Shown one piece after another: positions 1 to 64,000 of a stretch of DNA of 64,000 nt (positions within the stretch are counted from its first letter, which is position 1; each line of letters begins with the position of its first letter). A program made the translations under genes and the position numbers. Under the pieces are notes generated by a model. The model ran no database searches. It saw nothing but the letters and a program-made list of their open reading frames with translations, and had not been told where the DNA came from. Source of the stretch: Candidatus Baldrarchaeota archaeon (GTDB lineage Archaea > Asgardarchaeota > Baldrarchaeia > Baldrarchaeales > DXJG01); contig DXJG01000002.1 of assembly GCA_019056805.1 (NCBI GenBank), forward strand, positions 480,515 through 544,514, in the 5' to 3' direction.

Positions 1-665
1 ACTACGCAGCAAGGATGATTCTTCCACAGTTCGCCACTTCTCACAAGATAATATCCGATATTTTTGGTAACTGCATCTGCACAAAATGGTTCCCACGCTA
101 CAAATCCATCAATGTCACCACCACTAAGCATTAACTCCATATTTGAAGGTCCAAATCCTCTAGTGATTGTAACATCCTTCTCAGTAAGATTAGCCTTTTC
201 TAATGCTAATAGTAATAAGAAATGTTGGACAGTTCCGTATCCAGGTATCGCAATATTCTTACCAGCTAGATCCTGTAGGCTATTAATCTGGGAATTTTTA
301 CCAACAATTATAGCACTACCATTAACGTTCACAGCAGAAATTACCGTTATGTTAATATCTGCGTTAATTCTTTTAATTAATGCAGGTGCAATGCCTAAAT
401 ATCCTATATCGATTTCACCAGCTTTGAACCCATCCATTTCAGCCATTCCATTTTGATATACACGAGTAACTATCTTTAATCCCTCTTCCTCAAACCACCC
501 CTTCTCTAAAGCAACAAACAAAGCTAAATGATGTAAATCCGCCTCCAAAAAACCTATTGTAATTGTTGGCTCCACTAGGTAGACGCTATACACGTAGTAA
601 CCCGTAAGAGAAACACCAAAAACAATAATAAGAATTATTATTGCTTTAGCTTTAGTTAATTCCAA
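1..665 (-). CDS. ABC transporter substrate-binding protein (NMT1/SsuA/TauA-like), 3' end runs off window
   Basis: The minus-strand reading frame is open from a TTG start at about 665 down to position 1, with GGGTGA about 6 nt upstream. It reads LELTKAKAIIILIIVFGVSLTGYY (signal/anchor) then EPTITIGFLEADLHHLALFVALEKGWFEEEGLKIV...DGFKAGEIDIGYLGIAPAL...IPGYGTVQHFLLL. This periplasmic-binding-protein pattern matches the aliphatic sulfonate/nitrate/thiamine-precursor binders. It is absent from the ORF track because no stop lies inside the window. Confidence 0.55.
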   Translation of the reverse strand, partial: MELTKAKAIIILIIVFGVSLTGYYVYSVYLVEPTITIGFLEADLHHLALFVALEKGWFEEEGLKIVTRVYQNGMAEMDGFKAGEIDIGYLGIAPALIKRINADINITVISAVNVNGSAIIVGKNSQINSLQDLAGKNIAIPGYGTVQHFLLLLALEKANLTEKDVTITRGFGPSNMELMLSGGDIDGFVAWEPFCADAVTKNIGYYLVRSGELWKNHPCCV

Positions 666-1010
666 TATAAGTCACCCAAGAAATTATATAATACCTAAAT
701 ATAAATTTCACTTTTAGGAAAAAAATATACCACAAAAAGGAAAAATTATTAATGTTATTTCCTTTTTAGGTTAAATATTATCACCATTGGTAACTAACAA
801 TGTTTATTATTCGATTTTGAAGAAATGCCAAAAATAACTTAAAATTGAAAGAGTGATATTATGCAGTATTTCTTCTGTCAATCTACTTCATTTTTAGCTT
901 GTTAGATTAATTATTAATTCTAACAGTTTATTTTATTTAATTAAATTAAAAATTAATGGTAATCGTTAAATTTAATTGAAGATAGGCGTAGTTTTCTTGG
1001 AGGTAAAAGC

Positions 1011-1502
1011 TTGACATGGGACTATGAGAGGATTAGAAACAAACTCCTTGAAGCAAGAGAACACTTAGTTAAGGCGCTTCAAAAACTTAAATCATCAAGG
1101 AACTGGTCTTTTCTAGACATGTTTCTTGGGAGAGGTCTCAGCCTCTTTGCCGATTTTATGGAACATGAAAAGTATGGCGAAGCGGTGGAGGAAATAAGAC
1201 GAGCAAAACATATAATATCTCAAGTTCAAGAACACATCGGCGATGTGGATTTAGAGGTGGATGACAGTTTATTCGGTACTTTTCTCGATATAGCCTTCGA
1301 TAATATTTTCATAGATTTTCTGAGACATGGAAGAATTAATAAGGCAAGAAAAAAGGTCATAGAAGTTATAAGGAAAATAGACAATGTATTGGCAACATTA
1401 AAACCCCCTAAAATCGTAGAAGAAGAAAGGTTTTGCTCCACTTGCGGAGCAAGTATACCAACTAGTTCAAAATTTTGTCCATACTGTGGAGCAAAACAAT
1501 AG
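1011..1502 (+). CDS. hypothetical protein with C-terminal double zinc ribbon
   Basis: A TTG start lies 8 nt after GGAGGT. The C-terminus reads CSTCGASIPTSSKFCPYCGAKQ, a CxxC-x10-CxxC ribbon. Confidence 0.5.
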   Translation: MTWDYERIRNKLLEAREHLVKALQKLKSSRNWSFLDMFLGRGLSLFADFMEHEKYGEAVEEIRRAKHIISQVQEHIGDVDLEVDDSLFGTFLDIAFDNIFIDFLRHGRINKARKKVIEVIRKIDNVLATLKPPKIVEEERFCSTCGASIPTSSKFCPYCGAKQ

Positions 1503-1623
1503 GATAGCATTGCAACAACTTTAAAATCTTTTCAACATTTTCCAAATACATATCCCTGCTTAGTGTTTAAACTATCTTAGATTAATTTGAATAATAAATC
1601 TGAATTTATGAATTTACTGAAGG

Positions 1624-3759
1624 TTGCAGAGGTTGAAATCACAACGAATTCTAATAGTATCAGAGAAATATAAACAGGCTTTAGCCATTGCGAAAGCTCT
1701 TGGTAAGGTCAAGAGAGAAACACTTAACAATGTGCCAATTCTTTTTGTAAATGCTAACAATTCTAACATCGTTATTGTTCCTCTCCGCGGACATATTACA
1801 GAATATACAACTAAACCAGAATATGAAAAATGGTCGAAAACCGATCCAAAACTCATATTACTAGACAAGAATGCCTTAGAAAGGGTATATAAAGAAATAA
1901 AATACATTAAAGCCTTAAAAACGTTGGCAAAACAATGTGATGAACTAATATTTGCAACAGATGCTGACGAAGAGGGAGAAAATATCGCTTTAGAAGCGTG
2001 GGAAATTATTAGACAAGTAAATCCAAATCTTAAACCAAAACGACTCTGGCTACATACTCTAGTTCCAAGAGACATTCGAGAAGCTTTTAAAAACCTTATT
2101 GAGCCTAAATGGACTTGGGCATATGCAGTTGAAGCTAGAAGACAAATAGATGCTTTAATAGGCTTTGCCGCTACACGTGAACTTACACTAGCATTAAAAC
2201 CATTTCTGAAACAAATAGGAACTAACATTATCAGCGTTGGACGGGTCCAAACACCTACACTCTACCTTATATATGATAGAGAAAGAAAAATTAAAAATTT
2301 TATACCTGAACTTTACTGGAATCTATTAGCAGAAATAAATATCCATGGAGAAATTATTAAAGCAAAGCATGTGAAGTCTCCTTCAAAAGATAAAAACACG
2401 ATTTTTACCATTTATAATAAGATTAGAGGAGAAAAATTTGCAACACTAAAGGATATTAAGAGAAATGAAATCTATATCCAACCTCCAACACCATTTAACA
2501 CTACAGAAGCCCTAAAAACAATAACAAAAATACTTCCAATAACAGCTAAAACAGCCATGAGAATATTAGAAGACCTTTACTTAGACGCTTTAATAAGTTA
2601 TCCAAGAACCGACACTGACAAGTATTCTCCTTCTTTTCCTCATAGAGAAACTATTGCAAAATTTTTGAAAAGCAGAATATATCGTATGTATGCTGAAGAA
2701 ATTATGGAAAGAGGAGTTTTTAAACCTAGACAGGGCAGAGTGTTTAAAGGGGATCATGACCCTATCACCCCGATAGATGTAGCTGAACCTAATGATCGAA
2801 GATTTAGAACACAAAACCACTGGAAAGTATATGATATAGTTGTCAGAAGATATCTCGCGCTCTTCATGCCACCCGCAAAAGAACTTGGAATAAAACTGCT
2901 ATTTTTAATTAATGAAGAACAATTTAAAGCTGAAATAACCACTCTTCTTGAAGAAGGGTTCATGAAAGTTTGGCCATGGATGAAAAAAGAATACACCTTA
3001 ATACCGAAATTACCAAGACTTGGAGTTACACAAATTTATCCAATTAAAAAAATTTATACTGAAGAAAAAAAGACAAAACCGCCACCAAGACTTACCGAGA
3101 GTAATTTAATAGCTATGATGCAAAAATTTAACTTAGGAACAAAATCAACTAGACCACAACACATAGAAACCAATAAAAAACGAGGTTACATTATCAAAAA
3201 GGGAAGAAGTATATTTTGCTCCGACCTTGGATGGACTCTAGCTTCCAATTTAGAAAAAATTTGGCCAGAATTTGTTCTACCAAAATTCACCGCTAAGATT
3301 GAAGAAATGCTTCAAAAAATAATGGACGGATCAACCGATTGGATTAATGTTGTAGAAAATATAAGAAAAGAATTTTTAGACATGTTTGACAAGCTTAGAG
3401 AACGAAAACCAAAAATAGTTGGAGAAATCGAGAAAATCGTTGATAAAATGATGCAAGAAGGCATAACTTCTGAAACTTATGCTAAATGTTTAAAATGCGG
3501 AGGATCAATGATTTTAAGAAAGGGAAAAACTGGCAAACGATATATAAAATGCACCAATTGCGGTGAAACCCGCCCCTTACCTCAACGAGGATCTATTAGA
3601 ATACTTAAAACAAAAATTTGCCCAATATGTGGAAACAACGTTCTATCAATTTCTATTAGAAACTTTTCATATAAATTATGTCCAGTTTGTTGGATATCTA
3701 CGGGTATATGTGCAAAATGTACCTATAATGCTTGTAACATAAATAAAAAACAAAAATAA
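1624..3759 (+). CDS. DNA topoisomerase IA (Topo III/TopA type) with C-terminal C4 zinc ribbons
   Basis: TOPRIM motifs ILIVSEKYKQALAIAKALG and IFATDADEEGENIALE are present, together with the topo IA signatures GRVQTPTL and ISYPRTDTD. Three to four CxxC pairs lie in the last about 100 aa. At 711 aa with no helicase domain, this is not reverse gyrase. Confidence 0.85.
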   Translation: MQRLKSQRILIVSEKYKQALAIAKALGKVKRETLNNVPILFVNANNSNIVIVPLRGHITEYTTKPEYEKWSKTDPKLILLDKNALERVYKEIKYIKALKTLAKQCDELIFATDADEEGENIALEAWEIIRQVNPNLKPKRLWLHTLVPRDIREAFKNLIEPKWTWAYAVEARRQIDALIGFAATRELTLALKPFLKQIGTNIISVGRVQTPTLYLIYDRERKIKNFIPELYWNLLAEINIHGEIIKAKHVKSPSKDKNTIFTIYNKIRGEKFATLKDIKRNEIYIQPPTPFNTTEALKTITKILPITAKTAMRILEDLYLDALISYPRTDTDKYSPSFPHRETIAKFLKSRIYRMYAEEIMERGVFKPRQGRVFKGDHDPITPIDVAEPNDRRFRTQNHWKVYDIVVRRYLALFMPPAKELGIKLLFLINEEQFKAEITTLLEEGFMKVWPWMKKEYTLIPKLPRLGVTQIYPIKKIYTEEKKTKPPPRLTESNLIAMMQKFNLGTKSTRPQHIETNKKRGYIIKKGRSIFCSDLGWTLASNLEKIWPEFVLPKFTAKIEEMLQKIMDGSTDWINVVENIRKEFLDMFDKLRERKPKIVGEIEKIVDKMMQEGITSETYAKCLKCGGSMILRKGKTGKRYIKCTNCGETRPLPQRGSIRILKTKICPICGNNVLSISIRNFSYKLCPVCWISTGICAKCTYNACNINKKQK

Positions 3760-3777
3760 AAACAATTTAAGCCAAAT

Positions 3778-4410
3778 TCAAAGTTTTTCCATAACCTTTT
3801 TTACAAGTTCTCTCACAGCTTTTCTCCCGCCTAAAAACAAAGCTAATTCTGCAAGTCTTTCTACATGTCTTTCTAAGACAGGCATTATTATATCTTTTGA
3901 TTGAGTATCTAAGCTTGTTACGAGGTCTATTAATTCGCTTAAGGTATCAAAAACGCTTCTAAACATGTCATAAACATACATAGGAGCGTCTGAAACTCTT
4001 CTCTTCGCAATTAGATTCCCAACATTATAGTAAACTTCTTTAACAACAATTTCAGGAGAAGCACCATTTCCAAGTTTGTTGAGACCGTTCTTTAGGATTT
4101 CCTCTACGGTATTTTGCATTTGCCAAATCTGTTCATTGCTTTTACTTTTGCTCTCAAAAAATACCGCTAACGCATAGTGTTCAACTTCTTTTGTTTTTCC
4201 AAAGAAAATACATGCTATCATACCTAAATCTGGAAAAAGAGTTTGTACACAACCTTCAGCTTCGCTCAAATCTTTTGCACCACTGCTTACCCAAACATCC
4301 AAAGCCATATTCCAAAGTTTCTCTCGAGGGATAAATCCCTCGGGAAACATAGCCTCCGCTATAGGTCCCAGTTTATAATCAAACTTAATAAGAAGTACAC
4401 CTTTGAGCAT
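3778..4410 (-). CDS. longin-like domain protein (family member 1 of 3 in window)
   Basis: The N-terminus MLKGVLLIKFDYKLGPIAEAMFPEGF fits a profilin/longin-like alpha-beta pattern, followed by a helical C-terminal half. It lies 18 nt downstream of the KaiC-like gene on the same strand. It is a paralog of 6189-6839 and 8613-9089. Confidence 0.55.
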   Translation of the reverse strand: MLKGVLLIKFDYKLGPIAEAMFPEGFIPREKLWNMALDVWVSSGAKDLSEAEGCVQTLFPDLGMIACIFFGKTKEVEHYALAVFFESKSKSNEQIWQMQNTVEEILKNGLNKLGNGASPEIVVKEVYYNVGNLIAKRRVSDAPMYVYDMFRSVFDTLSELIDLVTSLDTQSKDIIMPVLERHVERLAELALFLGGRKAVRELVKKVMEKL

Positions 4411-4428
4411 TTATAAGCCACACACCAA

Positions 4429-5835
4429 TTATTCTATCGGAACGAGACGAGTTTCAATATAACCTTTCTCAGTGCTTACGGTCATAACATACATTTCGGT
4501 CCTAGGTATAAGTCCGTAAATTACAGTAGTTCCTTCAATATTTTCCAACTTAAAGTGGGTAGTAGCCATATGGCAAAGCGTTCTAATAAGTTTCTGACCA
4601 TATTTTACTATAGCTAGAACCAAAAGATTTCTAGTCCTTGAAAGTATAGACAACTGACTCAGAAACTTGTAAACAGTTTGAGGATCATATATATGTTCCA
4701 CCGTATCCACACCAATAATAAAAGCCAAGTCCCTGCTACCAACTTTTTCTCTTAATTCATTTACTGCTTTCGAAGCTATTTGATGTGCTTTAGCAACATC
4801 TCCTCTCGGTATTTTTAAAATATAGGGCTTTTCAGCTTCTGCTTCTTCAACCTCTAAAATCCTAACGCACGCATTAAATTTTTCTTCTCCAACAAAGGGA
4901 ATAATCCACTTTTCTAACTCTTCGACAGGTTCTCCTTCACATGGAATAATCATCACTGGTATATTATGTTGGACAAGATTTGCCACAAGAGGGGCTACAA
5001 GCCAAAGATAGTATGGTCCTACTTCTTCTCCGATTTCTAAGAGGTTAAAGCTTCCTCTTCTATAACCTCCAGCCGTTAAATTGTTTAAATCTTCCACTCC
5101 CGTTGAAATTCTCTCCTTACTCGTGATTAAAGGCGGACTGACAACTTTCTCAGGGAAGTAAATTGGTTCATCTCTGAAGTGCGTAAATCTTCCATCTTTT
5201 AAAGTAAAAAGAAATGTAGGTTTCTTAATTTCTTCCCCCCTTATTTTCTCAAATATAATTTTTCTAATAAGTCTCCCTTGGATAATTTCACGAGTTAAAG
5301 TTACGATCCCATCGACTAGATAATCTATAGTTAACGCTTCATATCTTTCTACAACAAATATCACATTAGAATTGGTAGATTCTCCCAATTCTAATAAAGC
5401 TCTTTCTATTCTTAAATTTTCTAATGGAATATCCAAATTAGTTTTTAATGCGTCTAAACTATCGATCACGATTGTAACTGGTCGCTTTTTTGAACTCTCA
5501 ATTTTAGCATATAAAGCTCTTAAGAAATCAGGCTCGTCTGAATATTCAAAAAGTATATATTCTGGAGCTGACACAGGAATCTGGGGTTTTCTAGCATCTA
5601 AAATGTTTTCTTCGGGAATACTATCTTTAATCCAAGGAAACTGCCTTAAAAGTTTCTTGCTTGACACACGTGTAGAAACATAATAGCTTGTTCCATTTAT
5701 TCCCATCTTCTTAATTAATTCCAAAGCTAAAGTTGTTTTTCCCGTACCAGCTAAGCCTTTTATTAATAGAGAAAAACCACCCTTGTTTAAAGCACTAATC
5801 AGTTCTTTTGGCACACCAAAAGAAACACTAACCAT
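4429..5835 (-). CDS. KaiC-like double RecA-fold ATPase (second domain degenerate)
   Basis: The N-terminal Walker A is GLAGTGKTT within MVSVSFGVPKELISALNKGGFSLLIKGLAGTGKTTLALEL, and a Walker B-like IVIDSLD follows. The second RecA-like half (…GGYRRGSFNLLEIGEEVG…) lacks an intact P-loop. Confidence 0.75.
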   Translation of the reverse strand: MVSVSFGVPKELISALNKGGFSLLIKGLAGTGKTTLALELIKKMGINGTSYYVSTRVSSKKLLRQFPWIKDSIPEENILDARKPQIPVSAPEYILFEYSDEPDFLRALYAKIESSKKRPVTIVIDSLDALKTNLDIPLENLRIERALLELGESTNSNVIFVVERYEALTIDYLVDGIVTLTREIIQGRLIRKIIFEKIRGEEIKKPTFLFTLKDGRFTHFRDEPIYFPEKVVSPPLITSKERISTGVEDLNNLTAGGYRRGSFNLLEIGEEVGPYYLWLVAPLVANLVQHNIPVMIIPCEGEPVEELEKWIIPFVGEEKFNACVRILEVEEAEAEKPYILKIPRGDVAKAHQIASKAVNELREKVGSRDLAFIIGVDTVEHIYDPQTVYKFLSQLSILSRTRNLLVLAIVKYGQKLIRTLCHMATTHFKLENIEGTTVIYGLIPRTEMYVMTVSTEKGYIETRLVPIE

Positions 5836-6188
5836 AGATAGTCACCCTTATTCTTGGAAATAAACCGTTTAATTATTTTTTCTTTTAGTTTTATAAAGTC
5901 TTAAATATTTATTGTATTGATAGATTTTAAATTTTCGGTATTTACACCTAACTTCGTAATTTAGACCGTTTAAAGACGAATGACGACTTAAAAACCAGAT
6001 AACCTTCAATGTTTACAAATAATATAATTTCACTTAGCTGGGATTTTAAAAAAGCTAATTCTTCCTTTACAAAGTGTTAGAGGCTTATAGTAAAATTAAT
6101 ATTGGGTTGAAATTAAATGTAGTATCATGTATAATAACATTGTACTTAAAAATCGAGGGGGTTCAAAAGACGTCGTGAGGGAGCTTTC

Positions 6189-6839
6189 GTGTTAAAAGGA
6201 GTCTTACTAGTTCGATTCGATTCAAAACTTGGACCAATACCAGAAGGAATGTTTCCACAAGACTTCATAGACAGAAATAAGATTCCAGAGATAACCATGC
6301 AAATCTGGGCTAATCTTCCTAAAGCTGGTGGCAACGGCTACACCCTAGTTAACTTCAACAAAATAAATTTGTTTGGTTTTCTTCTTTACGATGAAGATGG
6401 CAATCTAGGACCGTACTGTATAGCAAGTTTTTTTGATTCTGATGCTGTGGCCGAAATATGGGGGAGATTTGAAGATATTAAAAAACTAATGGAAATTATA
6501 AATAACAAAATTAAAGAAAAACTACCTGTTCAGGTCGCGTTACAGGAACTCTATGAAAATATCATGAAGATTATTACAAGGCCTATCATAAGTGGAGTTT
6601 TAAAAGACAATGTTTATTCTACTTTTAAAGAGGTTTTTGAAAACTTAGCTTATTTAATATCAACTATAAAAAACATAAAAGATGAAGATATTAAGAAAAA
6701 AATGATCGAGAAAGTAAAAAACTTGTCCGAAAACCTGTTAACATTATCAATATTATGGGGTGGAAGAGAAATAGCAACTCTTCTAATAAAACGGTTATTG
6801 TCATCAACTACTACTCCTAAGGAAAAACTAAAATTTTAA
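6189..6839 (+). CDS. longin-like domain protein (family member 2)
   Basis: A GTG start follows GAGGGAG. The N-terminus MLKGVLLVRFDSKLGPIPEGMFPQDF is near-identical to that of 3778-4410. It is divergently oriented from the KaiC operon. Confidence 0.55.
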   Translation: MLKGVLLVRFDSKLGPIPEGMFPQDFIDRNKIPEITMQIWANLPKAGGNGYTLVNFNKINLFGFLLYDEDGNLGPYCIASFFDSDAVAEIWGRFEDIKKLMEIINNKIKEKLPVQVALQELYENIMKIITRPIISGVLKDNVYSTFKEVFENLAYLISTIKNIKDEDIKKKMIEKVKNLSENLLTLSILWGGREIATLLIKRLLSSTTTPKEKLKF

Positions 6840-6862
6840 CTAGGTTTTAATTTAGTTAATTA

Positions 6863-6926
6863 TTGGCGATGATGAGACTCGCATCGGCCGATGAAATGAG
6901 GTTAACGGTGGGCTTGCTGAGTCTCC
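6863..6926 (+). ncRNA. candidate archaeal C/D box sRNA (2'-O-methylation guide)
   Basis: It is a GC-rich island in AT-rich intergenic DNA. A C box ATGATGA sits at 6869-6875, followed by a 12-nt guide and a degenerate D' box CCGA. A C'-like GATGAAATGA element follows, and the D box CTGA sits at 6917-6920. Orientation is set by the C and D boxes. Confidence 0.35.
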
Positions 6927-6983
6927 ATATTTAAATGTAGACAATCTTTTTAGGCGTTTTCAATTCGATATGAAAGTTTTGCT

Positions 6984-7481
6984 TTATAATTCGCGGTGTT
7001 CTCTAATAACTGCTTTTAGATTTTTGTAAGTTTCATTTAACGCCTCAGATATAACTTTTGTATTTGCTATTACAGGCATAAAATTGGTATCACCGGTCCA
7101 CCTAGGCACAATATGTACATGTACATGGTCTTCTATTCCAGCACCGGCAACCCTGCCTATATTCACGCCAATATTAAATCCATCAGGCTTCATAACCTTT
7201 CTTATCACTTCTAATGAAAAATTAACAAGCTTAAAAATCTCTAGAAGTTCATCATCATCTAAATTCTCCAAGGAAGGAATATGTCTATAGGGCGCAACCA
7301 TTAAATGCCCATTATTGTAGGGGAAGGCATTCATAATTATGAAAGCCTTTTTACCTCTATAAAGAATAAGATTCTCTTCATCTTTTTTCTCTTTCACCTT
7401 TTGACAAAAAATGCAACCTCGAGGTTTTTTCATTTTAATGTATTTAATTCTCCAAGGAGCCCACAATCTTTCCATATTCAT
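6984..7481 (-). CDS. HIT family hydrolase
   Basis: The histidine triad HVHVHIVPR is present, and an N-terminal CIFC motif. Confidence 0.8.
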
Positions 7482-7575
7482 TCACCTTTAACCATATATT
7501 TAAATGCAAGCTTAAGATTTCTAATAACCCATACGTATGATAAGGATTTGGATCAGTATCTTGGGGTCGAATTAA

Positions 7576-8451
7576 ATGAGCTGGAACATTCTTGTCACAT
7601 GCTTGTTGGCTTTAGGCCTAGGAGTATTGCAGGGCTGCTTAGAATGGATTCCTGTAAGTAGTGAAGCTTTCTTAATGATTTATTTAATAGTTATTTTAAA
7701 ACTTGACCCCCTAACTGCCTTAGCTATCTCTATCTTCCTACACTTCTCTACAATGCTTACAGTTGTTATATATTTTAAAAAGGATTTTATTGGAGCATTA
7801 AAAGTTTTAATCAATATTTTTAATATGGAAAAAAGAAGCAATACAAGGAATAATGCCGTTTTTAAACTTCTTGTAACATCATTTATAGGATCCATTATCT
7901 CTGGTGGCGCCACTTACATGTTTTACACGATTCTCCTTAAAACACTTGAAAAAAGTTTTTTGGAGACTGTTGGTTTATTCATCTTAATTTTAATAGGCAT
8001 TGCGATGGTTTTCACCGGATTTCTAATGAAAAAACAAGCTATAGGGCTTAGAACACTTGAAGAAGCAAATGAAGTCGACGGTTTATTGGGAGGTTTAGCT
8101 CAAGGGTTGGCGGTTATCCCTGGAATTAGTAGATCAGGTATTACACTAGCAACATTTCTTTATAGGAAATTTCAAAAAGAAGACGCCTTAACAATTTCTT
8201 TCCTAATATATGTCTCTGCGGTGATTCTATCCACTTTATACTACCTTTTAGTAAATAATATCATCATTATGATCCAAAGTGTGGGAATTTTCTTCTTTAC
8301 TATCGCATTTGTTTCTACATTTGTTTCTTCTTTAATAACTATGAAAAGTTTTCTCTATGTAGCTAAAAAACTGAGTTTTTCTAGGTTCTTGATTTCTATA
8401 GGTGTTTTAATTTTTGTATTAAATCTTTTTGTCCTTTTTTTGTCGAGATAA
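7576..8451 (+). CDS. uppP: undecaprenyl-diphosphatase (BacA/UppP family)
   Basis: GVLQGCLEWIPVSSEAFLM and PGISRSGITLATFLY match the two BacA signature blocks. The protein is polytopic. Confidence 0.8.
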   Translation: MSWNILVTCLLALGLGVLQGCLEWIPVSSEAFLMIYLIVILKLDPLTALAISIFLHFSTMLTVVIYFKKDFIGALKVLINIFNMEKRSNTRNNAVFKLLVTSFIGSIISGGATYMFYTILLKTLEKSFLETVGLFILILIGIAMVFTGFLMKKQAIGLRTLEEANEVDGLLGGLAQGLAVIPGISRSGITLATFLYRKFQKEDALTISFLIYVSAVILSTLYYLLVNNIIIMIQSVGIFFFTIAFVSTFVSSLITMKSFLYVAKKLSFSRFLISIGVLIFVLNLFVLFLSR

Positions 8452-8612
8452 TAGTAGTGAAAAATTATTTAGGTAACCTTTTCATATTTTTTTAATAGAG
8501 CGATTTAAATTAGCTACATAGTTAGTCTAAAAACACAAACTTTATAACTAATATTGTAGTAACAAATACTGCTACTAAAGAATACCTAAATCTAGAAGTA
8601 ATATTTCTTGAC

Positions 8613-9089
8613 ATGATACCTGTTTCGTTTCATAATGATGTGAAGGGATATGTTATGAAAATCAAAGGAAATTATAACAGCAAACTAAAGGGCATTGTTT
8701 TAGGACGTTTATTACCAACCTTACCAAGTCCGCATTTCATATATCCTAACGATTTTTTAAATACTAAAGAGCTCAGGTACGTTATTATGCAGGCATGGTT
8801 AAACTATGGTAGCACAACATGGACGGATAAACCTGAATTTGTATTTGTACACTATAACTGGCTTAAAATGATAGGATGCGCATACTTTGATAAATCAAAT
8901 CATCTTGGAGAATATACACTTATTTGCATGTTTGATGAAAATGAAGGCGTAAAAGTTTGGAAGTATCTTCCGAAAATTAAAGAGTTCTTGGAAAAGGCTA
9001 GCCAAAAAATACGACACGAACAGAACATGGTCACAATAATAAAAAACTTATACAGGGAACTTTCAGAGAAAATATCACAATTAGAATAA
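8613..9089 (+). CDS. longin-like domain protein (family member 3); true start probably ATG at 8655
   Basis: LKGIVLGRLLPTLPSPHFIYPNDF...W..G...IGCAYFDK...YTLICMFDE...W aligns position-by-position with LKGVLLIKFDYKLGPIAEAMFPEGF...W..G...IACIFFGK...YALAVFFES...W of 3778-4410. It lies immediately upstream of the TrmB-GTPase pair. Confidence 0.45.
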   Translation: MIPVSFHNDVKGYVMKIKGNYNSKLKGIVLGRLLPTLPSPHFIYPNDFLNTKELRYVIMQAWLNYGSTTWTDKPEFVFVHYNWLKMIGCAYFDKSNHLGEYTLICMFDENEGVKVWKYLPKIKEFLEKASQKIRHEQNMVTIIKNLYRELSEKISQLE

Positions 9090-9223
9090 TTTTATTAAAT
9101 GATAAAGCGGTAAGTAAAGTATATTTTAGATTGCTAGTTTTGACAAAACGTTTTCATGTAGTAACATTTATTATTACCATTGTACTAATTTATAGATATA
9201 CTCTATTACAAATAATATGTGGG

Positions 9224-10042
9224 ATGCTAAAATTGCCGTTGCAAGACCTTATTGAAACACTGGAACGATTAGGATTCACAAAAAATGAAGCAAAAGTATA
9301 CTTAACATTAGTTATGACAAGAAATCCCCTCAATGCATCAGAAATTAGCAGGAGATCAGGCGTACCAAGAGCAAACGTCTACGAAACCTTAAATAAACTA
9401 GTGGGGAGAGGATTCGTTTTAAGAGAAGCTGCAGGAAGAGGAGCAAGATACGTAGCAGCATCACCCGACCAGATATTCGAAGCTCTCAGAGAAGAACATA
9501 AAAGATATATTCAACTGGTTGAAGAAGCAAGAAAAACATTTGACCAGCTTATGTCAAAAGTTACAAGACCGTTTCCAGGAGAAGCAGCATGGCTTGTAAG
9601 CGGAGAAACCAGAATCGACAACATTCTTAAAGATATTTTAGATACTGCCACACAAAGATTTACATCCTTAATGACACCCGATATAATTACAAGAAACGGA
9701 GAAGGAATCTTTTCAATGCTGAAGAGGAAGGCAGAGGATGGCGTTGAAATTCTCATTTCACTTAAAATTACAAGTGATATTCTTGATAAAGTTAAGGAAT
9801 TAGCAAATTCCGTGTCAGTTTTTCATTGGCAACTTGGAGAAATCCCCATGGGATGCTACGTTAGTGACGGTTCCCGTTGCTTAATGACCCTCGTCGGAAA
9901 ATGGGCTCCAATATTAACATACGACATAGGTATTTGGACCGAAAACCCGGTCTACGCAAAGTCCTTCGAATATTTAACTGAAAAACTTTTAACATTAAAT
10001 GTACCCTTTAAGAAATATCTTGAGGAGGAAGAAAAGGATTGA
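9224..10042 (+). CDS. TrmB-family winged-HTH transcriptional regulator (start at MLKLPLQDL; ORF track gives 9131)
   Basis: LGFTKNEAKVYLTLVMTRNPLNASEISRRSGVPRANVYETLNKLVGRGFV is a TrmB-type HTH. A TATA-like tttataga element sits about 30 bp upstream of 9224. The C-terminal block GCYVSDGSRCLMTLVGKWAPI is shared with the paralog at 28333. The stop overlaps the GTPase start (ATGA). Confidence 0.7.
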   Translation: MLKLPLQDLIETLERLGFTKNEAKVYLTLVMTRNPLNASEISRRSGVPRANVYETLNKLVGRGFVLREAAGRGARYVAASPDQIFEALREEHKRYIQLVEEARKTFDQLMSKVTRPFPGEAAWLVSGETRIDNILKDILDTATQRFTSLMTPDIITRNGEGIFSMLKRKAEDGVEILISLKITSDILDKVKELANSVSVFHWQLGEIPMGCYVSDGSRCLMTLVGKWAPILTYDIGIWTENPVYAKSFEYLTEKLLTLNVPFKKYLEEEEKD

Positions 10043-10554
10043 GTGGAGAGTACATCCTAAAAGTTGTTGTAGTAGGAGACTTAGCTGTAGGAAAAACAAG
10101 TTTAGTCATTAGATACGCAGAAAACAAGTTTCCAACAAGTTACAAACCGACAATAGGAGCAGACATAATGGTTAAAATGGTGGATCTCAAAGGAAAGAAA
10201 ATTAGACTTGCGATCTGGGATATAGCTGGACATGAAACTTTCCAGAAGATAAGGCGTTACTATTATCAAGGAGCTGCAGGCGCGCTAATACTTTATGATG
10301 TAACAAATCCAGAATCATTTGAACACGTAAAAGATTGGTACGATGATGTAGTCACTCATTGCGGAAAAATACCCATTGTCCTAATTGGAAATAAAATAGA
10401 TTTGAAAGATCAAAGAAAAATAACAACAGAACAAGGTGTGAAAAAAGCTGATGATATGGGTCTAGTAAAATTCATCGAAACAAGTGCAAAAACCGGTACA
10501 AATGTACACAACGCCTTTGTATCAATAATAGAAGAAGTGCTAAAAATATCATAA
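10039..10554 (+). CDS. Ras/Rab-like small GTPase (switch II Gln replaced by His)
   Basis: G1 is GDLAVGKTS, switch I is PTIGAD, G3 is WDIAGHE, G4 is GNKID and G5 is ETSAKTG. There is no C-terminal prenylation Cys. Confidence 0.8.
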   Translation: MSGEYILKVVVVGDLAVGKTSLVIRYAENKFPTSYKPTIGADIMVKMVDLKGKKIRLAIWDIAGHETFQKIRRYYYQGAAGALILYDVTNPESFEHVKDWYDDVVTHCGKIPIVLIGNKIDLKDQRKITTEQGVKKADDMGLVKFIETSAKTGTNVHNAFVSIIEEVLKIS

Positions 10555-10837
10555 AACGAGTAGCAATAATACTTCCATAACTTTCATCCAGTTCCCCCAA
10601 TAGACTGCTATTGTACCTTTTATTAGCTATTAAACTAAAACTGATTGTAACAACAATTTTAACTAATTTCAAAGGCCTAGCCCATTACCAGAATTTTTTT
10701 GAATACTCAAATCTATGTTTAATGCTATGTAGTGAAAACAAGATGAAATATACTGTGGTGAGGACTCTACGAAAAAATAATTAACAAATTAAGATTTAAT
10801 GAGAAATATTTGTTAGTTGCTAGCCTTAAATACCAAG

Positions 10838-12187
10838 CTATGTATTCTTCTTAAAATTTGAAAATATGTCGTGAATTTCTTTTCTCCACATTTCAAAGTC
10901 CTCTGGCCCAGGATAGCTTTGATAGAGCTGCTTAACCCTTTTCATAATATTTGCAACTTCCCTAAGTTTCTGTAGAAAAGATAATCTTCTAATTCCCCTG
11001 AAAAATCTAATAGCCCTCTCTGTTATATTTAACCTTAAGTCCTCACCCAAATTCGCCTTTAATATATCTTGTTCCGTAACCAACTTATGTTTCATACCCC
11101 AGTTTAATTCTTCATCACCTAATTTCTGAAGAAACCATCTGAAAATATCCAACGAAGCTTGCTTAGCACCGTATTCCTGCATAAACTTTACATTATAGCT
11201 CCATAACCCCTCCCTACTAAAGTCCTCTTTCTCCAAAGCTTTAACAGCAGTTTCCCCAGCAATTTTACCAGCAATCATCGAAGGACCAATACCACCACCA
11301 TGCACAGGATTCACTTGAAAAGCAGCATCACCAACAAACATAACACCATTTGCAACCAAACAATCCAAAGGTCTTCTCGTTGGAACAGCTCCTCCTCCAC
11401 CATGAACAATTTTTGACCCTTCGAAAATCTCTTGATTTAACACATATTCATAAATCTGCTTCTTAGGGTTTGGCGCATTTGGACCACTCTGAACACCTAG
11501 CCCAACATTAACTATAATCCCATCCTTTTTAGGAAATATCCAATAATACCCACCAGGAGCGATAGCTTGAGATAAGTAAATTTTCGCATAGACAGGAGTT
11601 TCTATCGGTTCTTTCAATTCTCTAATCTCTCTATAAGCAACAATAAGATCTTCTTGCAAAATTTCCTTTTCCACACCAAAATCAGACGGTAATCTCTTAC
11701 GAATAACTCCAGCAACACCACTAGCATCAATAACAATATCCGCTTCTATACTCGTCTTTTCTCCATCGTTTCGAACCACAACCCCCTTTACAAAACGATC
11801 CATAACTATTGGCTCTATTACGGTAGTATTGTCCATTAACTCTGCTCCAGCATCTAACGCTTCCCTAAGCAATCGTTGACCAAAACGATGTCTGTTTACA
11901 CCAAAACCCTCAAGTCTCTCCCCTTTTACCTTAAATACGGTCTCGAGGTCAGGTGAATATATTTCAATACCTTCAAATACGCTTTCTAATTCCTCTCCTT
12001 TTGGATAAGATAAGCCTAAATTGTCAAAATGATGTCTCCCTATAGCATCTCCGCACACTTTGTCTCCTATTTTTTCCTTAGGTTTCCTATCAATTAAAAG
12101 AACTTTCAATCCTCTTCTTGCCGCTTCTCTTGCCGCCATTGTACCGCCTGTACCAGCACCAACAACTACAACATCAAATTTACTCAT
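10838..12187 (-). CDS. geranylgeranyl reductase family FAD-dependent oxidoreductase
   Basis: The FAD dinucleotide fold is DVVVVGAGTGGTMAAREAARRGLKVLLIDRK, and the GGR motif KVCGDAIG is present. Confidence 0.75.
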   Translation of the reverse strand: MSKFDVVVVGAGTGGTMAAREAARRGLKVLLIDRKPKEKIGDKVCGDAIGRHHFDNLGLSYPKGEELESVFEGIEIYSPDLETVFKVKGERLEGFGVNRHRFGQRLLREALDAGAELMDNTTVIEPIVMDRFVKGVVVRNDGEKTSIEADIVIDASGVAGVIRKRLPSDFGVEKEILQEDLIVAYREIRELKEPIETPVYAKIYLSQAIAPGGYYWIFPKKDGIIVNVGLGVQSGPNAPNPKKQIYEYVLNQEIFEGSKIVHGGGGAVPTRRPLDCLVANGVMFVGDAAFQVNPVHGGGIGPSMIAGKIAGETAVKALEKEDFSREGLWSYNVKFMQEYGAKQASLDIFRWFLQKLGDEELNWGMKHKLVTEQDILKANLGEDLRLNITERAIRFFRGIRRLSFLQKLREVANIMKRVKQLYQSYPGPEDFEMWRKEIHDIFSNFKKNT

Positions 12188-12555
12188 TTAAATAACCCCC
12201 ATTAAAGAAACAATTTTACAACGAATCTCATCAACCTAACGTATTCCCTTGGTAGAAAATAAAAGTGTCACAATTATATTTTAGCCTTACTACTCAGACC
12301 TTTACAAACAAATCATAAATCATCTAAACTTTGCTATTAACATCGACATTAAATAACCACGTCAAAATAGTCCCCCTGCTTTTGTTTTATGCGGCCTTTC
12401 TAAATTACTTTTGTAAAAGTTTTTAGCTCGAGGAGATAGAACAAAACCCCAATATATTTACCTAATATTTATCCTTAGTTAGAATATTGTTTAGGAATCT
12501 TTATAAGGGTGTTTAGGGTAACATGGTTTTAACTTTAAAATAACGGTGTTGCGTT

Positions 12556-12978
12556 TTGGCGGAAGGTAAAGAAAAAGTAATTGTAAACGTTATCTGGAAA
12601 GGAAAAAACGAACTTGAAGCAGATATAAGAGGAGCAAAATTAATTGTAAGAACAGTTGAAGAAGAGGAGAGGGGCCCGACAGCATCAGAGTTACTATTAG
12701 CAGCGCTTGGAAGTAGTTTAGCAACAGAATTACTTAAAGAAGCTAGAAAAATGAGAGTCTCCATCAACAATGTAGAAATTAAAGTAAAAGGAGTTCAAAC
12801 AGGCAAGAAAATCCCAAGATTTACAGACATTAATGTACAAGTATCAACAACTACAGTTCAAGGTGAAGATACAAAGAAACTACAAGAATTAGTAAGGCGG
12901 TTAGAAAGAAACTCCATAGTAAGTAACACATTAAAAGAACAGACAAAAGTAAGGGTAAAAACAACCTTTGAAACATAG
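12556..12978 (+). CDS. OsmC/Ohr-family protein
   Basis: A TTG start. The OsmC-like core GPTASELLLAALGSSLATEL is present. Confidence 0.6.
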   Translation: MAEGKEKVIVNVIWKGKNELEADIRGAKLIVRTVEEEERGPTASELLLAALGSSLATELLKEARKMRVSINNVEIKVKGVQTGKKIPRFTDINVQVSTTTVQGEDTKKLQELVRRLERNSIVSNTLKEQTKVRVKTTFET

Positions 12979-13003
12979 AGAATTCTGAAATCGAAATTAC
13001 CAA

Positions 13004-13543
13004 GTGATATACATGAGTGAAACTTCGAAAAAACATAAAGAAGAAGCTCCAAAAAAACTTACATTTGCAGTAATAACAGTAAGCTCATCAAGATACGAAA
13101 AACAAATGAAAGGAGAAAAAGCAGCAGACATTTCAGGCAATCTAATAATTAAATTATTAAAAAACGCTAACCACGACGTAAAATTATATAAAATAATTCC
13201 TGATGATATACTTGAAATAAGAAAAACATTAACAGACGCAATACATGAACATAAAATTGACGTTATAATATTTTCAGGTGGAACCGGAGTTTCAAAGAAA
13301 GATGTAACAATAGAAGCTATCTTACCTCTACTTGAAAAAGATATTCCAGGATTCGGAGAAATATTTAGATTTTTATCATTTCAAGAAATAGGAACAGCAA
13401 CCATCGTTACAAGAGCTATAGCCGGAATTTATAGAAATACCTTAATTTTTTGTATTCCAGGTTCACCGCAGGCAGCAAAACTAGCAGTTGAAAAACTAAT
13501 TTTACCGGAAGCACCTCACATAATAAAACACACAAAAGAATAA
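13004..13543 (+). CDS. moaB: molybdenum cofactor biosynthesis protein MoaB/MogA
   Basis: FAVITVSSSRY...IIFSGGTGVSKKDVT...FCIPGSP is the MogA/MoaB signature. Confidence 0.8.
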   Translation: MIYMSETSKKHKEEAPKKLTFAVITVSSSRYEKQMKGEKAADISGNLIIKLLKNANHDVKLYKIIPDDILEIRKTLTDAIHEHKIDVIIFSGGTGVSKKDVTIEAILPLLEKDIPGFGEIFRFLSFQEIGTATIVTRAIAGIYRNTLIFCIPGSPQAAKLAVEKLILPEAPHIIKHTKE

Positions 13544-13579
13544 AAGAATAAGAGATAAAGAGTGATAGCGAAGCTATTG

Positions 13580-13756
13580 CTATTCAAATGATATGGCGTT
13601 GTTTGGACAAGCTGCTTCACATGCTTGGCACTCACTACATTCATCTGGGTTAGCTACGTATGCTTTGTCATCTTGAATCTCTAGAACACCCATTGGACAT
13701 GTATCGATACATGTTCCGCATCCAGTACATTTCTCTAAATCAATTTTCGGCGGCAT
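13580..13756 (-). CDS. 4Fe-4S ferredoxin (58 aa, below ORF-track size cutoff)
   Basis: The minus-strand translation is MPPKIDLEKCTGCGTCIDTCPMGVLEIQDDKAYVANPDECSECQACEAACPNNAISFE, with two CxxCxxCxxxCP cluster motifs. Confidence 0.6.
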   Translation of the reverse strand: MPPKIDLEKCTGCGTCIDTCPMGVLEIQDDKAYVANPDECSECQACEAACPNNAISFE

Positions 13757-14047
13757 AGCTATTCACCTCAAAAACCTAACTTCAAATACCAATATAAATT
13801 TTAGTACTCAAAATCGGGAAGATTAAGTTAAATCTAATCAAACCTAATACTATGGAAATACGTCTTTAACTTATAACTAAGTAAAAACTGTTATATCCAA
13901 ACGATTTACAAATAATTGCTAAATTATCACAAAGCATAATATTCCGTTTTTAAATTATAATTTACAGTAAAAAGATACTCAGGCTATAATCGTTCAGAAA
14001 TATATTAGCGTCTTTATAACGAGTTATGGTCCCATTGAGGTGTTTTT

Positions 14048-14482
14048 ATGAAGCTTCTAAGGATTAATGCTGGCGATAGAAGGGCAAAGGAGAAGGGAAA
14101 ACTTCTCATACACGGCGAATGTATAAAAGATATGTGGCCACAATTTTTTGAAAAATTTTCGGAAGACCATTTTCCTGCTGCGGTGTGTTTAGAAGCAGAA
14201 CACATGAATATGGTTGCCTTCAAATTAGCTACAATAATAAAAAACATAAAACCAAAAGAAGTAACAGTTCTAACGGTAGACGGTTCACCGCATTGCGTTC
14301 AACTTCATATGATGGTAGAGGAAGTTAGAAAAATAGTAGAAAACTTAAGCCCCCATACAAATTACAAATATTATGTCGTAAATAAAGGAGAACTAATAGA
14401 AATACCTAGAGAATGCATAAAAACCAGTAGATACCTATCAAAAATAAAAAAATTAATTAAAACAAAACCAAAATACCAATAA
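14048..14482 (+). CDS. hypothetical protein
   Basis: A 144-aa ORF with an ATG start and several conserved-looking Cys/His. It lies immediately upstream of thyX. No family was recognised. Confidence 0.4.
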   Translation: MKLLRINAGDRRAKEKGKLLIHGECIKDMWPQFFEKFSEDHFPAAVCLEAEHMNMVAFKLATIIKNIKPKEVTVLTVDGSPHCVQLHMMVEEVRKIVENLSPHTNYKYYVVNKGELIEIPRECIKTSRYLSKIKKLIKTKPKYQ

Positions 14483-14508
14483 CATTTAGAGTAGAGAGTG
14501 AATAAACC

Positions 14509-15195
14509 TTGAAAGTAGAACTCATAAGTTATACCCCGAATCCAGAACTACTTGTAGCCTCAGCTGCCAGAACATGCTACTCAAAAAAACCAGCAAGCCA
14601 AATAATCAAAAAAATAACACACAAAAGAGCCAGCAAACTAATCAAAAAACTCGTAAAAATCGGGCACCACAGTATTTTAGAACACATAGCCTTCACCTTT
14701 AGCGTAGAAGGAATCTCGCGAGCATGCAGTCATCAGCTAATCCGGCATAGAATAGCGTCGTATAGTCAACAGAGCCAAAGATATGTATCGCTTGAAAACA
14801 CGGATTTTGTAATGCCTTCGACGATAAGAAAGAATGAAAAAGCGAAAGAACTATTCAATCGAATTGTGAAAGAAGCAAAGAACGCGTATAAGAAATTGTT
14901 AGAGTTAGGAATACCAGAAGAGGATACAAGATATATTATTCCTCAAGCAGTGCAAACAAACATTGTAGTAACTATGAATGCAAGAGAACTTCTTCACTTT
15001 TTTAACTTAAGATGTTGTATGAGAGCGCAGTGGGAAATAAGAGCATTAGCTTGGAGGATGCTAAGCATAGTTAAAAAAGTGGCACCAACAATATTTGAGA
15101 ACGCAGGACCACCATGTATATCAGAAGGAAGATGCCCAGAAGAAGATTTCCCATGCAAATTAAGAAAAATACTAGAAAAAGGTGGAAAAAAATGA
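14509..15195 (+). CDS. thyX: flavin-dependent thymidylate synthase ThyX
   Basis: The ThyX motif RHRIASYSQQSQRY is present. A TTG start. Confidence 0.85.
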   Translation: MKVELISYTPNPELLVASAARTCYSKKPASQIIKKITHKRASKLIKKLVKIGHHSILEHIAFTFSVEGISRACSHQLIRHRIASYSQQSQRYVSLENTDFVMPSTIRKNEKAKELFNRIVKEAKNAYKKLLELGIPEEDTRYIIPQAVQTNIVVTMNARELLHFFNLRCCMRAQWEIRALAWRMLSIVKKVAPTIFENAGPPCISEGRCPEEDFPCKLRKILEKGGKK

Positions 15196-16016
15196 AAATA
15201 TCGACAAAACCAGTAATAGCCATAATAGGACATAAAAACTCAGGAAAAACACTACTAATAGAAAAACTAGTTAAAGAATTAGTAAAGAAAGGATACAAAG
15301 TGGCATCTGTCAAACACATAGGTAGAAAAGGACACGGATTCGACATGCCAAGAAAAGATACAACAAAACACCTAGAAGCAGGCGCAAATCCAGTAATAGC
15401 AATAACAGAAGACCAAATAATAACAATAAAGAAAACTCATATCGAAAACCCCCTAGAAACTCTATGGGAAAATATCCCAGAAAAAATTAACATAGTGTTC
15501 TTGGAAGGGTTTTCAACCTGGACATTAAGTAATGAAAACATCCCCAAAATAATTTGCATTAGAAATAAAGAAGATCTAAAGGAATATCAAGAAAAAGCCA
15601 AAAATACGCTACTTTTTGGAAGTTTAAAAAGAATAGAAAATGAAAAAATACTACATATAATTGAAGACTTCCGTGAAATCTTAGAAAAAACCATATCATA
15701 CATAAAAAATCAAGAGAAACTCATAGAGGTGTATAATCTTTTACCTAGATTAAATTGCGGGAAATGCCGATTCAAAACATGTTTTAATCTAGCTAAAGCA
15801 ATTCTAGATAATAAGGCTTCAAAAGAAGAATGTGTAGTGTTAACACAGAAAAAAGGAATTAAAATTTTAATTGATGGGAAAGAAATACCAGTAACATCTT
15901 TTGTTGAAAAAATAGTGAAGACTACGATTTTATCTATGCTATCAACTCTAAAGGGAGTTAATATAGAGGATGAACAAAAGGCTAAGTTAAAAATAGAGGT
16001 AGAAACATCAAATTAG
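15192..16016 (+). CDS. mobB: MobB-like (molybdopterin-guanine dinucleotide biosynthesis) P-loop protein with C-terminal Cys-rich domain
   Basis: VIAIIGHKNSGKTLLIEKL...VASVKH is the MobB P-loop. The C-terminus reads NCGKCRFKTC. The ATG overlaps the thyX stop. Confidence 0.65.
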   Translation: MKISTKPVIAIIGHKNSGKTLLIEKLVKELVKKGYKVASVKHIGRKGHGFDMPRKDTTKHLEAGANPVIAITEDQIITIKKTHIENPLETLWENIPEKINIVFLEGFSTWTLSNENIPKIICIRNKEDLKEYQEKAKNTLLFGSLKRIENEKILHIIEDFREILEKTISYIKNQEKLIEVYNLLPRLNCGKCRFKTCFNLAKAILDNKASKEECVVLTQKKGIKILIDGKEIPVTSFVEKIVKTTILSMLSTLKGVNIEDEQKAKLKIEVETSN

Positions 16017-16540
16017 ACTTTCAATCTAAACTTTATTTCTTCTTCTCCTCCAATCTTATCTCCTTTTCTAGCCCATAAAACCATAAAATTACCATAAATA
16101 TCCTTATTCATGTAGGTTTTTACATCTAAAATTTTAGTACCAGTTGGAAAACACCAATAAGCTTCACAATCATACTCTAAAGTTTCCTCCTCATAAATAG
16201 ATCTATAAATGTTAACACCACGTCTAAATCTACCCTTAAAATTAATTATCCAAATGAAATAGGGAAGGGTACCACTACCTCGATGTTGAATATCCATAAA
16301 AATAACACGAGGTCTGACACGCACACCATTAATATAAAGCTCTCCCTCATCAAGAATTGACTGCATATTCGACCATAACTTGTCAACTTCACGAACAAAT
16401 TCTTTCTCTTTATGAGTTAATTTACGATAATATTCCTCTTCATCATAATAATCGTAAATTAATGTCTGAAAAAACTCACCATTGTTGGAAACGAAGAAAA
16501 AACTCTCAGCGTGCAATGGAATAATTTTATCTTTTATCAT
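16013..16540 (-). CDS. hypothetical protein
   Basis: A 175-aa ORF convergent with mobB with a 4-nt overlap. No family was recognised. Confidence 0.4.
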   Translation of the reverse strand: MIKDKIIPLHAESFFFVSNNGEFFQTLIYDYYDEEEYYRKLTHKEKEFVREVDKLWSNMQSILDEGELYINGVRVRPRVIFMDIQHRGSGTLPYFIWIINFKGRFRRGVNIYRSIYEEETLEYDCEAYWCFPTGTKILDVKTYMNKDIYGNFMVLWARKGDKIGGEEEIKFRLKV

Positions 16541-16657
16541 AAAACCACCACATTATATTGCAACAAAAGGAAATTTCGGTGTAAAACCTAAAATATGTTA
16601 TGTTTGATGTTCTATCACTTAGCAGCCTAAAAATATTTATATTGTGCAGTTGAACTG

Positions 16658-17185
16658 TTAAGGTCTAAACCGACGTCGTGGAGGAGGTTTTATTCCACGT
16701 TTCTTCAATTGTCTTATCATGTATAGTCTAAAGAAGTACATGTAAACTGTGTAGAAGAACAACCCGTAAACCAGACCAAGAATAGCTAAAAATACAATAC
16801 TAGAAGCAACTACGGATAATTGATAAGCTTCAATAAACGTAGCACTTCCAGTTACGGCATAGAGTAAAATATCACCTACAAACCTTGATATAGGAAATAA
16901 AATAGCCCATGCCAATGCCATCTGTAAAAATGGAATTTTTACTCTTGAAATCAAAGGTGTCTTTAAATACACAATGTCAACAGGATAGCTAAAGACAGCT
17001 AATGAAACAAATGTTATAATAACCCATGTAATGGACATTGAAGTCATATAAAACCTAGTAATTAAATTCAATATACCAAGAAGTACAGCTGGTATTAAAC
17101 TACACAAGACACCAAGCCATCTCATATAAATTAACTTAGGCGGCCTATGAAACAAATCTAAACCCCCAACTTTAACCAAACACAT
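16658..17185 (-). CDS. hypothetical membrane protein
   Basis: Four to five hydrophobic segments and a basic C-terminus. Confidence 0.45.
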   Translation of the reverse strand: MCLVKVGGLDLFHRPPKLIYMRWLGVLCSLIPAVLLGILNLITRFYMTSMSITWVIITFVSLAVFSYPVDIVYLKTPLISRVKIPFLQMALAWAILFPISRFVGDILLYAVTGSATFIEAYQLSVVASSIVFLAILGLVYGLFFYTVYMYFFRLYMIRQLKKRGIKPPPRRRFRP

Positions 17186-17348
17186 TTGAAATTATTAAGA
17201 CTAAAATTATACCAGCAATACCTATGGCAATATACAATATGTTTATTTGTCTTTTCTTTCTTTGCCATTGCTCATATTCTTCCTTACATTTCCTAGAACA
17301 AAATGTTTTCCCTTCAGCAGTTACCCGTCTACACCATAAACAATGCAT
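17172..17348 (-). CDS. small zinc-ribbon membrane protein (58 aa)
   Basis: MHCLWCRRVTAEGKTFCSRKCKEEYEQWQRKKRQ followed by one TM helix. Its stop overlaps the start of 16658-17185. Confidence 0.3.
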   Translation of the reverse strand: MHCLWCRRVTAEGKTFCSRKCKEEYEQWQRKKRQINILYIAIGIAGIILVLIISNVFG

Positions 17349-17479
17349 ATGAGGCGGTACACTTGTATATGTCTGTTTTTTCTTCGAAATCCTTATCTCC
17401 CTCCAAAATTCTGAAATACAGATATCATTATGTCTTCATAATAGTAAACTAAAAAATAAAAAGTTGTTGAGAGTTATTT

Positions 17480-18946
17480 TTACTTGAATTGCAGTGGCAG
17501 GTACATTACGAAGAAGACGTACCAGAAGATCAGTGTAGAAATCAGCAGGAAGATAAATGGAATCCACGTTGGCCTAACTTTCTCCTTAGCCGGGTGAATC
17601 TTTGGCAATAGGAACCAGTTCAAATACAGTAGCCCGACACAGTAAATGCACATTATTAACATGTTTCCGACACCGGTCAGAACAAGAAGCACTCCAGGTC
17701 TCTTTGCTATTACCTGATACATTGCTATTACTGTGAATATTGTAACTACAATGTAGTAAAGCTTTCTATATTCGATCTTCCTTGTCTGCGGGACGTTGGT
17801 ATATATGTTACTTGCAACAGTCCTTGAAATACCGTCTAAACCAGTTAGATAAGTGTCAGCAAGGAAGAAGAATCCAAGTACATAGAATATATTTCTTCCA
17901 GCAGCTCCCCAGAGTTCAGCAAACCATTCGCCCTGAATTACAACTATATCGAAACCGGTGGGTATGAGGCCTTCTGGATGTAAAATACCAAGAGAGAGCA
18001 GCGATGTCAAAACGATAGTTAGTGTATTTAATATAACTCCAAAAGCATTGTCGCACCATAGCCATTTAACCCAGGCTTTCCATTCATCTATATCTTTCTC
18101 TGTAAATGCAACTCCTACGCCTGGAATTGGTTCAGGTTTTCCTGTGATTGGGCTTGTTACTCTTCCGATTAGCGCAGACATTCCAGCGTTCTTGTCTCTA
18201 ACCCAGAAGGAATAGTATAGGTTCCAGAAGCCACCAGCACCAGTGTAACAAATCAATGTAACAAGCTTACCTGTGTCTGCAGGATCCCAGTTTGGTGGTG
18301 TAAGTGGTATATGTGGTGTAAATAGAGCAGCAAAAAATTCACCAACAACTGCATGTACTGCTGGGGCAGCAATAACGATAACCAACATTCCAAAGAAGCT
18401 TGCAATTGCTGCAATAGATTCTACAACTTCAACTATACGATATGCCACGGGACCTAACAAAAACAATATAAACACTATGATAAGACATAGTTCCGCCCAG
18501 AAATGTGTTTGAGCTTTGTCCGACCATCCGGGTGGGAAGTTTGTAAGAGCTTTTAGCGCTGTGGCTCCAGCTGATATATATCCTCCTATCCAGAAGGATA
18601 CTATTATAACCATGACAAATATTAGCCATCCGAAGAGATGGTGTATTCTGTGAAATCCTTCATATATTGACTCTCCTGTCGCTATTGAATATCTTGCTAT
18701 CTCCAAGTTAACCCAGTATTGTAGTGATGCCCATATGAACATCCAGCCAAGGAAGTAGGTACCGTATTTTGCAACCATGTATGGCCACCAAATTAACTCA
18801 CCGCTACCTTGGGAAAGCCCTGCCCATACTAGTCCTGGTCCAAACATTGCTACCCATCCGGGCCACTTAGGCATATCTTTTACGTCCCATGGTTCTTCAA
18901 GTTTGCCAGCAATTATTTCAGATGCAGATGGATTTTTTTCTGCCAT
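17480..18946 (-). CDS. NRAMP-like polytopic membrane transporter
   Basis: About 11-12 TM segments. The N-terminal block MFGPGLVWAGLSQGSGELIWWP resembles the Nramp/MntH first-helix signature. Confidence 0.5.
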   Translation of the reverse strand: MAEKNPSASEIIAGKLEEPWDVKDMPKWPGWVAMFGPGLVWAGLSQGSGELIWWPYMVAKYGTYFLGWMFIWASLQYWVNLEIARYSIATGESIYEGFHRIHHLFGWLIFVMVIIVSFWIGGYISAGATALKALTNFPPGWSDKAQTHFWAELCLIIVFILFLLGPVAYRIVEVVESIAAIASFFGMLVIVIAAPAVHAVVGEFFAALFTPHIPLTPPNWDPADTGKLVTLICYTGAGGFWNLYYSFWVRDKNAGMSALIGRVTSPITGKPEPIPGVGVAFTEKDIDEWKAWVKWLWCDNAFGVILNTLTIVLTSLLSLGILHPEGLIPTGFDIVVIQGEWFAELWGAAGRNIFYVLGFFFLADTYLTGLDGISRTVASNIYTNVPQTRKIEYRKLYYIVVTIFTVIAMYQVIAKRPGVLLVLTGVGNMLIMCIYCVGLLYLNWFLLPKIHPAKEKVRPTWIPFIFLLISTLIFWYVFFVMYLPLQFK

Positions 18947-19283
18947 TTCCCTCTACCCCTAACAATTTTTAATTTCACGTACCCTTTTCTCTACTATTAT
19001 TGAACGGTCTTATATAATCTTTACGACCATGTTTAGGTACATTTTTACATATGAAAAGAACTCTGTAAAGTACTCGTGGAATACTCATACCAACTTATGT
19101 TTAATAATGCATATTTAATAATGCATAATTATCTTTATGTAAAAAATAAATTAAAAATTAAAGTTCTGTTCTTCCGATTTTTGACGTCGCTATATATCTG
19201 GTAAAAATAAATAACACACACTATTATTATGTACCATGATGTACCTTACCTAACCTAAGTAGTGTTAAAGGTGTAGATATGCG

Positions 19284-20660
19284 ATGATTAAAAATTATTC
19301 AGAGCTAATTGAAAACGGCTTTACACCCAAGAATAGAGATGCAAGACGTATAATATTAGATTGTATTTTAGCTGCCTTAAATACTGTAGATCCCCCGAAA
19401 GCGATTTTCAACAATGTTAAACTTGAAAATAATACTTTATCAATTGGCCATTACAATTTTAATCTAGCAGACTATAAAAATATCTACGTTCTAGGTGGAG
19501 GAAAAGCAAGCGGCTTAATGGCTGAAACAATCGAAACAATATTACAAGACAGAATAAGCGAAGGAGTTGTAAATGTCCTAAAGGGAACAGAAAAAAGAGT
19601 AAAAACAAAGAAAATCAAAATTAACGGTGCAACGCATCCAATACCAGGAGAAGAGGGGATGAATGGAGTAAAAAATATGCTTGAAATAGCCAAAAAAGCA
19701 GGTAAAAACGATTTAATTATTGTTTTAATTTCAGGAGGCGGTTCAGCTTTAATGCCATACCCAGCTGAACCTGTAACGTTAGAAGAGAAAAAGAAGGTTA
19801 CAGACCTTCTCCTAAAATGTGGCGCTACAATAAATGAAATAAATGCTGTTCGAAAACACATATCAGCCTTTAAAGGAGGTCAACTTGCAAAAGCAGCTTA
19901 CCCAGCGACAGTAATTAGCCTGATCATCTCTGATGTAGTCGGAGACCCCTTAGACGTTATAGCTTCCGGTCCAACTGTACCAGATACCTCTACATTCCAA
20001 GATGCCTATAAAGTCTTGAAAAAATACAATATATTAGATAAAGTTCCTAAAGCTGTAAGAGAAAGAATCGAGTTAGGACTATCAGGTGAAATCGAAGAAA
20101 CTCCAAAGCCAGGCGACAAAGTTTTTGAAAAAGTATACAACGTGATCGTAGCCAGTAATAGAACAGCATGTCTAGCAGCGGTGAAAAAGGCAAAAGAACT
20201 AGGAGCGAATTCTATACTACTTTCAACCTATATCGAAGGAGAAGCAAGACATGTAGGCACGGTTCTTGCAGGAATAGCAAGAGAAATACATGAATATGAA
20301 AATTTGATCAAAAAACCAGCAATTATCGTATGTGGCGGAGAAACAACTGTAACAGTTACTGGAAGCGGTAAAGGTGGTAGAAACCAAGAATTGGCACTAG
20401 GAGCAGCATTCAAAATCTCAGGTTTAGACGGTGTTGCTATTGGCTCAATTGGCACTGATGGTATTGATGGAATTTGTGATGCTGCAGGAGCTATTGTTGA
20501 TGGTCAAACTCTAGAAAGATCGCAGAAATTAGGTCTTGACGCAATGGAATACTTATTGGATAACAATTCTTACGAGTTTTTCACAAAACTTGGAGATGCA
20601 ATTTTCACTGGTCCAACAGGAACAAATGTAAACGACTTGATGATTATTGCCGTTCTATAA
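19284..20660 (+). CDS. glycerate 2-kinase (MOFRL family)
   Basis: The MOFRL/DUF4147 pattern is present, with VLGGGKASGLMAETIE and a C-terminal GSIGTDGIDG block. Confidence 0.8.
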   Translation: MIKNYSELIENGFTPKNRDARRIILDCILAALNTVDPPKAIFNNVKLENNTLSIGHYNFNLADYKNIYVLGGGKASGLMAETIETILQDRISEGVVNVLKGTEKRVKTKKIKINGATHPIPGEEGMNGVKNMLEIAKKAGKNDLIIVLISGGGSALMPYPAEPVTLEEKKKVTDLLLKCGATINEINAVRKHISAFKGGQLAKAAYPATVISLIISDVVGDPLDVIASGPTVPDTSTFQDAYKVLKKYNILDKVPKAVRERIELGLSGEIEETPKPGDKVFEKVYNVIVASNRTACLAAVKKAKELGANSILLSTYIEGEARHVGTVLAGIAREIHEYENLIKKPAIIVCGGETTVTVTGSGKGGRNQELALGAAFKISGLDGVAIGSIGTDGIDGICDAAGAIVDGQTLERSQKLGLDAMEYLLDNNSYEFFTKLGDAIFTGPTGTNVNDLMIIAVL

Positions 20661-20755
20661 TCCTATACGATCTTGTTAAATAAGATTGCAAAAGAAATAT
20701 TATTTTAAATTTGGTTGGATTGTTTGATTAATGATTAAACTTGTTGGTGAATTTT

Positions 20756-22429
20756 ATGAATCTTAAAATCTTAAGAAGCCGAAACGTGACAGAGGGAGTG
20801 GATCGCGCCCCTCATAGATCGCTTTTTAAGGCGTTAGGTCTTACAGATGAAGATTTATCTAAACCTCTTATAGCTGTAGCTAATTCGTGGAATGAAATAG
20901 TACCCGGACATGTACATTTAGAAAAAATCGCAGAAGCAGTTAAAAGGGGTATAAGAACTGCCGGCGGAACACCTTTTGAATTTAATACAATAGCAATATG
21001 TGATGGCATAGCTATGGGACATGAAGGTATGAGAACGCCTCTTCCAAGCAGAGAAATAATAGCTGCATCAATAGAATTAATGATTCAAGCACACATGTTT
21101 GATGCCATGGTACTAATTGCATCCTGCGATAAAATAGTACCTGGAATGCTTATGGCCGCCTGCCGCCTAGATATCCCGTCAATAATGATCACTGGTGGGT
21201 GTATGTTACCCGGTGTATATAAGGGCAAGGAAATAGCACTAAGCCAAGTTTTTGAAGCAGTGGCAAAAGTTAAATCAGGTGAAATGAGTGAAGAAGATCT
21301 TAAACTTTTGGAAGAATCTGCATGTCCAGGACCTGGATCTTGTGCAGGCATGTACACTGCTAATACAATGGCATGCCTTGTTGAAGCCCTTGGTATGTCA
21401 TTACCAGGGTGTGGTGCGTGTCCCGCTGTCTATGCAGAAAAACTCCGTATTGCCGAAGAAAGCGGTAAACAAATTATAAAATTACTAGAAAGGGAAATTA
21501 CCCCTTCAAAAATAATCACTGAAGAGTCTATGGAAAATGCGATTCGTGTTGATATGGCTTTAGGTGGATCAACTAATACAATTTTACATTTAACCGCAGT
21601 TGCACATGAACTTGGAATAAATTTAACACTAGAAAAGTTTGATGAATTGGGACGAAGTACGCCTCACATATGTAATATGAATCCTTCTGGTCCACATTAC
21701 CTAAAAGACCTTTACCTTGCGGGCGGGGTTCCTGCTGTTATGAAAGAATTGAAACCACTATTAAATCTTAATACTTTAACAGTAACTGGGAAAACGTTAA
21801 AGGAAAACCTAAAAAGCGTTCATGTCTTAAATAGAGAAGTTATTCGACCATTAAACAACCCATATCATAAAGAAGGCGGAATTGCTATTCTATTCGGCTC
21901 GCTCGCACCAGAAGGCGCTGTAGTAAAACAATCTGCAATCGACCCAACTATGCAGAAATTCGAAGGAGAAGCTAGAGTTTTTGACAAAGAAGAGGATGCA
22001 GTAAATGCCATACTTAATAATGAGATAGAAAAAGGACAGATTATTGTTATAAGATATGAAGGACCCAAAGGTGGACCAGGAATGCGTGAAATGCTTTCTG
22101 CAACCTCCGCATTAGTTGGTGCTGGCTTAGATAAAAGTGTAGCACTTATTACGGATGGAAGATTTTCTGGAGCAACTAGAGGACCAGCAATAGGCCACGT
22201 TTCACCAGAAGCAATGGATGGAGGTCCAATAGCCATCGTGGAAGATGGAGATATTATCTCGATAAATATACCTGAGAGAAAATTGGACTTAAAGATCTCT
22301 GAAGACATTGTTAAGGAAAGATCTTCAAAATGGAAACCACCAGAACCAAGAGTGAAAAAAGGGTACCTCTATTTATATTCAAAAATAACAGAATCAGCAA
22401 GCAAAGGAGCAATTTGGAAAAAACTCTAA
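20756..22429 (+). CDS. ilvD: dihydroxy-acid dehydratase
   Basis: An N-terminal [12 protein letters not shown] motif and the Fe-S loop [12 protein letters not shown]. Confidence 0.9.
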
Positions 22430-22625
22430 ACTATACACGAATCGCTTCACGCGAAATAGATAAAACTCTCTAACATTTCATCTCTGCATTCAATTATTAT
22501 CTTCTAATTTATCTGGGAGGCTTTAAATTAAGCGAAACTCTTACCAAAAATTTAATAGGAAAAATATTTTATGGCAAATGAATAAAACGTTAAAAATGGC
22601 TAAATTACGATAGAGGTGCTTAAAC

Positions 22626-24029
22626 TTGAACATTAGCTGGGGAAATATTGCAAAGAAAATTTCAGAGATTGTAGGGGAAGAAAATATTACCACATCACTA
22701 GTAGACCTAATAACTTATTCCTCAGATGCATCAATTGATTCAGGAATGCCAAATCTCGTAGTATGGCCAACCACACCAGAACAGATCTCAAAAATAGTGA
22801 AACTAGCTAATGAGTATCATTTTCCCATAATTCCTCGAGGGGCAGGCACAGGTTTAAGTGGTGGAGCAGTTCCCAAATATGGTGGAGTTATTTTAGATTT
22901 ATCACGTATGAATAAAATACTCGAAATAAGTACACAAGATCTTCAAGTCCTTGTAGAAGCTGGAGTTGTAGCAGATGACTTAAATCAAGAACTTGCAAAA
23001 CATGGATTATTTTTCCCACCAGATCCTGCAAGTAGTAGTGCAGCCACAATAGGCGGTATGTTGGCAGAAAATGCAGGAGGAATTCGAGCAGTCAAATATG
23101 GTACTACAAGAGAGTGGGTACTTGGTTTAGAGGTCGTTTTACCGACAGGCGAAGTGCTATGGGTTGGGCGGAGGGCAATGAAGTGGGTTGCCGGATACGA
23201 TCTTGTAAGATTATTTATTGGAAGTGAAGGAACACTAGGAATCATTACAAAAGCTTTGCTAAAGGTTAGACCACTCCCAGAAACCGCATTGTCAGCTTTT
23301 GCAATGTTTAGCAGCCTAGAACAAGCAGTTCATTGCGTATACAAAATTATTATAGAGGGACTAGAACCCTCAAAGGTTGAATTTCTTGACCAAATAACAC
23401 TAGATGCTATTAGCAAATATACTGGAACAAGTTTTCCTCCTGGAGAGGCTGCCATTATAATAGAACTTGATGGTGAAAAATTAAGCGTCGAAAAAAGGCT
23501 CGAAAGACTAATTGAAATATTTAAAGAAGAAAAAGCATTAAGCTATGATGTTGCTAGGACACCCGAAGAAAATATGAGAATATGGCAGGCTAGAAAGGCA
23601 GCTCTTCCGGCATTATCATCAGTAAAACCAACCGTAGTTATAGAAGACGTTACCGTACCCATTAGTAAACTCCCATATATGGTAAAAGTTGTTCAAGAAA
23701 TTTCCAAGAAATTTAATATTCCCGTAGCTACCTTTGGCCACGTAGGTGATGGCAATTTTCACCCATGTATTCTGTTAGATATTAGAAATCGCGATGAAGT
23801 TGAAAGAATGGAAAAATGTGCATTAGAAATTGCTAAGGCTGCAATAAAAGTTGGAGGTACAGTGAGCGGTGAACATGGAATTGGAACATTAAAAATGAAC
23901 ATGTACAGACATGAAGCACCAACAGAACTAGTAAAATTGCTGTTAAAAATAAAGAGAGCGCTGGATCCCAATAACATTATGAACCCCGGAAAAATCTTCC
24001 CCAAAGAATATTTGGAGGGAAATGCATGA
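22626..24029 (+). CDS. FAD-linked oxidase (GlcD / D-lactate dehydrogenase-like)
   Basis: The FAD-binding PCMH domain contains IIPRGAGTGLSGGAVP. A TTG start. Confidence 0.8.
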   Translation: MNISWGNIAKKISEIVGEENITTSLVDLITYSSDASIDSGMPNLVVWPTTPEQISKIVKLANEYHFPIIPRGAGTGLSGGAVPKYGGVILDLSRMNKILEISTQDLQVLVEAGVVADDLNQELAKHGLFFPPDPASSSAATIGGMLAENAGGIRAVKYGTTREWVLGLEVVLPTGEVLWVGRRAMKWVAGYDLVRLFIGSEGTLGIITKALLKVRPLPETALSAFAMFSSLEQAVHCVYKIIIEGLEPSKVEFLDQITLDAISKYTGTSFPPGEAAIIIELDGEKLSVEKRLERLIEIFKEEKALSYDVARTPEENMRIWQARKAALPALSSVKPTVVIEDVTVPISKLPYMVKVVQEISKKFNIPVATFGHVGDGNFHPCILLDIRNRDEVERMEKCALEIAKAAIKVGGTVSGEHGIGTLKMNMYRHEAPTELVKLLLKIKRALDPNNIMNPGKIFPKEYLEGNA

Positions 24030-25150
24030 AATTGCTTCCAGATGACTTTGAAACACAGTTGATTAAATGTTCTGAATGTGGATTTTGCAGGCCAGCTTGT
24101 CCAACTCTCGCAGTCAAGATGACTGAGTCTTGGGGTGCTCGAGGAAGGAACATGATTATAAAAGCTGTAATTGATGGGCGTCTCAAAGTTGATGAAGAAG
24201 TTTTGAAAAGACTTTACAGTTGCGCACTCTGTAAAGCGTGCGAAGTTGTATGTCCATCTAAAGTTAAAGTTGTGGACATAATGGAGATAGTGAGAAGCAA
24301 ACTTACAGAATTAGAACTAGCCCCCTTAAAAGAACATAAAGAAATGATAGATACCATGTTTACCACTGGAAATATTTTTGGAGAATCGTTAGAATTTGAA
24401 AAAACCATTATATCATCTCCAGTTGAAACTTTGCTATTTCCTGGCTGCATGGCTGTAGTAAAAAATCCTGAAATAAAAGATGCTTGCATTAAGCTTCTCG
24501 AAAAGGCGGGAATAAACTTCACAGTTTTCGAGGATAAAAATCTATGTTGCAGCGGTTATGCGAAAATGCTTGGTGTCGAAAAGAAATTTGAGGAATATGT
24601 AGCTAAACAAGCAGAAAAAATATTTTCTCTCGGCATCAAGCAGATTGTTACCCCATGTCCCCTATGTTATACAACCCTTAAAGAAGATTATCCTTTTGAC
24701 GGCAAAATCAAGGTTATACATTTATCGGAACTATTAAGCGACCTACTAAAAAGTGCAAAAATAAATTTTACAAGAAAAGTCGACTCTGTTGTTGTTTTCA
24801 AAGATCCATGCCATCTAGGAAGATGGGAACAGATTTACGATCCGCCAAGATATGTTCTTTCTCAAATTCCCGGAATAAAAATAATTGAATTTACAAAAAA
24901 CCGCGAAAATGCTCAATGCTGCGGTGGAACAATAAGAATACCCTTTATGGACATGCGAACAGAAATGAGCAACAAATTAATAGAAGACGCTGAAAATCTA
25001 GGGGCTGATCTAATAGTTACATCATGTCCATCATGCTTCTTCAACATAAGTTCATCAGCATACTTCTCAGATGTAAAAGTTGTCGATCTCAGCATTTTAG
25101 CAGCATATGCCGCAGAACTGATAGACGAACTGATAATTGGAGGAGAATAG
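24026..25150 (+). CDS. Fe-S oxidoreductase, GlcF-like (2x[4Fe-4S] + two CCG domains)
   Basis: The cluster motifs are CSECGFCRPACP and CALCKACEVVCP. The CCG motifs are CPLCY and SCPSCF. The start overlaps the GlcD-like stop. Confidence 0.8.
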   Translation: MKLLPDDFETQLIKCSECGFCRPACPTLAVKMTESWGARGRNMIIKAVIDGRLKVDEEVLKRLYSCALCKACEVVCPSKVKVVDIMEIVRSKLTELELAPLKEHKEMIDTMFTTGNIFGESLEFEKTIISSPVETLLFPGCMAVVKNPEIKDACIKLLEKAGINFTVFEDKNLCCSGYAKMLGVEKKFEEYVAKQAEKIFSLGIKQIVTPCPLCYTTLKEDYPFDGKIKVIHLSELLSDLLKSAKINFTRKVDSVVVFKDPCHLGRWEQIYDPPRYVLSQIPGIKIIEFTKNRENAQCCGGTIRIPFMDMRTEMSNKLIEDAENLGADLIVTSCPSCFFNISSSAYFSDVKVVDLSILAAYAAELIDELIIGGE

Positions 25151-25383
25151 TATCTATCAAGCTAACTTAAAATCCACAAGACCTCCATATCCCTAGAACA
25201 GATGGCGGCACCGAAAATTCCACCAAAATACATAAAAAACCAGAACATTTTTTATACAGAAAAATTAAACCATGGTAATTCTCGTGAAAAACTTATTTTA
25301 TTATAGCATACGTAAGCCGCTAGTAAAAGTATATATAGCTGAGAGTGTAGTGTAAATGTACGTTTAATCTCTAAAATGAGTCC

Positions 25384-26328
25384 GTGGTGAAAAATTTGGT
25401 TGAAGCAGGTAGTCAATCATTAAGGCCCTTAAGCGTCTCTGAAATTATTAGTAAAGGGTTATCTATTCTATTTAAACGATACTTTGCATTTGTATTACCA
25501 TTCTTTATCCTATCGTTAATTGAATGGCCAATATCTGTAATCTTTTCGGCTCTTTTATATATTCGGTCACAGCACCCAGCCTTAATGGGAATCCTTATAT
25601 TCGGAGGGTTTGCTTCTTTCATCTTAACATTGATTTTCAACGCTTTAAGCACAGGTATAGTTACACAAATGGCAGCTGACGAGTTTCTAGGCCAAGAAAC
25701 TGGTCTTAGAAAGAGTTTTGACGCAGCTTTAGGAGTTATTTTATCATTAATTGTCGCTGCAATCATAGTAGGTATAGTCATAGTAATAGGTTTGATGCTT
25801 TTCATTATTCCAGGAATAATATTTTGGGTATGGTTCTGCTTAACCTCAACAGTCATAGTTTTGGAGAGAAAGGGAGCATTTGAAGCTATGGGTAGAAGTA
25901 AAGAACTCGTCAAGGGCAACTGGTTTCACGCATTCGTTGTGCTACTTGTTACCATAATAATAACCTTTATAGCCTCCCTAATTAGTGGGGTTATCAGTGG
26001 AATATTTGCTTGGCTACTACCACCTGTATTAGCTATCTTCGTCAGAAAACTTATTTCAAGCTTTATCTCCCCGATTTCAGCAGTAATATTAACCGTCTTA
26101 TACTTCGATCTTTCAGCTAGAAAAACCATAGCAGAAATTCCACCAATTCCTCCTCCAACCCCTGTCACTCCTCCACCACCGCCAACACCTTACATTGAAA
26201 CTCGAGAAGAAATTGAAGCCGAAAAACCTCCAACAATCACCTATAAATTCTGTCCCTATTGCGGAGCACAAATACCACCCGGCGCGAGATTCTGTCCCAG
26301 ATGCGGAGCATCGCTCGAAGCAAAGTAA
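25384..26328 (+). CDS. membrane protein with Pro-rich linker and C-terminal double zinc ribbon
   Basis: Four to five TM helices, then PPIPPPTPVTPPPPPTP, then FCPYCGAQIPPGARFCPRCGASL. Confidence 0.55.
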   Translation: MVKNLVEAGSQSLRPLSVSEIISKGLSILFKRYFAFVLPFFILSLIEWPISVIFSALLYIRSQHPALMGILIFGGFASFILTLIFNALSTGIVTQMAADEFLGQETGLRKSFDAALGVILSLIVAAIIVGIVIVIGLMLFIIPGIIFWVWFCLTSTVIVLERKGAFEAMGRSKELVKGNWFHAFVVLLVTIIITFIASLISGVISGIFAWLLPPVLAIFVRKLISSFISPISAVILTVLYFDLSARKTIAEIPPIPPPTPVTPPPPPTPYIETREEIEAEKPPTITYKFCPYCGAQIPPGARFCPRCGASLEAK

Positions 26329-26343
26329 CAAAGAGGGGTATCT

Positions 26344-26784
26344 GTGCCCCTAAAAATATATTTTTCAGCCCCCATTAAGGGAGATCGCTCCAATCTTGAA
26401 ACAAACAAGTTTATTGTAGATTTTCTGAAAAAAGCCGGATATACTATTCTAACCGAACATGTAGTTTCTGAAAATCCAATTGAAGAGGGGCTAAGTCCTA
26501 AGCAAATATACTTAAGAGATATGAAGTGGCTTAAAGAAAGCAACGTTTTAATTGCAGAAGTTTCCTATCCTAGCTTGGGAGTTGGCTTTGAAATCGCAAA
26601 AGCTCTTTTTCTAGGTAAATCTGTAATATGCTTACTAAAAAAGGAACTGAAAGAAAGATGTTCCCTACTAATTAGAGGAATTCAAGATCCCAAATTCAAG
26701 ATCATTGAATACGCCGATCTCTCCGAATTAAAAGAAAAACTATTAAGAACTTTATCTATTGTAGAAACTCGAAATAGATCATAA
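26344..26784 (+). CDS. nucleoside 2-deoxyribosyltransferase-like protein
   Basis: KIYFSAPIKG...LIAEVSYPSLGVGFEIAKA shows the Rossmann-like deoxyribosyltransferase pattern. A GTG start. Confidence 0.45.
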   Translation: MPLKIYFSAPIKGDRSNLETNKFIVDFLKKAGYTILTEHVVSENPIEEGLSPKQIYLRDMKWLKESNVLIAEVSYPSLGVGFEIAKALFLGKSVICLLKKELKERCSLLIRGIQDPKFKIIEYADLSELKEKLLRTLSIVETRNRS

Positions 26785-26798
26785 AATCAAACCATTTT

Positions 26799-27383
26799 TT
26801 AGATTTCCCCTTCTGCCAGTTTTTTGAGAGCATTTTTTCCCTCTATAAAACCTCTTGCAATAATAATATCTCCAGCCTTTAATACAAAGTCACTCGGTGG
26901 ATTATAAAACCATTTGTCCTCTCTCTTTAACGCTATTATTTTTACTCCGATTTTTTCTTCAAGTTTTGCTTCTCCTATCATTTTACCATTTAATATAGAG
27001 TTTTCAGAAATTGTTGCTTGCATCACCATTTCTTCAGCTTCTTCCATCACCATTTTCAATATTGGATGAGGTTCAACACCTCTAAGAACGATATCCGCTA
27101 TCTCAGCAGCTGCATCAGCTAAGTTCTCTGTTGCCACACCCAGCCTTAGAAGACCTAGCAAGTTCTTTTCATCCTCTTTTCTTTTAATTCCTATCTTTAA
27201 AACCTTTAGCTCAAATTTTGTATGCAATTTATCAACGTATTCTTCTAAATCCATAACTCTCTCTGCCAAGTCCTTGTCATCGAAGATCAGAGCGGAATAT
27301 GCCAAATCTATCATAAACTCACATGTGTTTTTCAACTGTCTTATCATGTCTTCAATCATTATCCACTCTTCTTCACTTGTCAC
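26799..27383 (-). CDS. PhoU-like / TrkA-C (RCK_C) domain protein
   Basis: A C-terminal GKMIGEAKLEEKIGVKIIALKR...AGDIIIARG matches TrkA-C. A 4-nt overlap with the upstream paralog. Confidence 0.5.
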   Translation of the reverse strand: MTSEEEWIMIEDMIRQLKNTCEFMIDLAYSALIFDDKDLAERVMDLEEYVDKLHTKFELKVLKIGIKRKEDEKNLLGLLRLGVATENLADAAAEIADIVLRGVEPHPILKMVMEEAEEMVMQATISENSILNGKMIGEAKLEEKIGVKIIALKREDKWFYNPPSDFVLKAGDIIIARGFIEGKNALKKLAEGEI

Positions 27384-27994
27384 TTAGCTACCTCCGGAAG
27401 CTTATTAACCTTACCTGAAGACAATTTATCAAGAAATTCTATACTTTCAACACTCCCCCTAGCAATTAAAATGTCTCCAACTTGTAGCTTAATTTTCTTG
27501 TTTGGATTTAAAATCCAGTCTTTCCCCCTTCTAAGAGCTATGACATCCACACCTATCCTTGTTTCTAACTCTAAATCTTCAAAAGTTTTATTTATTAATA
27601 CGCTTTTTTCTCGTATTTTAATTCTTCCAATAATCTCTTCAGTCTTCTTGAAAGCTGAATGAATAGTTGGATGTACAGATATGTCGAGGAGTACGAGATT
27701 TGCTATATCTGCTGCTGCATCTGACATTTTATCAACTGCCGATGCAACTTTAAGTATTCCTGATACTTGTTCAGCATCTTCTCTATCACGGGCTGCTAAA
27801 GCTGCCTGTATACCGAGAAGATAACCGAGATAATCTACTCTTTCCTCTAGTCTCATAACTTCCTCTGCAAGTTTTTTATGATCATATAGAAAAGCAGAAT
27901 ATGCCAAATCTATCATGAGAGACGAAAGATTTTTCATCTCTTTAAGAAGTTCTTTAACAGAAAGTGGTTTATACTGAACTTCTTGAGTTCCCAC
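27380..27994 (-). CDS. PhoU-like / TrkA-C (RCK_C) domain protein (tandem paralog)
   Basis: It has the same architecture as its neighbour, with ...VGDILIARG. Confidence 0.5.
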   Translation of the reverse strand: MGTQEVQYKPLSVKELLKEMKNLSSLMIDLAYSAFLYDHKKLAEEVMRLEERVDYLGYLLGIQAALAARDREDAEQVSGILKVASAVDKMSDAAADIANLVLLDISVHPTIHSAFKKTEEIIGRIKIREKSVLINKTFEDLELETRIGVDVIALRRGKDWILNPNKKIKLQVGDILIARGSVESIEFLDKLSSGKVNKLPEVAK

Positions 27995-28332
27995 TTCTTA
28001 TACTCCTCCAACTTCACCTATTCCATTTAAAATTTAAAACTTATTCCATAAATTCATGGTTCTTAGAAAAAATATTGTTTTCCTCTTAATTGTTATTAAT
28101 TGTTTCTCATAAGTATTTCTCTAATAATAGTTATTCATTTCATGGTATCCACTTTTTTAATATTAAAAGCACATGAAATCAAAAACACATATCTAGAATT
28201 TCTTAGTTCTTGAATTCTTAGAAAAGGATTCATAAATGTTTTCATCTTGTTTCGACCTTTTTTGTCGAGTATTATAAATAATAGTAAAATATATTACCAC
28301 ATTAAGATGTAATATTTACTATAACATTTTTC

Positions 28333-29175
28333 ATGATGATCAAAATGAATACATCGCTCCAAAAAAAGCTACTTAAAATACTCGAAGAATTAGGATTTAC
28401 GCAAAATGAAGCCAAAATATACTTAGTTCTATTTTTCTCCGGCGCCCCGCTAAATGCATCCGAAATATCAAATTATTCAAATGTCCCCCGTCCCAATGTT
28501 TATGAAACAATAAATAAACTCATAGAAAAGGGTTTTGTTTTAAAAGAGGCCTCTAGTAGAGGAGGACGATATGTAGCTATTATACCTCAAGAAATGCTAG
28601 ATATGCTACGTAAAAGATATGAACAACGCCTAAAACTAATCGATGAAACAATATTACAGTTTAAGGAAATGCTTAACAGGAGTTTAGGTGAATCTAAACT
28701 CTCAGCCATGAGTACAATAGAATTTATTAACGATGAAGAAAAAATCACTAGAATTATTGGAGAGGTCCTTGAATCTGCTCAATCCAAACTAATTACAATC
28801 ATCACCCCCGATGTCTTAGAGATCGAAGGGAAAAATATTGTTAGAATGCTTAGACGTTTGGCCAAAAGGAATGTGGATATTACCGTGGGAATAAAGACAA
28901 ATGATGATTATAAGTACTATGTTCGTGAACTATCAAAAATCTCTACTTTATATCTCTGGACTTATGGCGAATTACCACTTGGTTGCTATATTGCTGACGA
29001 TACTAACTGCTTAGTTACATTAGTTGGGAAATGGTCACCAATTGTATCCTATAATGTTGGTATTTTTACCGGAAATCCACTATACACAAAATCCTTCGGA
29101 TACTTCGCTCAAAAACTCCTAACATTGACGACACAAGAAATAGAGATAGTTAAAGAAATTCGTAGAAGAAGATAG
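28333..29175 (+). CDS. TrmB-family transcriptional regulator (paralog of 9224-10042)
   Basis: LGFTQNEAKIYLVLFFSGAPLNASEISNYSNVPRPNVYETINKLIEKGFV is the HTH. The C-terminal block GCYIADDTNCLVTLVGKWSPI is shared with the paralog. Confidence 0.7.
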   Translation: MMIKMNTSLQKKLLKILEELGFTQNEAKIYLVLFFSGAPLNASEISNYSNVPRPNVYETINKLIEKGFVLKEASSRGGRYVAIIPQEMLDMLRKRYEQRLKLIDETILQFKEMLNRSLGESKLSAMSTIEFINDEEKITRIIGEVLESAQSKLITIITPDVLEIEGKNIVRMLRRLAKRNVDITVGIKTNDDYKYYVRELSKISTLYLWTYGELPLGCYIADDTNCLVTLVGKWSPIVSYNVGIFTGNPLYTKSFGYFAQKLLTLTTQEIEIVKEIRRRR

Positions 29176-29196
29176 AGTACAAGGTTTACATGAATG

Positions 29197-29786
29197 TTAT
29201 CTTGTCTTTTTTATCTTCTGCAATCTCAACAATAGCTCTCTGGCTTGGGAGTTTTTTTCGAAGTATTCTCTTACAGGTTTCAAAAATTCTATTAGTGCCT
29301 CTGCCGCGGCATTTTTTAGATCCAATGGGTGAAGTTCACCCTTTAAATATATTTGTTCTAATTCGGGATAACTTTCAACAATTAAATCTCCACCATACTT
29401 TTCGGGTCTATGTATCTCTAATGTAAAATCATCTCGTGCAAATAATAAGTACTTATTTATTTCCATAATCGGATTAAATTCTATATCTTTTGGTGGACAA
29501 TAAGCTTGTTTAATCTTTTTCCTTATATCTTCCGGTGTATCATGAACAAATATACATGTTTCAGGCAGACTTTTACTCATTTTCGTATCTAAAAGAATTT
29601 CTTCTCTTGATTTTCCCGTAACATCCATCCTTCCTACCCCAGCCAAACCTGAGAGAAGAGGTGTATGAACAGCTACCGGCTTTCTTCTACCAAGTTTCGG
29701 TGCAATATCCCTACATAACATGTGGACACTTCTTTGATCCATTCCACCATAAGCTACATCCACATCAAGAAGAAAAACATCTGCTG
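29197..29786 (-). pseudogene. tyrosyl-tRNA synthetase paralog, C-terminal half only; in-frame TAA inside conserved motif, N-terminal half decayed
   Basis: The 188-aa GTG ORF starts GGMDQRSVHMLCRD...KMSKS...NPIMEINKY...RPEKYGGDL...ELHPLDLKNA, closely matching the archaeal TyrRS C-terminal half. The upstream frame continues ...KIFDVLSAR*AADVFLLDVDVAYGGMDQR, which corresponds to the YPxMQ-VDV-GGMDQR region. Further upstream all frames are closed. Confidence 0.5.
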
Positions 29787-29802
29787 CTTAGCGCGCGCTA
29801 AG
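29787..29802. repeat. perfect 16-bp GC-rich palindrome CTTAGCGCGCGCTAAG
   Basis: A conspicuous GC core in AT-rich DNA that supplies TAA in both orientations. It sits at the exact break point of the TyrRS paralog. Confidence 0.9.
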
Positions 29803-30257
29803 AACATCAAAAATCTTACAGTTAAGTCCATTTATCCGCAATATTTTAAAATTCAGGTATTTTTCATATCTTGGGTGGAAGTGATGGTGCTTCAATGTCA
29901 AGAAGATTGCTTCAGAGAAAATATTCAGGACTTACGTAGATTCCTCTTCAGGGCTCTATATAGAAATTAAATTCTAATGTTATCGCGTGGATCTTAAAAA
30001 TTCTTCTTCCTGATATTTCTATTGACCTTTTTGAGCGGAAGATTCCGAATATCACCTTCTGCTCTTAAAATTTAATGCAAGGGTTCTAGAGAACCTTGAT
30101 CTAACAGAAAGAAAACAAAAACTACGTTTCCCATAAGCTAGCCAGATAGTTCCTAGACTTCTATTATGCGAAAATGCTTTAAGTTAAATTTTTCAAAGTT
30201 GTTAAATTAACATGATATTCAGAAAAATAAAAGTTCAATAGAAGGAGGAATATAGAC

Positions 30258-31331
30258 ATGGATGTAGAAGAAAGATTAAATTTGATTAAACGACCACCAA
30301 CAGAAGAAATAATAACAGAAGAGGAGTTAAGAGAGCTTCTAGAAACCACTACCCATCCTAAGCATTACATAGGATTTGAAATTTCCGGTTTATTACACTT
30401 AGGAACTTTAATAATATGTGGTTATAAGATAAATGACTTAGCAGAAGCTGGTGTTGACGTTACAGTTTATCTTGCAGATTGGCATAGTTTTATCAATAAA
30501 AAGCTAGGTGGAAACTGGGAAAACATTCTAAAGGCTGCAAAGTATTATGAGAAAGCTTTTAAATTCTTTTGTCCCAAAGCAAAAATTGTTCTTGGATCAG
30601 AATTATATCATCATAACGATGAGTATTGGAAAGATGTTATAAGATTCTCTTCGCATATAACGTTGGCCAGGAATGTACGTTGCCTAACAATAATGGGAAG
30701 AAGTGAAAAGGAAAAATTAAATTTTGCGCAATATATTTACCCGCCCATGCAAGCTGTGGATATAAAATATCTGGGTGAAGATATACCACATGGTGGGATG
30801 GATCAAAGAAAGGTTCATGTTTTAGCAAGAGAAGTATTTCCAAAACTTGGTTGGAAAAAACCCGTAGCACTTCATCATCATTTGTTAATGGGTTTGGCAG
30901 GACCACCGAGAATAAAAACTAAGGATAAATTAGAGAAAGTAATTGCAATGAAAATGAGTAAAAGCAAACCATGGACATGTATATTTATTCATGACTCTGA
31001 AGAACAAATAAAGAAAAAACTATTAAAAGCATGGTGTCCCGAGAGGCAGGTTGAATTCAACCCTGTATTAGAATTGGTTAAATACATAATTTTTCACGAA
31101 AAAAAGGAGTTCTTAGTTGAGAGGGAAAGTAAACATGGCGGAGATATAGTTTTTTCTTCTTATGAAGAGTTGGAAAAAGAATACATTAAAGGGAATCTCC
31201 ATCCTTTAGATTTGAAACTATCTGTCGCGCGAGAAATCTCAAATATACTAGATCCCATCAGGAAGTATTTTGAAAGACCATCAAATAGGAAATTGTTAAA
31301 CGTTTTTAAAGAAGTTAAAATTATAAGATAG
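30258..31331 (+). CDS. tyrS: tyrosyl-tRNA synthetase (archaeal type), HIGH motif reads HLGT
   Basis: IGFEISGLLHLGTL, YPPMQAVDIKYLGEDIPHGGMDQRKVH and KMSKSKP are present, plus the anticodon-binding C-terminus. Confidence 0.8.
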   Translation: MDVEERLNLIKRPPTEEIITEEELRELLETTTHPKHYIGFEISGLLHLGTLIICGYKINDLAEAGVDVTVYLADWHSFINKKLGGNWENILKAAKYYEKAFKFFCPKAKIVLGSELYHHNDEYWKDVIRFSSHITLARNVRCLTIMGRSEKEKLNFAQYIYPPMQAVDIKYLGEDIPHGGMDQRKVHVLAREVFPKLGWKKPVALHHHLLMGLAGPPRIKTKDKLEKVIAMKMSKSKPWTCIFIHDSEEQIKKKLLKAWCPERQVEFNPVLELVKYIIFHEKKEFLVERESKHGGDIVFSSYEELEKEYIKGNLHPLDLKLSVAREISNILDPIRKYFERPSNRKLLNVFKEVKIIR

Positions 31332-32679
31332 AAACTATATTTTTGATGGTTTTTCCAAAGTCTGTTAATTCCCAACATTCTTGATTATTTTTTCCGCTAA
31401 CTCGTCTAACAATACCGCTTTTTTCCATCGATTTTAGAAGTCGCATAATAAAATAGCCGTTTCTTCTTATGGAATTTTGAAGCTCGAGCGTTGTAAACTT
31501 AGAATTCATAATGTTAAGGTAGCTTAGTACTCTATATTTTCGATGAGATTTTAAAGCATATGCGAGTATATTGAATTGTTTGGAATCCTTAGGAAAGATT
31601 TGCATAATTTCAATTAAGCTGCGCCAGTTCAAGTACGAGGTCAAGATGAAAAGGTTTCTTGCTTTAGATTTTTTAATTTTACCTTTAATGTTCACATGAC
31701 TCAGTATTTTTTCATAATCTTTTATGTACTGTTCATTGCTTTCAAAAATTTGTAATCTCACATTTAAAGAATTGTTTTTGTCTCTATAACAATATACATT
31801 ACCATCTCCAAGTAACAGTCCTTGTAAAAAGAATTTTAGTATGTCCTTATCAGGATTAGATTTTGTTAAATATCTTCTAATTTCATTCATTGCATTATAG
31901 CAAAATTCCGCCAGTAAGGAATTTGTTACCCAAAGTTTAATTGTAAATTCTTTTACTCTTTCTATTTTTCTTGTGAAAATATTTTTGTTTGGAATTCCAA
32001 GTTTGATCAAAAATGACTTTACTTTTTTGACTTGATTAAACTTTGGATTTATTGAGATAGTCGCATTGAATAACGATATATCAATAAAAGTTTTAGATAG
32101 TTGAAGAAAGTCAGAAATGATTGTCAACGACTTATTAGTAAAGCTAAATTCCCTTCCCCTGCGCCGCTTTAGAATGGTTTTTCCCCCTTCCGCTTGTAGA
32201 TAACCCAACAATTTTGCAAAACTCTTCGAAACGTATCTGTTAAACACTATTTCTTTAGGTCTACCTTTAGCTGGATACCACAAAAATATATTATTTTTAT
32301 AACACCTACAACATATAGGAAAACCTGACATAGTTTTTTGGATTAAAAAGTAAAGTAGATCTATAGAATTCCCATTTAACATTTTAGTTGGTTTCTGTGC
32401 AGCTTCCACTTTTTTAATATGCATAGTGATGATTTGACCTTTTTTTAGTTGGAGAGCTTCTCTACACTTTTTGGGAATAATGATTCTCCTTCCCTTGGTG
32501 AAATAAGTAACAAAAAATTTAGTTCCAATATTCGTAGTTATTCCTATCTCCAAAAATCCATTGTTTATCTTATTTTGTATTTGAGCTGGTACCCAAATAC
32601 GATTACCTTTGTATACTAGTTTCAATTTCATACATATTTGTGGTTTTGAATTAATAAAAAGTCCACCATTTTGTATCAA
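31321..32679 (-). CDS. free-standing two-motif LAGLIDADG-family protein with N-terminal AbrB/SpoVT-like repeats and C-terminal winged helix
   Basis: Motif 1 is FAKLLGYLQAEGGK and motif 2 is FLQGLLLGDGNVY, about 105 aa apart. The N-terminus has NRIWVPAQIQ and GRRIIIPKKCREAL (swapped-hairpin-like). The C-terminus has a wHTH (NSIRRNGYFIMRLLKSMEKSGIVRRV). Confidence 0.6.
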   Translation of the reverse strand: MIQNGGLFINSKPQICMKLKLVYKGNRIWVPAQIQNKINNGFLEIGITTNIGTKFFVTYFTKGRRIIIPKKCREALQLKKGQIITMHIKKVEAAQKPTKMLNGNSIDLLYFLIQKTMSGFPICCRCYKNNIFLWYPAKGRPKEIVFNRYVSKSFAKLLGYLQAEGGKTILKRRRGREFSFTNKSLTIISDFLQLSKTFIDISLFNATISINPKFNQVKKVKSFLIKLGIPNKNIFTRKIERVKEFTIKLWVTNSLLAEFCYNAMNEIRRYLTKSNPDKDILKFFLQGLLLGDGNVYCYRDKNNSLNVRLQIFESNEQYIKDYEKILSHVNIKGKIKKSKARNLFILTSYLNWRSLIEIMQIFPKDSKQFNILAYALKSHRKYRVLSYLNIMNSKFTTLELQNSIRRNGYFIMRLLKSMEKSGIVRRVSGKNNQECWELTDFGKTIKNIVSIL

Positions 32680-32841
32680 TACTCGAAATTTTTTAATTTA
32701 TCAAAATCAAAGCTTGAACCTTATATTTATTTATAATCCCCCAGGAAGAGATAAAATTTTCAATACTTTTCGCTTTTCAGCAAGGAAAGTTTCGCTCTCC
32801 AAAAATATAAAAGAGAATATCTGTCTAATTTTTCTTACCTA

Positions 32842-33366
32842 TTATTTCTTCAATCTTTTCAATAATTGATGAATAAGATCTATTGCTGATTCCAATAAGG
32901 AAAGTTCATACTCTATTTGTTTTTTCAATTGTTCCTTATATTCTTTACGAGTAATCGGATCTGATATTTGATTTATTTTCTCGAACCTATTGACTAGCTT
33001 CCTAATCGATGGATATTTACTCAATATTTCCACATTTCTTTCCGTGTAGGGAGTTGATAATTGATGCACGTGTACACCCTTAGGTGAGACTTCCAATAGA
33101 AGTGTTAGATTACGAGATATTTGAAAATATCTTCTAGGCGGCCCCCCTTCCACTGGCTTTATAAAAGAGTCAATTAGTCCACATCGAAGAAGTTTATCTA
33201 TATATTTTTTAAGGACCCACCTATGCATATCCAGCTCTTCTATTAGTTGAGACCAATATTTTGGTTCATTAAGAGCTTGAAGTATTTTTAGACAGTTTCT
33301 ACCCGAAAGAGCCTTTAACAGCTCTATTATGTCCTCTAATTCTTTTTCGGACTCTCTATTGGTCAT
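32842..33366 (-). CDS. winged-HTH transcriptional regulator (ArsR/Phr-like)
   Basis: ALSGRNCLKILQALNEPKYWSQLIEELDMHRWVLKKYIDKLLRCGLI is the HTH. It is divergent from an Hsp20-like gene. Confidence 0.55.
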   Translation of the reverse strand: MTNRESEKELEDIIELLKALSGRNCLKILQALNEPKYWSQLIEELDMHRWVLKKYIDKLLRCGLIDSFIKPVEGGPPRRYFQISRNLTLLLEVSPKGVHVHQLSTPYTERNVEILSKYPSIRKLVNRFEKINQISDPITRKEYKEQLKKQIEYELSLLESAIDLIHQLLKRLKK

Positions 33367-33400
33367 TGCAGGGACCCTCTATGTTAGATAATAGAATCGT

Positions 33401-33470
33401 TACCTTTATATATGTATCACCTATTAGTGACCATAGTCACCTAATAGTGACATTTCCTATTAGGAGGTGA
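33401..33470. promoter_or_regulatory. TATA box plus three operator-like repeats (TCACCTATTAGTGA / TCACCTAATAGTGA / CCTATTAGGAGGTGA)
   Basis: A tttatata element sits at 33405-33412. Imperfect palindromic sites lie at 33417-33430, 33437-33450 and 33456-33470, the last overlapping the GGAGGTGA RBS of the downstream gene. Confidence 0.5.
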
Positions 33471-33476
33471 ATTCAA

Positions 33477-33956
33477 GTGGCAGACTGGGAAGATCCCCTA
33501 GAAAAAGAAATAAGAAAAATACTTGAAAAAATGATAAAAAACTTCACGATAATTTCAGAAATCGATCCAGGAGAGGCCCAATTTTTCGGTTATGAACGAA
33601 TAGAAATTACACTACCCAACGGTAAAAAGATAATTAAAGAACGAAGAACGCCCTCAATCAACAACCATCCAATACTGAATGTAATTAAAGAAAGCCAACC
33701 GGAACAAGATGTCTCAAGCTTTCTAAGCGATGTAATCCGAACACCAAACGAAGTTATAGTCATCGCCGAAGTACCTACACTTGACGAAAGAGACGTAAAT
33801 TTTGAAATCAAAGATGGAGCCGTTAGAATTTTCTGCAATGGTGAAATGATCCACGAAATTAAGATAGAAAACGATGTTGATCCTACCTCCATCAAAAAAG
33901 AATTCAAAAACAGAATCTTAGAGCTCAAAATACCCTTAAAAAAGAAATCCAAATAA
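33477..33956 (+). CDS. small heat shock protein (Hsp20/alpha-crystallin family)
   Basis: The alpha-crystallin domain reads VIVIAEVPTLDERDVNFEIKDGAVRIFCNGEM...VDPTSIKKEFKNRILELKIPLKK. A GTG start follows GGAGGTGA. Confidence 0.5.
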   Translation: MADWEDPLEKEIRKILEKMIKNFTIISEIDPGEAQFFGYERIEITLPNGKKIIKERRTPSINNHPILNVIKESQPEQDVSSFLSDVIRTPNEVIVIAEVPTLDERDVNFEIKDGAVRIFCNGEMIHEIKIENDVDPTSIKKEFKNRILELKIPLKKKSK

Positions 33957-34168
33957 CATCATTACTACATACAAAATTCACATTATTTTTAAACCGTAAG
34001 TTATCCAAACTTACAAAATTGAAAACTTATACCATTATATTTTTTAATCAAAATTAGTGTAACGTATTTTTCATATATTTTAATTTTGAGATGTAGTAAA
34101 TTTTAATATGCAAAAACGGAAAGGTATCTTGTACTGTTCAAAGAATTTTAAAAAGAAAAGTGGTAGCC

Positions 34169-35575
34169 ATGAACAATGAAAAACAGGTATCTGACCTTGA
34201 CAAATTCTTTAAAGCTAAATCTGTAGCTGTTATAGGAGCCTCCGCAACACCTGGTAAAATCGGATATGAGGTCCTTCGCAATCTTGCTTGTTTTGAATAT
34301 AAAGGCAAGATTTTTCCCGTTAATCCTAGAAGAAGCGAAATCCTAGGCCTAAAATGTTATCCATCAGTTCTCAACATACCTGAAAATATCGACCTAGCTG
34401 TCCTAGTTGTATCCGCAGAACTTACACCCAAGACTGTTGAAGAATGCGGAAAAAAAGGCATAAAAAACATCGTAATAATTTCCGGTGGTTTTAAAGAACT
34501 TGGAGAACGCGGAAAAGAACTAGAAGAAAAAACAGCAGAAATCGCCAAAAAATATGGAATTAGAATCATCGGACCAAACTGCATAGGAGTTTTTGATTCA
34601 AAAACAAGACTTGACACGTTCTTTCAAAGCAGAGAACGTATGATTAGACCTCCTCCAGGCCCTATAGCTTTTCTCACCCAAAGCGGCACTTATGGATGCG
34701 CTTTTCTTGAATGGGCCGCTGAAGAAGGCATAGGCATTAGTAAGTTCGTTAGCTACGGTAACAGAATCGATGTTGATGAAGCAGACCTATTACACTACTT
34801 AGCAATGGACGAGGACACAAAGGTAATTGCTATTTACATAGAAGGCTTAGGTGATGGTAGAAAATTTATTGAAGCCGCAAAATACGTTGCTAAGAAAAAA
34901 CCCATAATTGTTCTTAAAGGAGGCAGAACTAAGGAGGGCGCTAAAGCAGCTCAAAGCCACACAGGCTGGCTTGGCGGTGAAGACCGTGTTTACAGAGGAG
35001 CTTTCAAACAAGCAGGCATAATTTGGGCAGACACATTTGAAGAACTTTTCGATATGGCCAAAGCCTTAGCTATGCAACTTCCAGCCCAAGGTCCAAACGT
35101 TGCAATGGTAAGTAATGGAGCTGGACCCATGGTTCAAGCAGTTGACGCATGCGTCGAAAAAAATCTAAAAATAGCTAAACTTACCGAAAAAACAATAAAT
35201 ATCCTTAAAGAAAAACTCCCTCCCTACTATATCGTTAATAATCCCGTTGACGTAACTGGTAGCGCTAATAGTAAAGATTACAAAATTGTTCTTGAAACTC
35301 TTCTAGAAGATCCTAACGTACATATTTTGATGCCTTTCTTCGTCTTCCAAGATACACCTCTAGATGAAGGTATTCTCGATGTTATGAAAGAAATAAATGA
35401 AAAATCCAACAAACCCATCGTTGTTGGCGCTGCTGGTGGACCTTACACAAGAAAAATGTCAAAAGAATTAGAGAAAATAGGAGTTCCCGTTTATCCTATA
35501 CCTGAAAGGACCGTAGCGGCGGCATACGCCCTATATACTTATGGAAACATCAAAAAACGATCAAAATCTGAATAA
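34169..35575 (+). CDS. acetyl-CoA synthetase (ADP-forming), alpha subunit
   Basis: The CoA-binding fold KSVAVIGASATPGKIGYEVLRNL plus a succinyl-CoA-synthetase-like flavodoxin domain and the GxxxQSGxxG block (FLTQSGTYG). Confidence 0.75.
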   Translation: MNNEKQVSDLDKFFKAKSVAVIGASATPGKIGYEVLRNLACFEYKGKIFPVNPRRSEILGLKCYPSVLNIPENIDLAVLVVSAELTPKTVEECGKKGIKNIVIISGGFKELGERGKELEEKTAEIAKKYGIRIIGPNCIGVFDSKTRLDTFFQSRERMIRPPPGPIAFLTQSGTYGCAFLEWAAEEGIGISKFVSYGNRIDVDEADLLHYLAMDEDTKVIAIYIEGLGDGRKFIEAAKYVAKKKPIIVLKGGRTKEGAKAAQSHTGWLGGEDRVYRGAFKQAGIIWADTFEELFDMAKALAMQLPAQGPNVAMVSNGAGPMVQAVDACVEKNLKIAKLTEKTINILKEKLPPYYIVNNPVDVTGSANSKDYKIVLETLLEDPNVHILMPFFVFQDTPLDEGILDVMKEINEKSNKPIVVGAAGGPYTRKMSKELEKIGVPVYPIPERTVAAAYALYTYGNIKKRSKSE

Positions 35576-35624
35576 GTTGAAATCTGCCGATGTAAAGAAA
35601 TATACGTGGGGTGGTAGTTTTTCG

Positions 35625-35930
35625 TTATTCAAACCCGAATTTTTTCCTTAGTTCTTTAGACATCATACTTGGATTCCATGGCGGATCAAAAGTTAACTCT
35701 ACCTCAACTTCTTTAGCTCCAAGTTTCTTCACTGCATCCTCTACCTGTCTTGGTATCACTAAGGCTAAAGGACAGCCAACCGTTGTTAAAGTCATTTTAA
35801 CATAGACCTTTTCATCTTCAACCTTGACATCATATATTAAGCCTAAATCAACTACGCTTACACCTAATTCCGGGTCATATACATTTTTTAATGCTTCCAT
35901 TACCTGCTCTTTTGTAAGCATCAAAACCAC
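35625..35930 (-). CDS. DUF59 / MIP18-family Fe-S cluster assembly protein
   Basis: VYDPELGVSVVDLGLIYDV...TLTTVGCPLA is the DUF59 signature. Confidence 0.7.
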   Translation of the reverse strand: MVLMLTKEQVMEALKNVYDPELGVSVVDLGLIYDVKVEDEKVYVKMTLTTVGCPLALVIPRQVEDAVKKLGAKEVEVELTFDPPWNPSMMSKELRKKFGFE

Positions 35931-36213
35931 CTTTAAAATGGAAACTTACGGAAAATAGATAAACTTTTCTATGACCACTTTGAAAAGAAATAACATTCTC
36001 CGAAATTAAACGTGTTTTCAATTTAACATTGAACTTATCTAACGATTTCTTATGATGTTTGTACAGGTTTAATTGAATTGATCTTTCGTAAGATGTATAT
36101 TTGCGGCTTGGCAATATAATTTTGAATAACTAATTGTTCATTTAAAGATAAAGTCAGCTATAAAAAGGAGGCATAGTAGTAGTTATAAATTTGATATTTG
36201 GGAGGTGGAATAA

Positions 36214-36723
36214 ATGCTTATCGGCATTATTTCTGACACTCATGATCACCTAAATGCAATGGCAAAAGCTGTTAGTAAACTCAACGAATTGAAAGTCGAG
36301 TTAGTTATTCATTGTGGAGATTTTATTTCTCCTTTTGTTATAAGAGAGCTTGGAAAATTAAATTGCAAATTAATCGGTGTTTTTGGAAACAATGACGGAG
36401 ATAAATATACTCTTACTGAAAAGTTTTCTGGTCTTGGCTTTGAACTTCATGATGGACCACATACCCTTGAAATCGAAGGACTAAGATTTCTAGTTTTTCA
36501 TGGCTACCGTTCTCCAGATATGACCATTAACATTGCTTACAAGCTTGCTGAAACTGGTAAATATGATGTAGTTGCCTACGGTCATACTCACAAAGTTGAT
36601 CAACAGAAAATTGGAGAAACCCTTGTTCTAAATCCGGGTGAAGTTTGCGGCTATCTATCACATGTTTCCACCATAATGATTTTAGACACTAGAAGAATGG
36701 AAGTAAGAAAAATTACACTATAA
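36214..36723 (+). CDS. metallophosphoesterase (YfcE/MJ0936 family)
   Basis: ISDTHDH, GDFISP, GNND and GHTH metal-ligand motifs. Confidence 0.75.
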   Translation: MLIGIISDTHDHLNAMAKAVSKLNELKVELVIHCGDFISPFVIRELGKLNCKLIGVFGNNDGDKYTLTEKFSGLGFELHDGPHTLEIEGLRFLVFHGYRSPDMTINIAYKLAETGKYDVVAYGHTHKVDQQKIGETLVLNPGEVCGYLSHVSTIMILDTRRMEVRKITL

Positions 36724-36786
36724 AATAGAAAGAATTATTAACGAATTATAACTGTTAAATGAGAAATATGATGGAGAGCGATAATA

Positions 36787-37689
36787 GTGATCGTTGCAGT
36801 TCATGGCGATGATTGCGACGGTATATGTTCAGCAGCTCTTATTCTCTTAAAATTTCCAAACGCCAAAATAAAATTTCTGAATCCTAGAAGCATCTTTAAA
36901 GTCGATAAAGAATTCGATCTAGTTGTGGATCTCCCTAAACCAAAAAAGTGCAAAATAAACATAGATCACCACAAAAGCAACCTAGAAAGGCTAAAAAACG
37001 AAGGCTCGCTCACTTCACAAGATATAATTGACCCCGAAGCTCCTGCCGCAGCCCTTCTACTCATGAAATATCTAAACTTAGAGAAAAATGAAAAAGCCAA
37101 GGAAATCGTTGAAATAGCCGTCGCCGCCGACACTGCTAGACACACCGAAGAAACTCTAATTTTAGATAAAATCATTAAAGCATCTGAAAATAACGAGGAA
37201 AATCTCTTAAGAATTGCTAAAATCCTTGCCGAAAAAGGCAAAGACTTTTTAAGCGATGAGTGGCTGAAGGAAAAACAGAAAGAAATTGAAACAGAACTTC
37301 AAAAGATTAGAGCTTCCCTGGAGAATTTTGTCAATTCTCTAAGCGTCAATAGCGGATTTGTTATAGTTGACGAAATTGACGCAATTCCTTATCATTCAGC
37401 CAAAGATATTGCACATATGCTTTTAGATCGTGGTTGTGATGCTGTTGCTGTTCTCTATAGAGATATAACTGAACCTTCAAAAATTAGAATTTCCATTAGA
37501 GTTAGACGCGATAGCGAGGCATTAGATGCAGAAGAAGTTACCAAAAAGCTAGGCGGTGGAGGGCATAAAAAAGCAGCCGGAGCAATAACTACAAAGGTTG
37601 AAGAAGTGGTCTTTACACTTTTAAACGAGTTTTCTGAAAGATCTCCTACGAGATCGGTAGTATTTGTAAAGCTTCCTAAAATTCCATAA
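36787..37689 (+). CDS. DHH/DHHA1 phosphoesterase (NrnA-like)
   Basis: The N-terminus HGDDCDGICSAA is DHH motif I/II-like. The C-terminal GGGGHKKAAG is the DHHA1 signature. A GTG start. Confidence 0.6.
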   Translation: MIVAVHGDDCDGICSAALILLKFPNAKIKFLNPRSIFKVDKEFDLVVDLPKPKKCKINIDHHKSNLERLKNEGSLTSQDIIDPEAPAAALLLMKYLNLEKNEKAKEIVEIAVAADTARHTEETLILDKIIKASENNEENLLRIAKILAEKGKDFLSDEWLKEKQKEIETELQKIRASLENFVNSLSVNSGFVIVDEIDAIPYHSAKDIAHMLLDRGCDAVAVLYRDITEPSKIRISIRVRRDSEALDAEEVTKKLGGGGHKKAAGAITTKVEEVVFTLLNEFSERSPTRSVVFVKLPKIP

Positions 37690-37896
37690 TTAAATTATTA
37701 TATTAATGGTCATATATTTGGTAATTGGTCTTAATTTCAAAAAGTATTCTAACTATTTTATTTTCCTAAACTAATTATATGGAAAGATATTTATGGTATT
37801 GTGTTAACGTTTACTTGTATCTTAAGGGGGAGAAAAAATTATATCATCGTAACTATCAAAAACTACTATTCAAATAAATCAAGTTGGGGTTCAGGG

Positions 37897-38121
37897 ATGA
37901 AAAGCGAAATAAAGAAAATACTAAGTAAATTAAAGCTTAAAGGGATCTCGGTAGCACTTTTATTTATAGCTACAGGTATTTTCCTAGGTAGCTTGTTCGT
38001 TATAGCTGGAATTTTAAAGGTAGCACCCCTTCAAAAAACATTCACCTTGGTCTCAGCCTTCATAGTTTTCATCGTTTCCGCTATATTTGCATGGGTTGGA
38101 GACATTATTGAAGAATCTTAA
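37897..38121 (+). CDS. small two-TM membrane protein (start at MKSEIKK inside listed ORF)
   Basis: GGGTTCAGGG precedes the ATG. Two hydrophobic helices. Confidence 0.35.
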   Translation: MKSEIKKILSKLKLKGISVALLFIATGIFLGSLFVIAGILKVAPLQKTFTLVSAFIVFIVSAIFAWVGDIIEES

Positions 38122-38134
38122 GTGAGGTATATTT

Positions 38135-38629
38135 ATGAGTGTAAAAAGATTTTTTGCAAAGCATGGTTTTATCACAAACGGTATGCGTGTTAATCTCATA
38201 GGAGAAAAATTTTATACATTAATGGTAGGTATAGCCGACCTACTTAAAGAGAACTTTGGAGAGAAGGGTGAGCAACTACTTATCGATCTTCTAAGAAAAT
38301 TTGGAGAAGAAGATGGAAAAAGATTAAAAGAAGAGCTAAAGCTCGGCAACGATATAAACGATGCCGCTGATGCATGGATTATTATGGGTAACATTTTCAA
38401 AGTCAAAATGTTTACCCGCAAAACTAGCGATAAGGAAATAGAGTTTTACCATCCAAATTGCCCTATGTGGAACTTTTTTAAATCCAAAGGAAAAATATAC
38501 TGCGAAACTCTATGCTTACCCTATGTTGAGTCAGTTGTTAAAGCCATTGCCCCAAATATCGATATGGAGATTGTTCATCCACCTACAATTGAACGTACCT
38601 GCGTCAAAAAACTAGTCGTCAAAAGTTAG
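38135..38629 (+). CDS. V4R-domain (Bet3/TRAPP-fold) protein
   Basis: NGMRVNLIGEKFYTLMVGIADLLKENFGEKGEQLLIDLLRKFGEEDGKRL fits the V4R N-terminal pattern. The conserved Cys cluster HPNCPMW...CETLC is in the C-terminal half. Confidence 0.4.
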   Translation: MSVKRFFAKHGFITNGMRVNLIGEKFYTLMVGIADLLKENFGEKGEQLLIDLLRKFGEEDGKRLKEELKLGNDINDAADAWIIMGNIFKVKMFTRKTSDKEIEFYHPNCPMWNFFKSKGKIYCETLCLPYVESVVKAIAPNIDMEIVHPPTIERTCVKKLVVKS

Positions 38630-39190
38630 CTTCGGATATCTACCAAACTTTTTTCTAAATTCCTCCACATAGTATTGCAAGGTACGAGCTGAAAAACGAC
38701 TTCTATCTATTTTCAATTTTTGTATAATATCCTCTATATCTTCTTTATTTCCCTCTACCTCAATAAAGGACCCTATCTCTGGAAAAATATCCAACATTAT
38801 TTTTACTTTTTTATCTTTAAACTCGTATATTTCCCTGATTCTATCCACTCTGAACACTTGTTTAAAACCAAGATGTTCAAAAATCTTAATCGCGTTAAAA
38901 CCATCACTAACATGAACTTCAACTTCTTCTCTAACCTTGTATTTTTTATCGGCTATTCTAGGACCTTTAAAAGTTATCATACCCTCGCCATTCTCAAAAA
39001 CCCGTATTCTAAAAACGTAATCTTTCCTTTGAAACTCTCTATTTCCATAGTCAAAACTAAAATCCCTAATCAAATTTTTAAAAACCAATTTCCCACCAAT
39101 AGTCCTTATCTTTTTCCGCACTTCTTCTACATCGTCAACTTTCGCTTTAACTTCAATTTCCATATTATTGTAAAAACCATCACCAAACAT
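38612..39190 (-). CDS. CYTH-domain protein (class IV adenylyl cyclase / triphosphate tunnel metalloenzyme family)
   Basis: The N-terminal MEIEVKAKV (ExExK) motif and repeated acidic/basic beta-strand pattern. Confidence 0.6.
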   Translation of the reverse strand: MFGDGFYNNMEIEVKAKVDDVEEVRKKIRTIGGKLVFKNLIRDFSFDYGNREFQRKDYVFRIRVFENGEGMITFKGPRIADKKYKVREEVEVHVSDGFNAIKIFEHLGFKQVFRVDRIREIYEFKDKKVKIMLDIFPEIGSFIEVEGNKEDIEDIIQKLKIDRSRFSARTLQYYVEEFRKKFGRYPKLTFDD

Positions 39191-39246
39191 TTTAACTTTC
39201 TCTTATCAACTACTCACATTACTATCCAAAATACGACTTCGCAAGC

Positions 39247-39825
39247 TTACACTGACTGATATTTCCTGATTGCGTATATTAATAATTGTGCTAATTCCTG
39301 AAATGCTGGCTGTACATTTTCACCGGTTTTGGCGGAAGTCTCTATAAAAACTATCGGAACGTCAAATTTTTCCTCTAAATATCTTTTTAGTATTTGTCCT
39401 TCCTCGTTGCTGACCCAGTCACGGCTTGGATCTGGTGGTGTATCTATCTTAGGTCTAAGATCTATTTTATTTCCAACTAAAACTACTGGTACTTTTCCAG
39501 TATTTTTCACTAACTCTTCCATCCAAAAGACTGTATTCTTAAAGGTACTTCTTCTCATTACATCATAAACAAGTAATGCTCCACTTGTGCCTCTATAAAA
39601 GGATTCTCTTACTGCTTTGAAGTGTGGTTGTCCAGCTAAGTCCCATATTTGAAACTTAACCTGAACCTCATCAGATAACTTGATATCCATCACTGCAAAG
39701 TCAGCACCAATAGTCATTATATATGCACTGTCGAAACCTTCGCCCATAAATTTTCGTCTAAGTGCCGTTTTTCCGACACCACCATCGCCAATTAAGACAA
39801 CTTTGAAAAGATAACTGTTTTTCAT
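39247..39825 (-). CDS. Ras/Rab-like small GTPase (tandem copy A)
   Basis: GDGGVGKTA, TIGADF, WDLAGQPHF, GNKIDL and ETSAKTG motifs. GGAGG precedes the ATG. Confidence 0.8.
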   Translation of the reverse strand: MKNSYLFKVVLIGDGGVGKTALRRKFMGEGFDSAYIMTIGADFAVMDIKLSDEVQVKFQIWDLAGQPHFKAVRESFYRGTSGALLVYDVMRRSTFKNTVFWMEELVKNTGKVPVVLVGNKIDLRPKIDTPPDPSRDWVSNEEGQILKRYLEEKFDVPIVFIETSAKTGENVQPAFQELAQLLIYAIRKYQSV

Positions 39826-40010
39826 GACCTATACCTCGCACCCCGTCCTCCAGTAAGGTTGGGGTTAATAAAGTTATTACGATAAAGATTATAAATTTTT
39901 TGATAACGTAAAGCCTCATTTAAACGTAAAATTTGAGGAAATCTAAAAAATAGAACCGTTATTTTGCGAGAGGTTCAATGTTTAAATAAAGACAAAATAA
40001 ATTAAATAAA

Positions 40011-40568
40011 TCATTCTTTAGACATATTTAAAATCAAATCAGCAAGTGTTATGAACGCAGTATTCACATTTTCCCCAGTTTTTGCAGAAGTTTCTATAAA
40101 ATGCACCTTAACTCCAAACTTTTCCTCTATAATCTGTTTTTTCTTAAGGCCTTCCTCAGTAGTAATATGGTTTCCACCTGGAACACGCAAATCTATCTTA
40201 TTACCAACCAAAACTATAGGCACTTTCGTTCCTGCATTCTCAAGAAGTTCAGTTACCCAAAGCTCAACATGATCATAAGTTTCCCTTCTAGTCACATCAT
40301 ATACCAGAAGAGCACCTCGCGATCCTCTGTAGAATCCCTCTCTTACTGCTTTGAAGTGTGGTTGTCCAGCTAAGTCCCATATTTGAAACTTAACCTGAGT
40401 CCCGTCAGATGTCTCAACATTTTTTACAGCAAAGTCAGCACCAATAGTAACTAAATATGATGCTGTAAAACCTTCGCCCATAAAACGTCGTCTCAAGGTT
40501 GTTTTTCCGACACCGCCATCGCCAATTAACACAATCTTAAAGAGATAGACCATCGCACTCAACCTCAA
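40011..40568 (-). CDS. Ras/Rab-like small GTPase (tandem copy B; start possibly MVYLFKIV at 40553)
   Basis: The same G1-G5 set as copy A. It shares a roughly 60-nt identical block with copy A. Confidence 0.8.
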   Translation of the reverse strand: MRLSAMVYLFKIVLIGDGGVGKTTLRRRFMGEGFTASYLVTIGADFAVKNVETSDGTQVKFQIWDLAGQPHFKAVREGFYRGSRGALLVYDVTRRETYDHVELWVTELLENAGTKVPIVLVGNKIDLRVPGGNHITTEEGLKKKQIIEEKFGVKVHFIETSAKTGENVNTAFITLADLILNMSKE

Positions 40569-40894
40569 ATGTAGGATTTAATATTGAGTTATTGAATCTA
40601 GTGTTTCTTAACTCTTACGGTTAAGATTACGTAGGAAAATATAATATTAAATTTTAGGTTCACTTGCCATAGATTGAAGAGCTTAACTTTACGCAATGTT
40701 GAAAGATGATCCGTGTACAAACTAATAATATGTAGTGTTCTTCTGGTTAAATAAACTTTAAAGCATAAAATTAACATGTGAGAAGAGAAGTACAACAAAG
40801 TTAAATGTAATCTTATCTACTGCTTTAGATAATTTAAATCAAAATTATAAATGAATTTAATACTTTAAGCTTTAAATAAAGAGGGAGAAGAATC

Positions 40895-42007
40895 ATGTCA
40901 CTTGTAGAAGGCGGCGAAGTTAAGAAAATTACAGATTATGATAAGCTCATAGAATATTTTGGCGTATCCAGAATAGATCCTATTTTAGATAGATTTAAAG
41001 ATCCTCATAGACTTTTAAGACGAAAAATAGTCTTTGCACATAGAGACTTTGACAAAATACTAGATGAAGTTGATAAAGGCAACATTTTCGCCGTTTTAAG
41101 CGGACGAGGCCCATCAGATAAAATACATTTAGGTCATCTAATTCTCTTCGAACTTAATCTCTATCTTCAAAAAAAGATGGGTGCCAATGTTTATATCCCT
41201 TTATCTGACGATGAAAAATACGTTTTCAAAAAAGTAGAGAGCTTAGAAAAAGCAAAATATTTTGCCTTAGACAACGCCTTAGATATCGTAGCTCTTGGTT
41301 ACGATCCTAACAAGACAGAACTTTTTATTTCTACGGAACTTCCATGGGTATATAAAACTGCAATAAAACTATCACGACACTTAACATATAGTACTGTAAA
41401 GGCTGTTTTCGGATTCAAAGGAGAAAATAACCCAGGAGAAATCTTCTATTCATGCCTTCAAATGGCGCACATACTTTATCCCATCTTGGTACATAAATTA
41501 CCCACCGTGGTTCCAGTTGCTATTGATCAAGATCCTTACATAAGAATTAGTAGAGATGTAGCGGATAAAATTAGAGTATTTAAACCCGCTGGTCTATATC
41601 TTAAGTATCTCAAAGGGTTAACCGGAGAGCCCATGAGTGCAAGTCAACCAGAAACATGTATATTCGCAACAGACAGTCCTGAAGAAGCAAGGAAAAAAAT
41701 CTGGGAGGCATTTACAGGAGGTCAACCAACAATTAAGGAACAGCGAGAGAAAGGCGGAAACCCGGATATATGCGTAGTTTATGAAATGTTAAACGTATAC
41801 TTTGTTGAAGATGACAAAGAAATGGAGAAACTGAGAAACGATTGTATTAGCGGAAATATTCTATGTGGTGAGTGTAAACAAAAATTAACAAATTATGTAA
41901 TTAATTTCCTAGAAAAACACAAAAAGGCAAGAGAAAAATACAGATACAAACTAAAAGACTTCTTCATACATGAAATAGATGAAGATATACTGGCGAAGAT
42001 TCCATAA
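40895..42007 (+). CDS. trpS: tryptophanyl-tRNA synthetase (archaeal/eukaryotic type)
   Basis: SGRGPSDKIHLGHL (HIGH) and GEPMSASQP (KMSAS) are present. Confidence 0.85.
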   Translation: MSLVEGGEVKKITDYDKLIEYFGVSRIDPILDRFKDPHRLLRRKIVFAHRDFDKILDEVDKGNIFAVLSGRGPSDKIHLGHLILFELNLYLQKKMGANVYIPLSDDEKYVFKKVESLEKAKYFALDNALDIVALGYDPNKTELFISTELPWVYKTAIKLSRHLTYSTVKAVFGFKGENNPGEIFYSCLQMAHILYPILVHKLPTVVPVAIDQDPYIRISRDVADKIRVFKPAGLYLKYLKGLTGEPMSASQPETCIFATDSPEEARKKIWEAFTGGQPTIKEQREKGGNPDICVVYEMLNVYFVEDDKEMEKLRNDCISGNILCGECKQKLTNYVINFLEKHKKAREKYRYKLKDFFIHEIDEDILAKIP

Positions 42008-42065
42008 AATCGTTACCTGCATTAAAATGGGAATTAGAGAGATCTCACTGCTTGTAGCTATTTTA

Positions 42066-42800
42066 TTACTTTGATGAAGCTGTTTTTGATGTACTTTCCA
42101 AAAGGGCTTTCATTAACAATTTTTTTAGGTCTTTTTCTATCTCTGAGAGATCTTTTATAGTATCTATTGCTCTCCAAAATCCTCTAGACTTGTATGAACC
42201 CAATAATCCCTTTTCTGCAAGAATCGGGAAGGTTTCTTTTTCTATATCTCCTTTTTCCGGTAAAAATTCTTCAACTTGTCTCCGTAGTACATATACTCCT
42301 CCATTAATCCAATAAGGTAGCTCTGGTTTTTCTCTAAATCCTCTTATCCTATTGGTTTCATCTACATCAACAATTCCATAGGGACTTTTGAAAGGTACCA
42401 AAAGTATTGTAGCCATGAAGTTAGATTGTTTATGATATTCAAACATTGGTCTCAAATCTATTGTTGTAATTATATCGCCATTAGTTACCACAATATCGTT
42501 CTCGTTGTCATCAATATACTTTAAGGCTTGTTTTATACCTCCTCCAGTTCCAAGTTTTTCTTTTTCAATTGAATATTGTATGTTCACATCAAATTTTTCC
42601 CCATTTCCAAAATAATCCATTATTTTTTCATGTTTATACCCGCATGCAATAATAAAATTCCTGATTCCCTGAGATTTTAACCACTCTATTTGATATTCTA
42701 AAATAGGCTTTCTCAAGATTTCAACCATCGGTTTCGGTTTCCGGTTGGTTAGAGGCCTTAAACGGAGACCCAACCCCCCGGCCAATATAATCGCATACAT
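42066..42800 (-). CDS. sugar-phosphate nucleotidyltransferase
   Basis: The NTP_transferase fold is MYAIILAGGLGLRLRPLTNRKPKPMVEI. Confidence 0.75.
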   Translation of the reverse strand: MYAIILAGGLGLRLRPLTNRKPKPMVEILRKPILEYQIEWLKSQGIRNFIIACGYKHEKIMDYFGNGEKFDVNIQYSIEKEKLGTGGGIKQALKYIDDNENDIVVTNGDIITTIDLRPMFEYHKQSNFMATILLVPFKSPYGIVDVDETNRIRGFREKPELPYWINGGVYVLRRQVEEFLPEKGDIEKETFPILAEKGLLGSYKSRGFWRAIDTIKDLSEIEKDLKKLLMKALLESTSKTASSK

Positions 42801-42934
42801 AGAATCATACTCCCTTCAAATTTTAGTACACTATCAATTTAATTTTCAACTTAGTTAAATTTTACTCCTAAAAATATAAGCTGTTAATCAATGAGCCTCT
42901 GCTTTTCGAAGTATTCTCGTAATTTCTTTAGTTA

Positions 42935-43294
42935 CTACTGAAGAATTCTAACAACATTTTTAAATAATTTAATAATTTCCTTACGAATTAAATACAGTTT
43001 TTCACGCAACCCTGAATCTTCCCTAGAAAAAACAACCACAGATTGAATACTATTTTTCTTAACTAACAATTCTTTCCCTCTAACACTTATCTTTACAGCG
43101 TCTTCACCGCTCTTTAACTTAACATTCAAATCAACTATTGTACCCACCACCGACGATAAAGGTTCTACTTCCCCATATATTATTCCAATTACCCTATTTT
43201 TGTTATGTGAAAGAACTTCATCAAAACTTTCCTCAAATCGAGTTCTAAAATAAACATTAAGCTCCAACATCTTTCTCACCCCAAATATGCTCAA
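42935..43294 (-). CDS. hypothetical protein
   Basis: A 119-aa ORF between the VWA gene and the nucleotidyltransferase on the same strand. Confidence 0.35.
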   Translation of the reverse strand: MSIFGVRKMLELNVYFRTRFEESFDEVLSHNKNRVIGIIYGEVEPLSSVVGTIVDLNVKLKSGEDAVKISVRGKELLVKKNSIQSVVVFSREDSGLREKLYLIRKEIIKLFKNVVRILQ

Positions 43295-43309
43295 GTAAAT
43301 TAATAACGG

Positions 43310-44623
43310 TCAAATTTTTCCAGTTTTGGCAACAGTTATACTTGTTATTGCTTTTTCAATAGCCTTAGTCATTCTCTCTGGTGATAAAGTTGTTTTAAAC
43401 AATCCAGTTTTAAAACCATAGTATCTTCCTCGAGTAACTTGCGCTATCCATATTAAGAGGTGTGTGGGAGATATTATGAGTTTTGCATCCCACTTATCAA
43501 TATGAACCGGATTAACAACTATAACTGGGATATTTTTCCTTGCCAAAATTTGAGTTGCAGCTATTACATCAGCCTGCGCTGGTGCTGGAATTTTTTCTCT
43601 CAATGATATGTTTAACGGCTGCTTTAATGGTACATTTGCCAAACCATCACTAACTAATACAACTATTGGAATCGTATCAGGATTTCTTCTTAACTCCTGC
43701 GTTAATACCTGTGTAGCTTTTAACAATCCATCAGCTAGAGGTGTACTACCCCCAGCCCTTAACTTGATAATTTTCCTTGCAACTATGTTAATATTCGTAG
43801 TTGGATGAAACACAATTCTAGCTCGTTCCCCTTGTAGAACAATTAAACCTACTTTATCTCTATAACGATAGGCCTTCCTATGCAAAGAAAAAACAGCTTC
43901 AGCAATTGTTTGAAGATGATATACCATACTTTCACTTAAATCCAAAACCAGTAGTATCGTAATTGGAGTCTTATACATCCTAACATTTGTTCTTAAATCC
44001 TGAAGTTCGACCTGGATAGCTAGTTGTTCTGCTAACCGCATTTGACGTAGCGCCGCAACTCTTATCGTTGGTCCAAAAGCTATATCAATTGTAGGGCTCT
44101 TAGGAATCTCATATCCTACAATTCGACCCTTATGAACAGATGTTACCGCCAAAGCCCTTTTACCAGAAAGATACCTCCTCTTCCTAGCTTTAACTTTTAC
44201 ATCAAAACCAAATTCAAACCTTTCTTTATGTGACTTAAGTTCTTTAAGCACAGTTTTACCGGGAGCAAAAGGCACTTTCCTAGAGACATCTATTGCTGAA
44301 AAATCCATCGGAGCGATTTCTACCATAACTTTTGCTTCGTCCCTTTCTTTCTCTTGCCTCCCTCTCAGTATATAATCTTTGGATATTGTCCGTTTCCAAA
44401 GAGCCTTTAACTTTCTAGTAACCCTATTGAAACGACTTGCCTTCGTTTCCTTAAAAATGGAAAGATAAGTTCCTCTCCTAAAAATTTTCGGCAATTTTTC
44501 TTTTTCTACAGCCATCAAAGGAACCAGTGAAAAAATTCTTTGAAATGTAGGCTGCTTATCCGTTGAAATTCCTCGTCTACCTTCTACCTCAACAGTTGGA
44601 ACTACTTTCTCCCTACCTTTCAC
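43310..44623 (-). CDS. VWA-domain protein (ChlD/BchD C-terminal-like)
   Basis: The MIDAS motif is LVLDLSESM ... GGSTPLADGL. The N-terminal half is basic. It lies immediately downstream of the ChlI-like gene. Confidence 0.65.
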   Translation of the reverse strand: MKGREKVVPTVEVEGRRGISTDKQPTFQRIFSLVPLMAVEKEKLPKIFRRGTYLSIFKETKASRFNRVTRKLKALWKRTISKDYILRGRQEKERDEAKVMVEIAPMDFSAIDVSRKVPFAPGKTVLKELKSHKERFEFGFDVKVKARKRRYLSGKRALAVTSVHKGRIVGYEIPKSPTIDIAFGPTIRVAALRQMRLAEQLAIQVELQDLRTNVRMYKTPITILLVLDLSESMVYHLQTIAEAVFSLHRKAYRYRDKVGLIVLQGERARIVFHPTTNINIVARKIIKLRAGGSTPLADGLLKATQVLTQELRRNPDTIPIVVLVSDGLANVPLKQPLNISLREKIPAPAQADVIAATQILARKNIPVIVVNPVHIDKWDAKLIISPTHLLIWIAQVTRGRYYGFKTGLFKTTLSPERMTKAIEKAITSITVAKTGKI

Positions 44624-44651
44624 CTTAGCATCAGCTTTTCTTAAAACATAC

Positions 44652-45731
44652 TTACCTTCTCGCTGAACGAAAAAAGCCTTTCATCGACCCCATTATTTTT
44701 TTGAAAACACTATCTATCTCTTCGGGAGTTGCCGGCTCTTCAAACCCTCCCCGTCTAGTTCTGTGACCCAAAGCAAGCTTTGCTGCAATATTAATATCCT
44801 CTGGCTCAACCATAGTTCTGCCCTGAAAAGCCGCAAGAGCCCTTGCCGCTTGAACTATAATTATATCAGGTCTATGCCCGTCAACTTGAAGGATTAAACA
44901 TAATTTCGCTACAGCCCTTAGAATAGGGTCAGGTACTTGTACACTTGGAAAGATTTCAATGGCTTTCATTATTCTTTCCCTAAGCTCCCTTTGCTGATCT
45001 TCATATCTATTTCTAAACCCTATCGGATCTTCTGAAAACTCCAAATTTCTCTTAATAACCTCAACTCTCAAATCTTCGTCTTGAATTCCTCGAATCGTAA
45101 CTGATAAAGGCAAACGATCCAAAAGTTGTGGTCTTAATTCCCCTTCCTCCGGGTTCATGGTTCCCACAAGTATAAAACGAGAAGGATGGGCAATGGATAT
45201 ACCCTCTCGTTCAACAATATTCCATCCTGAAGCAGCTGCATCTAAAATATCATCCACAATATGATCAGGTAATAAATTAATTTCATCAACATACAAAATA
45301 TTTTGATTAGCCTCTGCAAGAATTCCAGGCTGTAAAGCTCTTACACCTTCTTTTAAAGCTTTTTCTATGTCCAACGACCCTATAACTCTATCCTCTGTAG
45401 CTCCAATAGGCAGTGTAACAACACGCATTTTTCTTCTTTCAACAGGTAGTTTCTCTCCTCTTTCAAATTTCTCTCTACAGACATCACACATATTTGTAGG
45501 ATCTTCCGGATTACAATTGAAAGGACAGTCCTTTACAACTTTTATTTCAGGTAATAAATCTGCCAAAGCTCTTACCACAGTACTTTTACCCGATCCTTTT
45601 TCTCCCCTTACTAATAAACCTCCTATCTTGGGATTTATCGCATTTAAAATTAAAGCTAATTTCAAGAGATCTTGATCAACTATAGCTGTAAACGGGAAAA
45701 CGATTCTTTCTTCTGATAAACTTCTTGACAT
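44652..45731 (-). CDS. ChlI/BchI-type AAA+ chelatase subunit with 4-Cys insertion
   Basis: [10 protein letters not shown]..., GEKGSGKST and ...[21 protein letters not shown]...YVDEINLL...[38 protein letters not shown] are colinear with Mg-chelatase ChlI. The insert is [17 protein letters not shown]. The start is set at [14 protein letters not shown]. Confidence 0.8.
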
Positions 45732-45841
45732 TTTAGACAGTAACCCCCAAATTATAGAAATGAAAAAGGAAATATAAAATATTCGAAATCGGAAATAAGC
45801 AATCAAGACTTTCAACAATTTACGTGCAATAAATCTAAGAA

Positions 45842-47209
45842 TTACGTCTTCTTTTTCCTTTTTTCCAATTTCCTCATAACTGAATCAGCTGCTACGATTA
45901 GAGGATCCCACACAGGTGATATCGGTGGAGCATAAACAGTTTCCAAAGACAAAAACTCTTCAATTGTCAATTTTCTCAGTAATGCCAAAGATATAACATT
46001 TATTCTTATTGCAGCCCCTTCTTCACCAATTATTTGCGAACCAATGATACGGCCATCTTCAGAATTTACTAGAATTTTAACATAAAGAGTCTTACTACTA
46101 GGGAAATACTCCGGTTTTGTTCTTCCTCTTATAGTTCCAACAATTGCTTTTATATCTCTTTTCTCTGCTTGTTGGCTTGTTAAACCAACTGACGCCACTT
46201 CATATCCAAAAAGCTTAGTAGTTCTTGTAAGAACGGTTCCATAATAAGTCATTTTTCCCCCAGCAGCATTTATACCAGCTACTTTTCCTTGTCTCACAGC
46301 AACTGTTCCCATCGCAGCTAAAATAGGTTCATTTGTTACAAGATATTTTGTTTCTACACAATCTCCTGCAGCAAAAACATCTTCCACACTCGTCTCCATG
46401 TACTCGTTTGTTTTTATTCCTCCAGTCTTACCAAGTTCAACACCCATCTTTTGAGCAAAATCCGTATTAGGCTTAACTCCAGTGGAAACAACAACAAAAT
46501 CTCCTGGTATCTCTTCTCCTTCAACAACAACTCCCTTAGCATTTTCATTGCCCATGATTTCTTCTACACGTTTCCCAGTTAACACGGTAATTCCGTGTTC
46601 CTCCATCTTACTCTGCAGGATCCTTGCAAAATCAGCGTCAAGGATGGTGGGTAAAATCTGAGGGAGAAGTTCTACAACAGTAACTTTTAACTCTAAGTGA
46701 CGCAGAGCTTCAGCAACTTCAAGCCCGATTAACCCAGCACCAACAATAACAGCACTTCTACTTTTCCTTGCGACATCGTTAATCCTTGTAGCATCATTTA
46801 TAGTCTTAAGTGTGAAAACTCTTCCTTTATCAACGCCAGTTATGGGCGGAATCGAAGGAGAACTACCTGTCGCAACTATTAATTTATCATAACTTTCCTT
46901 CTCCATCTTATCATGCTTTAAATTCTTTATTTCCAGAATTTTTTTATCAGGATCCCCATCTACTGCAACGCAGTTCAACTTCAACCGTATTCTCAAAAAT
47001 TTATCGTACCAAGAAGTAGGATGTTCTATGAGGCTTTTAGGGTTAGGAATTATTTGACTAATAACATAAGGTAAGCCGCATCTTGAATATTCTGGAAACT
47101 CTTCGCGATTTATCACTATGATTTCCGCTTTTCTATTTACCTTTCTAGCCCATAAAGCTGCTGAAACACCAGCAGCCCCTCCACCAACAACCACAATTTT
47201 TTCAACCAA
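45842..47209 (-). CDS. NADH oxidase / CoA-disulfide reductase family flavoprotein
   Basis: [14 protein letters not shown]...EYSRCGLPY (redox Cys) and a second [11 protein letters not shown] fold. Confidence 0.75.
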
Positions 47210-47248
47210 AATTTTCCTCTCCTAAGATTATTGAAATACATAAGACTA

Positions 47249-48403
47249 TTAAATACAAATTAGCCTATCAGGAGTTTTTGACAACACTTTATGACCTTTC
47301 TCTGTTACAAGCACGTCGTCCTCAATCCTCACTCCGCCTTTACCTTGAATATAGATTCCCGGCTCTATTGTTACAATCATCCCTGGCAATAGTTTCATCT
47401 CCGCTTTTTTAGACTTACCCTTTTCACCTAGTAATGGTCCTATGTCGTGCACATCAATACCTATAGGATGACCTGTAGAATGTGGAAAGTCCTCTTCCTT
47501 AAAACCATGCTTCAAAATAATATCTCTAGCCACTTTATCTATTTTCCATGCTTCTACCCCAGGTTTAACAGATCTAATTGCAGCTCTCTGTGCTTCTAAA
47601 GCAACATTAAACATTCGTTGAAATAATTCTGGTGGATGCTCCCCTACATACACGGTCCAAGTTATATCACTAGTTCTCAATTTATACTCTGCTCCAAGAT
47701 CGATAACTACTAAATCTCCTTCTTGAATCTTCCTTTCTCCAGTTTGGTGATGCGGATCTGCACTATTTGGGCCAGATGCCACAATTATAGGAAAACTAGG
47801 AGTAGCACCTCTTTTCCTCATAAAGTATTCGGCTTCAGCAGCTACTTCCACTTCTGTAACCCCAGGCTTTATAGTTTCTATTGCTTTTTTCATAGCTTCA
47901 AGAGCTATTTTGACCGCTTTTTCATGTAATTTTACTTCTTCCATAGTTTTTATCATTCTTAAATTTTCTAAAAGTTTTTGAGCGGAAACAAAAGTAGCAT
48001 CTGGAAAAAGGTCTTTTAATGCGAGGTAATCTCCATGCGTTATCGTGTTAACAGCCTCTCCTCCTTCTGTATAAAGATTTTCCACATAGTTAAGGGCTAT
48101 AACTGGTTTCTTAGAAATTTCATAAACCATATCTTTAAGTTTTTCAGTAAACTCCTCACTCTTCTTATATGCTACTACTTTCTCTATTTGTTTCGCTTTT
48201 TGAACCATGGGAGCCTCCATCAAAGTACATATGACAGTTGCCTCTCCTTCTTTAGGTATAATTATAGCGTGTCTACCATAACAACGAGTTCCTAAAAGAA
48301 AAGGGCTATGAATATCTTTTCCTTCCGCTGTTACAATTAACCATAAATCTATGTCGTGTTTTTTAAGATATTCCTGTGCTTTTATGATTTTAGAGTTTGA
48401 CAT
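47249..48403 (-). CDS. M24 family Xaa-Pro aminopeptidase / prolidase
   Basis: The pita-bread motifs HSTGHPIGIDVHD and IEPGIY. Confidence 0.8.
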   Translation of the reverse strand: MSNSKIIKAQEYLKKHDIDLWLIVTAEGKDIHSPFLLGTRCYGRHAIIIPKEGEATVICTLMEAPMVQKAKQIEKVVAYKKSEEFTEKLKDMVYEISKKPVIALNYVENLYTEGGEAVNTITHGDYLALKDLFPDATFVSAQKLLENLRMIKTMEEVKLHEKAVKIALEAMKKAIETIKPGVTEVEVAAEAEYFMRKRGATPSFPIIVASGPNSADPHHQTGERKIQEGDLVVIDLGAEYKLRTSDITWTVYVGEHPPELFQRMFNVALEAQRAAIRSVKPGVEAWKIDKVARDIILKHGFKEEDFPHSTGHPIGIDVHDIGPLLGEKGKSKKAEMKLLPGMIVTIEPGIYIQGKGGVRIEDDVLVTEKGHKVLSKTPDRLICI

Positions 48404-48491
48404 ATTAGGTACACCACACATTTTTATACTGCTTTATCAAATATTGTGATTACATGCAGATTAATGCACACATATAATTAACTATTTTAAG

Positions 48492-48806
48492 GTGAACAAT
48501 ATGGCTAAGAAGATCACCCTAAGTGATAAAATGTTTAAAGAGTTAATTGATAGATTTAAAGAAAAGAAAGGATTTCTAGGCGTTATATTATCCACAAACG
48601 ACGGTCTACCGGTGAAATCCACCTTAGATACAGATATAACTGAAGAATTCACCGCCAGAATGGCATACCTTCTCGGTAAATTAGACAAATTTGCAAAGAA
48701 ACTTGATGGCACACAGGTTGTCGGATTAACCGTTGAAACAGAAAACACAGAAATTATTCTTATAAGAGAAGATACAACCTTTATGAGCGTTTTACTCGCA
48801 AAATAA
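48492..48806 (+). CDS. Roadblock/LC7 (MglB-like) domain protein
   Basis: KGFLGVILSTNDGLPVKS ... VVGLTVETENTEIILIR is the roadblock alpha-beta-beta pattern. Confidence 0.6.
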   Translation: MNNMAKKITLSDKMFKELIDRFKEKKGFLGVILSTNDGLPVKSTLDTDITEEFTARMAYLLGKLDKFAKKLDGTQVVGLTVETENTEIILIREDTTFMSVLLAK

Positions 48807-48988
48807 AAAACTTCACTCAAAACTAATTACAACCCAGTTATTCCATTTTATAAAACTAAATAATTTCATCATAGGAGTTTTTCTTAACAAAAGTTTTCTT
48901 CAAATAAGTTTAAATAAATTTATAAAATGTTATATTCTCACCCTAGTTCTTAACATTCCATTTCACACCTTCACACGAGGGACGCTCG

Positions 48989-50842
48989 GTGAACAAGTTA
49001 AAAGACGATCTAAAAACCAAAAAAGTCGGGATAAAAAGACATCCAGAAATAGCATTGATAATTCTCATAGCTGTATTCCTATTAGGTTCCGCAACCGGCG
49101 TAGAAAGAACCATAATTTCCCTATACGCAGAAAACTACGTTACACTAAGCGTTCAATTAGGAGCTATAATATCAGCCTTTGGAGCTTTCAAAGCAGCCAT
49201 GGACATGCCAAGCGGCATAATCAGCGACAAAATCGGAAGAAAAAGAGCATTTCTCATTGGTAGTGTAATATATATTTTTGGAGCTATTATTCTCGCATAT
49301 TCAAGATCTTATCTCGAAATTTTAATTGCAAACTGTTTAATTGGAGGAGGTACTGGAACATTTCTTGCAGCTGCAATGATTTCCTTAAGTGATGTGGGAG
49401 GTTACGAAGAAAGAGCTTTTTCTTTCGGATTAATGGAGTTTTCTGTATATGCAGGTTTAAGTGCAGGTGCATTAATAGCAGGATTATTAGCAGTAATTTA
49501 CCAGTCGCTTAGAATACCGCTATTCTTCACCGTTGGAATGGCGCTTCTTGTCTTCGCAACGTCAGCCATCTTCATTAAAGAAACTAAAAAATTTGCTGAG
49601 GAAAGTTATGTTTCTAGGATAAAATTATCTCCTAAAAGAAGTTTATCAAAATTTGCTAAAAATCCCGGACTTCTAACTATCTATTTCACTGCGCACGTAA
49701 CAAAAATTGGAGACGGCCTAATATGGGCTTTTCTACCCATATACTTAGCTGAAATACTTCAATTTAATATAAGACAAGTTGGAATTATTCAAGGTGTTTT
49801 TACAATTGTTTGGGCACTCTCAATGCCTCTAAGCGGTAAAATAAGTGACATTGTTGGCAGAAAAATTCCATGTATCACAGGTCTTCTACTTAACGGAATA
49901 TTCATATTTCTTCTCCTTTGGACTCAAAGTTTCCAAATGATACTCATCTTTGTAATCATGGCTGGAGTCGGTGTAGGTCTATATTACCCAGTTCTACCCG
50001 CTGTTTCAGCAGACGTTGTAAGACCAGAGTTAAAAGGATCAGCACTAGGATTATATAGAAGTCTTCGAGACGCAGGCTATTTCACAGGCCCAATTCTCCT
50101 AGGTCTTATCGTTGACATTTATAATATAGAATTAGCCTTTTCTATGGTTTTTTCCTTATTAATCATTTGTGCAGGAGCTGTATTAGTAGTTGTTAAAGAA
50201 ACTAGACCCGGCTGGCCAGCTTTCGAATTCTCCATTAAACACGCCGAGATAATACGTGAAGCCGCAAGAAGAGTAGAATTAGCAGTACGCGCTTTCACCG
50301 ATGGAGACATAGAAACAACAAAACACCTCGTACAAGAAGCAAAAACACTTGAAAGAGAGGCAGACGAAGTCAAAAGAGAAATAATGCTTAGATTATCCAT
50401 GGGAGTGTTAGAAGCCCCAGACAGACCTGACTTCCTAAGATTAACAGAACTTGTAGATGATGTTGCTGGATACGTTGTTGGTGCAGGCCGCAGACTTACT
50501 TTACTCGACCCTAAAGACTTCCCCGAAGATATTAAAGAATGTTTCGCCAGATTTTCCAAAGGGGTAACAAAAATCTCAGATCTAGTTAAACAAGCAATCG
50601 AAACCCTGAGAATTAATGTTGAGGAAACTCTTAAGATAGTAGAGGAAATCGAAAAACTAGAAACCGACATGGACGATTTATATCACGAAATTTCAAGCAA
50701 AATCATTAAAATAAGCAACAAAATCAGTACACCAACACTTCTAACCGTTAGAGACTTCATAAACCTAATAGAATTTGCGATAGACACAGCAGAGGACGCA
50801 GGAGACCAAATACGAATGATAGCAATAAAACACTACATCTAA
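48989..50842 (+). CDS. MFS transporter fused to C-terminal DUF47 (PhoU-like) domain
   Basis: MFS motif A is GIISDKIGRKRAFL, with 12 TM helices. A roughly 220-aa soluble helical tail carries the DUF47-like repeats. A GTG start. Confidence 0.65.
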   Translation: MNKLKDDLKTKKVGIKRHPEIALIILIAVFLLGSATGVERTIISLYAENYVTLSVQLGAIISAFGAFKAAMDMPSGIISDKIGRKRAFLIGSVIYIFGAIILAYSRSYLEILIANCLIGGGTGTFLAAAMISLSDVGGYEERAFSFGLMEFSVYAGLSAGALIAGLLAVIYQSLRIPLFFTVGMALLVFATSAIFIKETKKFAEESYVSRIKLSPKRSLSKFAKNPGLLTIYFTAHVTKIGDGLIWAFLPIYLAEILQFNIRQVGIIQGVFTIVWALSMPLSGKISDIVGRKIPCITGLLLNGIFIFLLLWTQSFQMILIFVIMAGVGVGLYYPVLPAVSADVVRPELKGSALGLYRSLRDAGYFTGPILLGLIVDIYNIELAFSMVFSLLIICAGAVLVVVKETRPGWPAFEFSIKHAEIIREAARRVELAVRAFTDGDIETTKHLVQEAKTLEREADEVKREIMLRLSMGVLEAPDRPDFLRLTELVDDVAGYVVGAGRRLTLLDPKDFPEDIKECFARFSKGVTKISDLVKQAIETLRINVEETLKIVEEIEKLETDMDDLYHEISSKIIKISNKISTPTLLTVRDFINLIEFAIDTAEDAGDQIRMIAIKHYI

Positions 50843-50977
50843 CATTAAAACAGATTGTTAAGGATGGTTTATTCCCATATTTTTAAATATTAACTTTATC
50901 GTATGGAATTTCATGTAAACGCATCTTCTTTTGATTCCTCCACTATTTCATTAAAAATATTTCTTCTTACATGTAAA

Positions 50978-51679
50978 TTAGTTATGTCTTTTAAATTCCA
51001 ATCTTCTTTCCACAACCTTGGTTATCATTGTAGCAACTATTGTACCAAGTATCAGTCTTTCCCAAATCGCCATTAATGGAAAAGCTATCATAAACACTTC
51101 TGTTGGAAGATTCATAATATACACAGCTATCATAAGCATTGCTGCTTGTTCACCCATTGTAGCATTAAAAGCGACCACAAAACGCTTTATTTCACCCCAC
51201 TTATTAACATTCATAAAAATTACAAGTACCACAAGAAGTCCAGCAACCAAATGAGGAACTATCCAGTAAGGAAATGCGATATGAATTCTTAAATAAAAAT
51301 AGGCAATTATACCAAAGAAAATAAGCGGAACAAATGTAAAGACTTTTTTACCCTCAAATGTCGCCTTTACGAGTGATCCTATTATAACACCTGTAACAGG
51401 GAGAAAAATCCATAATAATCCAAACATAGCCTCCGTAGGCGTAAATCCAGCAAGAAAACCACCAATTAAAGCTATAAACAACGCCTCCTTAAAAGGAAAA
51501 AGAAGAGAAAACATAGCTGGACAAATAATATTAAGAGTTATAAAGCCAGGTCCTCCAATGAACTTACTAACGGGTATTAATGTGAAGACAACATATAGAG
51601 ATGAAAATATTCCTATTCTCGCTATTTTCAAGCTAAGAGGTGCTTTCTCTTCAAAAACTTCATCACGATGACTGCTCAT
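50978..51679 (-). CDS. polytopic membrane protein (possible ECF-type S component)
   Basis: Six TM helices. No diagnostic motif was found. Confidence 0.4.
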   Translation of the reverse strand: MSSHRDEVFEEKAPLSLKIARIGIFSSLYVVFTLIPVSKFIGGPGFITLNIICPAMFSLLFPFKEALFIALIGGFLAGFTPTEAMFGLLWIFLPVTGVIIGSLVKATFEGKKVFTFVPLIFFGIIAYFYLRIHIAFPYWIVPHLVAGLLVVLVIFMNVNKWGEIKRFVVAFNATMGEQAAMLMIAVYIMNLPTEVFMIAFPLMAIWERLILGTIVATMITKVVERRLEFKRHN

Positions 51680-51822
51680 GATCTCACCACTCTAAATCAT
51701 TATAAACACAAGTGGCCAAAGTAGAATTTCGTCAAAAATATATTGAAACTCTATATAAATTATCGTCTTAGAAAACAGTTAGTGTAAATTAAAAATACTG
51801 GACAAAAATTAAAAATAAAAGG

Positions 51823-52500
51823 TTAACGGAATAGCTTTATAGTTTTCTTATCATGAACTATGTTGTCTATTGCCACTACGAAACCTAAAAGTAGTAATCT
51901 GTCTACATCGTCTTTGAAAACATGAACCGCATATTTATCGCTAAAGTCAAATACTCCACCTATAAACATGTCTCGAAGAGCATCTCCTTTACTAACTTCC
52001 GCCACTAACTTATTTTTTGCATCAAAGATTTTAAAGTTCCACCCGAACAAATTACCTTTTGCAGTTAAAAGCTTTTTACCCTTTTCATCTTGAAGCCAGA
52101 GAGATGGACGGAAAAAACTTAAAATCTTTTTTGCAACTCTACCTACAAGCCTATCGTTTGCATCTTTAATATCGTAAGTTGGACGTACCGCAACAATTTT
52201 CCTATGAACAGCACCAACTATCGTTTCATTATCTGCTTCCCTAAGCTCCACCAAAGCTCTCAAAGAAATTAATCTCCGGTGCATACGGCCGATGATATCT
52301 CCCTTTTCATCATAAATATCTCCGTAACCTAGATCCCAATACCTTTCTTTAATGAAATAATATTTCCTTGAAGGATCTAAAAGACCGCTTCGACCCGAAG
52401 ATGGTATTGTTGCTTCAGTAGTTAGTTGTTGACCGCATTTTGTACAAAATTTCGCATCTGGGCTATCTATTTTCTCTCCACAATGCGGACAGGAATCCAC
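51823..52500 (-). CDS. N-terminal zinc ribbon + LURP-one-related/tubby-C-like (DUF567) protein
   Basis: MDSCPHCGEKIDSPDAKFCTKCGQ is followed by a 12-strand-like F.I.D..G pattern (YYFIKERYWDLGYGDIYDEKGDIIGRM..., NFKIFDAKNKLVAEVSK). Confidence 0.45.
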   Translation of the reverse strand: MDSCPHCGEKIDSPDAKFCTKCGQQLTTEATIPSSGRSGLLDPSRKYYFIKERYWDLGYGDIYDEKGDIIGRMHRRLISLRALVELREADNETIVGAVHRKIVAVRPTYDIKDANDRLVGRVAKKILSFFRPSLWLQDEKGKKLLTAKGNLFGWNFKIFDAKNKLVAEVSKGDALRDMFIGGVFDFSDKYAVHVFKDDVDRLLLLGFVVAIDNIVHDKKTIKLFR

Positions 52501-52669
52501 TCATATCCACTCCAAACATAAATTAATATTTTAGTTGATCTGCATGTTTATAAATGCATCGAAAATGTAGTAATACATACTAAAACAAAGTTATTTTCCA
52601 ACAAAAACCTCTAAAAATACTAACGACTTATATACATGGTCATTCTAAATAAAATCGGAGGTTAAAAGC

Positions 52670-53848
52670 TTGAAAAGAGGAAGAACCCTCTTAATGATAC
52701 CAGGACCAACAATGTGCGACTCAGAAGTCCTAAGATCATTATCTAAACCAACACTATCCCATGTAAGCTCAAAATTCATAGAAATATTCTCAGAAACACT
52801 CAAAGGACTAAAAAAGGTGTTTTTAACCGAAAAAGGAGAAATGTTCATCGTAGCCGGAAGTGGAACCCTAGCTATGGAAATGGCTATCGTAAATACGTGT
52901 GAAACAGGTGACAATGTGTTAATTCTTTCAAATGGGTATTTTGGGGAGAGATTCAAAGAAATATGTGAAAGATATCAGCTAAACGTAGATTATATTGAAG
53001 TTAAACAATGGGGTGAAAATATTCACCCCGAAACTGTAAAAGAAAAACTTGAGAAAAAAGACTACAAAGCAGTGACCTTAACCCATGTAGATACAAGTAC
53101 AAGTGTATCAGCTCCAGTAAAAGAAATAGGAGAAATAGTAAAAGATACAGATGCAATATTCATTGTCGACGGCGTATGTGCAACAGCAGGAGAAGAAGAA
53201 AGAATGGATGAATGGCACATAGATGTACTTTTCACAGCATCCCAAAAAGCTATAGGGGTTCCACCTGGACTAGCAATAATAGCCTTCTCTCAAAAAGCCC
53301 TAGAAATATACCAAAAAAGAAAGGAACCAGTAAAATCATATTTCATGGATATCGGATTGTGGAAGCCCATAATGGACGCTTACCTTGAAGGTCGACCAGC
53401 TTACTTCGCAACCCCACCAGTTAACATGATATATGCGCTACATGAAAGCGTAAAACAGATATTGAAAGAAGGAATGGAAGAAAGATTTAAAAGACATAAA
53501 ATAATTGCCAAAGCCTTTAGAGAAGCATTAAAAACACTAGAACTAAAAATAGTTCCCGTAAGCGAAGAATATGCTGCAAGCACTGTAACAGGAATATACT
53601 ATCCCCAAGGCGTAACAGACGAGGAATTTAGAAAAAACATGGTAGAAAATGGAGTCATTGTTGCTGGAGGTCTTGGAAAACTTAAGGGAAAAATCTTTCG
53701 AGTAGGGCATATGGGAACAGTTCAACCCTCAGATATTTTAGCAACAATAGCAGCAATAGAGAATTCACTAATAAAATGTGGATACAAAGTTGAACCTGGA
53801 TCAGGACTAGAAGCTGCACAAGAACTGTTCACAAAACATAGAATATAA
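52670..53848 (+). CDS. class V aminotransferase (serine-pyruvate/alanine-glyoxylate type)
   Basis: LLMIPGPTMCDSEVL, SQKAIGVPPGLA (PLP Lys) and the class V fold. Confidence 0.85.
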   Translation: MKRGRTLLMIPGPTMCDSEVLRSLSKPTLSHVSSKFIEIFSETLKGLKKVFLTEKGEMFIVAGSGTLAMEMAIVNTCETGDNVLILSNGYFGERFKEICERYQLNVDYIEVKQWGENIHPETVKEKLEKKDYKAVTLTHVDTSTSVSAPVKEIGEIVKDTDAIFIVDGVCATAGEEERMDEWHIDVLFTASQKAIGVPPGLAIIAFSQKALEIYQKRKEPVKSYFMDIGLWKPIMDAYLEGRPAYFATPPVNMIYALHESVKQILKEGMEERFKRHKIIAKAFREALKTLELKIVPVSEEYAASTVTGIYYPQGVTDEEFRKNMVENGVIVAGGLGKLKGKIFRVGHMGTVQPSDILATIAAIENSLIKCGYKVEPGSGLEAAQELFTKHRI

Positions 53849-53856
53849 TAAATATT

Positions 53857-54114
53857 TTATTCTTTTCCTTCTGGCTCAGCGAAGGGACGAAGTTCTGGAG
53901 GATACTTCTCAGTATATTCCTTAAGTTTCATTATTGCATCTGCAAAATCCTCAGCAGGAATTCCAGGAGACTGTATACCATATTTCTTAAACACTTCTTT
54001 AATCTTCTCTACAATGTCTTCATGATTAAGAGTCATACCCTTTAATGCTGTTTCTATCTTTGAGACACCGTCCTCAGGAACCATAAAGAAGTCTCCAGTA
54101 ATCATAATATCCAA
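53857..54114 (-). CDS. LplA C-terminal-domain-like small protein (LplB-like) or frameshifted LplA tail
   Basis: ITGDFFMVPEDGVSKIETALKGMTL resembles the LplA C-terminal accessory domain. It overlaps the lplA 3' end by 41 nt in another frame. Confidence 0.35.
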   Translation of the reverse strand: MDIMITGDFFMVPEDGVSKIETALKGMTLNHEDIVEKIKEVFKKYGIQSPGIPAEDFADAIMKLKEYTEKYPPELRPFAEPEGKE

Positions 54115-55021
54115 AAATTTTATCGCCTATAACCTCTGCTGTAACCTTAATAAGTTTCTTAGCCTTATGAACAACCTCGATAACCTTTACACCGTCAGCA
54201 ATCTTAACAGCTCTATCGATAGTCAACTCTCTGTGTGTTAATTCAGGCATATGAAGCCATTCATAAGACATATGTTTCGGTTTAACCTCGTTCTCAAAAA
54301 TATGGAGTTCATCTTCACTAGGACTAGATGGAATAAGCTTGATTCCAAGAATTTTTTCATATCCTTCTACAAGAAGCTTCTTAATTTCATCTACAGAAGG
54401 TATATAGCCTAATTCTCTTTTTAAAGAAGTAACCCATTCTCTCATACTTTTAGCCATTTTATCCCTAAATTTTTCATCAGGAATCTTCAATACACGAGCC
54501 ATAAGATCATAATCCAAATCTAGAATAATATTACCGACAAGAATGATCGCTTTACCAATTCTACCCGCACCGTTACCAGAAATCTTTCTATTATTAACAA
54601 CAACATCGTTTAAGGGTTTAAATTCAGCTTCAAGACCAAGTTTACGATAAACATAAACAGTAACCTGTAGCAATTTTTCAAAAAGCTCATCAACCCTATG
54701 TGGAATGACCTTACTATCCTCGCTGGCAACAACCTGATAAAAAACTTGATCATTATTCAAATAAACGGTTCCACCGCCCTGAGACCTTCTAATAATAGGC
54801 AACCCCTGTTTCTTACAAAACTCAACGTCAACCTCCTTCTCCAAAATCTGGTGATACCCCAAACAGACATATGGACTCGCAGGTTGAACCAAAATAATAG
54901 TGTTCGGAGATAAACCTCTATCAATAGCGAGAGCAACAGCCTCATAAAAACATTGAGCCACATAAGGTTCAGCCATACCTAAATCAATCAAACGCCAATT
55001 CTCCACATACATCCCCCACAA
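54074..55021 (-). CDS. lplA: lipoate-protein ligase A
   Basis: RRSQGGGTVYLNNDQ matches the LplA RRxxGGGAVxHD motif. The N-terminal RLIDLGMAEPYVAQCFYEAVALA also matches. Confidence 0.75.
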   Translation of the reverse strand: MWGMYVENWRLIDLGMAEPYVAQCFYEAVALAIDRGLSPNTIILVQPASPYVCLGYHQILEKEVDVEFCKKQGLPIIRRSQGGGTVYLNNDQVFYQVVASEDSKVIPHRVDELFEKLLQVTVYVYRKLGLEAEFKPLNDVVVNNRKISGNGAGRIGKAIILVGNIILDLDYDLMARVLKIPDEKFRDKMAKSMREWVTSLKRELGYIPSVDEIKKLLVEGYEKILGIKLIPSSPSEDELHIFENEVKPKHMSYEWLHMPELTHRELTIDRAVKIADGVKVIEVVHKAKKLIKVTAEVIGDKIFGYYDYWRLLYGS

Positions 55022-55128
55022 GTAATCATCGATTACGTTCTGTTCAATATCGATTTAAAATTAATGCTATGCTTTATATTCCATAAGAAAAACATTGAAG
55101 ATAAGACTGATTAGAGAGGAGGAAAATA

Positions 55129-56529
55129 TTGAACCTAGATGATCTCCAAAGCTTAATGAACCTCGTTTCCGTTAAAAATGTAAAATATGCAGACATAAGA
55201 TATGAACATGTCTTTACAACTTCTATATCGATAAAAAGAACCAGAAATAACAGAACAGAAGCCATAATAATCCCCTCAACAACAAAAGGGATAAGCACAA
55301 GAATCCTAGTCGAAAACTCTTGGGGATTCTCACACACCAGTTTAACAGATAAGAAAGACATAGAAAAATCAATACAAGAATCTATAAAAATAGCAAAAGC
55401 CACATCAAAATACAAAAAAGAAAAAATAGAGCTTTCAGATGCAAAAAGGGTGCAAGGAAAATATGCATTAAACGTTAAAAAAGAATTTAGTAATATTCCT
55501 ATCAACGAGAAAATCGAATTACTTAGAAAAACGACAGAACTAGCTTTTGAAACCTCAAAAAATGTAATCAAAGTTGAAATAGACTATGAAGACAATGTTA
55601 AAAGAAAGCTTCTCGTTTCAACAGATGGCGTTAAAGCAGAAATGCAGAGATCAGAATACACCATAAGAATAAAAACAATTGCAAAAGAAGACGAAAAAAT
55701 AACTGAAACAATTAAGAGAATCGGAGGAGTGGGAGGATGGGAAAAAATAACTTTCAAAGAACTAGAAGAAAAAACAATTGAAGGAGCAAAAGAAGCAGAA
55801 AATCTATTAAAAGCAAAAAAAAAACCACCATCGGGAAAAACAACCGTAATTCTAAGTCCACAAATAGCCGGAACACTAATACATGAAGCTTTAGGCCATG
55901 CAATGGAAGGAGACATAGTAGCAGCAGGATTCAGCATCCTAGCAAACAAAATAAACAGCAAAGTAGGTTCCGAACTAGTAACAATAGTCGACGACCCAAC
56001 AATAGAAGCCTACGGCCTTTACTGGTTTGACGATGACGGTACACCAGCCCAAAAAACAATCCTCGTTGAAAAAGGAATACTAAAAACCTTCATGCACAAT
56101 AGAGAAACAGCATGGAAACTTAAAGCCCAACCAACATCAAACTCCTACGCTGTCAGCTACGAATACCTCCCAATTGTAAGACAAACAAACATAATGCTCA
56201 TGCCAGGAGACTGGACCCTAGAAGAAATGATCGAAGACATAAAATCTGGCTTATTAATTGGCTCCAGTAGCGGAGGAACAGCCGCCACAAGCATAGGAAC
56301 ATTTCAATTCGGCTTCCAATACGCCCACCTAATAAAAAACGGAGAAATAAAAGAAGTGACCAAAGGATCAAGCATCGCAGGATCAATGTTCGATGCGCTA
56401 AAAAACGTGGATGCACTAGGGAAAAAAGTTGAAATAATACCGGGAGCTTGCGGAAAAGATGGACAATACATGAATCAAGGTAGAATAATGCCCTACGTAA
56501 GATTAAAAGAAATCTTAATAGGTGGTTAA
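55129..56529 (+). CDS. tldD: TldD-family metalloprotease
   Basis: The HExxxGH motif is HEALGHAMEGD, and the C-terminal block GGTAATSIGTFQF. A TTG start. Confidence 0.8.
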   Translation: MNLDDLQSLMNLVSVKNVKYADIRYEHVFTTSISIKRTRNNRTEAIIIPSTTKGISTRILVENSWGFSHTSLTDKKDIEKSIQESIKIAKATSKYKKEKIELSDAKRVQGKYALNVKKEFSNIPINEKIELLRKTTELAFETSKNVIKVEIDYEDNVKRKLLVSTDGVKAEMQRSEYTIRIKTIAKEDEKITETIKRIGGVGGWEKITFKELEEKTIEGAKEAENLLKAKKKPPSGKTTVILSPQIAGTLIHEALGHAMEGDIVAAGFSILANKINSKVGSELVTIVDDPTIEAYGLYWFDDDGTPAQKTILVEKGILKTFMHNRETAWKLKAQPTSNSYAVSYEYLPIVRQTNIMLMPGDWTLEEMIEDIKSGLLIGSSSGGTAATSIGTFQFGFQYAHLIKNGEIKEVTKGSSIAGSMFDALKNVDALGKKVEIIPGACGKDGQYMNQGRIMPYVRLKEILIGG

Positions 56530-57904
56530 AATGGAAAAAGAAGAACTTTCACAACAATGCTCAAAAATTTTGAACATTGCCGAAAAACTGAACGTTACAC
56601 AGTTTGAAGTGTATGGCATAAAAAAAGAAACTTTAAGCATAGAATTCGAAAAAGGAGAAGCAAAAATAGGCTATAAAGGCAGTATAATAGGATTTGCTAC
56701 AAGATGTATAATCGATGGAAAAATAGGATTCTCAACAACCAACGACATTGAAAAACTTGAAGAACTAGTAAAACTTAGTATAAGCTCCGCTAAAACCCAA
56801 ACAGAAACCAAAAAAATTAAAGAATTTCCACAACCAGAAACACCAACCAAAGTTAACGGTATATATGATAAAAGACTCGTGGAGACGGATTCTTCTGGTT
56901 TAACGGAATTACTTTCAGCAATAGTTCAAGAAGCATCAAATAACAAAAAAGTTGAAGCAGTAAGCGGGAGAATAGATGTTGAAATCGAAGAAAGAGTAGT
57001 AACAAACTTAAATAACCTTGAAGTAACTGATAAAGGCACCTTTTTAAGTGCTATGGTTTTTGTAAAGGTTAAAGAAAAAGATGATGTTGGAAGCGGCTAT
57101 GAAATTCATGTATCAAGAAAACTTGATGTTAACCCTGATAAACTAGGATCCTCAGCTCTCAAAAATGCCTTACAAAACCTAGGGAAAGAAAAAATAGAAT
57201 CAGGAATCTATACAGTCATATTTGAACCATCCGCTTTATCTTCTCTACTAGGATTTGTCCTTATACCCGCTTTCTACGCTGATAGCATAGCAACAAGGGC
57301 GTCTTTCCTTTCAGAAAAACTTGGAAAACAAGTCTTTTCAGAAAAGATTAACATCATAGATGATGGCACACTTGAGGAAGGAGTATGCAGTTATAGTTTT
57401 GATGACGAAGGAATTCCAACAGAAAGAAAAACCCTGGTAGAAAAGGGAATATTAAAAAATTTACTCTATGACCATGCAACAGCCTTATTAAATAATGTTG
57501 AAAGCACAGGAAACGCCATACGCTACGATTGGTGGTATGGAAGATCCTACAAATATCCACCAAAAATATCCGCTCTAAACTTCATAATCGAAGGTCAAAT
57601 AGAACCATTAGACCACATAATTCAAGACATCAGACATGGAGTATTAATTAGAGACATAGTTGGAGGACATAGCTCCAAAGTTGCAAGCGGAGAATTCTCC
57701 ATAACAGTAACAAACGGATTACTAATAGAAAACGGAGAAATCAAAAAACCAATCACAAGAGCAATTATTTCAGGAACAATACAAGAAACCCTAAACAAAC
57801 TAGAGTGCCTAGCAGGAGACATAAAAACATATCCAATGTTTGGAACAGCGGCATGCCTCATGTCACCATGCCTAGTTTTCAAAGAAACAAAAATAACCAC
57901 ATAA
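56522..57904 (+). CDS. pmbA: PmbA/TldE-family protein (partner of TldD)
   Basis: It shows the TldD/PmbA fold without HExxxH. An 8-nt overlap with tldD. Confidence 0.75.
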   Translation: MVKMEKEELSQQCSKILNIAEKLNVTQFEVYGIKKETLSIEFEKGEAKIGYKGSIIGFATRCIIDGKIGFSTTNDIEKLEELVKLSISSAKTQTETKKIKEFPQPETPTKVNGIYDKRLVETDSSGLTELLSAIVQEASNNKKVEAVSGRIDVEIEERVVTNLNNLEVTDKGTFLSAMVFVKVKEKDDVGSGYEIHVSRKLDVNPDKLGSSALKNALQNLGKEKIESGIYTVIFEPSALSSLLGFVLIPAFYADSIATRASFLSEKLGKQVFSEKINIIDDGTLEEGVCSYSFDDEGIPTERKTLVEKGILKNLLYDHATALLNNVESTGNAIRYDWWYGRSYKYPPKISALNFIIEGQIEPLDHIIQDIRHGVLIRDIVGGHSSKVASGEFSITVTNGLLIENGEIKKPITRAIISGTIQETLNKLECLAGDIKTYPMFGTAACLMSPCLVFKETKITT

Positions 57905-58012
57905 ACAAACTATTAAAATACAATGAGAAATAGAAGAAAAAGAAACACTCAAAATTATTTTAGAATTAAAGAAACTACACTATTCACATATCTCAAGACA
58001 GCTTCAAAGATG

Positions 58013-58693
58013 TTATTTGACTTTAGACCAATTTACTACAATTTCCACGGCTTCTCTCAAATCTTTTGCAACAGCATCTGGAATACTACTATCTCTACTC
58101 TCCATTTTTCTATCTAATAAAATAGTACGCATACCAAGTTTTTTAGGAAGTAAAACATCAATCCGCAGATCATCTCCAATAACAACCGTCTCCTCTGGTT
58201 TAACATCTAAAACATCCAGAACTTTCCTATACATTTTAGGATTTGATTTATCACATCTAGCTTCATAACCAGTGCAAATAAAATCAAAATATTTTTTAAT
58301 CGGTTCTATTGCTTCTTCAAAAAAGAAATGAGGAGTTGTAGTAACAATGGCAGTTCGAAAACCGTAACTCTTCACCTTACTAACCGCTTCTCCAACTTCC
58401 GGGTACAACACATTTCTACTTTTTCTAGATAATTCTCTAAATTTCACAAATGTCTCTTCATCAACTTCGACTTCCAATCTCCAAAATACACGTTTCAAAA
58501 AAGAATTCCAGTCTCCGTAACCATACTTCGGATAATCTACTATGGATACAAAGTACCATGCTGCCTTAAACTGTTGTGGAGAAATTTCGTAGCCACGATT
58601 AAAAAGATATTCAGAAGCCTCATCATCAGAAACTTCATTTATAACATGGACAAGTGTTCCGTATAGATCAAACAACACAGCCCTAATTCTCAT
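58013..58693 (-). CDS. HAD-superfamily hydrolase
   Basis: Motif I is AVLFDLYGTLV and motif IV is VIGDD. Confidence 0.75.
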   Translation of the reverse strand: MRIRAVLFDLYGTLVHVINEVSDDEASEYLFNRGYEISPQQFKAAWYFVSIVDYPKYGYGDWNSFLKRVFWRLEVEVDEETFVKFRELSRKSRNVLYPEVGEAVSKVKSYGFRTAIVTTTPHFFFEEAIEPIKKYFDFICTGYEARCDKSNPKMYRKVLDVLDVKPEETVVIGDDLRIDVLLPKKLGMRTILLDRKMESRDSSIPDAVAKDLREAVEIVVNWSKVK

Positions 58694-58879
58694 AATTTCC
58701 CCTCGCATACCACACCAAAGTTTTCACTTAAATTTACACATGAACCACTTATAATTCCCGAACCCATAAAAATATAATCACGTAGCATTTCATGAAATTT
58801 AATTAAAAGAGAAAAGTTTCATAGGTTTTGAATACCATAAATACATACTTCCATATTTTCACGAAGAAATACATGATAT

Positions 58880-59947
58880 ATGGAAACCACGGTTAAGGAG
58901 GAGAAATATGTGACACAAGCCATTGTTAACCTTCTAAAAAAGTTATCAAATGCTTATGGTCCACCTGGATACGAGGAAGAGGTTCGTCAAATCATAATTA
59001 GTGAAATGGAGAAAATAGCTGATGAAGTTTATGTAGACAACCTTGGAAATGTCATAGCAGAACATAAAGGCAGTGACCCAAAGATTATGATAGCAGCACA
59101 TATGGATGAAGTTGCCCTTCTGATAACACACATAGATAAAAACGGATTCCTCAGATTTCATACATTAGGAGGCATAGATCCCCGAGTACTCTATTCCCAA
59201 GAAGTAATGATAAAAACCGAAGAAGGAAACATATACGGCTATATAGGCGCGAAGCCTCCACATCTCCTTAAGCCAGAAGAATTAAAAAAGGCACCAAGTA
59301 TTGAACAACTTTTCATAGATATAGGTGCATCATCCAAAGAAGAAGCTGAAAAACAGGGAATTTCAATAGGATCCACTGCAGTATTTTCTCCAAGATTCAA
59401 GGAACTAGGAAACAACAAAGTAATGGGGAAAGCTTTTGATGACCGTGCCGGATGTACCGCTCTAATAGAAATAATGAAAAACATTAAAGACACGTCTTGC
59501 ACAGTATATGCGGTTGCAACAGTTCAAGAAGAAGTAGGATTGAGGGGAGCAAGAACAGCTACATGGCAAATAGAACCAGACATAGGAATAGCAATAGAAG
59601 GAACCACAGCTTCAGATACTCCTGGAACCCCTGAACACTTAACATCCACAAAAATGGGGCAGGGTCCTGCAATAACAATAGCTGATAGAAGTGTAATAGC
59701 ACACCCCAAAATTTTAAGAAAACTTATTGAAACAGCCAAAGAAATCAATATTCCATTTCAATTTAAACGAACAGTAAGTGGAGGAACAGACGCGGGAGTT
59801 ATCCACCTCACAAAAAGAGGAATTCCATCAGGCGTTGTAAGCATCCCCTGTCGCTATATACATAGTCCACTATCACTACTTAACATTAATGATCTCGAAA
59901 ACACTATCAAACTAATAACAGCCTTCATACAAAAAGAAGAAAAATAA
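58880..59947 (+). CDS. M42 family (TET/FrvX-like) aminopeptidase
   Basis: IMIAAHMDEV, FDDRAGC and EEVGLRGA metal-ligand blocks. Confidence 0.8.
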   Translation: METTVKEEKYVTQAIVNLLKKLSNAYGPPGYEEEVRQIIISEMEKIADEVYVDNLGNVIAEHKGSDPKIMIAAHMDEVALLITHIDKNGFLRFHTLGGIDPRVLYSQEVMIKTEEGNIYGYIGAKPPHLLKPEELKKAPSIEQLFIDIGASSKEEAEKQGISIGSTAVFSPRFKELGNNKVMGKAFDDRAGCTALIEIMKNIKDTSCTVYAVATVQEEVGLRGARTATWQIEPDIGIAIEGTTASDTPGTPEHLTSTKMGQGPAITIADRSVIAHPKILRKLIETAKEINIPFQFKRTVSGGTDAGVIHLTKRGIPSGVVSIPCRYIHSPLSLLNINDLENTIKLITAFIQKEEK

Positions 59948-60486
59948 ACAAAAACAATCTAACTCCTTTTTTAGAGATTTAAAATCCATTTTAAAAACTT
60001 ATAGAAATAAAGCATCGTACATTTCTCTGAAACAGTATATTATAACGCTTGTATTTTTCGCTGAACTTGCTTATCTTTTTGTATATATCGCAATCTTATT
60101 TATAGTGATCTCAAAATTTATATGTAGTAATTGCTATAATAACAATCAACACTGTCGATAGAAACAACTAACCTAACCGACGATTTTAGAGAAAAGAAAC
60201 ATGTACTATCCAATCGACAAAGAGGTAGATGAAGCAGCCTTAAAAATAAATAAAATATTACGTCTTATATAACTTTAAAGTTACTAGGTGATCACCTAAA
60301 ATTGCAAACGAGCCCGTAGCAAACGAGAAAAACAGAAAGATTAACATAAAAAATAGTAAACTACCTGTAGAAGAAACACTATAACTCAAATACGCAGTTA
60401 AAGGTAAAAGGCCTAATGCACCATAATAACCTGAAAGATAATAATAGTCAAAGATCGTTAAGAAGTATAAAATAGAGGGGATATTA

Positions 60487-61470
60487 GTGGAAATTAAAGA
60501 ACTGGTATATGAAGGAGTAAAACTAGTTTTTGATCCACCTAAATTAAAAACATCAATCGAAGAATTGTTGCTTCAAGTAGGGGGCATTCTTAGCGAAGCA
60601 GTGGTAGTTCTTAAGGGAGGAGATGGAGAAGCATACTACCCAAGTGTGGTTTCATTTCAAAGTGAAAAACTAAGAGAATTGGGACTAAAAATGGTAAATC
60701 TGCTAAAAGATGTAGATATAGAGGTGAAAGGACTCATATATGTTCATTATGATGAATATCTAGCGGAAGAATGTGGGACAGTTGAAACAAGTGGCAAAAA
60801 GCCTGAAGGATTTATATGTCCTCTAAATGAAATGTACGAAGAACAATTCCTAAAAATACTTGAAGAAATATCACAAATAAACATTGAAAACCTAATTTTT
60901 GCATTAACTGGGTATGCAAGCGGTTCGTATTGTTTCTGTGAAAAATGCAAAGCAACATTCGCCATGGATAGAAGGATGCCCAAAGACTTTAATCTCACTA
61001 CTTTACAAGGAGAAAAAGAACTATATAATGAGTGGATAGAATGGAGGAGTAACAACATTGAAATATTTCTCTCAAAAGCAGTTGAAAAAGCAAAAGAACT
61101 AAACATAAATCCCGTCTTTGCTATTGAATTTGATCCTATACTTCGCTTCGAAGAAGGTCTAAAGGAATCTTTGGGTATAGATGTAAAAAAGGTTGCGAAT
61201 CTTTTCAACCATTTTATAATTATGGTAAATCCATGGGAAGTACTATTACCAAGGATGGGAAGCAAAGGTTTCAATGAATTAGTTCAAAGAATCAAAAAAT
61301 TAAGACGTGAAGTGAACAAAAAACTTTCACTCATGTACTGGCCACCCAACGAAGAAGAACTAAAAACACTTGTACAGTTAAAAGAAGAAACAAACAGCGA
61401 GAATTTATATGTTTTCCTTCAATACCCAGAACAATTCAAAAATTGGAGAGAAATAAGAACTATAACATAA
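60487..61470 (+). CDS. hypothetical protein
   Basis: A 327-aa ORF with a GTG start and a Cys cluster CFCEKCK. No family was recognised. Confidence 0.45.
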   Translation: MEIKELVYEGVKLVFDPPKLKTSIEELLLQVGGILSEAVVVLKGGDGEAYYPSVVSFQSEKLRELGLKMVNLLKDVDIEVKGLIYVHYDEYLAEECGTVETSGKKPEGFICPLNEMYEEQFLKILEEISQINIENLIFALTGYASGSYCFCEKCKATFAMDRRMPKDFNLTTLQGEKELYNEWIEWRSNNIEIFLSKAVEKAKELNINPVFAIEFDPILRFEEGLKESLGIDVKKVANLFNHFIIMVNPWEVLLPRMGSKGFNELVQRIKKLRREVNKKLSLMYWPPNEEELKTLVQLKEETNSENLYVFLQYPEQFKNWREIRTIT

Positions 61471-61492
61471 CAGCATAACAGTAATCCTCATT

Positions 61493-61666
61493 TTATTCCT
61501 CTATTATTTCATATTCTCTATCATATATTTCTTCTTCATATCCACATATGGGGCATTCGAAGAAGGGCATAACATCAATAATAGCATTTGTATCAGGGTT
61601 AACGCGTACTCTAATGTATATACGTAACTCTACAGTTTCACCACAACCGGGGCATACGATTTGCAC
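61493..61666 (-). CDS. small CPxCG zinc-ribbon protein (57 aa)
   Basis: (M)QIVCPGCGETVELRIYIRVRVNPDTNAIIDVMPFFECPICGYEEEIYDREYEIIEE. A GTG start. Below the ORF-track cutoff. Confidence 0.3.
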   Translation of the reverse strand: MQIVCPGCGETVELRIYIRVRVNPDTNAIIDVMPFFECPICGYEEEIYDREYEIIEE

Positions 61667-62080
61667 AGCAACACCCCCATATTAACTGTGAAACTTTCAC
61701 ATTAAAACTCTTAATTAAAATTTTCTGGTGGTAATTCGGAGTTACAAAGAATAGATGATTCCAATAAGAACCGTCAAAATACTCGATTACAAACAATAAG
61801 TGTTATTTATTGTTTAAATAAATTTTAAAAGCCTCAGAGGCCATTTCACCTTTCAAAAGGTTAAACTTTGAATGATAAGTTTACATAAAATAAATACTTT
61901 ATCTAGATTAGAGCGAAAATACTCCTTTTCTCTTCATAGCTAATACGGTCTTCACCTTTTCAAGTACTTATGATATTAAGTTTAAGTGTGTTATATCATA
62001 GGTCACAGATATTTATAGTAGAGAATTATGATCGCAACTTTAAAATAGATAATGATATGCAAAGATTTCAGTGATTAACC

Positions 62081-62404
62081 ATGTCAATTGAGAACATCGC
62101 AAAACAACTAGAAGCTGAAGTAGATAACCTAGTAATAATGGACGAATCAGGTAATATACTAACAAGTAAAGGATCTCTTACTCTCGATCCCGATATAATA
62201 TCAACGATCGAAAATAAAGAACCTTCAGTAACACTTCAGGGAACAAAATATATCACCCTAACCGTGGAAGAAGACAGATATATAGCTTTAAACATACCAC
62301 AACAAGAATACTTCGCAGGAATTAAAGTAGAAGACAAATGGATTTTCTTCACCACAAAGGAGGATCCCAAAAACATAATAAACAAAATATGGAAATCCAT
62401 CTAA
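62081..62404 (+). CDS. profilin-like small protein (profilin/roadblock fold)
   Basis: LVIMDESGNILTSKG, DPDIISTIENK and VTLQGTKYITLTVEEDRYI parallel profilin's AAIVGHDGSVWAQS, KPEEITGIM and LGGTKYMVIQGEPGAVI blocks. There is a C-terminal helix. Confidence 0.4.
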   Translation: MSIENIAKQLEAEVDNLVIMDESGNILTSKGSLTLDPDIISTIENKEPSVTLQGTKYITLTVEEDRYIALNIPQQEYFAGIKVEDKWIFFTTKEDPKNIINKIWKSI

Positions 62405-62645
62405 CCCTCTTTTTCTATTAACTAAACAAAATAGCCCGACAAAACTTTAGATTGTACGAACCCCTAATTAACCTTCTTTTCACAGAAACAAAAATCCCTT
62501 AGTTGTATTTTGTAAAAAGAAAGATATATAAAATATAAAAGCAACAAAAATAAAACCAAAAATCAAATTAGCAAAATAATAATCAGATTCTTTTAGTGCA
62601 GTATCAAATCGGTCTGGAAGCTGATTGGTGGAGGGGATTATTTAC

Positions 62646-63374
62646 ATGTTGAATGAGAAGGTTAGAACTGGAATTAATGGTCTTGACGAGTTGCTCGGAG
62701 GTGGAATACCAAAGGGATCAACAGTTCTTATTACAGGGGAAGCAGGAACAGGGAAAACAACTCTAGCAGTGCAATATATAGTAAATGGAATAAAAATGTT
62801 CAATGAAAAAGGTCTCATAGTAGTAGCTGGAGAAGATGTCGAAACATTACAAAAATTTATGCTACAATTTGGATGGGATTTAAGACAATTTGAAAAGGAA
62901 GGAAAACTCGTATTGATAGATTTGACAAGCGTAAAAATTGGGATACCAGCGGATGTGAGATTCACAGAGTTTCAGCTTACAACAACCGACATAAAACAAC
63001 TGATATCGACAATATATAGGGCAGTAAAGCAAAATAATATAAAAAGAGTAGTAATAGACTCTGTACCCAATTTAGTTACGGAAACAAGTAGTGTAGAAGA
63101 TTTAAGAACTGCATTATTAATGCTATGTACCCTACTGGGAAGAATTGGCTGTACAACGTTGATAACAACGGAGATACCTGAGGGAGCAGAAAAATTAAGC
63201 ACATATGGAATGGAGGAATTCGTAGCATCAGGAATAATAAAATTGATGTTTAAAAAAGAAGGAAATAGATGGATAAGAAAAATACAAGTAAGAAAAATGA
63301 GAGGAACAAAACACAAATTAGAGGAACATGTATTTGAAATAGGAAAAGAAGGAATAAAAATATCAAACAAGTAA
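62646..63374 (+). CDS. single-domain KaiC/RadB-like RecA-fold ATPase
   Basis: GINGLDELLGGGIPKGSTVLITGEAGTGKTTLAVQY is the Walker A, and VVIDSV is Walker B. Confidence 0.7.
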   Translation: MLNEKVRTGINGLDELLGGGIPKGSTVLITGEAGTGKTTLAVQYIVNGIKMFNEKGLIVVAGEDVETLQKFMLQFGWDLRQFEKEGKLVLIDLTSVKIGIPADVRFTEFQLTTTDIKQLISTIYRAVKQNNIKRVVIDSVPNLVTETSSVEDLRTALLMLCTLLGRIGCTTLITTEIPEGAEKLSTYGMEEFVASGIIKLMFKKEGNRWIRKIQVRKMRGTKHKLEEHVFEIGKEGIKISNK

Positions 63375-63573
63375 CCTAAAATATTGAACTTTATTTTTAT
63401 CTATAAAATGAAATCTAAGATGCAAACTTCATAATAACGCATTAAAATTCTCTATTTTAGTTATAGGGGTAGAAGAAAAACGAAACAAAAATAGTAATAT
63501 TTATAACTACAAATAAGAATATTCCTTCTAACAAGATTTATGGCTATTCCATGTAGAATTTAGGTGTTTAACT

Positions 63574-64000
63574 TTGGGAATATTTGACGAGTTATATTTT
63601 TGGCTTGAAAGTCTCATATCTATCAATCCTTGGATATCTGCTACATTAATAGGATTTTTCAGTTCATTTGGAGTCTTCTTTTCCTTCGCACCCTCAATTG
63701 TACTATTCATAATTCTTTTTGCGCAGGGATACAACCCCTTATTCATTTCCATATGTGCAGGATTTGGATCTATGATGGGAGAATTGGCAAGCTACTACCT
63801 AGGCTACGTTGGTAAAAAAACCATAGATATTGCTTCAAACAAATTTTCCACAGACATAGAACTTTCACCGAAAATGAAAGACTTCTTCGCATGGCTAGAT
63901 AAAGTACTTTACACCATGGGAGAAGAAACGGTCTTCATATTTTCATTAACTCCTCTACCAGATGATCTACTTCTCATCTATTTAGGAGCCAAAAAATACC
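63574..64000 (+). CDS. DedA/VTT-domain-like membrane protein, 3' end beyond window
   Basis: An open TTG-initiated frame not in the ORF track (no stop). It reads LGIFDELYFWLESLISINPWISATLIGFF...GFGSMMGELASYYLGYVGKK...FSLTPLPDDLLLIYLGAKKY. Confidence 0.4.
   Translation, partial: MGIFDELYFWLESLISINPWISATLIGFFSSFGVFFSFAPSIVLFIILFAQGYNPLFISICAGFGSMMGELASYYLGYVGKKTIDIASNKFSTDIELSPKMKDFFAWLDKVLYTMGEETVFIFSLTPLPDDLLLIYLGAKKY

What the first reader, a model, noticed from the sequence alone, without database searches (positions are those of the whole stretch)
31321..32679. Free-standing LAGLIDADG protein fused to AbrB-like N-terminal repeats and a C-terminal winged helix - likely domesticated homing endonuclease
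Two well-spaced LAGLIDADG motifs (LLGYLQAEGG and LLLGDGNV, about 105 aa apart) define a monomeric double-motif endonuclease core. It is not inside an intein or intron. It is flanked by two tandem swapped-hairpin-like segments (RIWVPAQIQ and RIIIPKKCREAL) and a wHTH tail. It is co-oriented with an upstream wHTH regulator and convergently overlaps tyrS by 11 nt. This architecture suggests co-option as a DNA-binding regulator, or a novel mobile element.
Basis: partly seen in the sequence, partly recalled or inferred. Interest (0 to 1): 0.7.

Follow-up and report, generated by a model that had tools for sequence, protein, structure and literature searches.

The report
Free-standing LAGLIDADG endonuclease beside tyrS
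This gene encodes an undescribed DNA-cutting enzyme of the homing-endonuclease type, carrying two extra DNA-binding modules; in tiny DPANN archaea it almost always sits against the tyrosyl-tRNA synthetase gene and looks more like a selfish mobile gene than a tamed regulator.

Summary
The ORF is real: 31321..32631 on the minus strand, 436 aa from the ATG. Sequence profiles and a confident structure model confirm three modules:
- a single-chain swapped-hairpin (AbrB/PhS018-like) barrel;
- a two-motif, I-DmoI-like LAGLIDADG core;
- a C-terminal winged helix.

There is no intein or intron around it, and it overlaps tyrS by 11 nt.

It belongs to an undescribed DPANN family of at least 320 clusters at 50% identity.
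- Both catalytic positions are acidic in 102 of 103 full-length members.
- Every family locus with usable flank lies next to tyrS, or, in a sister subfamily, next to the ribosomal P1-L10-L1 operon.
- Only 1 of 80 related tyrS loci carries it.
- Its divergence is uncorrelated with that of the adjacent TyrRS.
- In the sister species it carries a frameshift seen in four assemblies and, separately, an IS insertion.
- tyrS plus this gene show about 3-fold lower synonymous divergence than the left flank, and a decayed second tyrS lies beside them.

Best reading (about 0.5): an active, free-standing homing-type endonuclease gene tied to the tyrS locus. A regulator that has lost cleavage activity is disfavoured. 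Cleavage, target site and homing are untested.

The parts
31321..32631 (-). CDS of the LAGLIDADG family protein ('FAM'), 436 aa from the ATG.
   Evidence: ORF list. Homologues and P0001 start at M17. Residues 1-13 have pLDDT below 50. dN/dS is 0.21-0.22 against the sister species.
32395..32631 (-). N-terminal single-chain swapped-hairpin beta-barrel. It is two AbrB-like half-repeats (..GNRIWVPAQIQ.. and ..GRRIIIPKKCREAL..), PhS018-like, and a presumed DNA-binding module.
32224..32394 (-). Beta-rich linker region before LAGLIDADG helix 1, with conserved D107, L109, G139 and R148 (452-aa numbering).
   Evidence: Alignment A1. Family-profile positions 118-196 match the endonuclease part of the TliVMA intein (7QSU, E 6e-5). 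Strands are predicted in the model.
31594..32223 (-). Two-domain (pseudo-dimeric) LAGLIDADG endonuclease core.
32179..32211 (-). LAGLIDADG motif 1, LLGYLQAEGGK. E164 is the putative metal-binding catalytic residue, and K167 sits three residues after it, as K120 follows E117 in I-DmoI.
   Evidence: G159 103/103, E164 97 E + 6 D, K167 96/103 across full-length family members. Coordinates checked by translation.
31798..31827 (-). LAGLIDADG motif 2, LQGLLLGDGN. D292 is the putative second catalytic residue.
   Evidence: D292 97 D + 5 E, G291 94/103, G293 97/103. This motif aligns to I-DmoI motif 1 (D21 region), and E313 aligns to I-DmoI Q42.
31324..31584 (-). C-terminal winged helix-turn-helix domain.
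31321..31331 (.). 11-nt overlap of the 3' ends of FAM and tyrS-A, which are convergent.
   Evidence: The same 11-nt overlap occurs in L010, where FAM is only 38% identical. In all 10 convergent loci examined the ends overlap by 8-17 nt or are 3-11 nt apart.
30258..31331 (+). tyrS-A, the intact tyrosyl-tRNA synthetase gene (357 aa). It is the invariant neighbour of this subfamily and the presumed locus of action.
   Evidence: NF006330 434 bits against a cut-off of 220. Adjacency in every subfamily-1 locus that extends far enough past FAM. Its dS against the sister species is 0.44, the same as FAM (0.45) and about 3-fold below the left flank.
29197..29787 (-). Remnant of a second, different tyrS (psi-tyrS-B). 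Only residues ~173 to the end remain. It lies divergent to tyrS-A.
   Evidence: TyrRS HMM positions 173-365 score 240 bits, and nothing upstream matches in any frame. The sister species keeps HMM positions 50-365 with a degenerate 5' end. It is 48% identical to tyrS-A.

Best explanation
The gene encodes a catalytically competent, monomeric (two-motif) LAGLIDADG DNA endonuclease of the homing type. It is free-standing, meaning it is not inside an intron or intein, and it carries two accessory DNA-binding modules: an N-terminal swapped-hairpin barrel and a C-terminal winged helix.

Proposed mechanism:
1. The two LAGLIDADG helices pack at the domain interface and present E164 and D292 to bound divalent metal.
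2. The beta-sheet saddle reads a long asymmetric site. The barrel and the wHTH bind flanking DNA, extending or anchoring recognition.
3. The enzyme makes a double-strand break in the tyrS locus of genomes that lack the gene.
4. Recombinational repair copies the endonuclease gene together with adjoining tyrS sequence. This keeps the gene locked to tyrS while it spreads and decays patchily across DPANN lineages. A sister subfamily is locked in the same way to the 3' end of the ribosomal P1-L10-L1 operon.

Shown here: fold, motifs, family-wide conservation of active-site residues, fixed genomic address, patchy presence, uncoupling from the neighbour's phylogeny, decay in the sister species, and a step in synonymous divergence at the cassette border.

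Inferred: nuclease activity, the identity of the target site, and homing itself.
For: 1. Fold and motifs. Pfam LAGLIDADG_3 is above its cut-off. The model has pLDDT 86.9. I-DmoI and intein endonucleases are the best structural matches.

2. Active site conserved across a deep family. There are 320 clusters at E<=1e-3 and 91 at E<=1e-30. Both catalytic positions are acidic in 102 of 103 full-length members, K167 is kept in 96/103 and N182 in 102/103, and position 313 (aligned to I-DmoI Q42) is D or E in 94/103.

3. Fixed address.
- About 14 distinct subfamily-1 lineages have usable flank. All lie next to tyrS: convergent with tightly abutting 3' ends in 10 loci, divergent in 5, tandem in 1.
- The one further lineage, L024, is cut by its contig end before tyrS could appear.
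- Five subfamily-2 lineages are convergent with rpP1-L10-L1.

4. Patchy presence.
- Of 80 metagenomic loci holding the closest tyrS relatives, only the sister species has the gene.
- On a TyrRS tree, loci with the gene are scattered among loci without it.
- L034 shares the SerRS-permease-tyrS-betaCASP gene order with L003 (which has the gene) and has tyrS 77% identical to the window's, yet lacks it.
- Only 13 hits were found in 185,579 GTDB species genomes, using a search pattern that fits 26% of the family.

5. Uncoupled histories. FAM and TyrRS identity matrices are uncorrelated (r=0.05, Mantel p=0.32). L019 against L022 gives FAM 53% but TyrRS 28%, and all these TyrRS are confirmed equivalogs.

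6. Life-cycle signs.
- dN/dS is 0.21 against the sister species, so the gene was under selection.
- In that species it carries a 1-nt frameshift found identically in four independent assemblies.
- In a 99.2%-identical variant it instead carries an IS607/TnpB insertion that removes the wHTH.

7. Cassette signature.
- tyrS-A and FAM share dS 0.44-0.45, against 1.1-1.6 for six left-flank genes. The proportion of synonymous differences (pS) is 0.34 (bootstrap CI 0.29-0.38) against 0.66 (0.60-0.72).
- The step lies at the border with a decaying second tyrS. That remnant's damage in the sister species is concentrated at the GFEPSG/HIGH-motif codons.
Against: - No cleavage assay, target site or clean 'empty site' pair from one species was obtained.
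- Persistence at one address across several DPANN phyla, with purifying selection, also fits a long-lived host function.
- tyrS 3' ends are not conserved at the DNA level between distant carriers. A single conserved homing site at the junction is therefore unlikely, and the target has to be postulated elsewhere or to co-evolve.
- No co-conversion signal was visible in the tyrS 3' tails.
- The family was not found on viral contigs, so no vehicle for transfer is identified.
- FAM evolves about 4-5 times faster than TyrRS. Many pairwise identities are near saturation, so the matrix test is weak apart from a few strong conflicts.
- The dS step could partly reflect gene-specific codon constraints, or replacement of the left flank rather than of the cassette.
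- Absence within 5 kb of tyrS does not prove absence from a genome.
Confidence: 0.5

Rival explanations
1. Domesticated nuclease or DNA-binding factor with a host function tied to translation-gene loci. The protein would be retained by the cell, for example to bind or nick DNA at the tyrS or rpP1 3' ends and control expression, termination or recombination there, and would be inherited vertically with frequent losses.
For: - The address is conserved across Aenigmatarchaeota, Woesearchaeota, Nanoarchaeota and Pacearchaeota, including an identical 11-nt overlap with tyrS in loci whose FAM is only 38% identical.
- Purifying selection acts on the gene (dN/dS 0.21).
- Three DNA-binding modules are typical of regulators.
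- There is no association with viruses.
Against: - Only 1 of 80 related tyrS loci carries the gene.
- It is inactivated twice in the sister species without loss of the neighbours.
- Convergent neighbours share no promoter.
- FAM and TyrRS histories conflict (L019/L022: 53% against 28%).
- Strict retention of catalytic residues is not needed for mere binding.
Confidence: 0.25
2. A WhiA-like, catalytically inert transcription factor: a LAGLIDADG scaffold reused purely for DNA binding, together with the HTH.
For: - The domain order (LAGLIDADG core then C-terminal HTH) resembles WhiA.
- LAGLIDADG_WhiA gives weak Pfam hits in 8 of 66 members.
Against: - The WhiA Pfam model scores 10.8 bits against a cut-off of 23.2 for this protein.
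- Both acidic residues plus K167 and N182 are conserved family-wide. WhiA lacks them (my own knowledge).
- The distribution is patchy, whereas WhiA is near-universal in its lineages (my own knowledge; patchiness).
Confidence: 0.07
3. An RNA maturase-like cofactor. The protein would bind RNA and help process the tyrS mRNA mini-intron or other introns, as LAGLIDADG maturases do for group I introns.
For: In five lineages where the gene lies divergently upstream of tyrS, tyrS carries a 21-31-nt BHB-like intron.
Against: - The window's own tyrS and all nine other convergent neighbours have no intron.
- BHB introns are cut by the splicing endonuclease and need no maturase (established knowledge).
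- Subfamily 2 sits next to ribosomal protein genes.
- Catalytic DNA-cleavage residues are conserved.
Confidence: 0.05
4. A toxin-antitoxin or defence-type nuclease: an AbrB/MazE-like domain fused to a nuclease that attacks foreign DNA.
For: - Weak MazE_antitoxin/AbrB hits, and JGI names such as 'antitoxin component of YhaV-PrlF'.
- A weak PADLOC 'homing endonuclease' hit (E 0.009).
Against: - No partner toxin or defence genes are conserved nearby.
- The fixed address next to tyrS or rpP1 is not typical of defence islands.
- The PADLOC hit is marginal and reflects only the LAGLIDADG domain.
Confidence: 0.05

Closest known systems
I-DmoI and related archaeal monomeric LAGLIDADG homing endonucleases (I-Tsp061I, I-PorI type)
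   Same: - One acidic residue per motif.
- A Lys three residues after the Glu (K167, compare I-DmoI K120), and an active-site position aligned to Q42.
- Archaeal origin.
   Different: - Those enzymes are encoded inside rRNA introns and are about 190-200 aa with no extra domains.
- This one is free-standing and 436 aa, with an N-terminal swapped-hairpin barrel and a C-terminal wHTH.
- Its motif order is E then D, the reverse of I-DmoI.
- It resides beside a protein-coding gene (tyrS) in DPANN genomes.
Free-standing homing endonucleases of phages (T4 Seg and Mob proteins; F-CphI next to the intron-containing psbA: 'intronless' and 'collaborative' homing)
   Same: - A stand-alone endonuclease gene wedged tightly between or against conserved genes.
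- Patchy presence among relatives.
- A modular build of catalytic domain plus separate DNA-binding modules.
- In five lineages, an ORF-less intron in the adjacent gene close to the endonuclease gene.
   Different: - The phage enzymes are GIY-YIG or HNH proteins and the introns are group I (my own knowledge).
- Here the catalytic domain is LAGLIDADG, the host is a cellular archaeon, and the intron is a 21-31-nt BHB-like intron.
- Homing is not shown.
WhiA (bacterial LAGLIDADG + HTH transcription factor)
   Different: - WhiA has lost the catalytic residues and is near-universal in Gram-positive bacteria (my own knowledge). This family keeps the residues and is patchy.
- The HTH type differs: MarR/AspA-like winged helix here.
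- This family has an extra N-terminal barrel.
- The Pfam WhiA model scores below its cut-off.
Intein-borne LAGLIDADG endonucleases (PI-PfuI, PI-SceI, TliVMA) and yeast HO
   Same: - Accessory DNA-recognition regions extend the target, as in PI-SceI.
- HO is a precedent for a free-standing derivative with an added DNA-binding domain.
   Different: - No Hint or splicing blocks.
- The accessory modules are an AbrB-like barrel and a wHTH, rather than a Hint-derived DNA-recognition region or a zinc finger.
PhS018 / AbrB / MraZ swapped-hairpin barrels
   Different: Here the barrel is fused to a nuclease. No such fusion turned up in the literature searched.

Membership tests
LAGLIDADG endonuclease superfamily (two-motif, monomeric) | Two LAGLIDADG helices with the alpha-beta-beta-alpha-beta-beta-alpha fold repeated twice | tested here: met
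   [not shown]
LAGLIDADG endonuclease superfamily (two-motif, monomeric) | A conserved acidic residue at the end of each motif (metal ligands) | tested here: met
   E164 and D292. Both positions are acidic in 102 of 103 full-length family members.
LAGLIDADG endonuclease superfamily (two-motif, monomeric) | Mg2+-dependent site-specific double-strand cleavage leaving 4-nt 3' overhangs | not testable with these tools
   Needs purified protein and candidate substrates.
Homing endonuclease gene (mobile, selfish) | Fixed genomic address combined with presence/absence polymorphism among relatives | tested here: met
   Always adjacent to tyrS or rpP1 where the flank allows a call. Absent from 79 of 80 related tyrS loci and scattered on the TyrRS tree. 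Caveat: no FAM-less haplotype of the same species was found.
Homing endonuclease gene (mobile, selfish) | Phylogeny incongruent with host or flanking genes, showing horizontal spread | tested here: inconclusive
   The identity matrices are uncorrelated and there are strong conflicts such as L019/L022. A dS step lies at the cassette border. However, FAM identities are near saturation and no species tree was available.
Homing endonuclease gene (mobile, selfish) | Degenerate copies, as in the invasion-decay-loss cycle | tested here: met
   A frameshift shared by four assemblies and an independent IS insertion in the sister species.
Homing endonuclease gene (mobile, selfish) | Cleaves the allele lacking the gene at or near its own insertion site, followed by gene conversion | not testable with these tools
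   The target is unknown. Candidates are the tyrS HIGH-motif region and the tyrS 3' junction.
Intron- or intein-encoded endonuclease | ORF embedded in a self-splicing intron, a BHB intron or an intein (Hint blocks) | tested here: not met
   Stand-alone ORF with its own start and stop. No Intein_splicing or Hint hits. No Rfam intron in the window.
WhiA family | Match to the WhiA LAGLIDADG and HTH models | tested here: not met
   PF14527 scores 10.8 bits against a cut-off of 23.2. The C-terminal domain matches MarR/AspA-type winged helices.
WhiA family | Loss of catalytic acidic residues | tested here: not met
   The residues are retained family-wide.
AbrB/SpoVT/MazE swapped-hairpin domain | Beta-alpha-beta-beta half-barrels that interdigitate into a swapped-hairpin barrel | tested here: met
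   [not shown]
Winged helix (MarR/PadR/AspA-like) | Three helices followed by a beta-hairpin wing at the C-terminus | tested here: met
   [not shown]

The most novel reading that the evidence does not exclude
The family is the trans-acting half of an archaeal 'collaborative homing' system. The free-standing LAGLIDADG endonuclease would cut tyrS at the codons for the GFEPSG/HIGH motif in naive genomes. Carriers would be protected either by a tiny (21-31 nt) BHB-like intron that splits that site, or by a divergent resistant tyrS allele that travels with the endonuclease gene as a cassette.

Support:
- In all five lineages where the gene lies divergently upstream of tyrS, tyrS is interrupted exactly after ..EPSG by an insert.
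- Removing the insert restores a full-length ORF (359 and 374 aa), and its exon-intron helix covaries.
- The nearest TyrRS relatives of one of these (L099 and L102, 68% identical) lack both the intron and the endonuclease gene.
- In the window's sister species, the decaying second tyrS next to the tyrS-A + endonuclease cassette is damaged at that same site while its remaining ~320 codons are intact.

If true, this would be the first free-standing homing endonuclease system in cellular Archaea. It would also offer a route by which BHB introns and LAGLIDADG genes come together.
Probability: 0.2. Interest if true: 0.85.

Novelty: new variant of a known kind. Interest (0 to 1): 0.62.

Why it matters
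- **A gap in archaeal biology.** To my knowledge, archaeal LAGLIDADG endonucleases are known from rRNA introns and inteins. The literature searches here found no described free-standing, locus-specific family with added DNA-binding modules in cellular archaea.
- **A possible driver of gene replacement.** If the enzyme is active, it is a candidate agent of gene conversion and xenologous replacement of an essential aminoacyl-tRNA synthetase gene in DPANN archaea. Such genes are reputed to transfer horizontally often (my own knowledge). The window itself carries one intact tyrS and one decaying tyrS next to the endonuclease gene.
- **A new nuclease scaffold.** It is a natural three-module, long-site nuclease (barrel + meganuclease + winged helix) that could interest genome engineers.
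- **A clean evolutionary test case.** The side observation of a BHB-like mini-intron in tyrS next to one branch of the family gives a concrete, testable case for how introns and homing endonuclease genes become associated.

Tried and rejected
- **Palindrome as target.** TCGCGCGA at 31225 (in tyrS) is unique to the window and absent from the sister species. The 18-nt inverted repeat flanking the gene junction (31268-85 and 31342-59) is degraded in L031. Both are treated as chance.
- **Upstream wHTH gene as functional partner.** It is a neighbour only in the closest relatives (L009, L031, L114-117) and not in any other family locus. It is more likely paired with the divergent HSP20-like gene (weak Phr-like hit).
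- **Intein remnant.** No Hint blocks were found. The beta-rich N-terminus is AbrB/PhS018-like.
- **Viral or mobile-element carriage.** No relatives on IMG/VR contigs. PHROGs and PADLOC gave only generic endonuclease or HTH hits.
- **Clean empty site.** tyrS loci at 77-78% identity (L033, L034) lack the gene but also differ on both flanks, so insertion borders cannot be read.
- **Co-conversion of tyrS 3' tails among carriers.** No signal.
- **Missing exon 1 of psi-tyrS-B (split gene or long intron).** None found in the window or in L114 in six frames.
- **Technical failures.** The exact look-up of P0001 returned no contig. The afdb50 fold library was unavailable. An attempted ACS comparison with L114 was non-homologous and was discarded; it had contaminated the pooled right-flank dS figure, so only the per-gene values for wHTH and HSP20 are used.
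Full report
**1.

- The minus-strand ORF 31321..32679 exists as 452 aa from a TTG. Homologues, the public gene model (P0001, 436 aa, 100% identical) and the disordered first 13 residues of the model all point to the ATG at 32631 as the real start.
- The two motifs, LLGYLQAEGG (aa 157) and LLLGDGNV (aa 288), are 131 residues apart, not about 105.
- Pfam LAGLIDADG_3 scores above its gathering cut-off (26.2 against 22.5). AbrB/MazE and HTH hits are sub-threshold for the single sequence.
- tyrS (30258..31331, +) is a genuine tyrosine-tRNA ligase (NF006330, 434 bits). The two genes overlap tail to tail by 11 nt.

**2. Architecture**

An AlphaFold2 model built from 13 sequences is confident (pLDDT 86.9, pTM 0.84).

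- **C-terminus.** The last 85 residues superpose on MarR- and AspA-type winged helices.
- **Profile support.** A 66-member family profile searched against PDB sequences gives the same three assignments: 2GLW E 3e-6, AspA E 6e-6, TliVMA endonuclease region E 6e-5.
- **Per-member Pfam scans.** LAGLIDADG_3 is found in 49 of 66 members, MazE_antitoxin in 10 and HTH_45 in 10. None has an intein-splicing domain.

**3. The family**

- A word-indexed search found only 12 relatives.
- A profile search of 1.84 billion cluster representatives found 320 clusters (E<=1e-3), of which 91 have E<=1e-30. Most of the best hits span the whole 430-500 aa architecture.
- Named genome hits are all DPANN or probable mis-binned DPANN: Aenigmatarchaeota, Woesearchaeota, Nanoarchaeota and Pacearchaeota.
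- Sources name it only 'hypothetical' or 'AbrB family'. Four literature searches aimed at this kind of protein found no description of it.

**4. The active site is conserved**

Among the 103 family members of at least 340 aa:

| Position | Conservation |
|---|---|
| G159 | 103/103 |
| E164 | 97 E + 6 D |
| K167 | 96/103 |
| N182 | 102/103 |
| D292 | 97 D + 5 E |
| Position 313 | 94 D or E |

- 102 of 103 have acidic residues at both catalytic positions.
- K167 lies three residues after the Glu, as K120 follows E117 in I-DmoI.
- Position 313 aligns with I-DmoI Q42. Q42 and K120 are the residues mutated in the I-DmoI nicking variants listed.
- From my own knowledge, domesticated LAGLIDADG proteins such as WhiA and many maturases have lost these residues. 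Their retention across so deep a family argues for a catalytic function.

**5. A fixed address**

- *Subfamily 1.* In every subfamily-1 locus with usable flank, the gene lies next to tyrS.
  - Convergent with closely abutting 3' ends (8-17 nt overlap or 3-11 nt gap): window, L031, L010, L013, L018, L019, L022, L023, L025, L026.
  - Divergent: L001, L021, L003, L111, L113.
  - Tandem: L020.
- *Subfamily 2.* Members about 26% identical (L005, L015/L030, L027, L028, L029) always sit convergent to the ribosomal P1-L10-L1 operon.
- The adjacent TyrRS proteins are true equivalogs even when only 28-35% identical to one another.

**6. Presence is patchy**

- The 80 metagenomic loci holding the closest relatives of the window's TyrRS (43-96% identity) were fetched with 5-kb flanks. 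Only L031, the sister species, carries the gene.
- On a neighbour-joining TyrRS tree, loci with the gene occupy about nine separate positions among loci lacking it.
- L034 has TyrRS 77% identical to the window's and shares the SerRS-permease-tyrS-betaCASP block with L003, which carries the gene. L034 has an aminopeptidase gene in the corresponding slot.
- Only 13 loci were found among 185,579 species-representative genomes, with a search pattern that fits about a quarter of the family.

**7. Histories are uncoupled**

- Pairwise identities of the family protein and of the adjacent TyrRS over 12 loci do not correlate (r = 0.05; Mantel p = 0.32).
- Part of this is saturation. The protein evolves 4-5 times faster than TyrRS: 81% against 96% identity to the sister species.
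- Some conflicts cannot be explained that way. L019 against L022 gives 53% for the family protein but 28% for TyrRS. L023 against L025 gives 56% against 35%.
- Either tyrS is repeatedly replaced in place, or the endonuclease gene repeatedly lands next to tyrS. Both imply a mechanistic tie to the locus.

**8. The window's own locus records a replacement**

- *A decaying second tyrS.* Immediately left of tyrS-A lies the remnant of a second, different tyrS (psi-tyrS-B, 29197..29787, minus strand; 48% identical to tyrS-A). Only residues ~173 to the end survive.
- *Same order in the sister species.* Five loci from different samples (L114-L117 and L009) show the order TrmB, psi-tyrS-B, tyrS-A, FAM, wHTH, HSP20.
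- *Damage concentrated at one site.* In the sister species psi-tyrS-B is intact over ~320 codons, from the HIGH motif onward. Its first ~49 codons are wrecked, including a ~10-nt deletion at the GFEPSG codons.
- *A step in synonymous divergence (window against L114).*

| Gene(s) | dS |
|---|---|
| Six left-flank genes, including psi-tyrS-B | 1.1-1.6 |
| tyrS-A | 0.44 |
| FAM | 0.45 |
| wHTH | 0.81 |
| HSP20-like | 0.60 |

- Bootstrap intervals for the proportion of synonymous differences (pS) do not overlap: 0.60-0.72 for the left flank against 0.29-0.38 for tyrS-A plus FAM.
- A recombination or transfer border therefore coincides with the junction between the dead tyrS and the tyrS-A + endonuclease pair. 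This is what a cassette brought in by break repair would leave.
- *Caveats.* Gene-specific codon constraints could contribute, and which side was replaced is not known.

**9. Signs of a decay phase**

- Over the divergence from the sister species the gene was under purifying selection. dN/dS is 0.21, compared with 0.04 for tyrS, 0.11 for the wHTH gene and 0.17 for the HSP20-like gene.
- Within that species it carries a 1-nt deletion at about codon 60. The deletion is identical in four independent assemblies, so it is not a sequencing error.
- A variant with 99.2% nucleotide identity lacks the deletion. Instead an IS607-type element (serine recombinase plus TnpB) is inserted in its 3' end, removing the wHTH.
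- Two independent knock-outs with intact neighbours show the gene is dispensable there. This fits the invasion-decay-loss cycle of homing endonuclease genes.

**10. Side finding that may bear on mechanism**

- In all five lineages with the divergent arrangement, tyrS is interrupted immediately after ..GFEPSG by 29, 29, 31, 21 or 22 nt. The insert carries stop codons or shifts the frame.
- Removing it restores full-length TyrRS ORFs of 359 and 374 aa.
- The insert folds as a relaxed bulge-helix-bulge (BHB), the RNA motif cut by the archaeal splicing endonuclease.
  - An exon-intron helix covaries: exon AGU pairs with intron ACAC or CCAC, and exon AGC pairs with ACGC or CCGA.
  - There is also an inner hairpin and an outer exon-exon helix.
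- None of the ~90 other tyrS genes examined has the insert.
- The nearest TyrRS relatives of L001 (L099 and L102, 68% identical) lack both the intron and the endonuclease gene.
- This resembles phage 'collaborative homing', in which a free-standing endonuclease gene sits next to a gene whose ORF-less intron splits the cleavage site. Together with the damage at the same codons in psi-tyrS-B, it nominates the HIGH-motif region as a candidate target.
- This is inference. The five lineages may represent one or two evolutionary events.

**11. Verdict**

- The most likely explanation (about 0.5) is an active, free-standing homing-type LAGLIDADG endonuclease whose accessory barrel and winged helix extend DNA recognition. 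It would be maintained at the tyrS locus by break-induced gene conversion.
- A domesticated host factor acting at translation-gene loci remains a serious rival (about 0.25). It is supported by the very old and precise address and by purifying selection.
- A WhiA-like inert regulator, a maturase and a defence nuclease are each unlikely.
- The kind (LAGLIDADG endonuclease) is known. New here are the three-module architecture, the free-standing state in cellular archaea and the locus lock to tyrS or rpP1, hence 'new variant of a known kind'.
- Nothing about activity, target or homing has been shown. The decisive experiments are listed separately.

Noticed in passing
window 29197-29787 (-), with the spacer 29788-30257: Remnant of a second, different tyrS (48% identical to the intact one), divergent to tyrS-A. 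Only residues ~173 to the end survive. The sister species (L114 4362-5320) keeps ~320 intact codons with a wrecked 5' end. dN/dS of the shared part is 0.06, so inactivation is recent or the fragment is still constrained.
   Followed up: yes
L001 ~9730-9760 (-); L021; L111/L112; L003/L004; L113: A 21-31-nt BHB-like mini-intron interrupts tyrS exactly after the GFEPSG codons (HIGH motif) in five Aenigmatarchaeota-type lineages. Removing it restores full-length ORFs, and the exon-intron helix shows a compensatory U-A to C-G change. I found no report of a tyrS intron in Archaea in the searched literature.
   Followed up: partly
window 30258-31331 (+), compared with L032-L074: The window's intact TyrRS is 60-78% identical to TyrRS on contigs spanning 28-56% GC. 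Many of these (about 39-52% GC) have a different gene order, with trpS and pheS-pheT upstream of tyrS and Toprim-domain and PolB genes downstream in L036. It is only 42-45% identical to TyrRS of other Aenigmatarchaeota-type loci (L001, L003). This suggests xenologous replacement of tyrS in this lineage.
   Followed up: partly
L009 1978-3888: An IS607-type element (MerR-like serine recombinase plus a Cas12f/TnpB-like gene) is inserted into the 3' end of the endonuclease gene, between it and tyrS, in a strain 99.2% identical to L114-L117.
   Followed up: partly
window 32842-33366 (-) and 33477-33956 (+): A winged-helix gene with a weak Phr (archaeal heat-shock regulator) hit and a Csa3-like wHTH hit is divergently paired with a weak HSP20-like gene. 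The pair is conserved in the sister species. It is probably a heat-shock regulator and target pair, unrelated to the endonuclease gene.
   Followed up: no
L001 947-6382 (-): In an Aenigmarchaeota MAG that carries a family member, the nearby topoisomerase gene (1811 aa) contains two inteins with LAGLIDADG domains. The window's homologous gene (1621-3756) is far shorter, consistent with having no intein, though this was not checked directly.
   Followed up: no
window 1-64000: ARAGORN finds no tRNA gene and Rfam (gathering thresholds) no RNA family in 64 kb. This may be chance, or may reflect intron-containing or split tRNA genes that escape standard detection.
   Followed up: no
window 40880-42004 (+); L018 2087-3196; L024: The window gene is a TrpRS. 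In L018 its homologue lies directly upstream of the endonuclease gene, so that gene is sandwiched between trpS and tyrS. In L024 trpS likewise flanks it, but the contig ends before tyrS could appear.
   Followed up: no
window 20657-25375, compared with L114 970-985: About 4.7 kb present in the window between two genes that are adjacent in the sister species. This is an insertion or deletion of unknown content.
   Followed up: no

Follow-up and report, generated by a model that had tools for sequence, protein, structure and literature searches.

A protein of 107 residues encoded by a Candidatus Baldrarchaeota archaeon is very probably a genuine, vertically inherited, single-gene Asgard profilin that is predicted to bind monomeric actin. 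The Baldrarchaeota are a phylum of the Asgard archaea (Promethearchaeati), and for the Baldrarchaeia hyperthermophilic growth is predicted, the median of the predicted optima being 88 °C (Eme et al. 2023, PMC10307638). The window, as the whole analysed stretch of 64,000 nucleotides is called here, is AT-rich (G+C = 35%), and a scan of the genome collection returned one homologous locus, in Candidatus Baldrarchaeota archaeon isolate Yap30.bin4.67. The profilin gene lies close to the 3' end of the window, followed on the same strand by a gene for a KaiC-family ATPase (Table 1).

Table 1. Features of the window, counted from its first nucleotide; the predicted structural elements are given as residues of the 107-aa protein (H, helix; E, strand).
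Feature	Position	Strand	Details
Ras-family small GTPase	10039-10554	+	PF00071, E 8.5e-60
Ras-family small GTPase	39247-39825	-	PF00071, E 1e-44; tandem with 40011-40568
Ras-family small GTPase	40011-40568	-	PF00071, E 7e-48; tandem with 39247-39825
327-aa protein, no family	60487..61470	+	Upstream of profilin; syntenic in all Baldrarchaeial loci
57-aa zinc-ribbon protein	61493..61666	-	Two CxxC pairs; weak zinc-ribbon Pfam matches; conserved in L001, L002 and L004
Promoter-like block GATCGCAACtTTAAAATAGA	62030..62049	+	Near-invariant in four loci with diverged upstream DNA
TATA-box-like TTAAAATA	62040-62047	+	Within the 20-nt block, 33 nt upstream of the ATG
TTTCAGTGATT	62066..62076	+	11 nt next to the ATG; invariant in the four-locus alignment
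Profilin gene	62081-62404	+	ATG start, 107 aa, TAA stop
Predicted elements of the 107-aa protein	H3-10, E16-21, E26-30, H39-44, E49-52, E55-62, E66-71, E76-83, E86-92, H96-106		
T-rich tract CCCTCTTTTTCTATT	62405..62420	+	Directly past the profilin stop; T5 at 62410-62414
KaiC-family ATPase gene	62625-63374	+	249 aa from TTG; 242 aa from ATG 62646
Walker A GEAGTGKT	62736-62759	+	In the KaiC-family gene
Walker B VVIDS	63048-63062	+	In the KaiC-family gene
VTT/DedA-domain membrane protein gene, 5' part	63574..64000	+	Continues past the window end

Gene boundaries and family membership

Both open reading frames singled out by the original prediction, that of the 107-aa protein and that of the downstream ATPase, lie exactly where it had placed them. 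An in-frame TGA at 62072-62074 rules out a longer start for the 107-aa ORF and thereby fixes its N-terminus. The exact protein is found in public assemblies, including one 612-kb NCBI contig, and a word-indexed homolog search gathered five clusters of 78-93% identity and matched no others; every homolog is 107 aa long, the homologs stem from MAGs of Candidatus Baldrarchaeota/Baldrarchaeia, and the public names of the cluster members read only 'hypothetical protein' (Candidatus Baldrarchaeota or Baldrarchaeia archaeon). All homologs end on the same residue and the DNA 3' of the stop codon has diverged and carries indels, and the short length of the protein is therefore genuine. On the same grounds, stop-codon read-through and a recoded, longer C-terminus were considered and rejected. 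Pairwise comparison of the window gene with four homologous loci gave dN/dS values of 0.08-0.10 (~0.09) at a dS of up to 1.2, which demonstrates strong purifying selection on the 107-aa protein.

The gene would be expressed as a single-gene unit from a promoter of its own. The element embedded in the near-invariant upstream block is a putative TATA box, judged by the archaeal promoter consensus, while the short invariant sequence beside the start codon resembles the Shine-Dalgarno sequence GGTGAT or may constitute a short leader. A T-rich tract follows the profilin stop codon in four of the four loci and is likely to be an archaeal oligo-T terminator, which would render the profilin gene monocistronic.

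The protein almost certainly belongs to the profilin family, a relationship that standard domain annotation overlooks. Pfam and NCBIfam returned nothing meaningful for it, neither Robl_LC7 nor Profilin (PF00235, gathering threshold 25 bits), to which the window protein has no match even at E <= 10. This reflects a bias of the Pfam model towards eukaryotes, given that the solved Asgard profilins share the sequence family of the window protein. The scans also produced weak matches to MutS_V and AMPK-gamma (CBS), which were short, below threshold and confined to the N-terminal alpha-beta-beta unit, and were dismissed.

Profile and sequence searches, by contrast with Pfam, revealed a similarity far beyond chance. 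As a single query (phmmer), the window protein matched the Odinarchaeota profilin (5ZZA chain P) at E = 2.1e-7 over residues 1-84, followed by the Thorarchaeota profilin 7PBH at E = 0.08. A profile built from six clade members, Baldrarchaeial sequences only, had the Odin (5.4e-9), Thor (0.0076) and Loki-2 (0.35) profilins as its top three PDB matches. When the clade profile was run exhaustively with HMMER against 1.8 billion representative proteins, the only additional small relatives were two proteins 119 and 123 aa long (E = 2.9e-7 and 9e-6), both with weak PF00235 scores under the threshold (14.9 and 18.3 bits); three long repetitive proteins from the same scan were treated as spurious. A profile seeded with the two relatives retrieved 24 proteins, among them 'hypothetical proteins' of Asgardarchaeia and Promethearchaeota, several of which carry PF00235. 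When the 16 members from outside the Baldrarchaeia were made into a profile of their own, it matched all five solved Asgard profilins (1e-45 to 1e-10), and hhalign aligned the Baldr-only profile to these 16 other Asgard profilins over 99 columns with 98.7% probability (E = 3.7e-16). Of the 19 family members in the alignment, 16 touch PF00235 at E <= 1 and one touches Robl_LC7, weakly.

Conservation was scored on this 19-sequence family alignment, in which three positions (L10, G54 and Y57) never vary and two more (G24 and K56) reach at least 90% conservation. The three blocks from which the original prediction had read a resemblance to profilin all line up with the family: LVIMDESGNILTSKG corresponds to the beta1-beta2 hairpin and contains G24, LQGTKYITL aligns with the family strand QG[IV]KYS[TV][IL], and the third is the C-terminal helix. 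The most conserved block of the family is the strand KEPSVTLQGTKYITL. K56 of the window protein aligns with K58 of the Odin profilin, a residue cited as a predicted site of PIP2 interaction (PMC8410842).

Predicted structure and related folds

Two template-free AlphaFold models were built, one from the six clade sequences only (pLDDT 77.7) and one from the 19 family sequences (pLDDT 87.2, pTM 0.79). Both have the topology H-E-E-H-E-E-E-E-E-H, and the predicted structure is that of a profilin, with a seven-stranded antiparallel sheet between the N- and C-terminal helices. Foldseek searches of the PDB placed the Odin profilin first in either case, with a TM of 0.84, an rmsd of 2.2 Å and 25% identity for the 19-sequence model, and a TM of 0.78 and an rmsd of 3.0 Å for the six-sequence model. 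It was followed by the profilins of Loki, of yeast and Acanthamoeba, of Heimdall and Thor, and by plant and mite allergen profilins; with the 19-sequence model, profilins from these sources occupy ranks 1-21 throughout. This model is not independent of the homology call, because its alignment contained other profilins; the six-sequence model, derived from Baldrarchaeial sequences only, gives the same Foldseek ranking.

The fold that most needed to be told apart from profilin is that of the Roadblock/LC7 (PF03259) and LAMTOR/MglB-type proteins, which are of similar small size and share the ancient N-terminal alpha-beta-beta unit. Ras-like GTPases are abundant in the genome, Roadblock/LAMTOR chains are present in the Foldseek list, and 30 columns of the alpha-beta-beta unit align between the family profile and human DYNLRB1. 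The two folds nevertheless separate clearly in the same comparisons. In hhalign the family profile was assigned a probability of 5.8% with DYNLRB1 and of 42% with yeast profilin, the latter end to end over 107 columns and with QGTKY of the profile falling on QGQKF of yeast. Roadblock/LAMTOR chains first appear at rank 28 for the six-sequence model and at rank 22 for the 19-sequence model, where the structure in question has a TM of 0.43 and an rmsd of 8.9 Å; overall these chains reach TM values of 0.43-0.51 at 7-10 Å and rank under 21 profilins. The roadblock core is five-stranded and dimeric, a poor fit to the seven strands and C-terminal helix of the model, the window protein finds no Robl_LC7 match in Pfam, and over 20 kb separate the profilin gene from its nearest GTPase gene. 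That the protein is a Roadblock/LC7/longin-type regulator of small GTPases rather than a profilin is thus extremely improbable. The original prediction had called for this structural comparison and had named a top match to Roadblock/LC7 with no profilin similarity as the outcome that would speak against it; profilins came out on top and roadblock well below in both Foldseek and hhalign, and since the best matches are solved Asgard profilins the adverse outcome did not arise.

Among the known profilins, that of Odinarchaeota is the closest counterpart of the window protein by sequence and by structure alike; it was reportedly crystallised with rabbit actin by Akıl and Robinson in 2018. Both proteins are compact and have neither the Loki loop nor an N-terminal extension, both keep the QG[VT]KY strand including the Lys equivalent to K58, and the eukaryote-type aromatic polyproline platform is absent from both. 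The window protein differs in being 12-14 residues shorter: about 3 residues are missing between alpha1 and beta1, 3-5 from the beta6-beta7 hairpin and ~7 from the end of the C-terminal helix (~11 relative to yeast profilin). In addition, Leu33 takes the place of the Trp in the N-W motif that follows beta2 in the family. Loki profilin-1/-2 and the Thor and Heimdall profilins (5YED/5YEE, 5ZZB, 7PBH, 6YRR) have the same fold (TM 0.65-0.80) and belong to the same family by profile search, but they are 130-148 aa long and carry a Loki loop or a disordered N-terminal extension that the window protein does not have. The eukaryotic profilins (PF00235; yeast 1YPR, Acanthamoeba 1ACF) likewise share the fold (TM 0.71-0.74, rmsd 2.4-2.6 Å), whereas identity drops to 15-17%, there is no Pfam match, and their polyproline-binding aromatics of the W3/Y6/W31/H133/Y139 type are missing from the window protein together with the far half of the C-terminal helix. 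At 107 aa the Baldrarchaeial proteins are shorter than all others in the set (119-133 aa for the remaining retrieved members, 119-148 residues for the solved Asgard profilins), and this short form is restricted to their lineage. The suggestion of the original prediction that the protein is a short profilin variant is borne out by its best matches in sequence and structure, which are solved Asgard profilins.

Gene neighbourhood

The ATPase encoded next to the profilin had been described as KaiC/RadB-like, and the first half of this label stands. It is a single-domain KaiC-family protein with one RecA-like domain, 242-249 aa in length, that matches PF06745 at E = 3.9e-70 (236 bits against a cut-off of 26.6 bits, profile positions 1-228 of 231); ATG 62646, the codon used by public gene calls, is its likely start. 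The RadB half does not hold beyond the superfamily level and the shared P-loop, the match to the RadB equivalog TIGR02237 amounting to 27.5 bits against a cut-off of 172.4 bits and covering only residues 20-60, the P-loop region. The protein also stays under all cut-offs of the NCBIfam KaiC-type models. A second KaiC-superfamily protein, of 468 aa and GvpD-like (GvpD_P-loop E = 4e-13, KaiC E = 1e-10, GvpD basic region 2), is encoded at 4429-5835 on the minus strand.

The local gene order comprises the 327-aa protein, the 57-aa zinc ribbon on the minus strand, the profilin, the KaiC-family ATPase and the VTT/DedA membrane protein, and the same order recurs in near-identical metagenomic copies of the window as well as in L002 and L004, two other Baldrarchaeial lineages. 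The 327-aa protein has no Pfam match and is present as 66-83% identical copies in L001, L002 and L004; the translated window tail of the VTT/DedA gene matches the same three loci, and a full 241-aa PF09335 gene occupies the equivalent position in loci L010-L012. L001 is the nearest distinct relative, with a 93% identical profilin. It has no KaiC gene in 15 kb, the VTT-domain gene coming directly. Between its zinc-ribbon and profilin genes L001 carries two extra minus-strand genes (3627-4656; DUF2085, 173 aa, and an unknown protein of 83 aa), and the window has a 414-bp non-coding gap at this position (61667-62080). The comparison of L001 with the window suggests that genes have recently been gained and lost in the vicinity of the profilin.

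This arrangement bears on the idea that the profilin and its KaiC-like neighbour work together as a two-gene module, for instance an ATPase-regulated cytoskeletal switch, which is very improbable. The two genes share a strand, are spaced by only 220 bp and stay together in the window and in the lineages L002 and L004, yet the KaiC-positive loci are all close relatives and the shared synteny therefore reflects shared ancestry. The pair is broken in L001, and in other Asgard lineages the genes next to the profilin are unrelated ones, such as those for S8 peptidase, DUF763 and radical SAM proteins. Tested by synteny, the functional link was rejected on these two grounds. The T-tract past the profilin stop codon and an A/T-rich, promoter-like stretch before the KaiC-family gene argue in the same direction, and the latter gene is considered a separate transcription unit and a mere neighbour of the profilin gene. 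The adjacency to which the original prediction drew attention is real, and no functional significance could be detected in it.

Further eukaryotic signature proteins of Asgard type, which the original prediction had seen elsewhere in the genome, are indeed encoded within the window in the form of three Ras-family GTPases; the gene of the one on the plus strand shares 4 nt with the stop-codon end of a gene for a TrmB-type HTH protein (9131-10042). A full-length tyrosyl-tRNA synthetase gene (TyrRS, 357 aa; 30258-31331, plus strand) adjoins a divergent 188-aa ORF (29197-29763, minus strand) that corresponds to the C-terminal half of TyrRS only (residues 166-357), is 48% identical to the full copy and matches PDB 2cya at E = 9e-63. 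No N-terminal TyrRS half is encoded upstream of this ORF, which is either a stand-alone truncated TyrRS paralog or a gene remnant. A 452-aa ORF beside the TyrRS genes (31321-32679, minus strand) matched LAGLIDADG_3 only weakly (E = 9.6e-6) and nothing among the PDB sequences; it is possibly a gene of the homing-endonuclease type that stands alone. A MoxR-like AAA+ ATPase (AAA_lid_2, AAA_5) is encoded directly upstream of a VWA-domain protein at 43310-45818 on the minus strand, a classic MoxR-VWA pair, and a 225-aa protein encoded at 51823-52500 (minus strand) combines a zinc ribbon at its N-terminus with a LURP-one-related/scramblase-like (tubby-like) domain. The tRNA and Rfam scans found no tRNA genes and no Rfam families above gathering threshold in the 64-kb window.

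Actin, polyproline and the reach of a trimmed profilin

[quoted passage not shown] The predicted contact surface combines the beta4-beta6 face around the QGTKY strand with the opening turns of the C-terminal helix; once bound, the protein would act as a buffer for actin monomers and hold back their spontaneous nucleation. These two effects have been demonstrated in vitro for the Loki, Odin, Heimdall and Thor profilins, and actin binding has probably been retained in the Baldrarchaeial form.

The expectation for polyproline is different. Polyproline is bound by the Heimdall and Thor profilins and not by those of Loki or Odin, and its binding site in the eukaryotic, Heimdall and Thor proteins is made of aromatics on the two terminal helices and a Trp after beta2 (PMC8410842). 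This aromatic platform, which is not a defining feature of Asgard profilins, is missing from the window protein: residues 1-56 contain no W, Y, F or H, Leu33 stands where the Trp would be and the terminal helix is short. Given this absence, the window protein is predicted not to bind polyproline ligands, in the manner of the Loki and Odin profilins.

The trimming could also be taken to mean that the Baldrarchaeial form has kept the fold and ancestry of a profilin but has lost actin binding and serves another partner, be it a lipid or a cytoskeletal or regulatory protein. The window protein is at least 12 residues shorter than every other retrieved member, with the far half of its C-terminal helix gone, it shares only 20-34% identity with the characterised profilins, and its net charge is acidic (18 D+E against 11 K+R); the acidic charge and the shortened C-terminal helix could change or weaken the binding of partners or lipids. 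However, the best-conserved stretch, both in the clade and in the family, consists of the central QGxKY strand, its flanks and the start of the C-terminal helix, and in profilin-actin complexes this strand and the start of this helix form the actin-contact face. The segment that is absent here is the part that touches polyproline, and not actin, in eukaryotic profilins, and the trimmed part appears to be mainly the polyproline side of the C-terminal helix and not its actin side. A search of all plausible window ORFs of 100 aa or longer and of the adjoining 10 kb turned up no actin gene, but profilin and actin genes are likewise unlinked in other Asgard loci. A loss of actin binding is on balance unlikely, and a profilin that engages monomeric actin remains the preferred reading of the gene.

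The window protein adds a new and compact member, so far without annotation, to the known Asgard profilin family and is the shortest profilin retrieved. Few eukaryotic signature proteins (ESPs) have had their function proven biochemically; the Asgard profilins have, and the case for regulated actin dynamics being older than eukaryotes is anchored in them. The 107-aa gene extends the record of individual profilins to the Baldrarchaeia and illustrates the degree of trimming that the fold tolerates. At the census level a profilin in Baldrarchaeia is already known, while the individual gene is unannotated, and the overall picture is unchanged, since earlier large-scale work had assigned profilin-domain and actin genes to the inferred ancestor of the Baldrarchaeia (~1.4 'Profilin domain' and ~1.3 actin genes; Eme et al. 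2023, PMC10307638, supplement). ESP censuses that rely on Pfam thresholds will undercount profilins, and the window protein is a case in point. With 107 aa, the Baldrarchaeial clade may hold the smallest natural profilin so far and, if it still binds actin despite lacking the distal half of the C-terminal helix and any polyproline platform, a minimal and possibly ancestral actin-binding core, a proposition for which we consider the case to be evenly balanced. If it is true, this profilin, from a lineage with a predicted optimum of ~88 °C, would lend itself, as a scaffold of very high thermostability, to structural studies of how Asgard actin is regulated.
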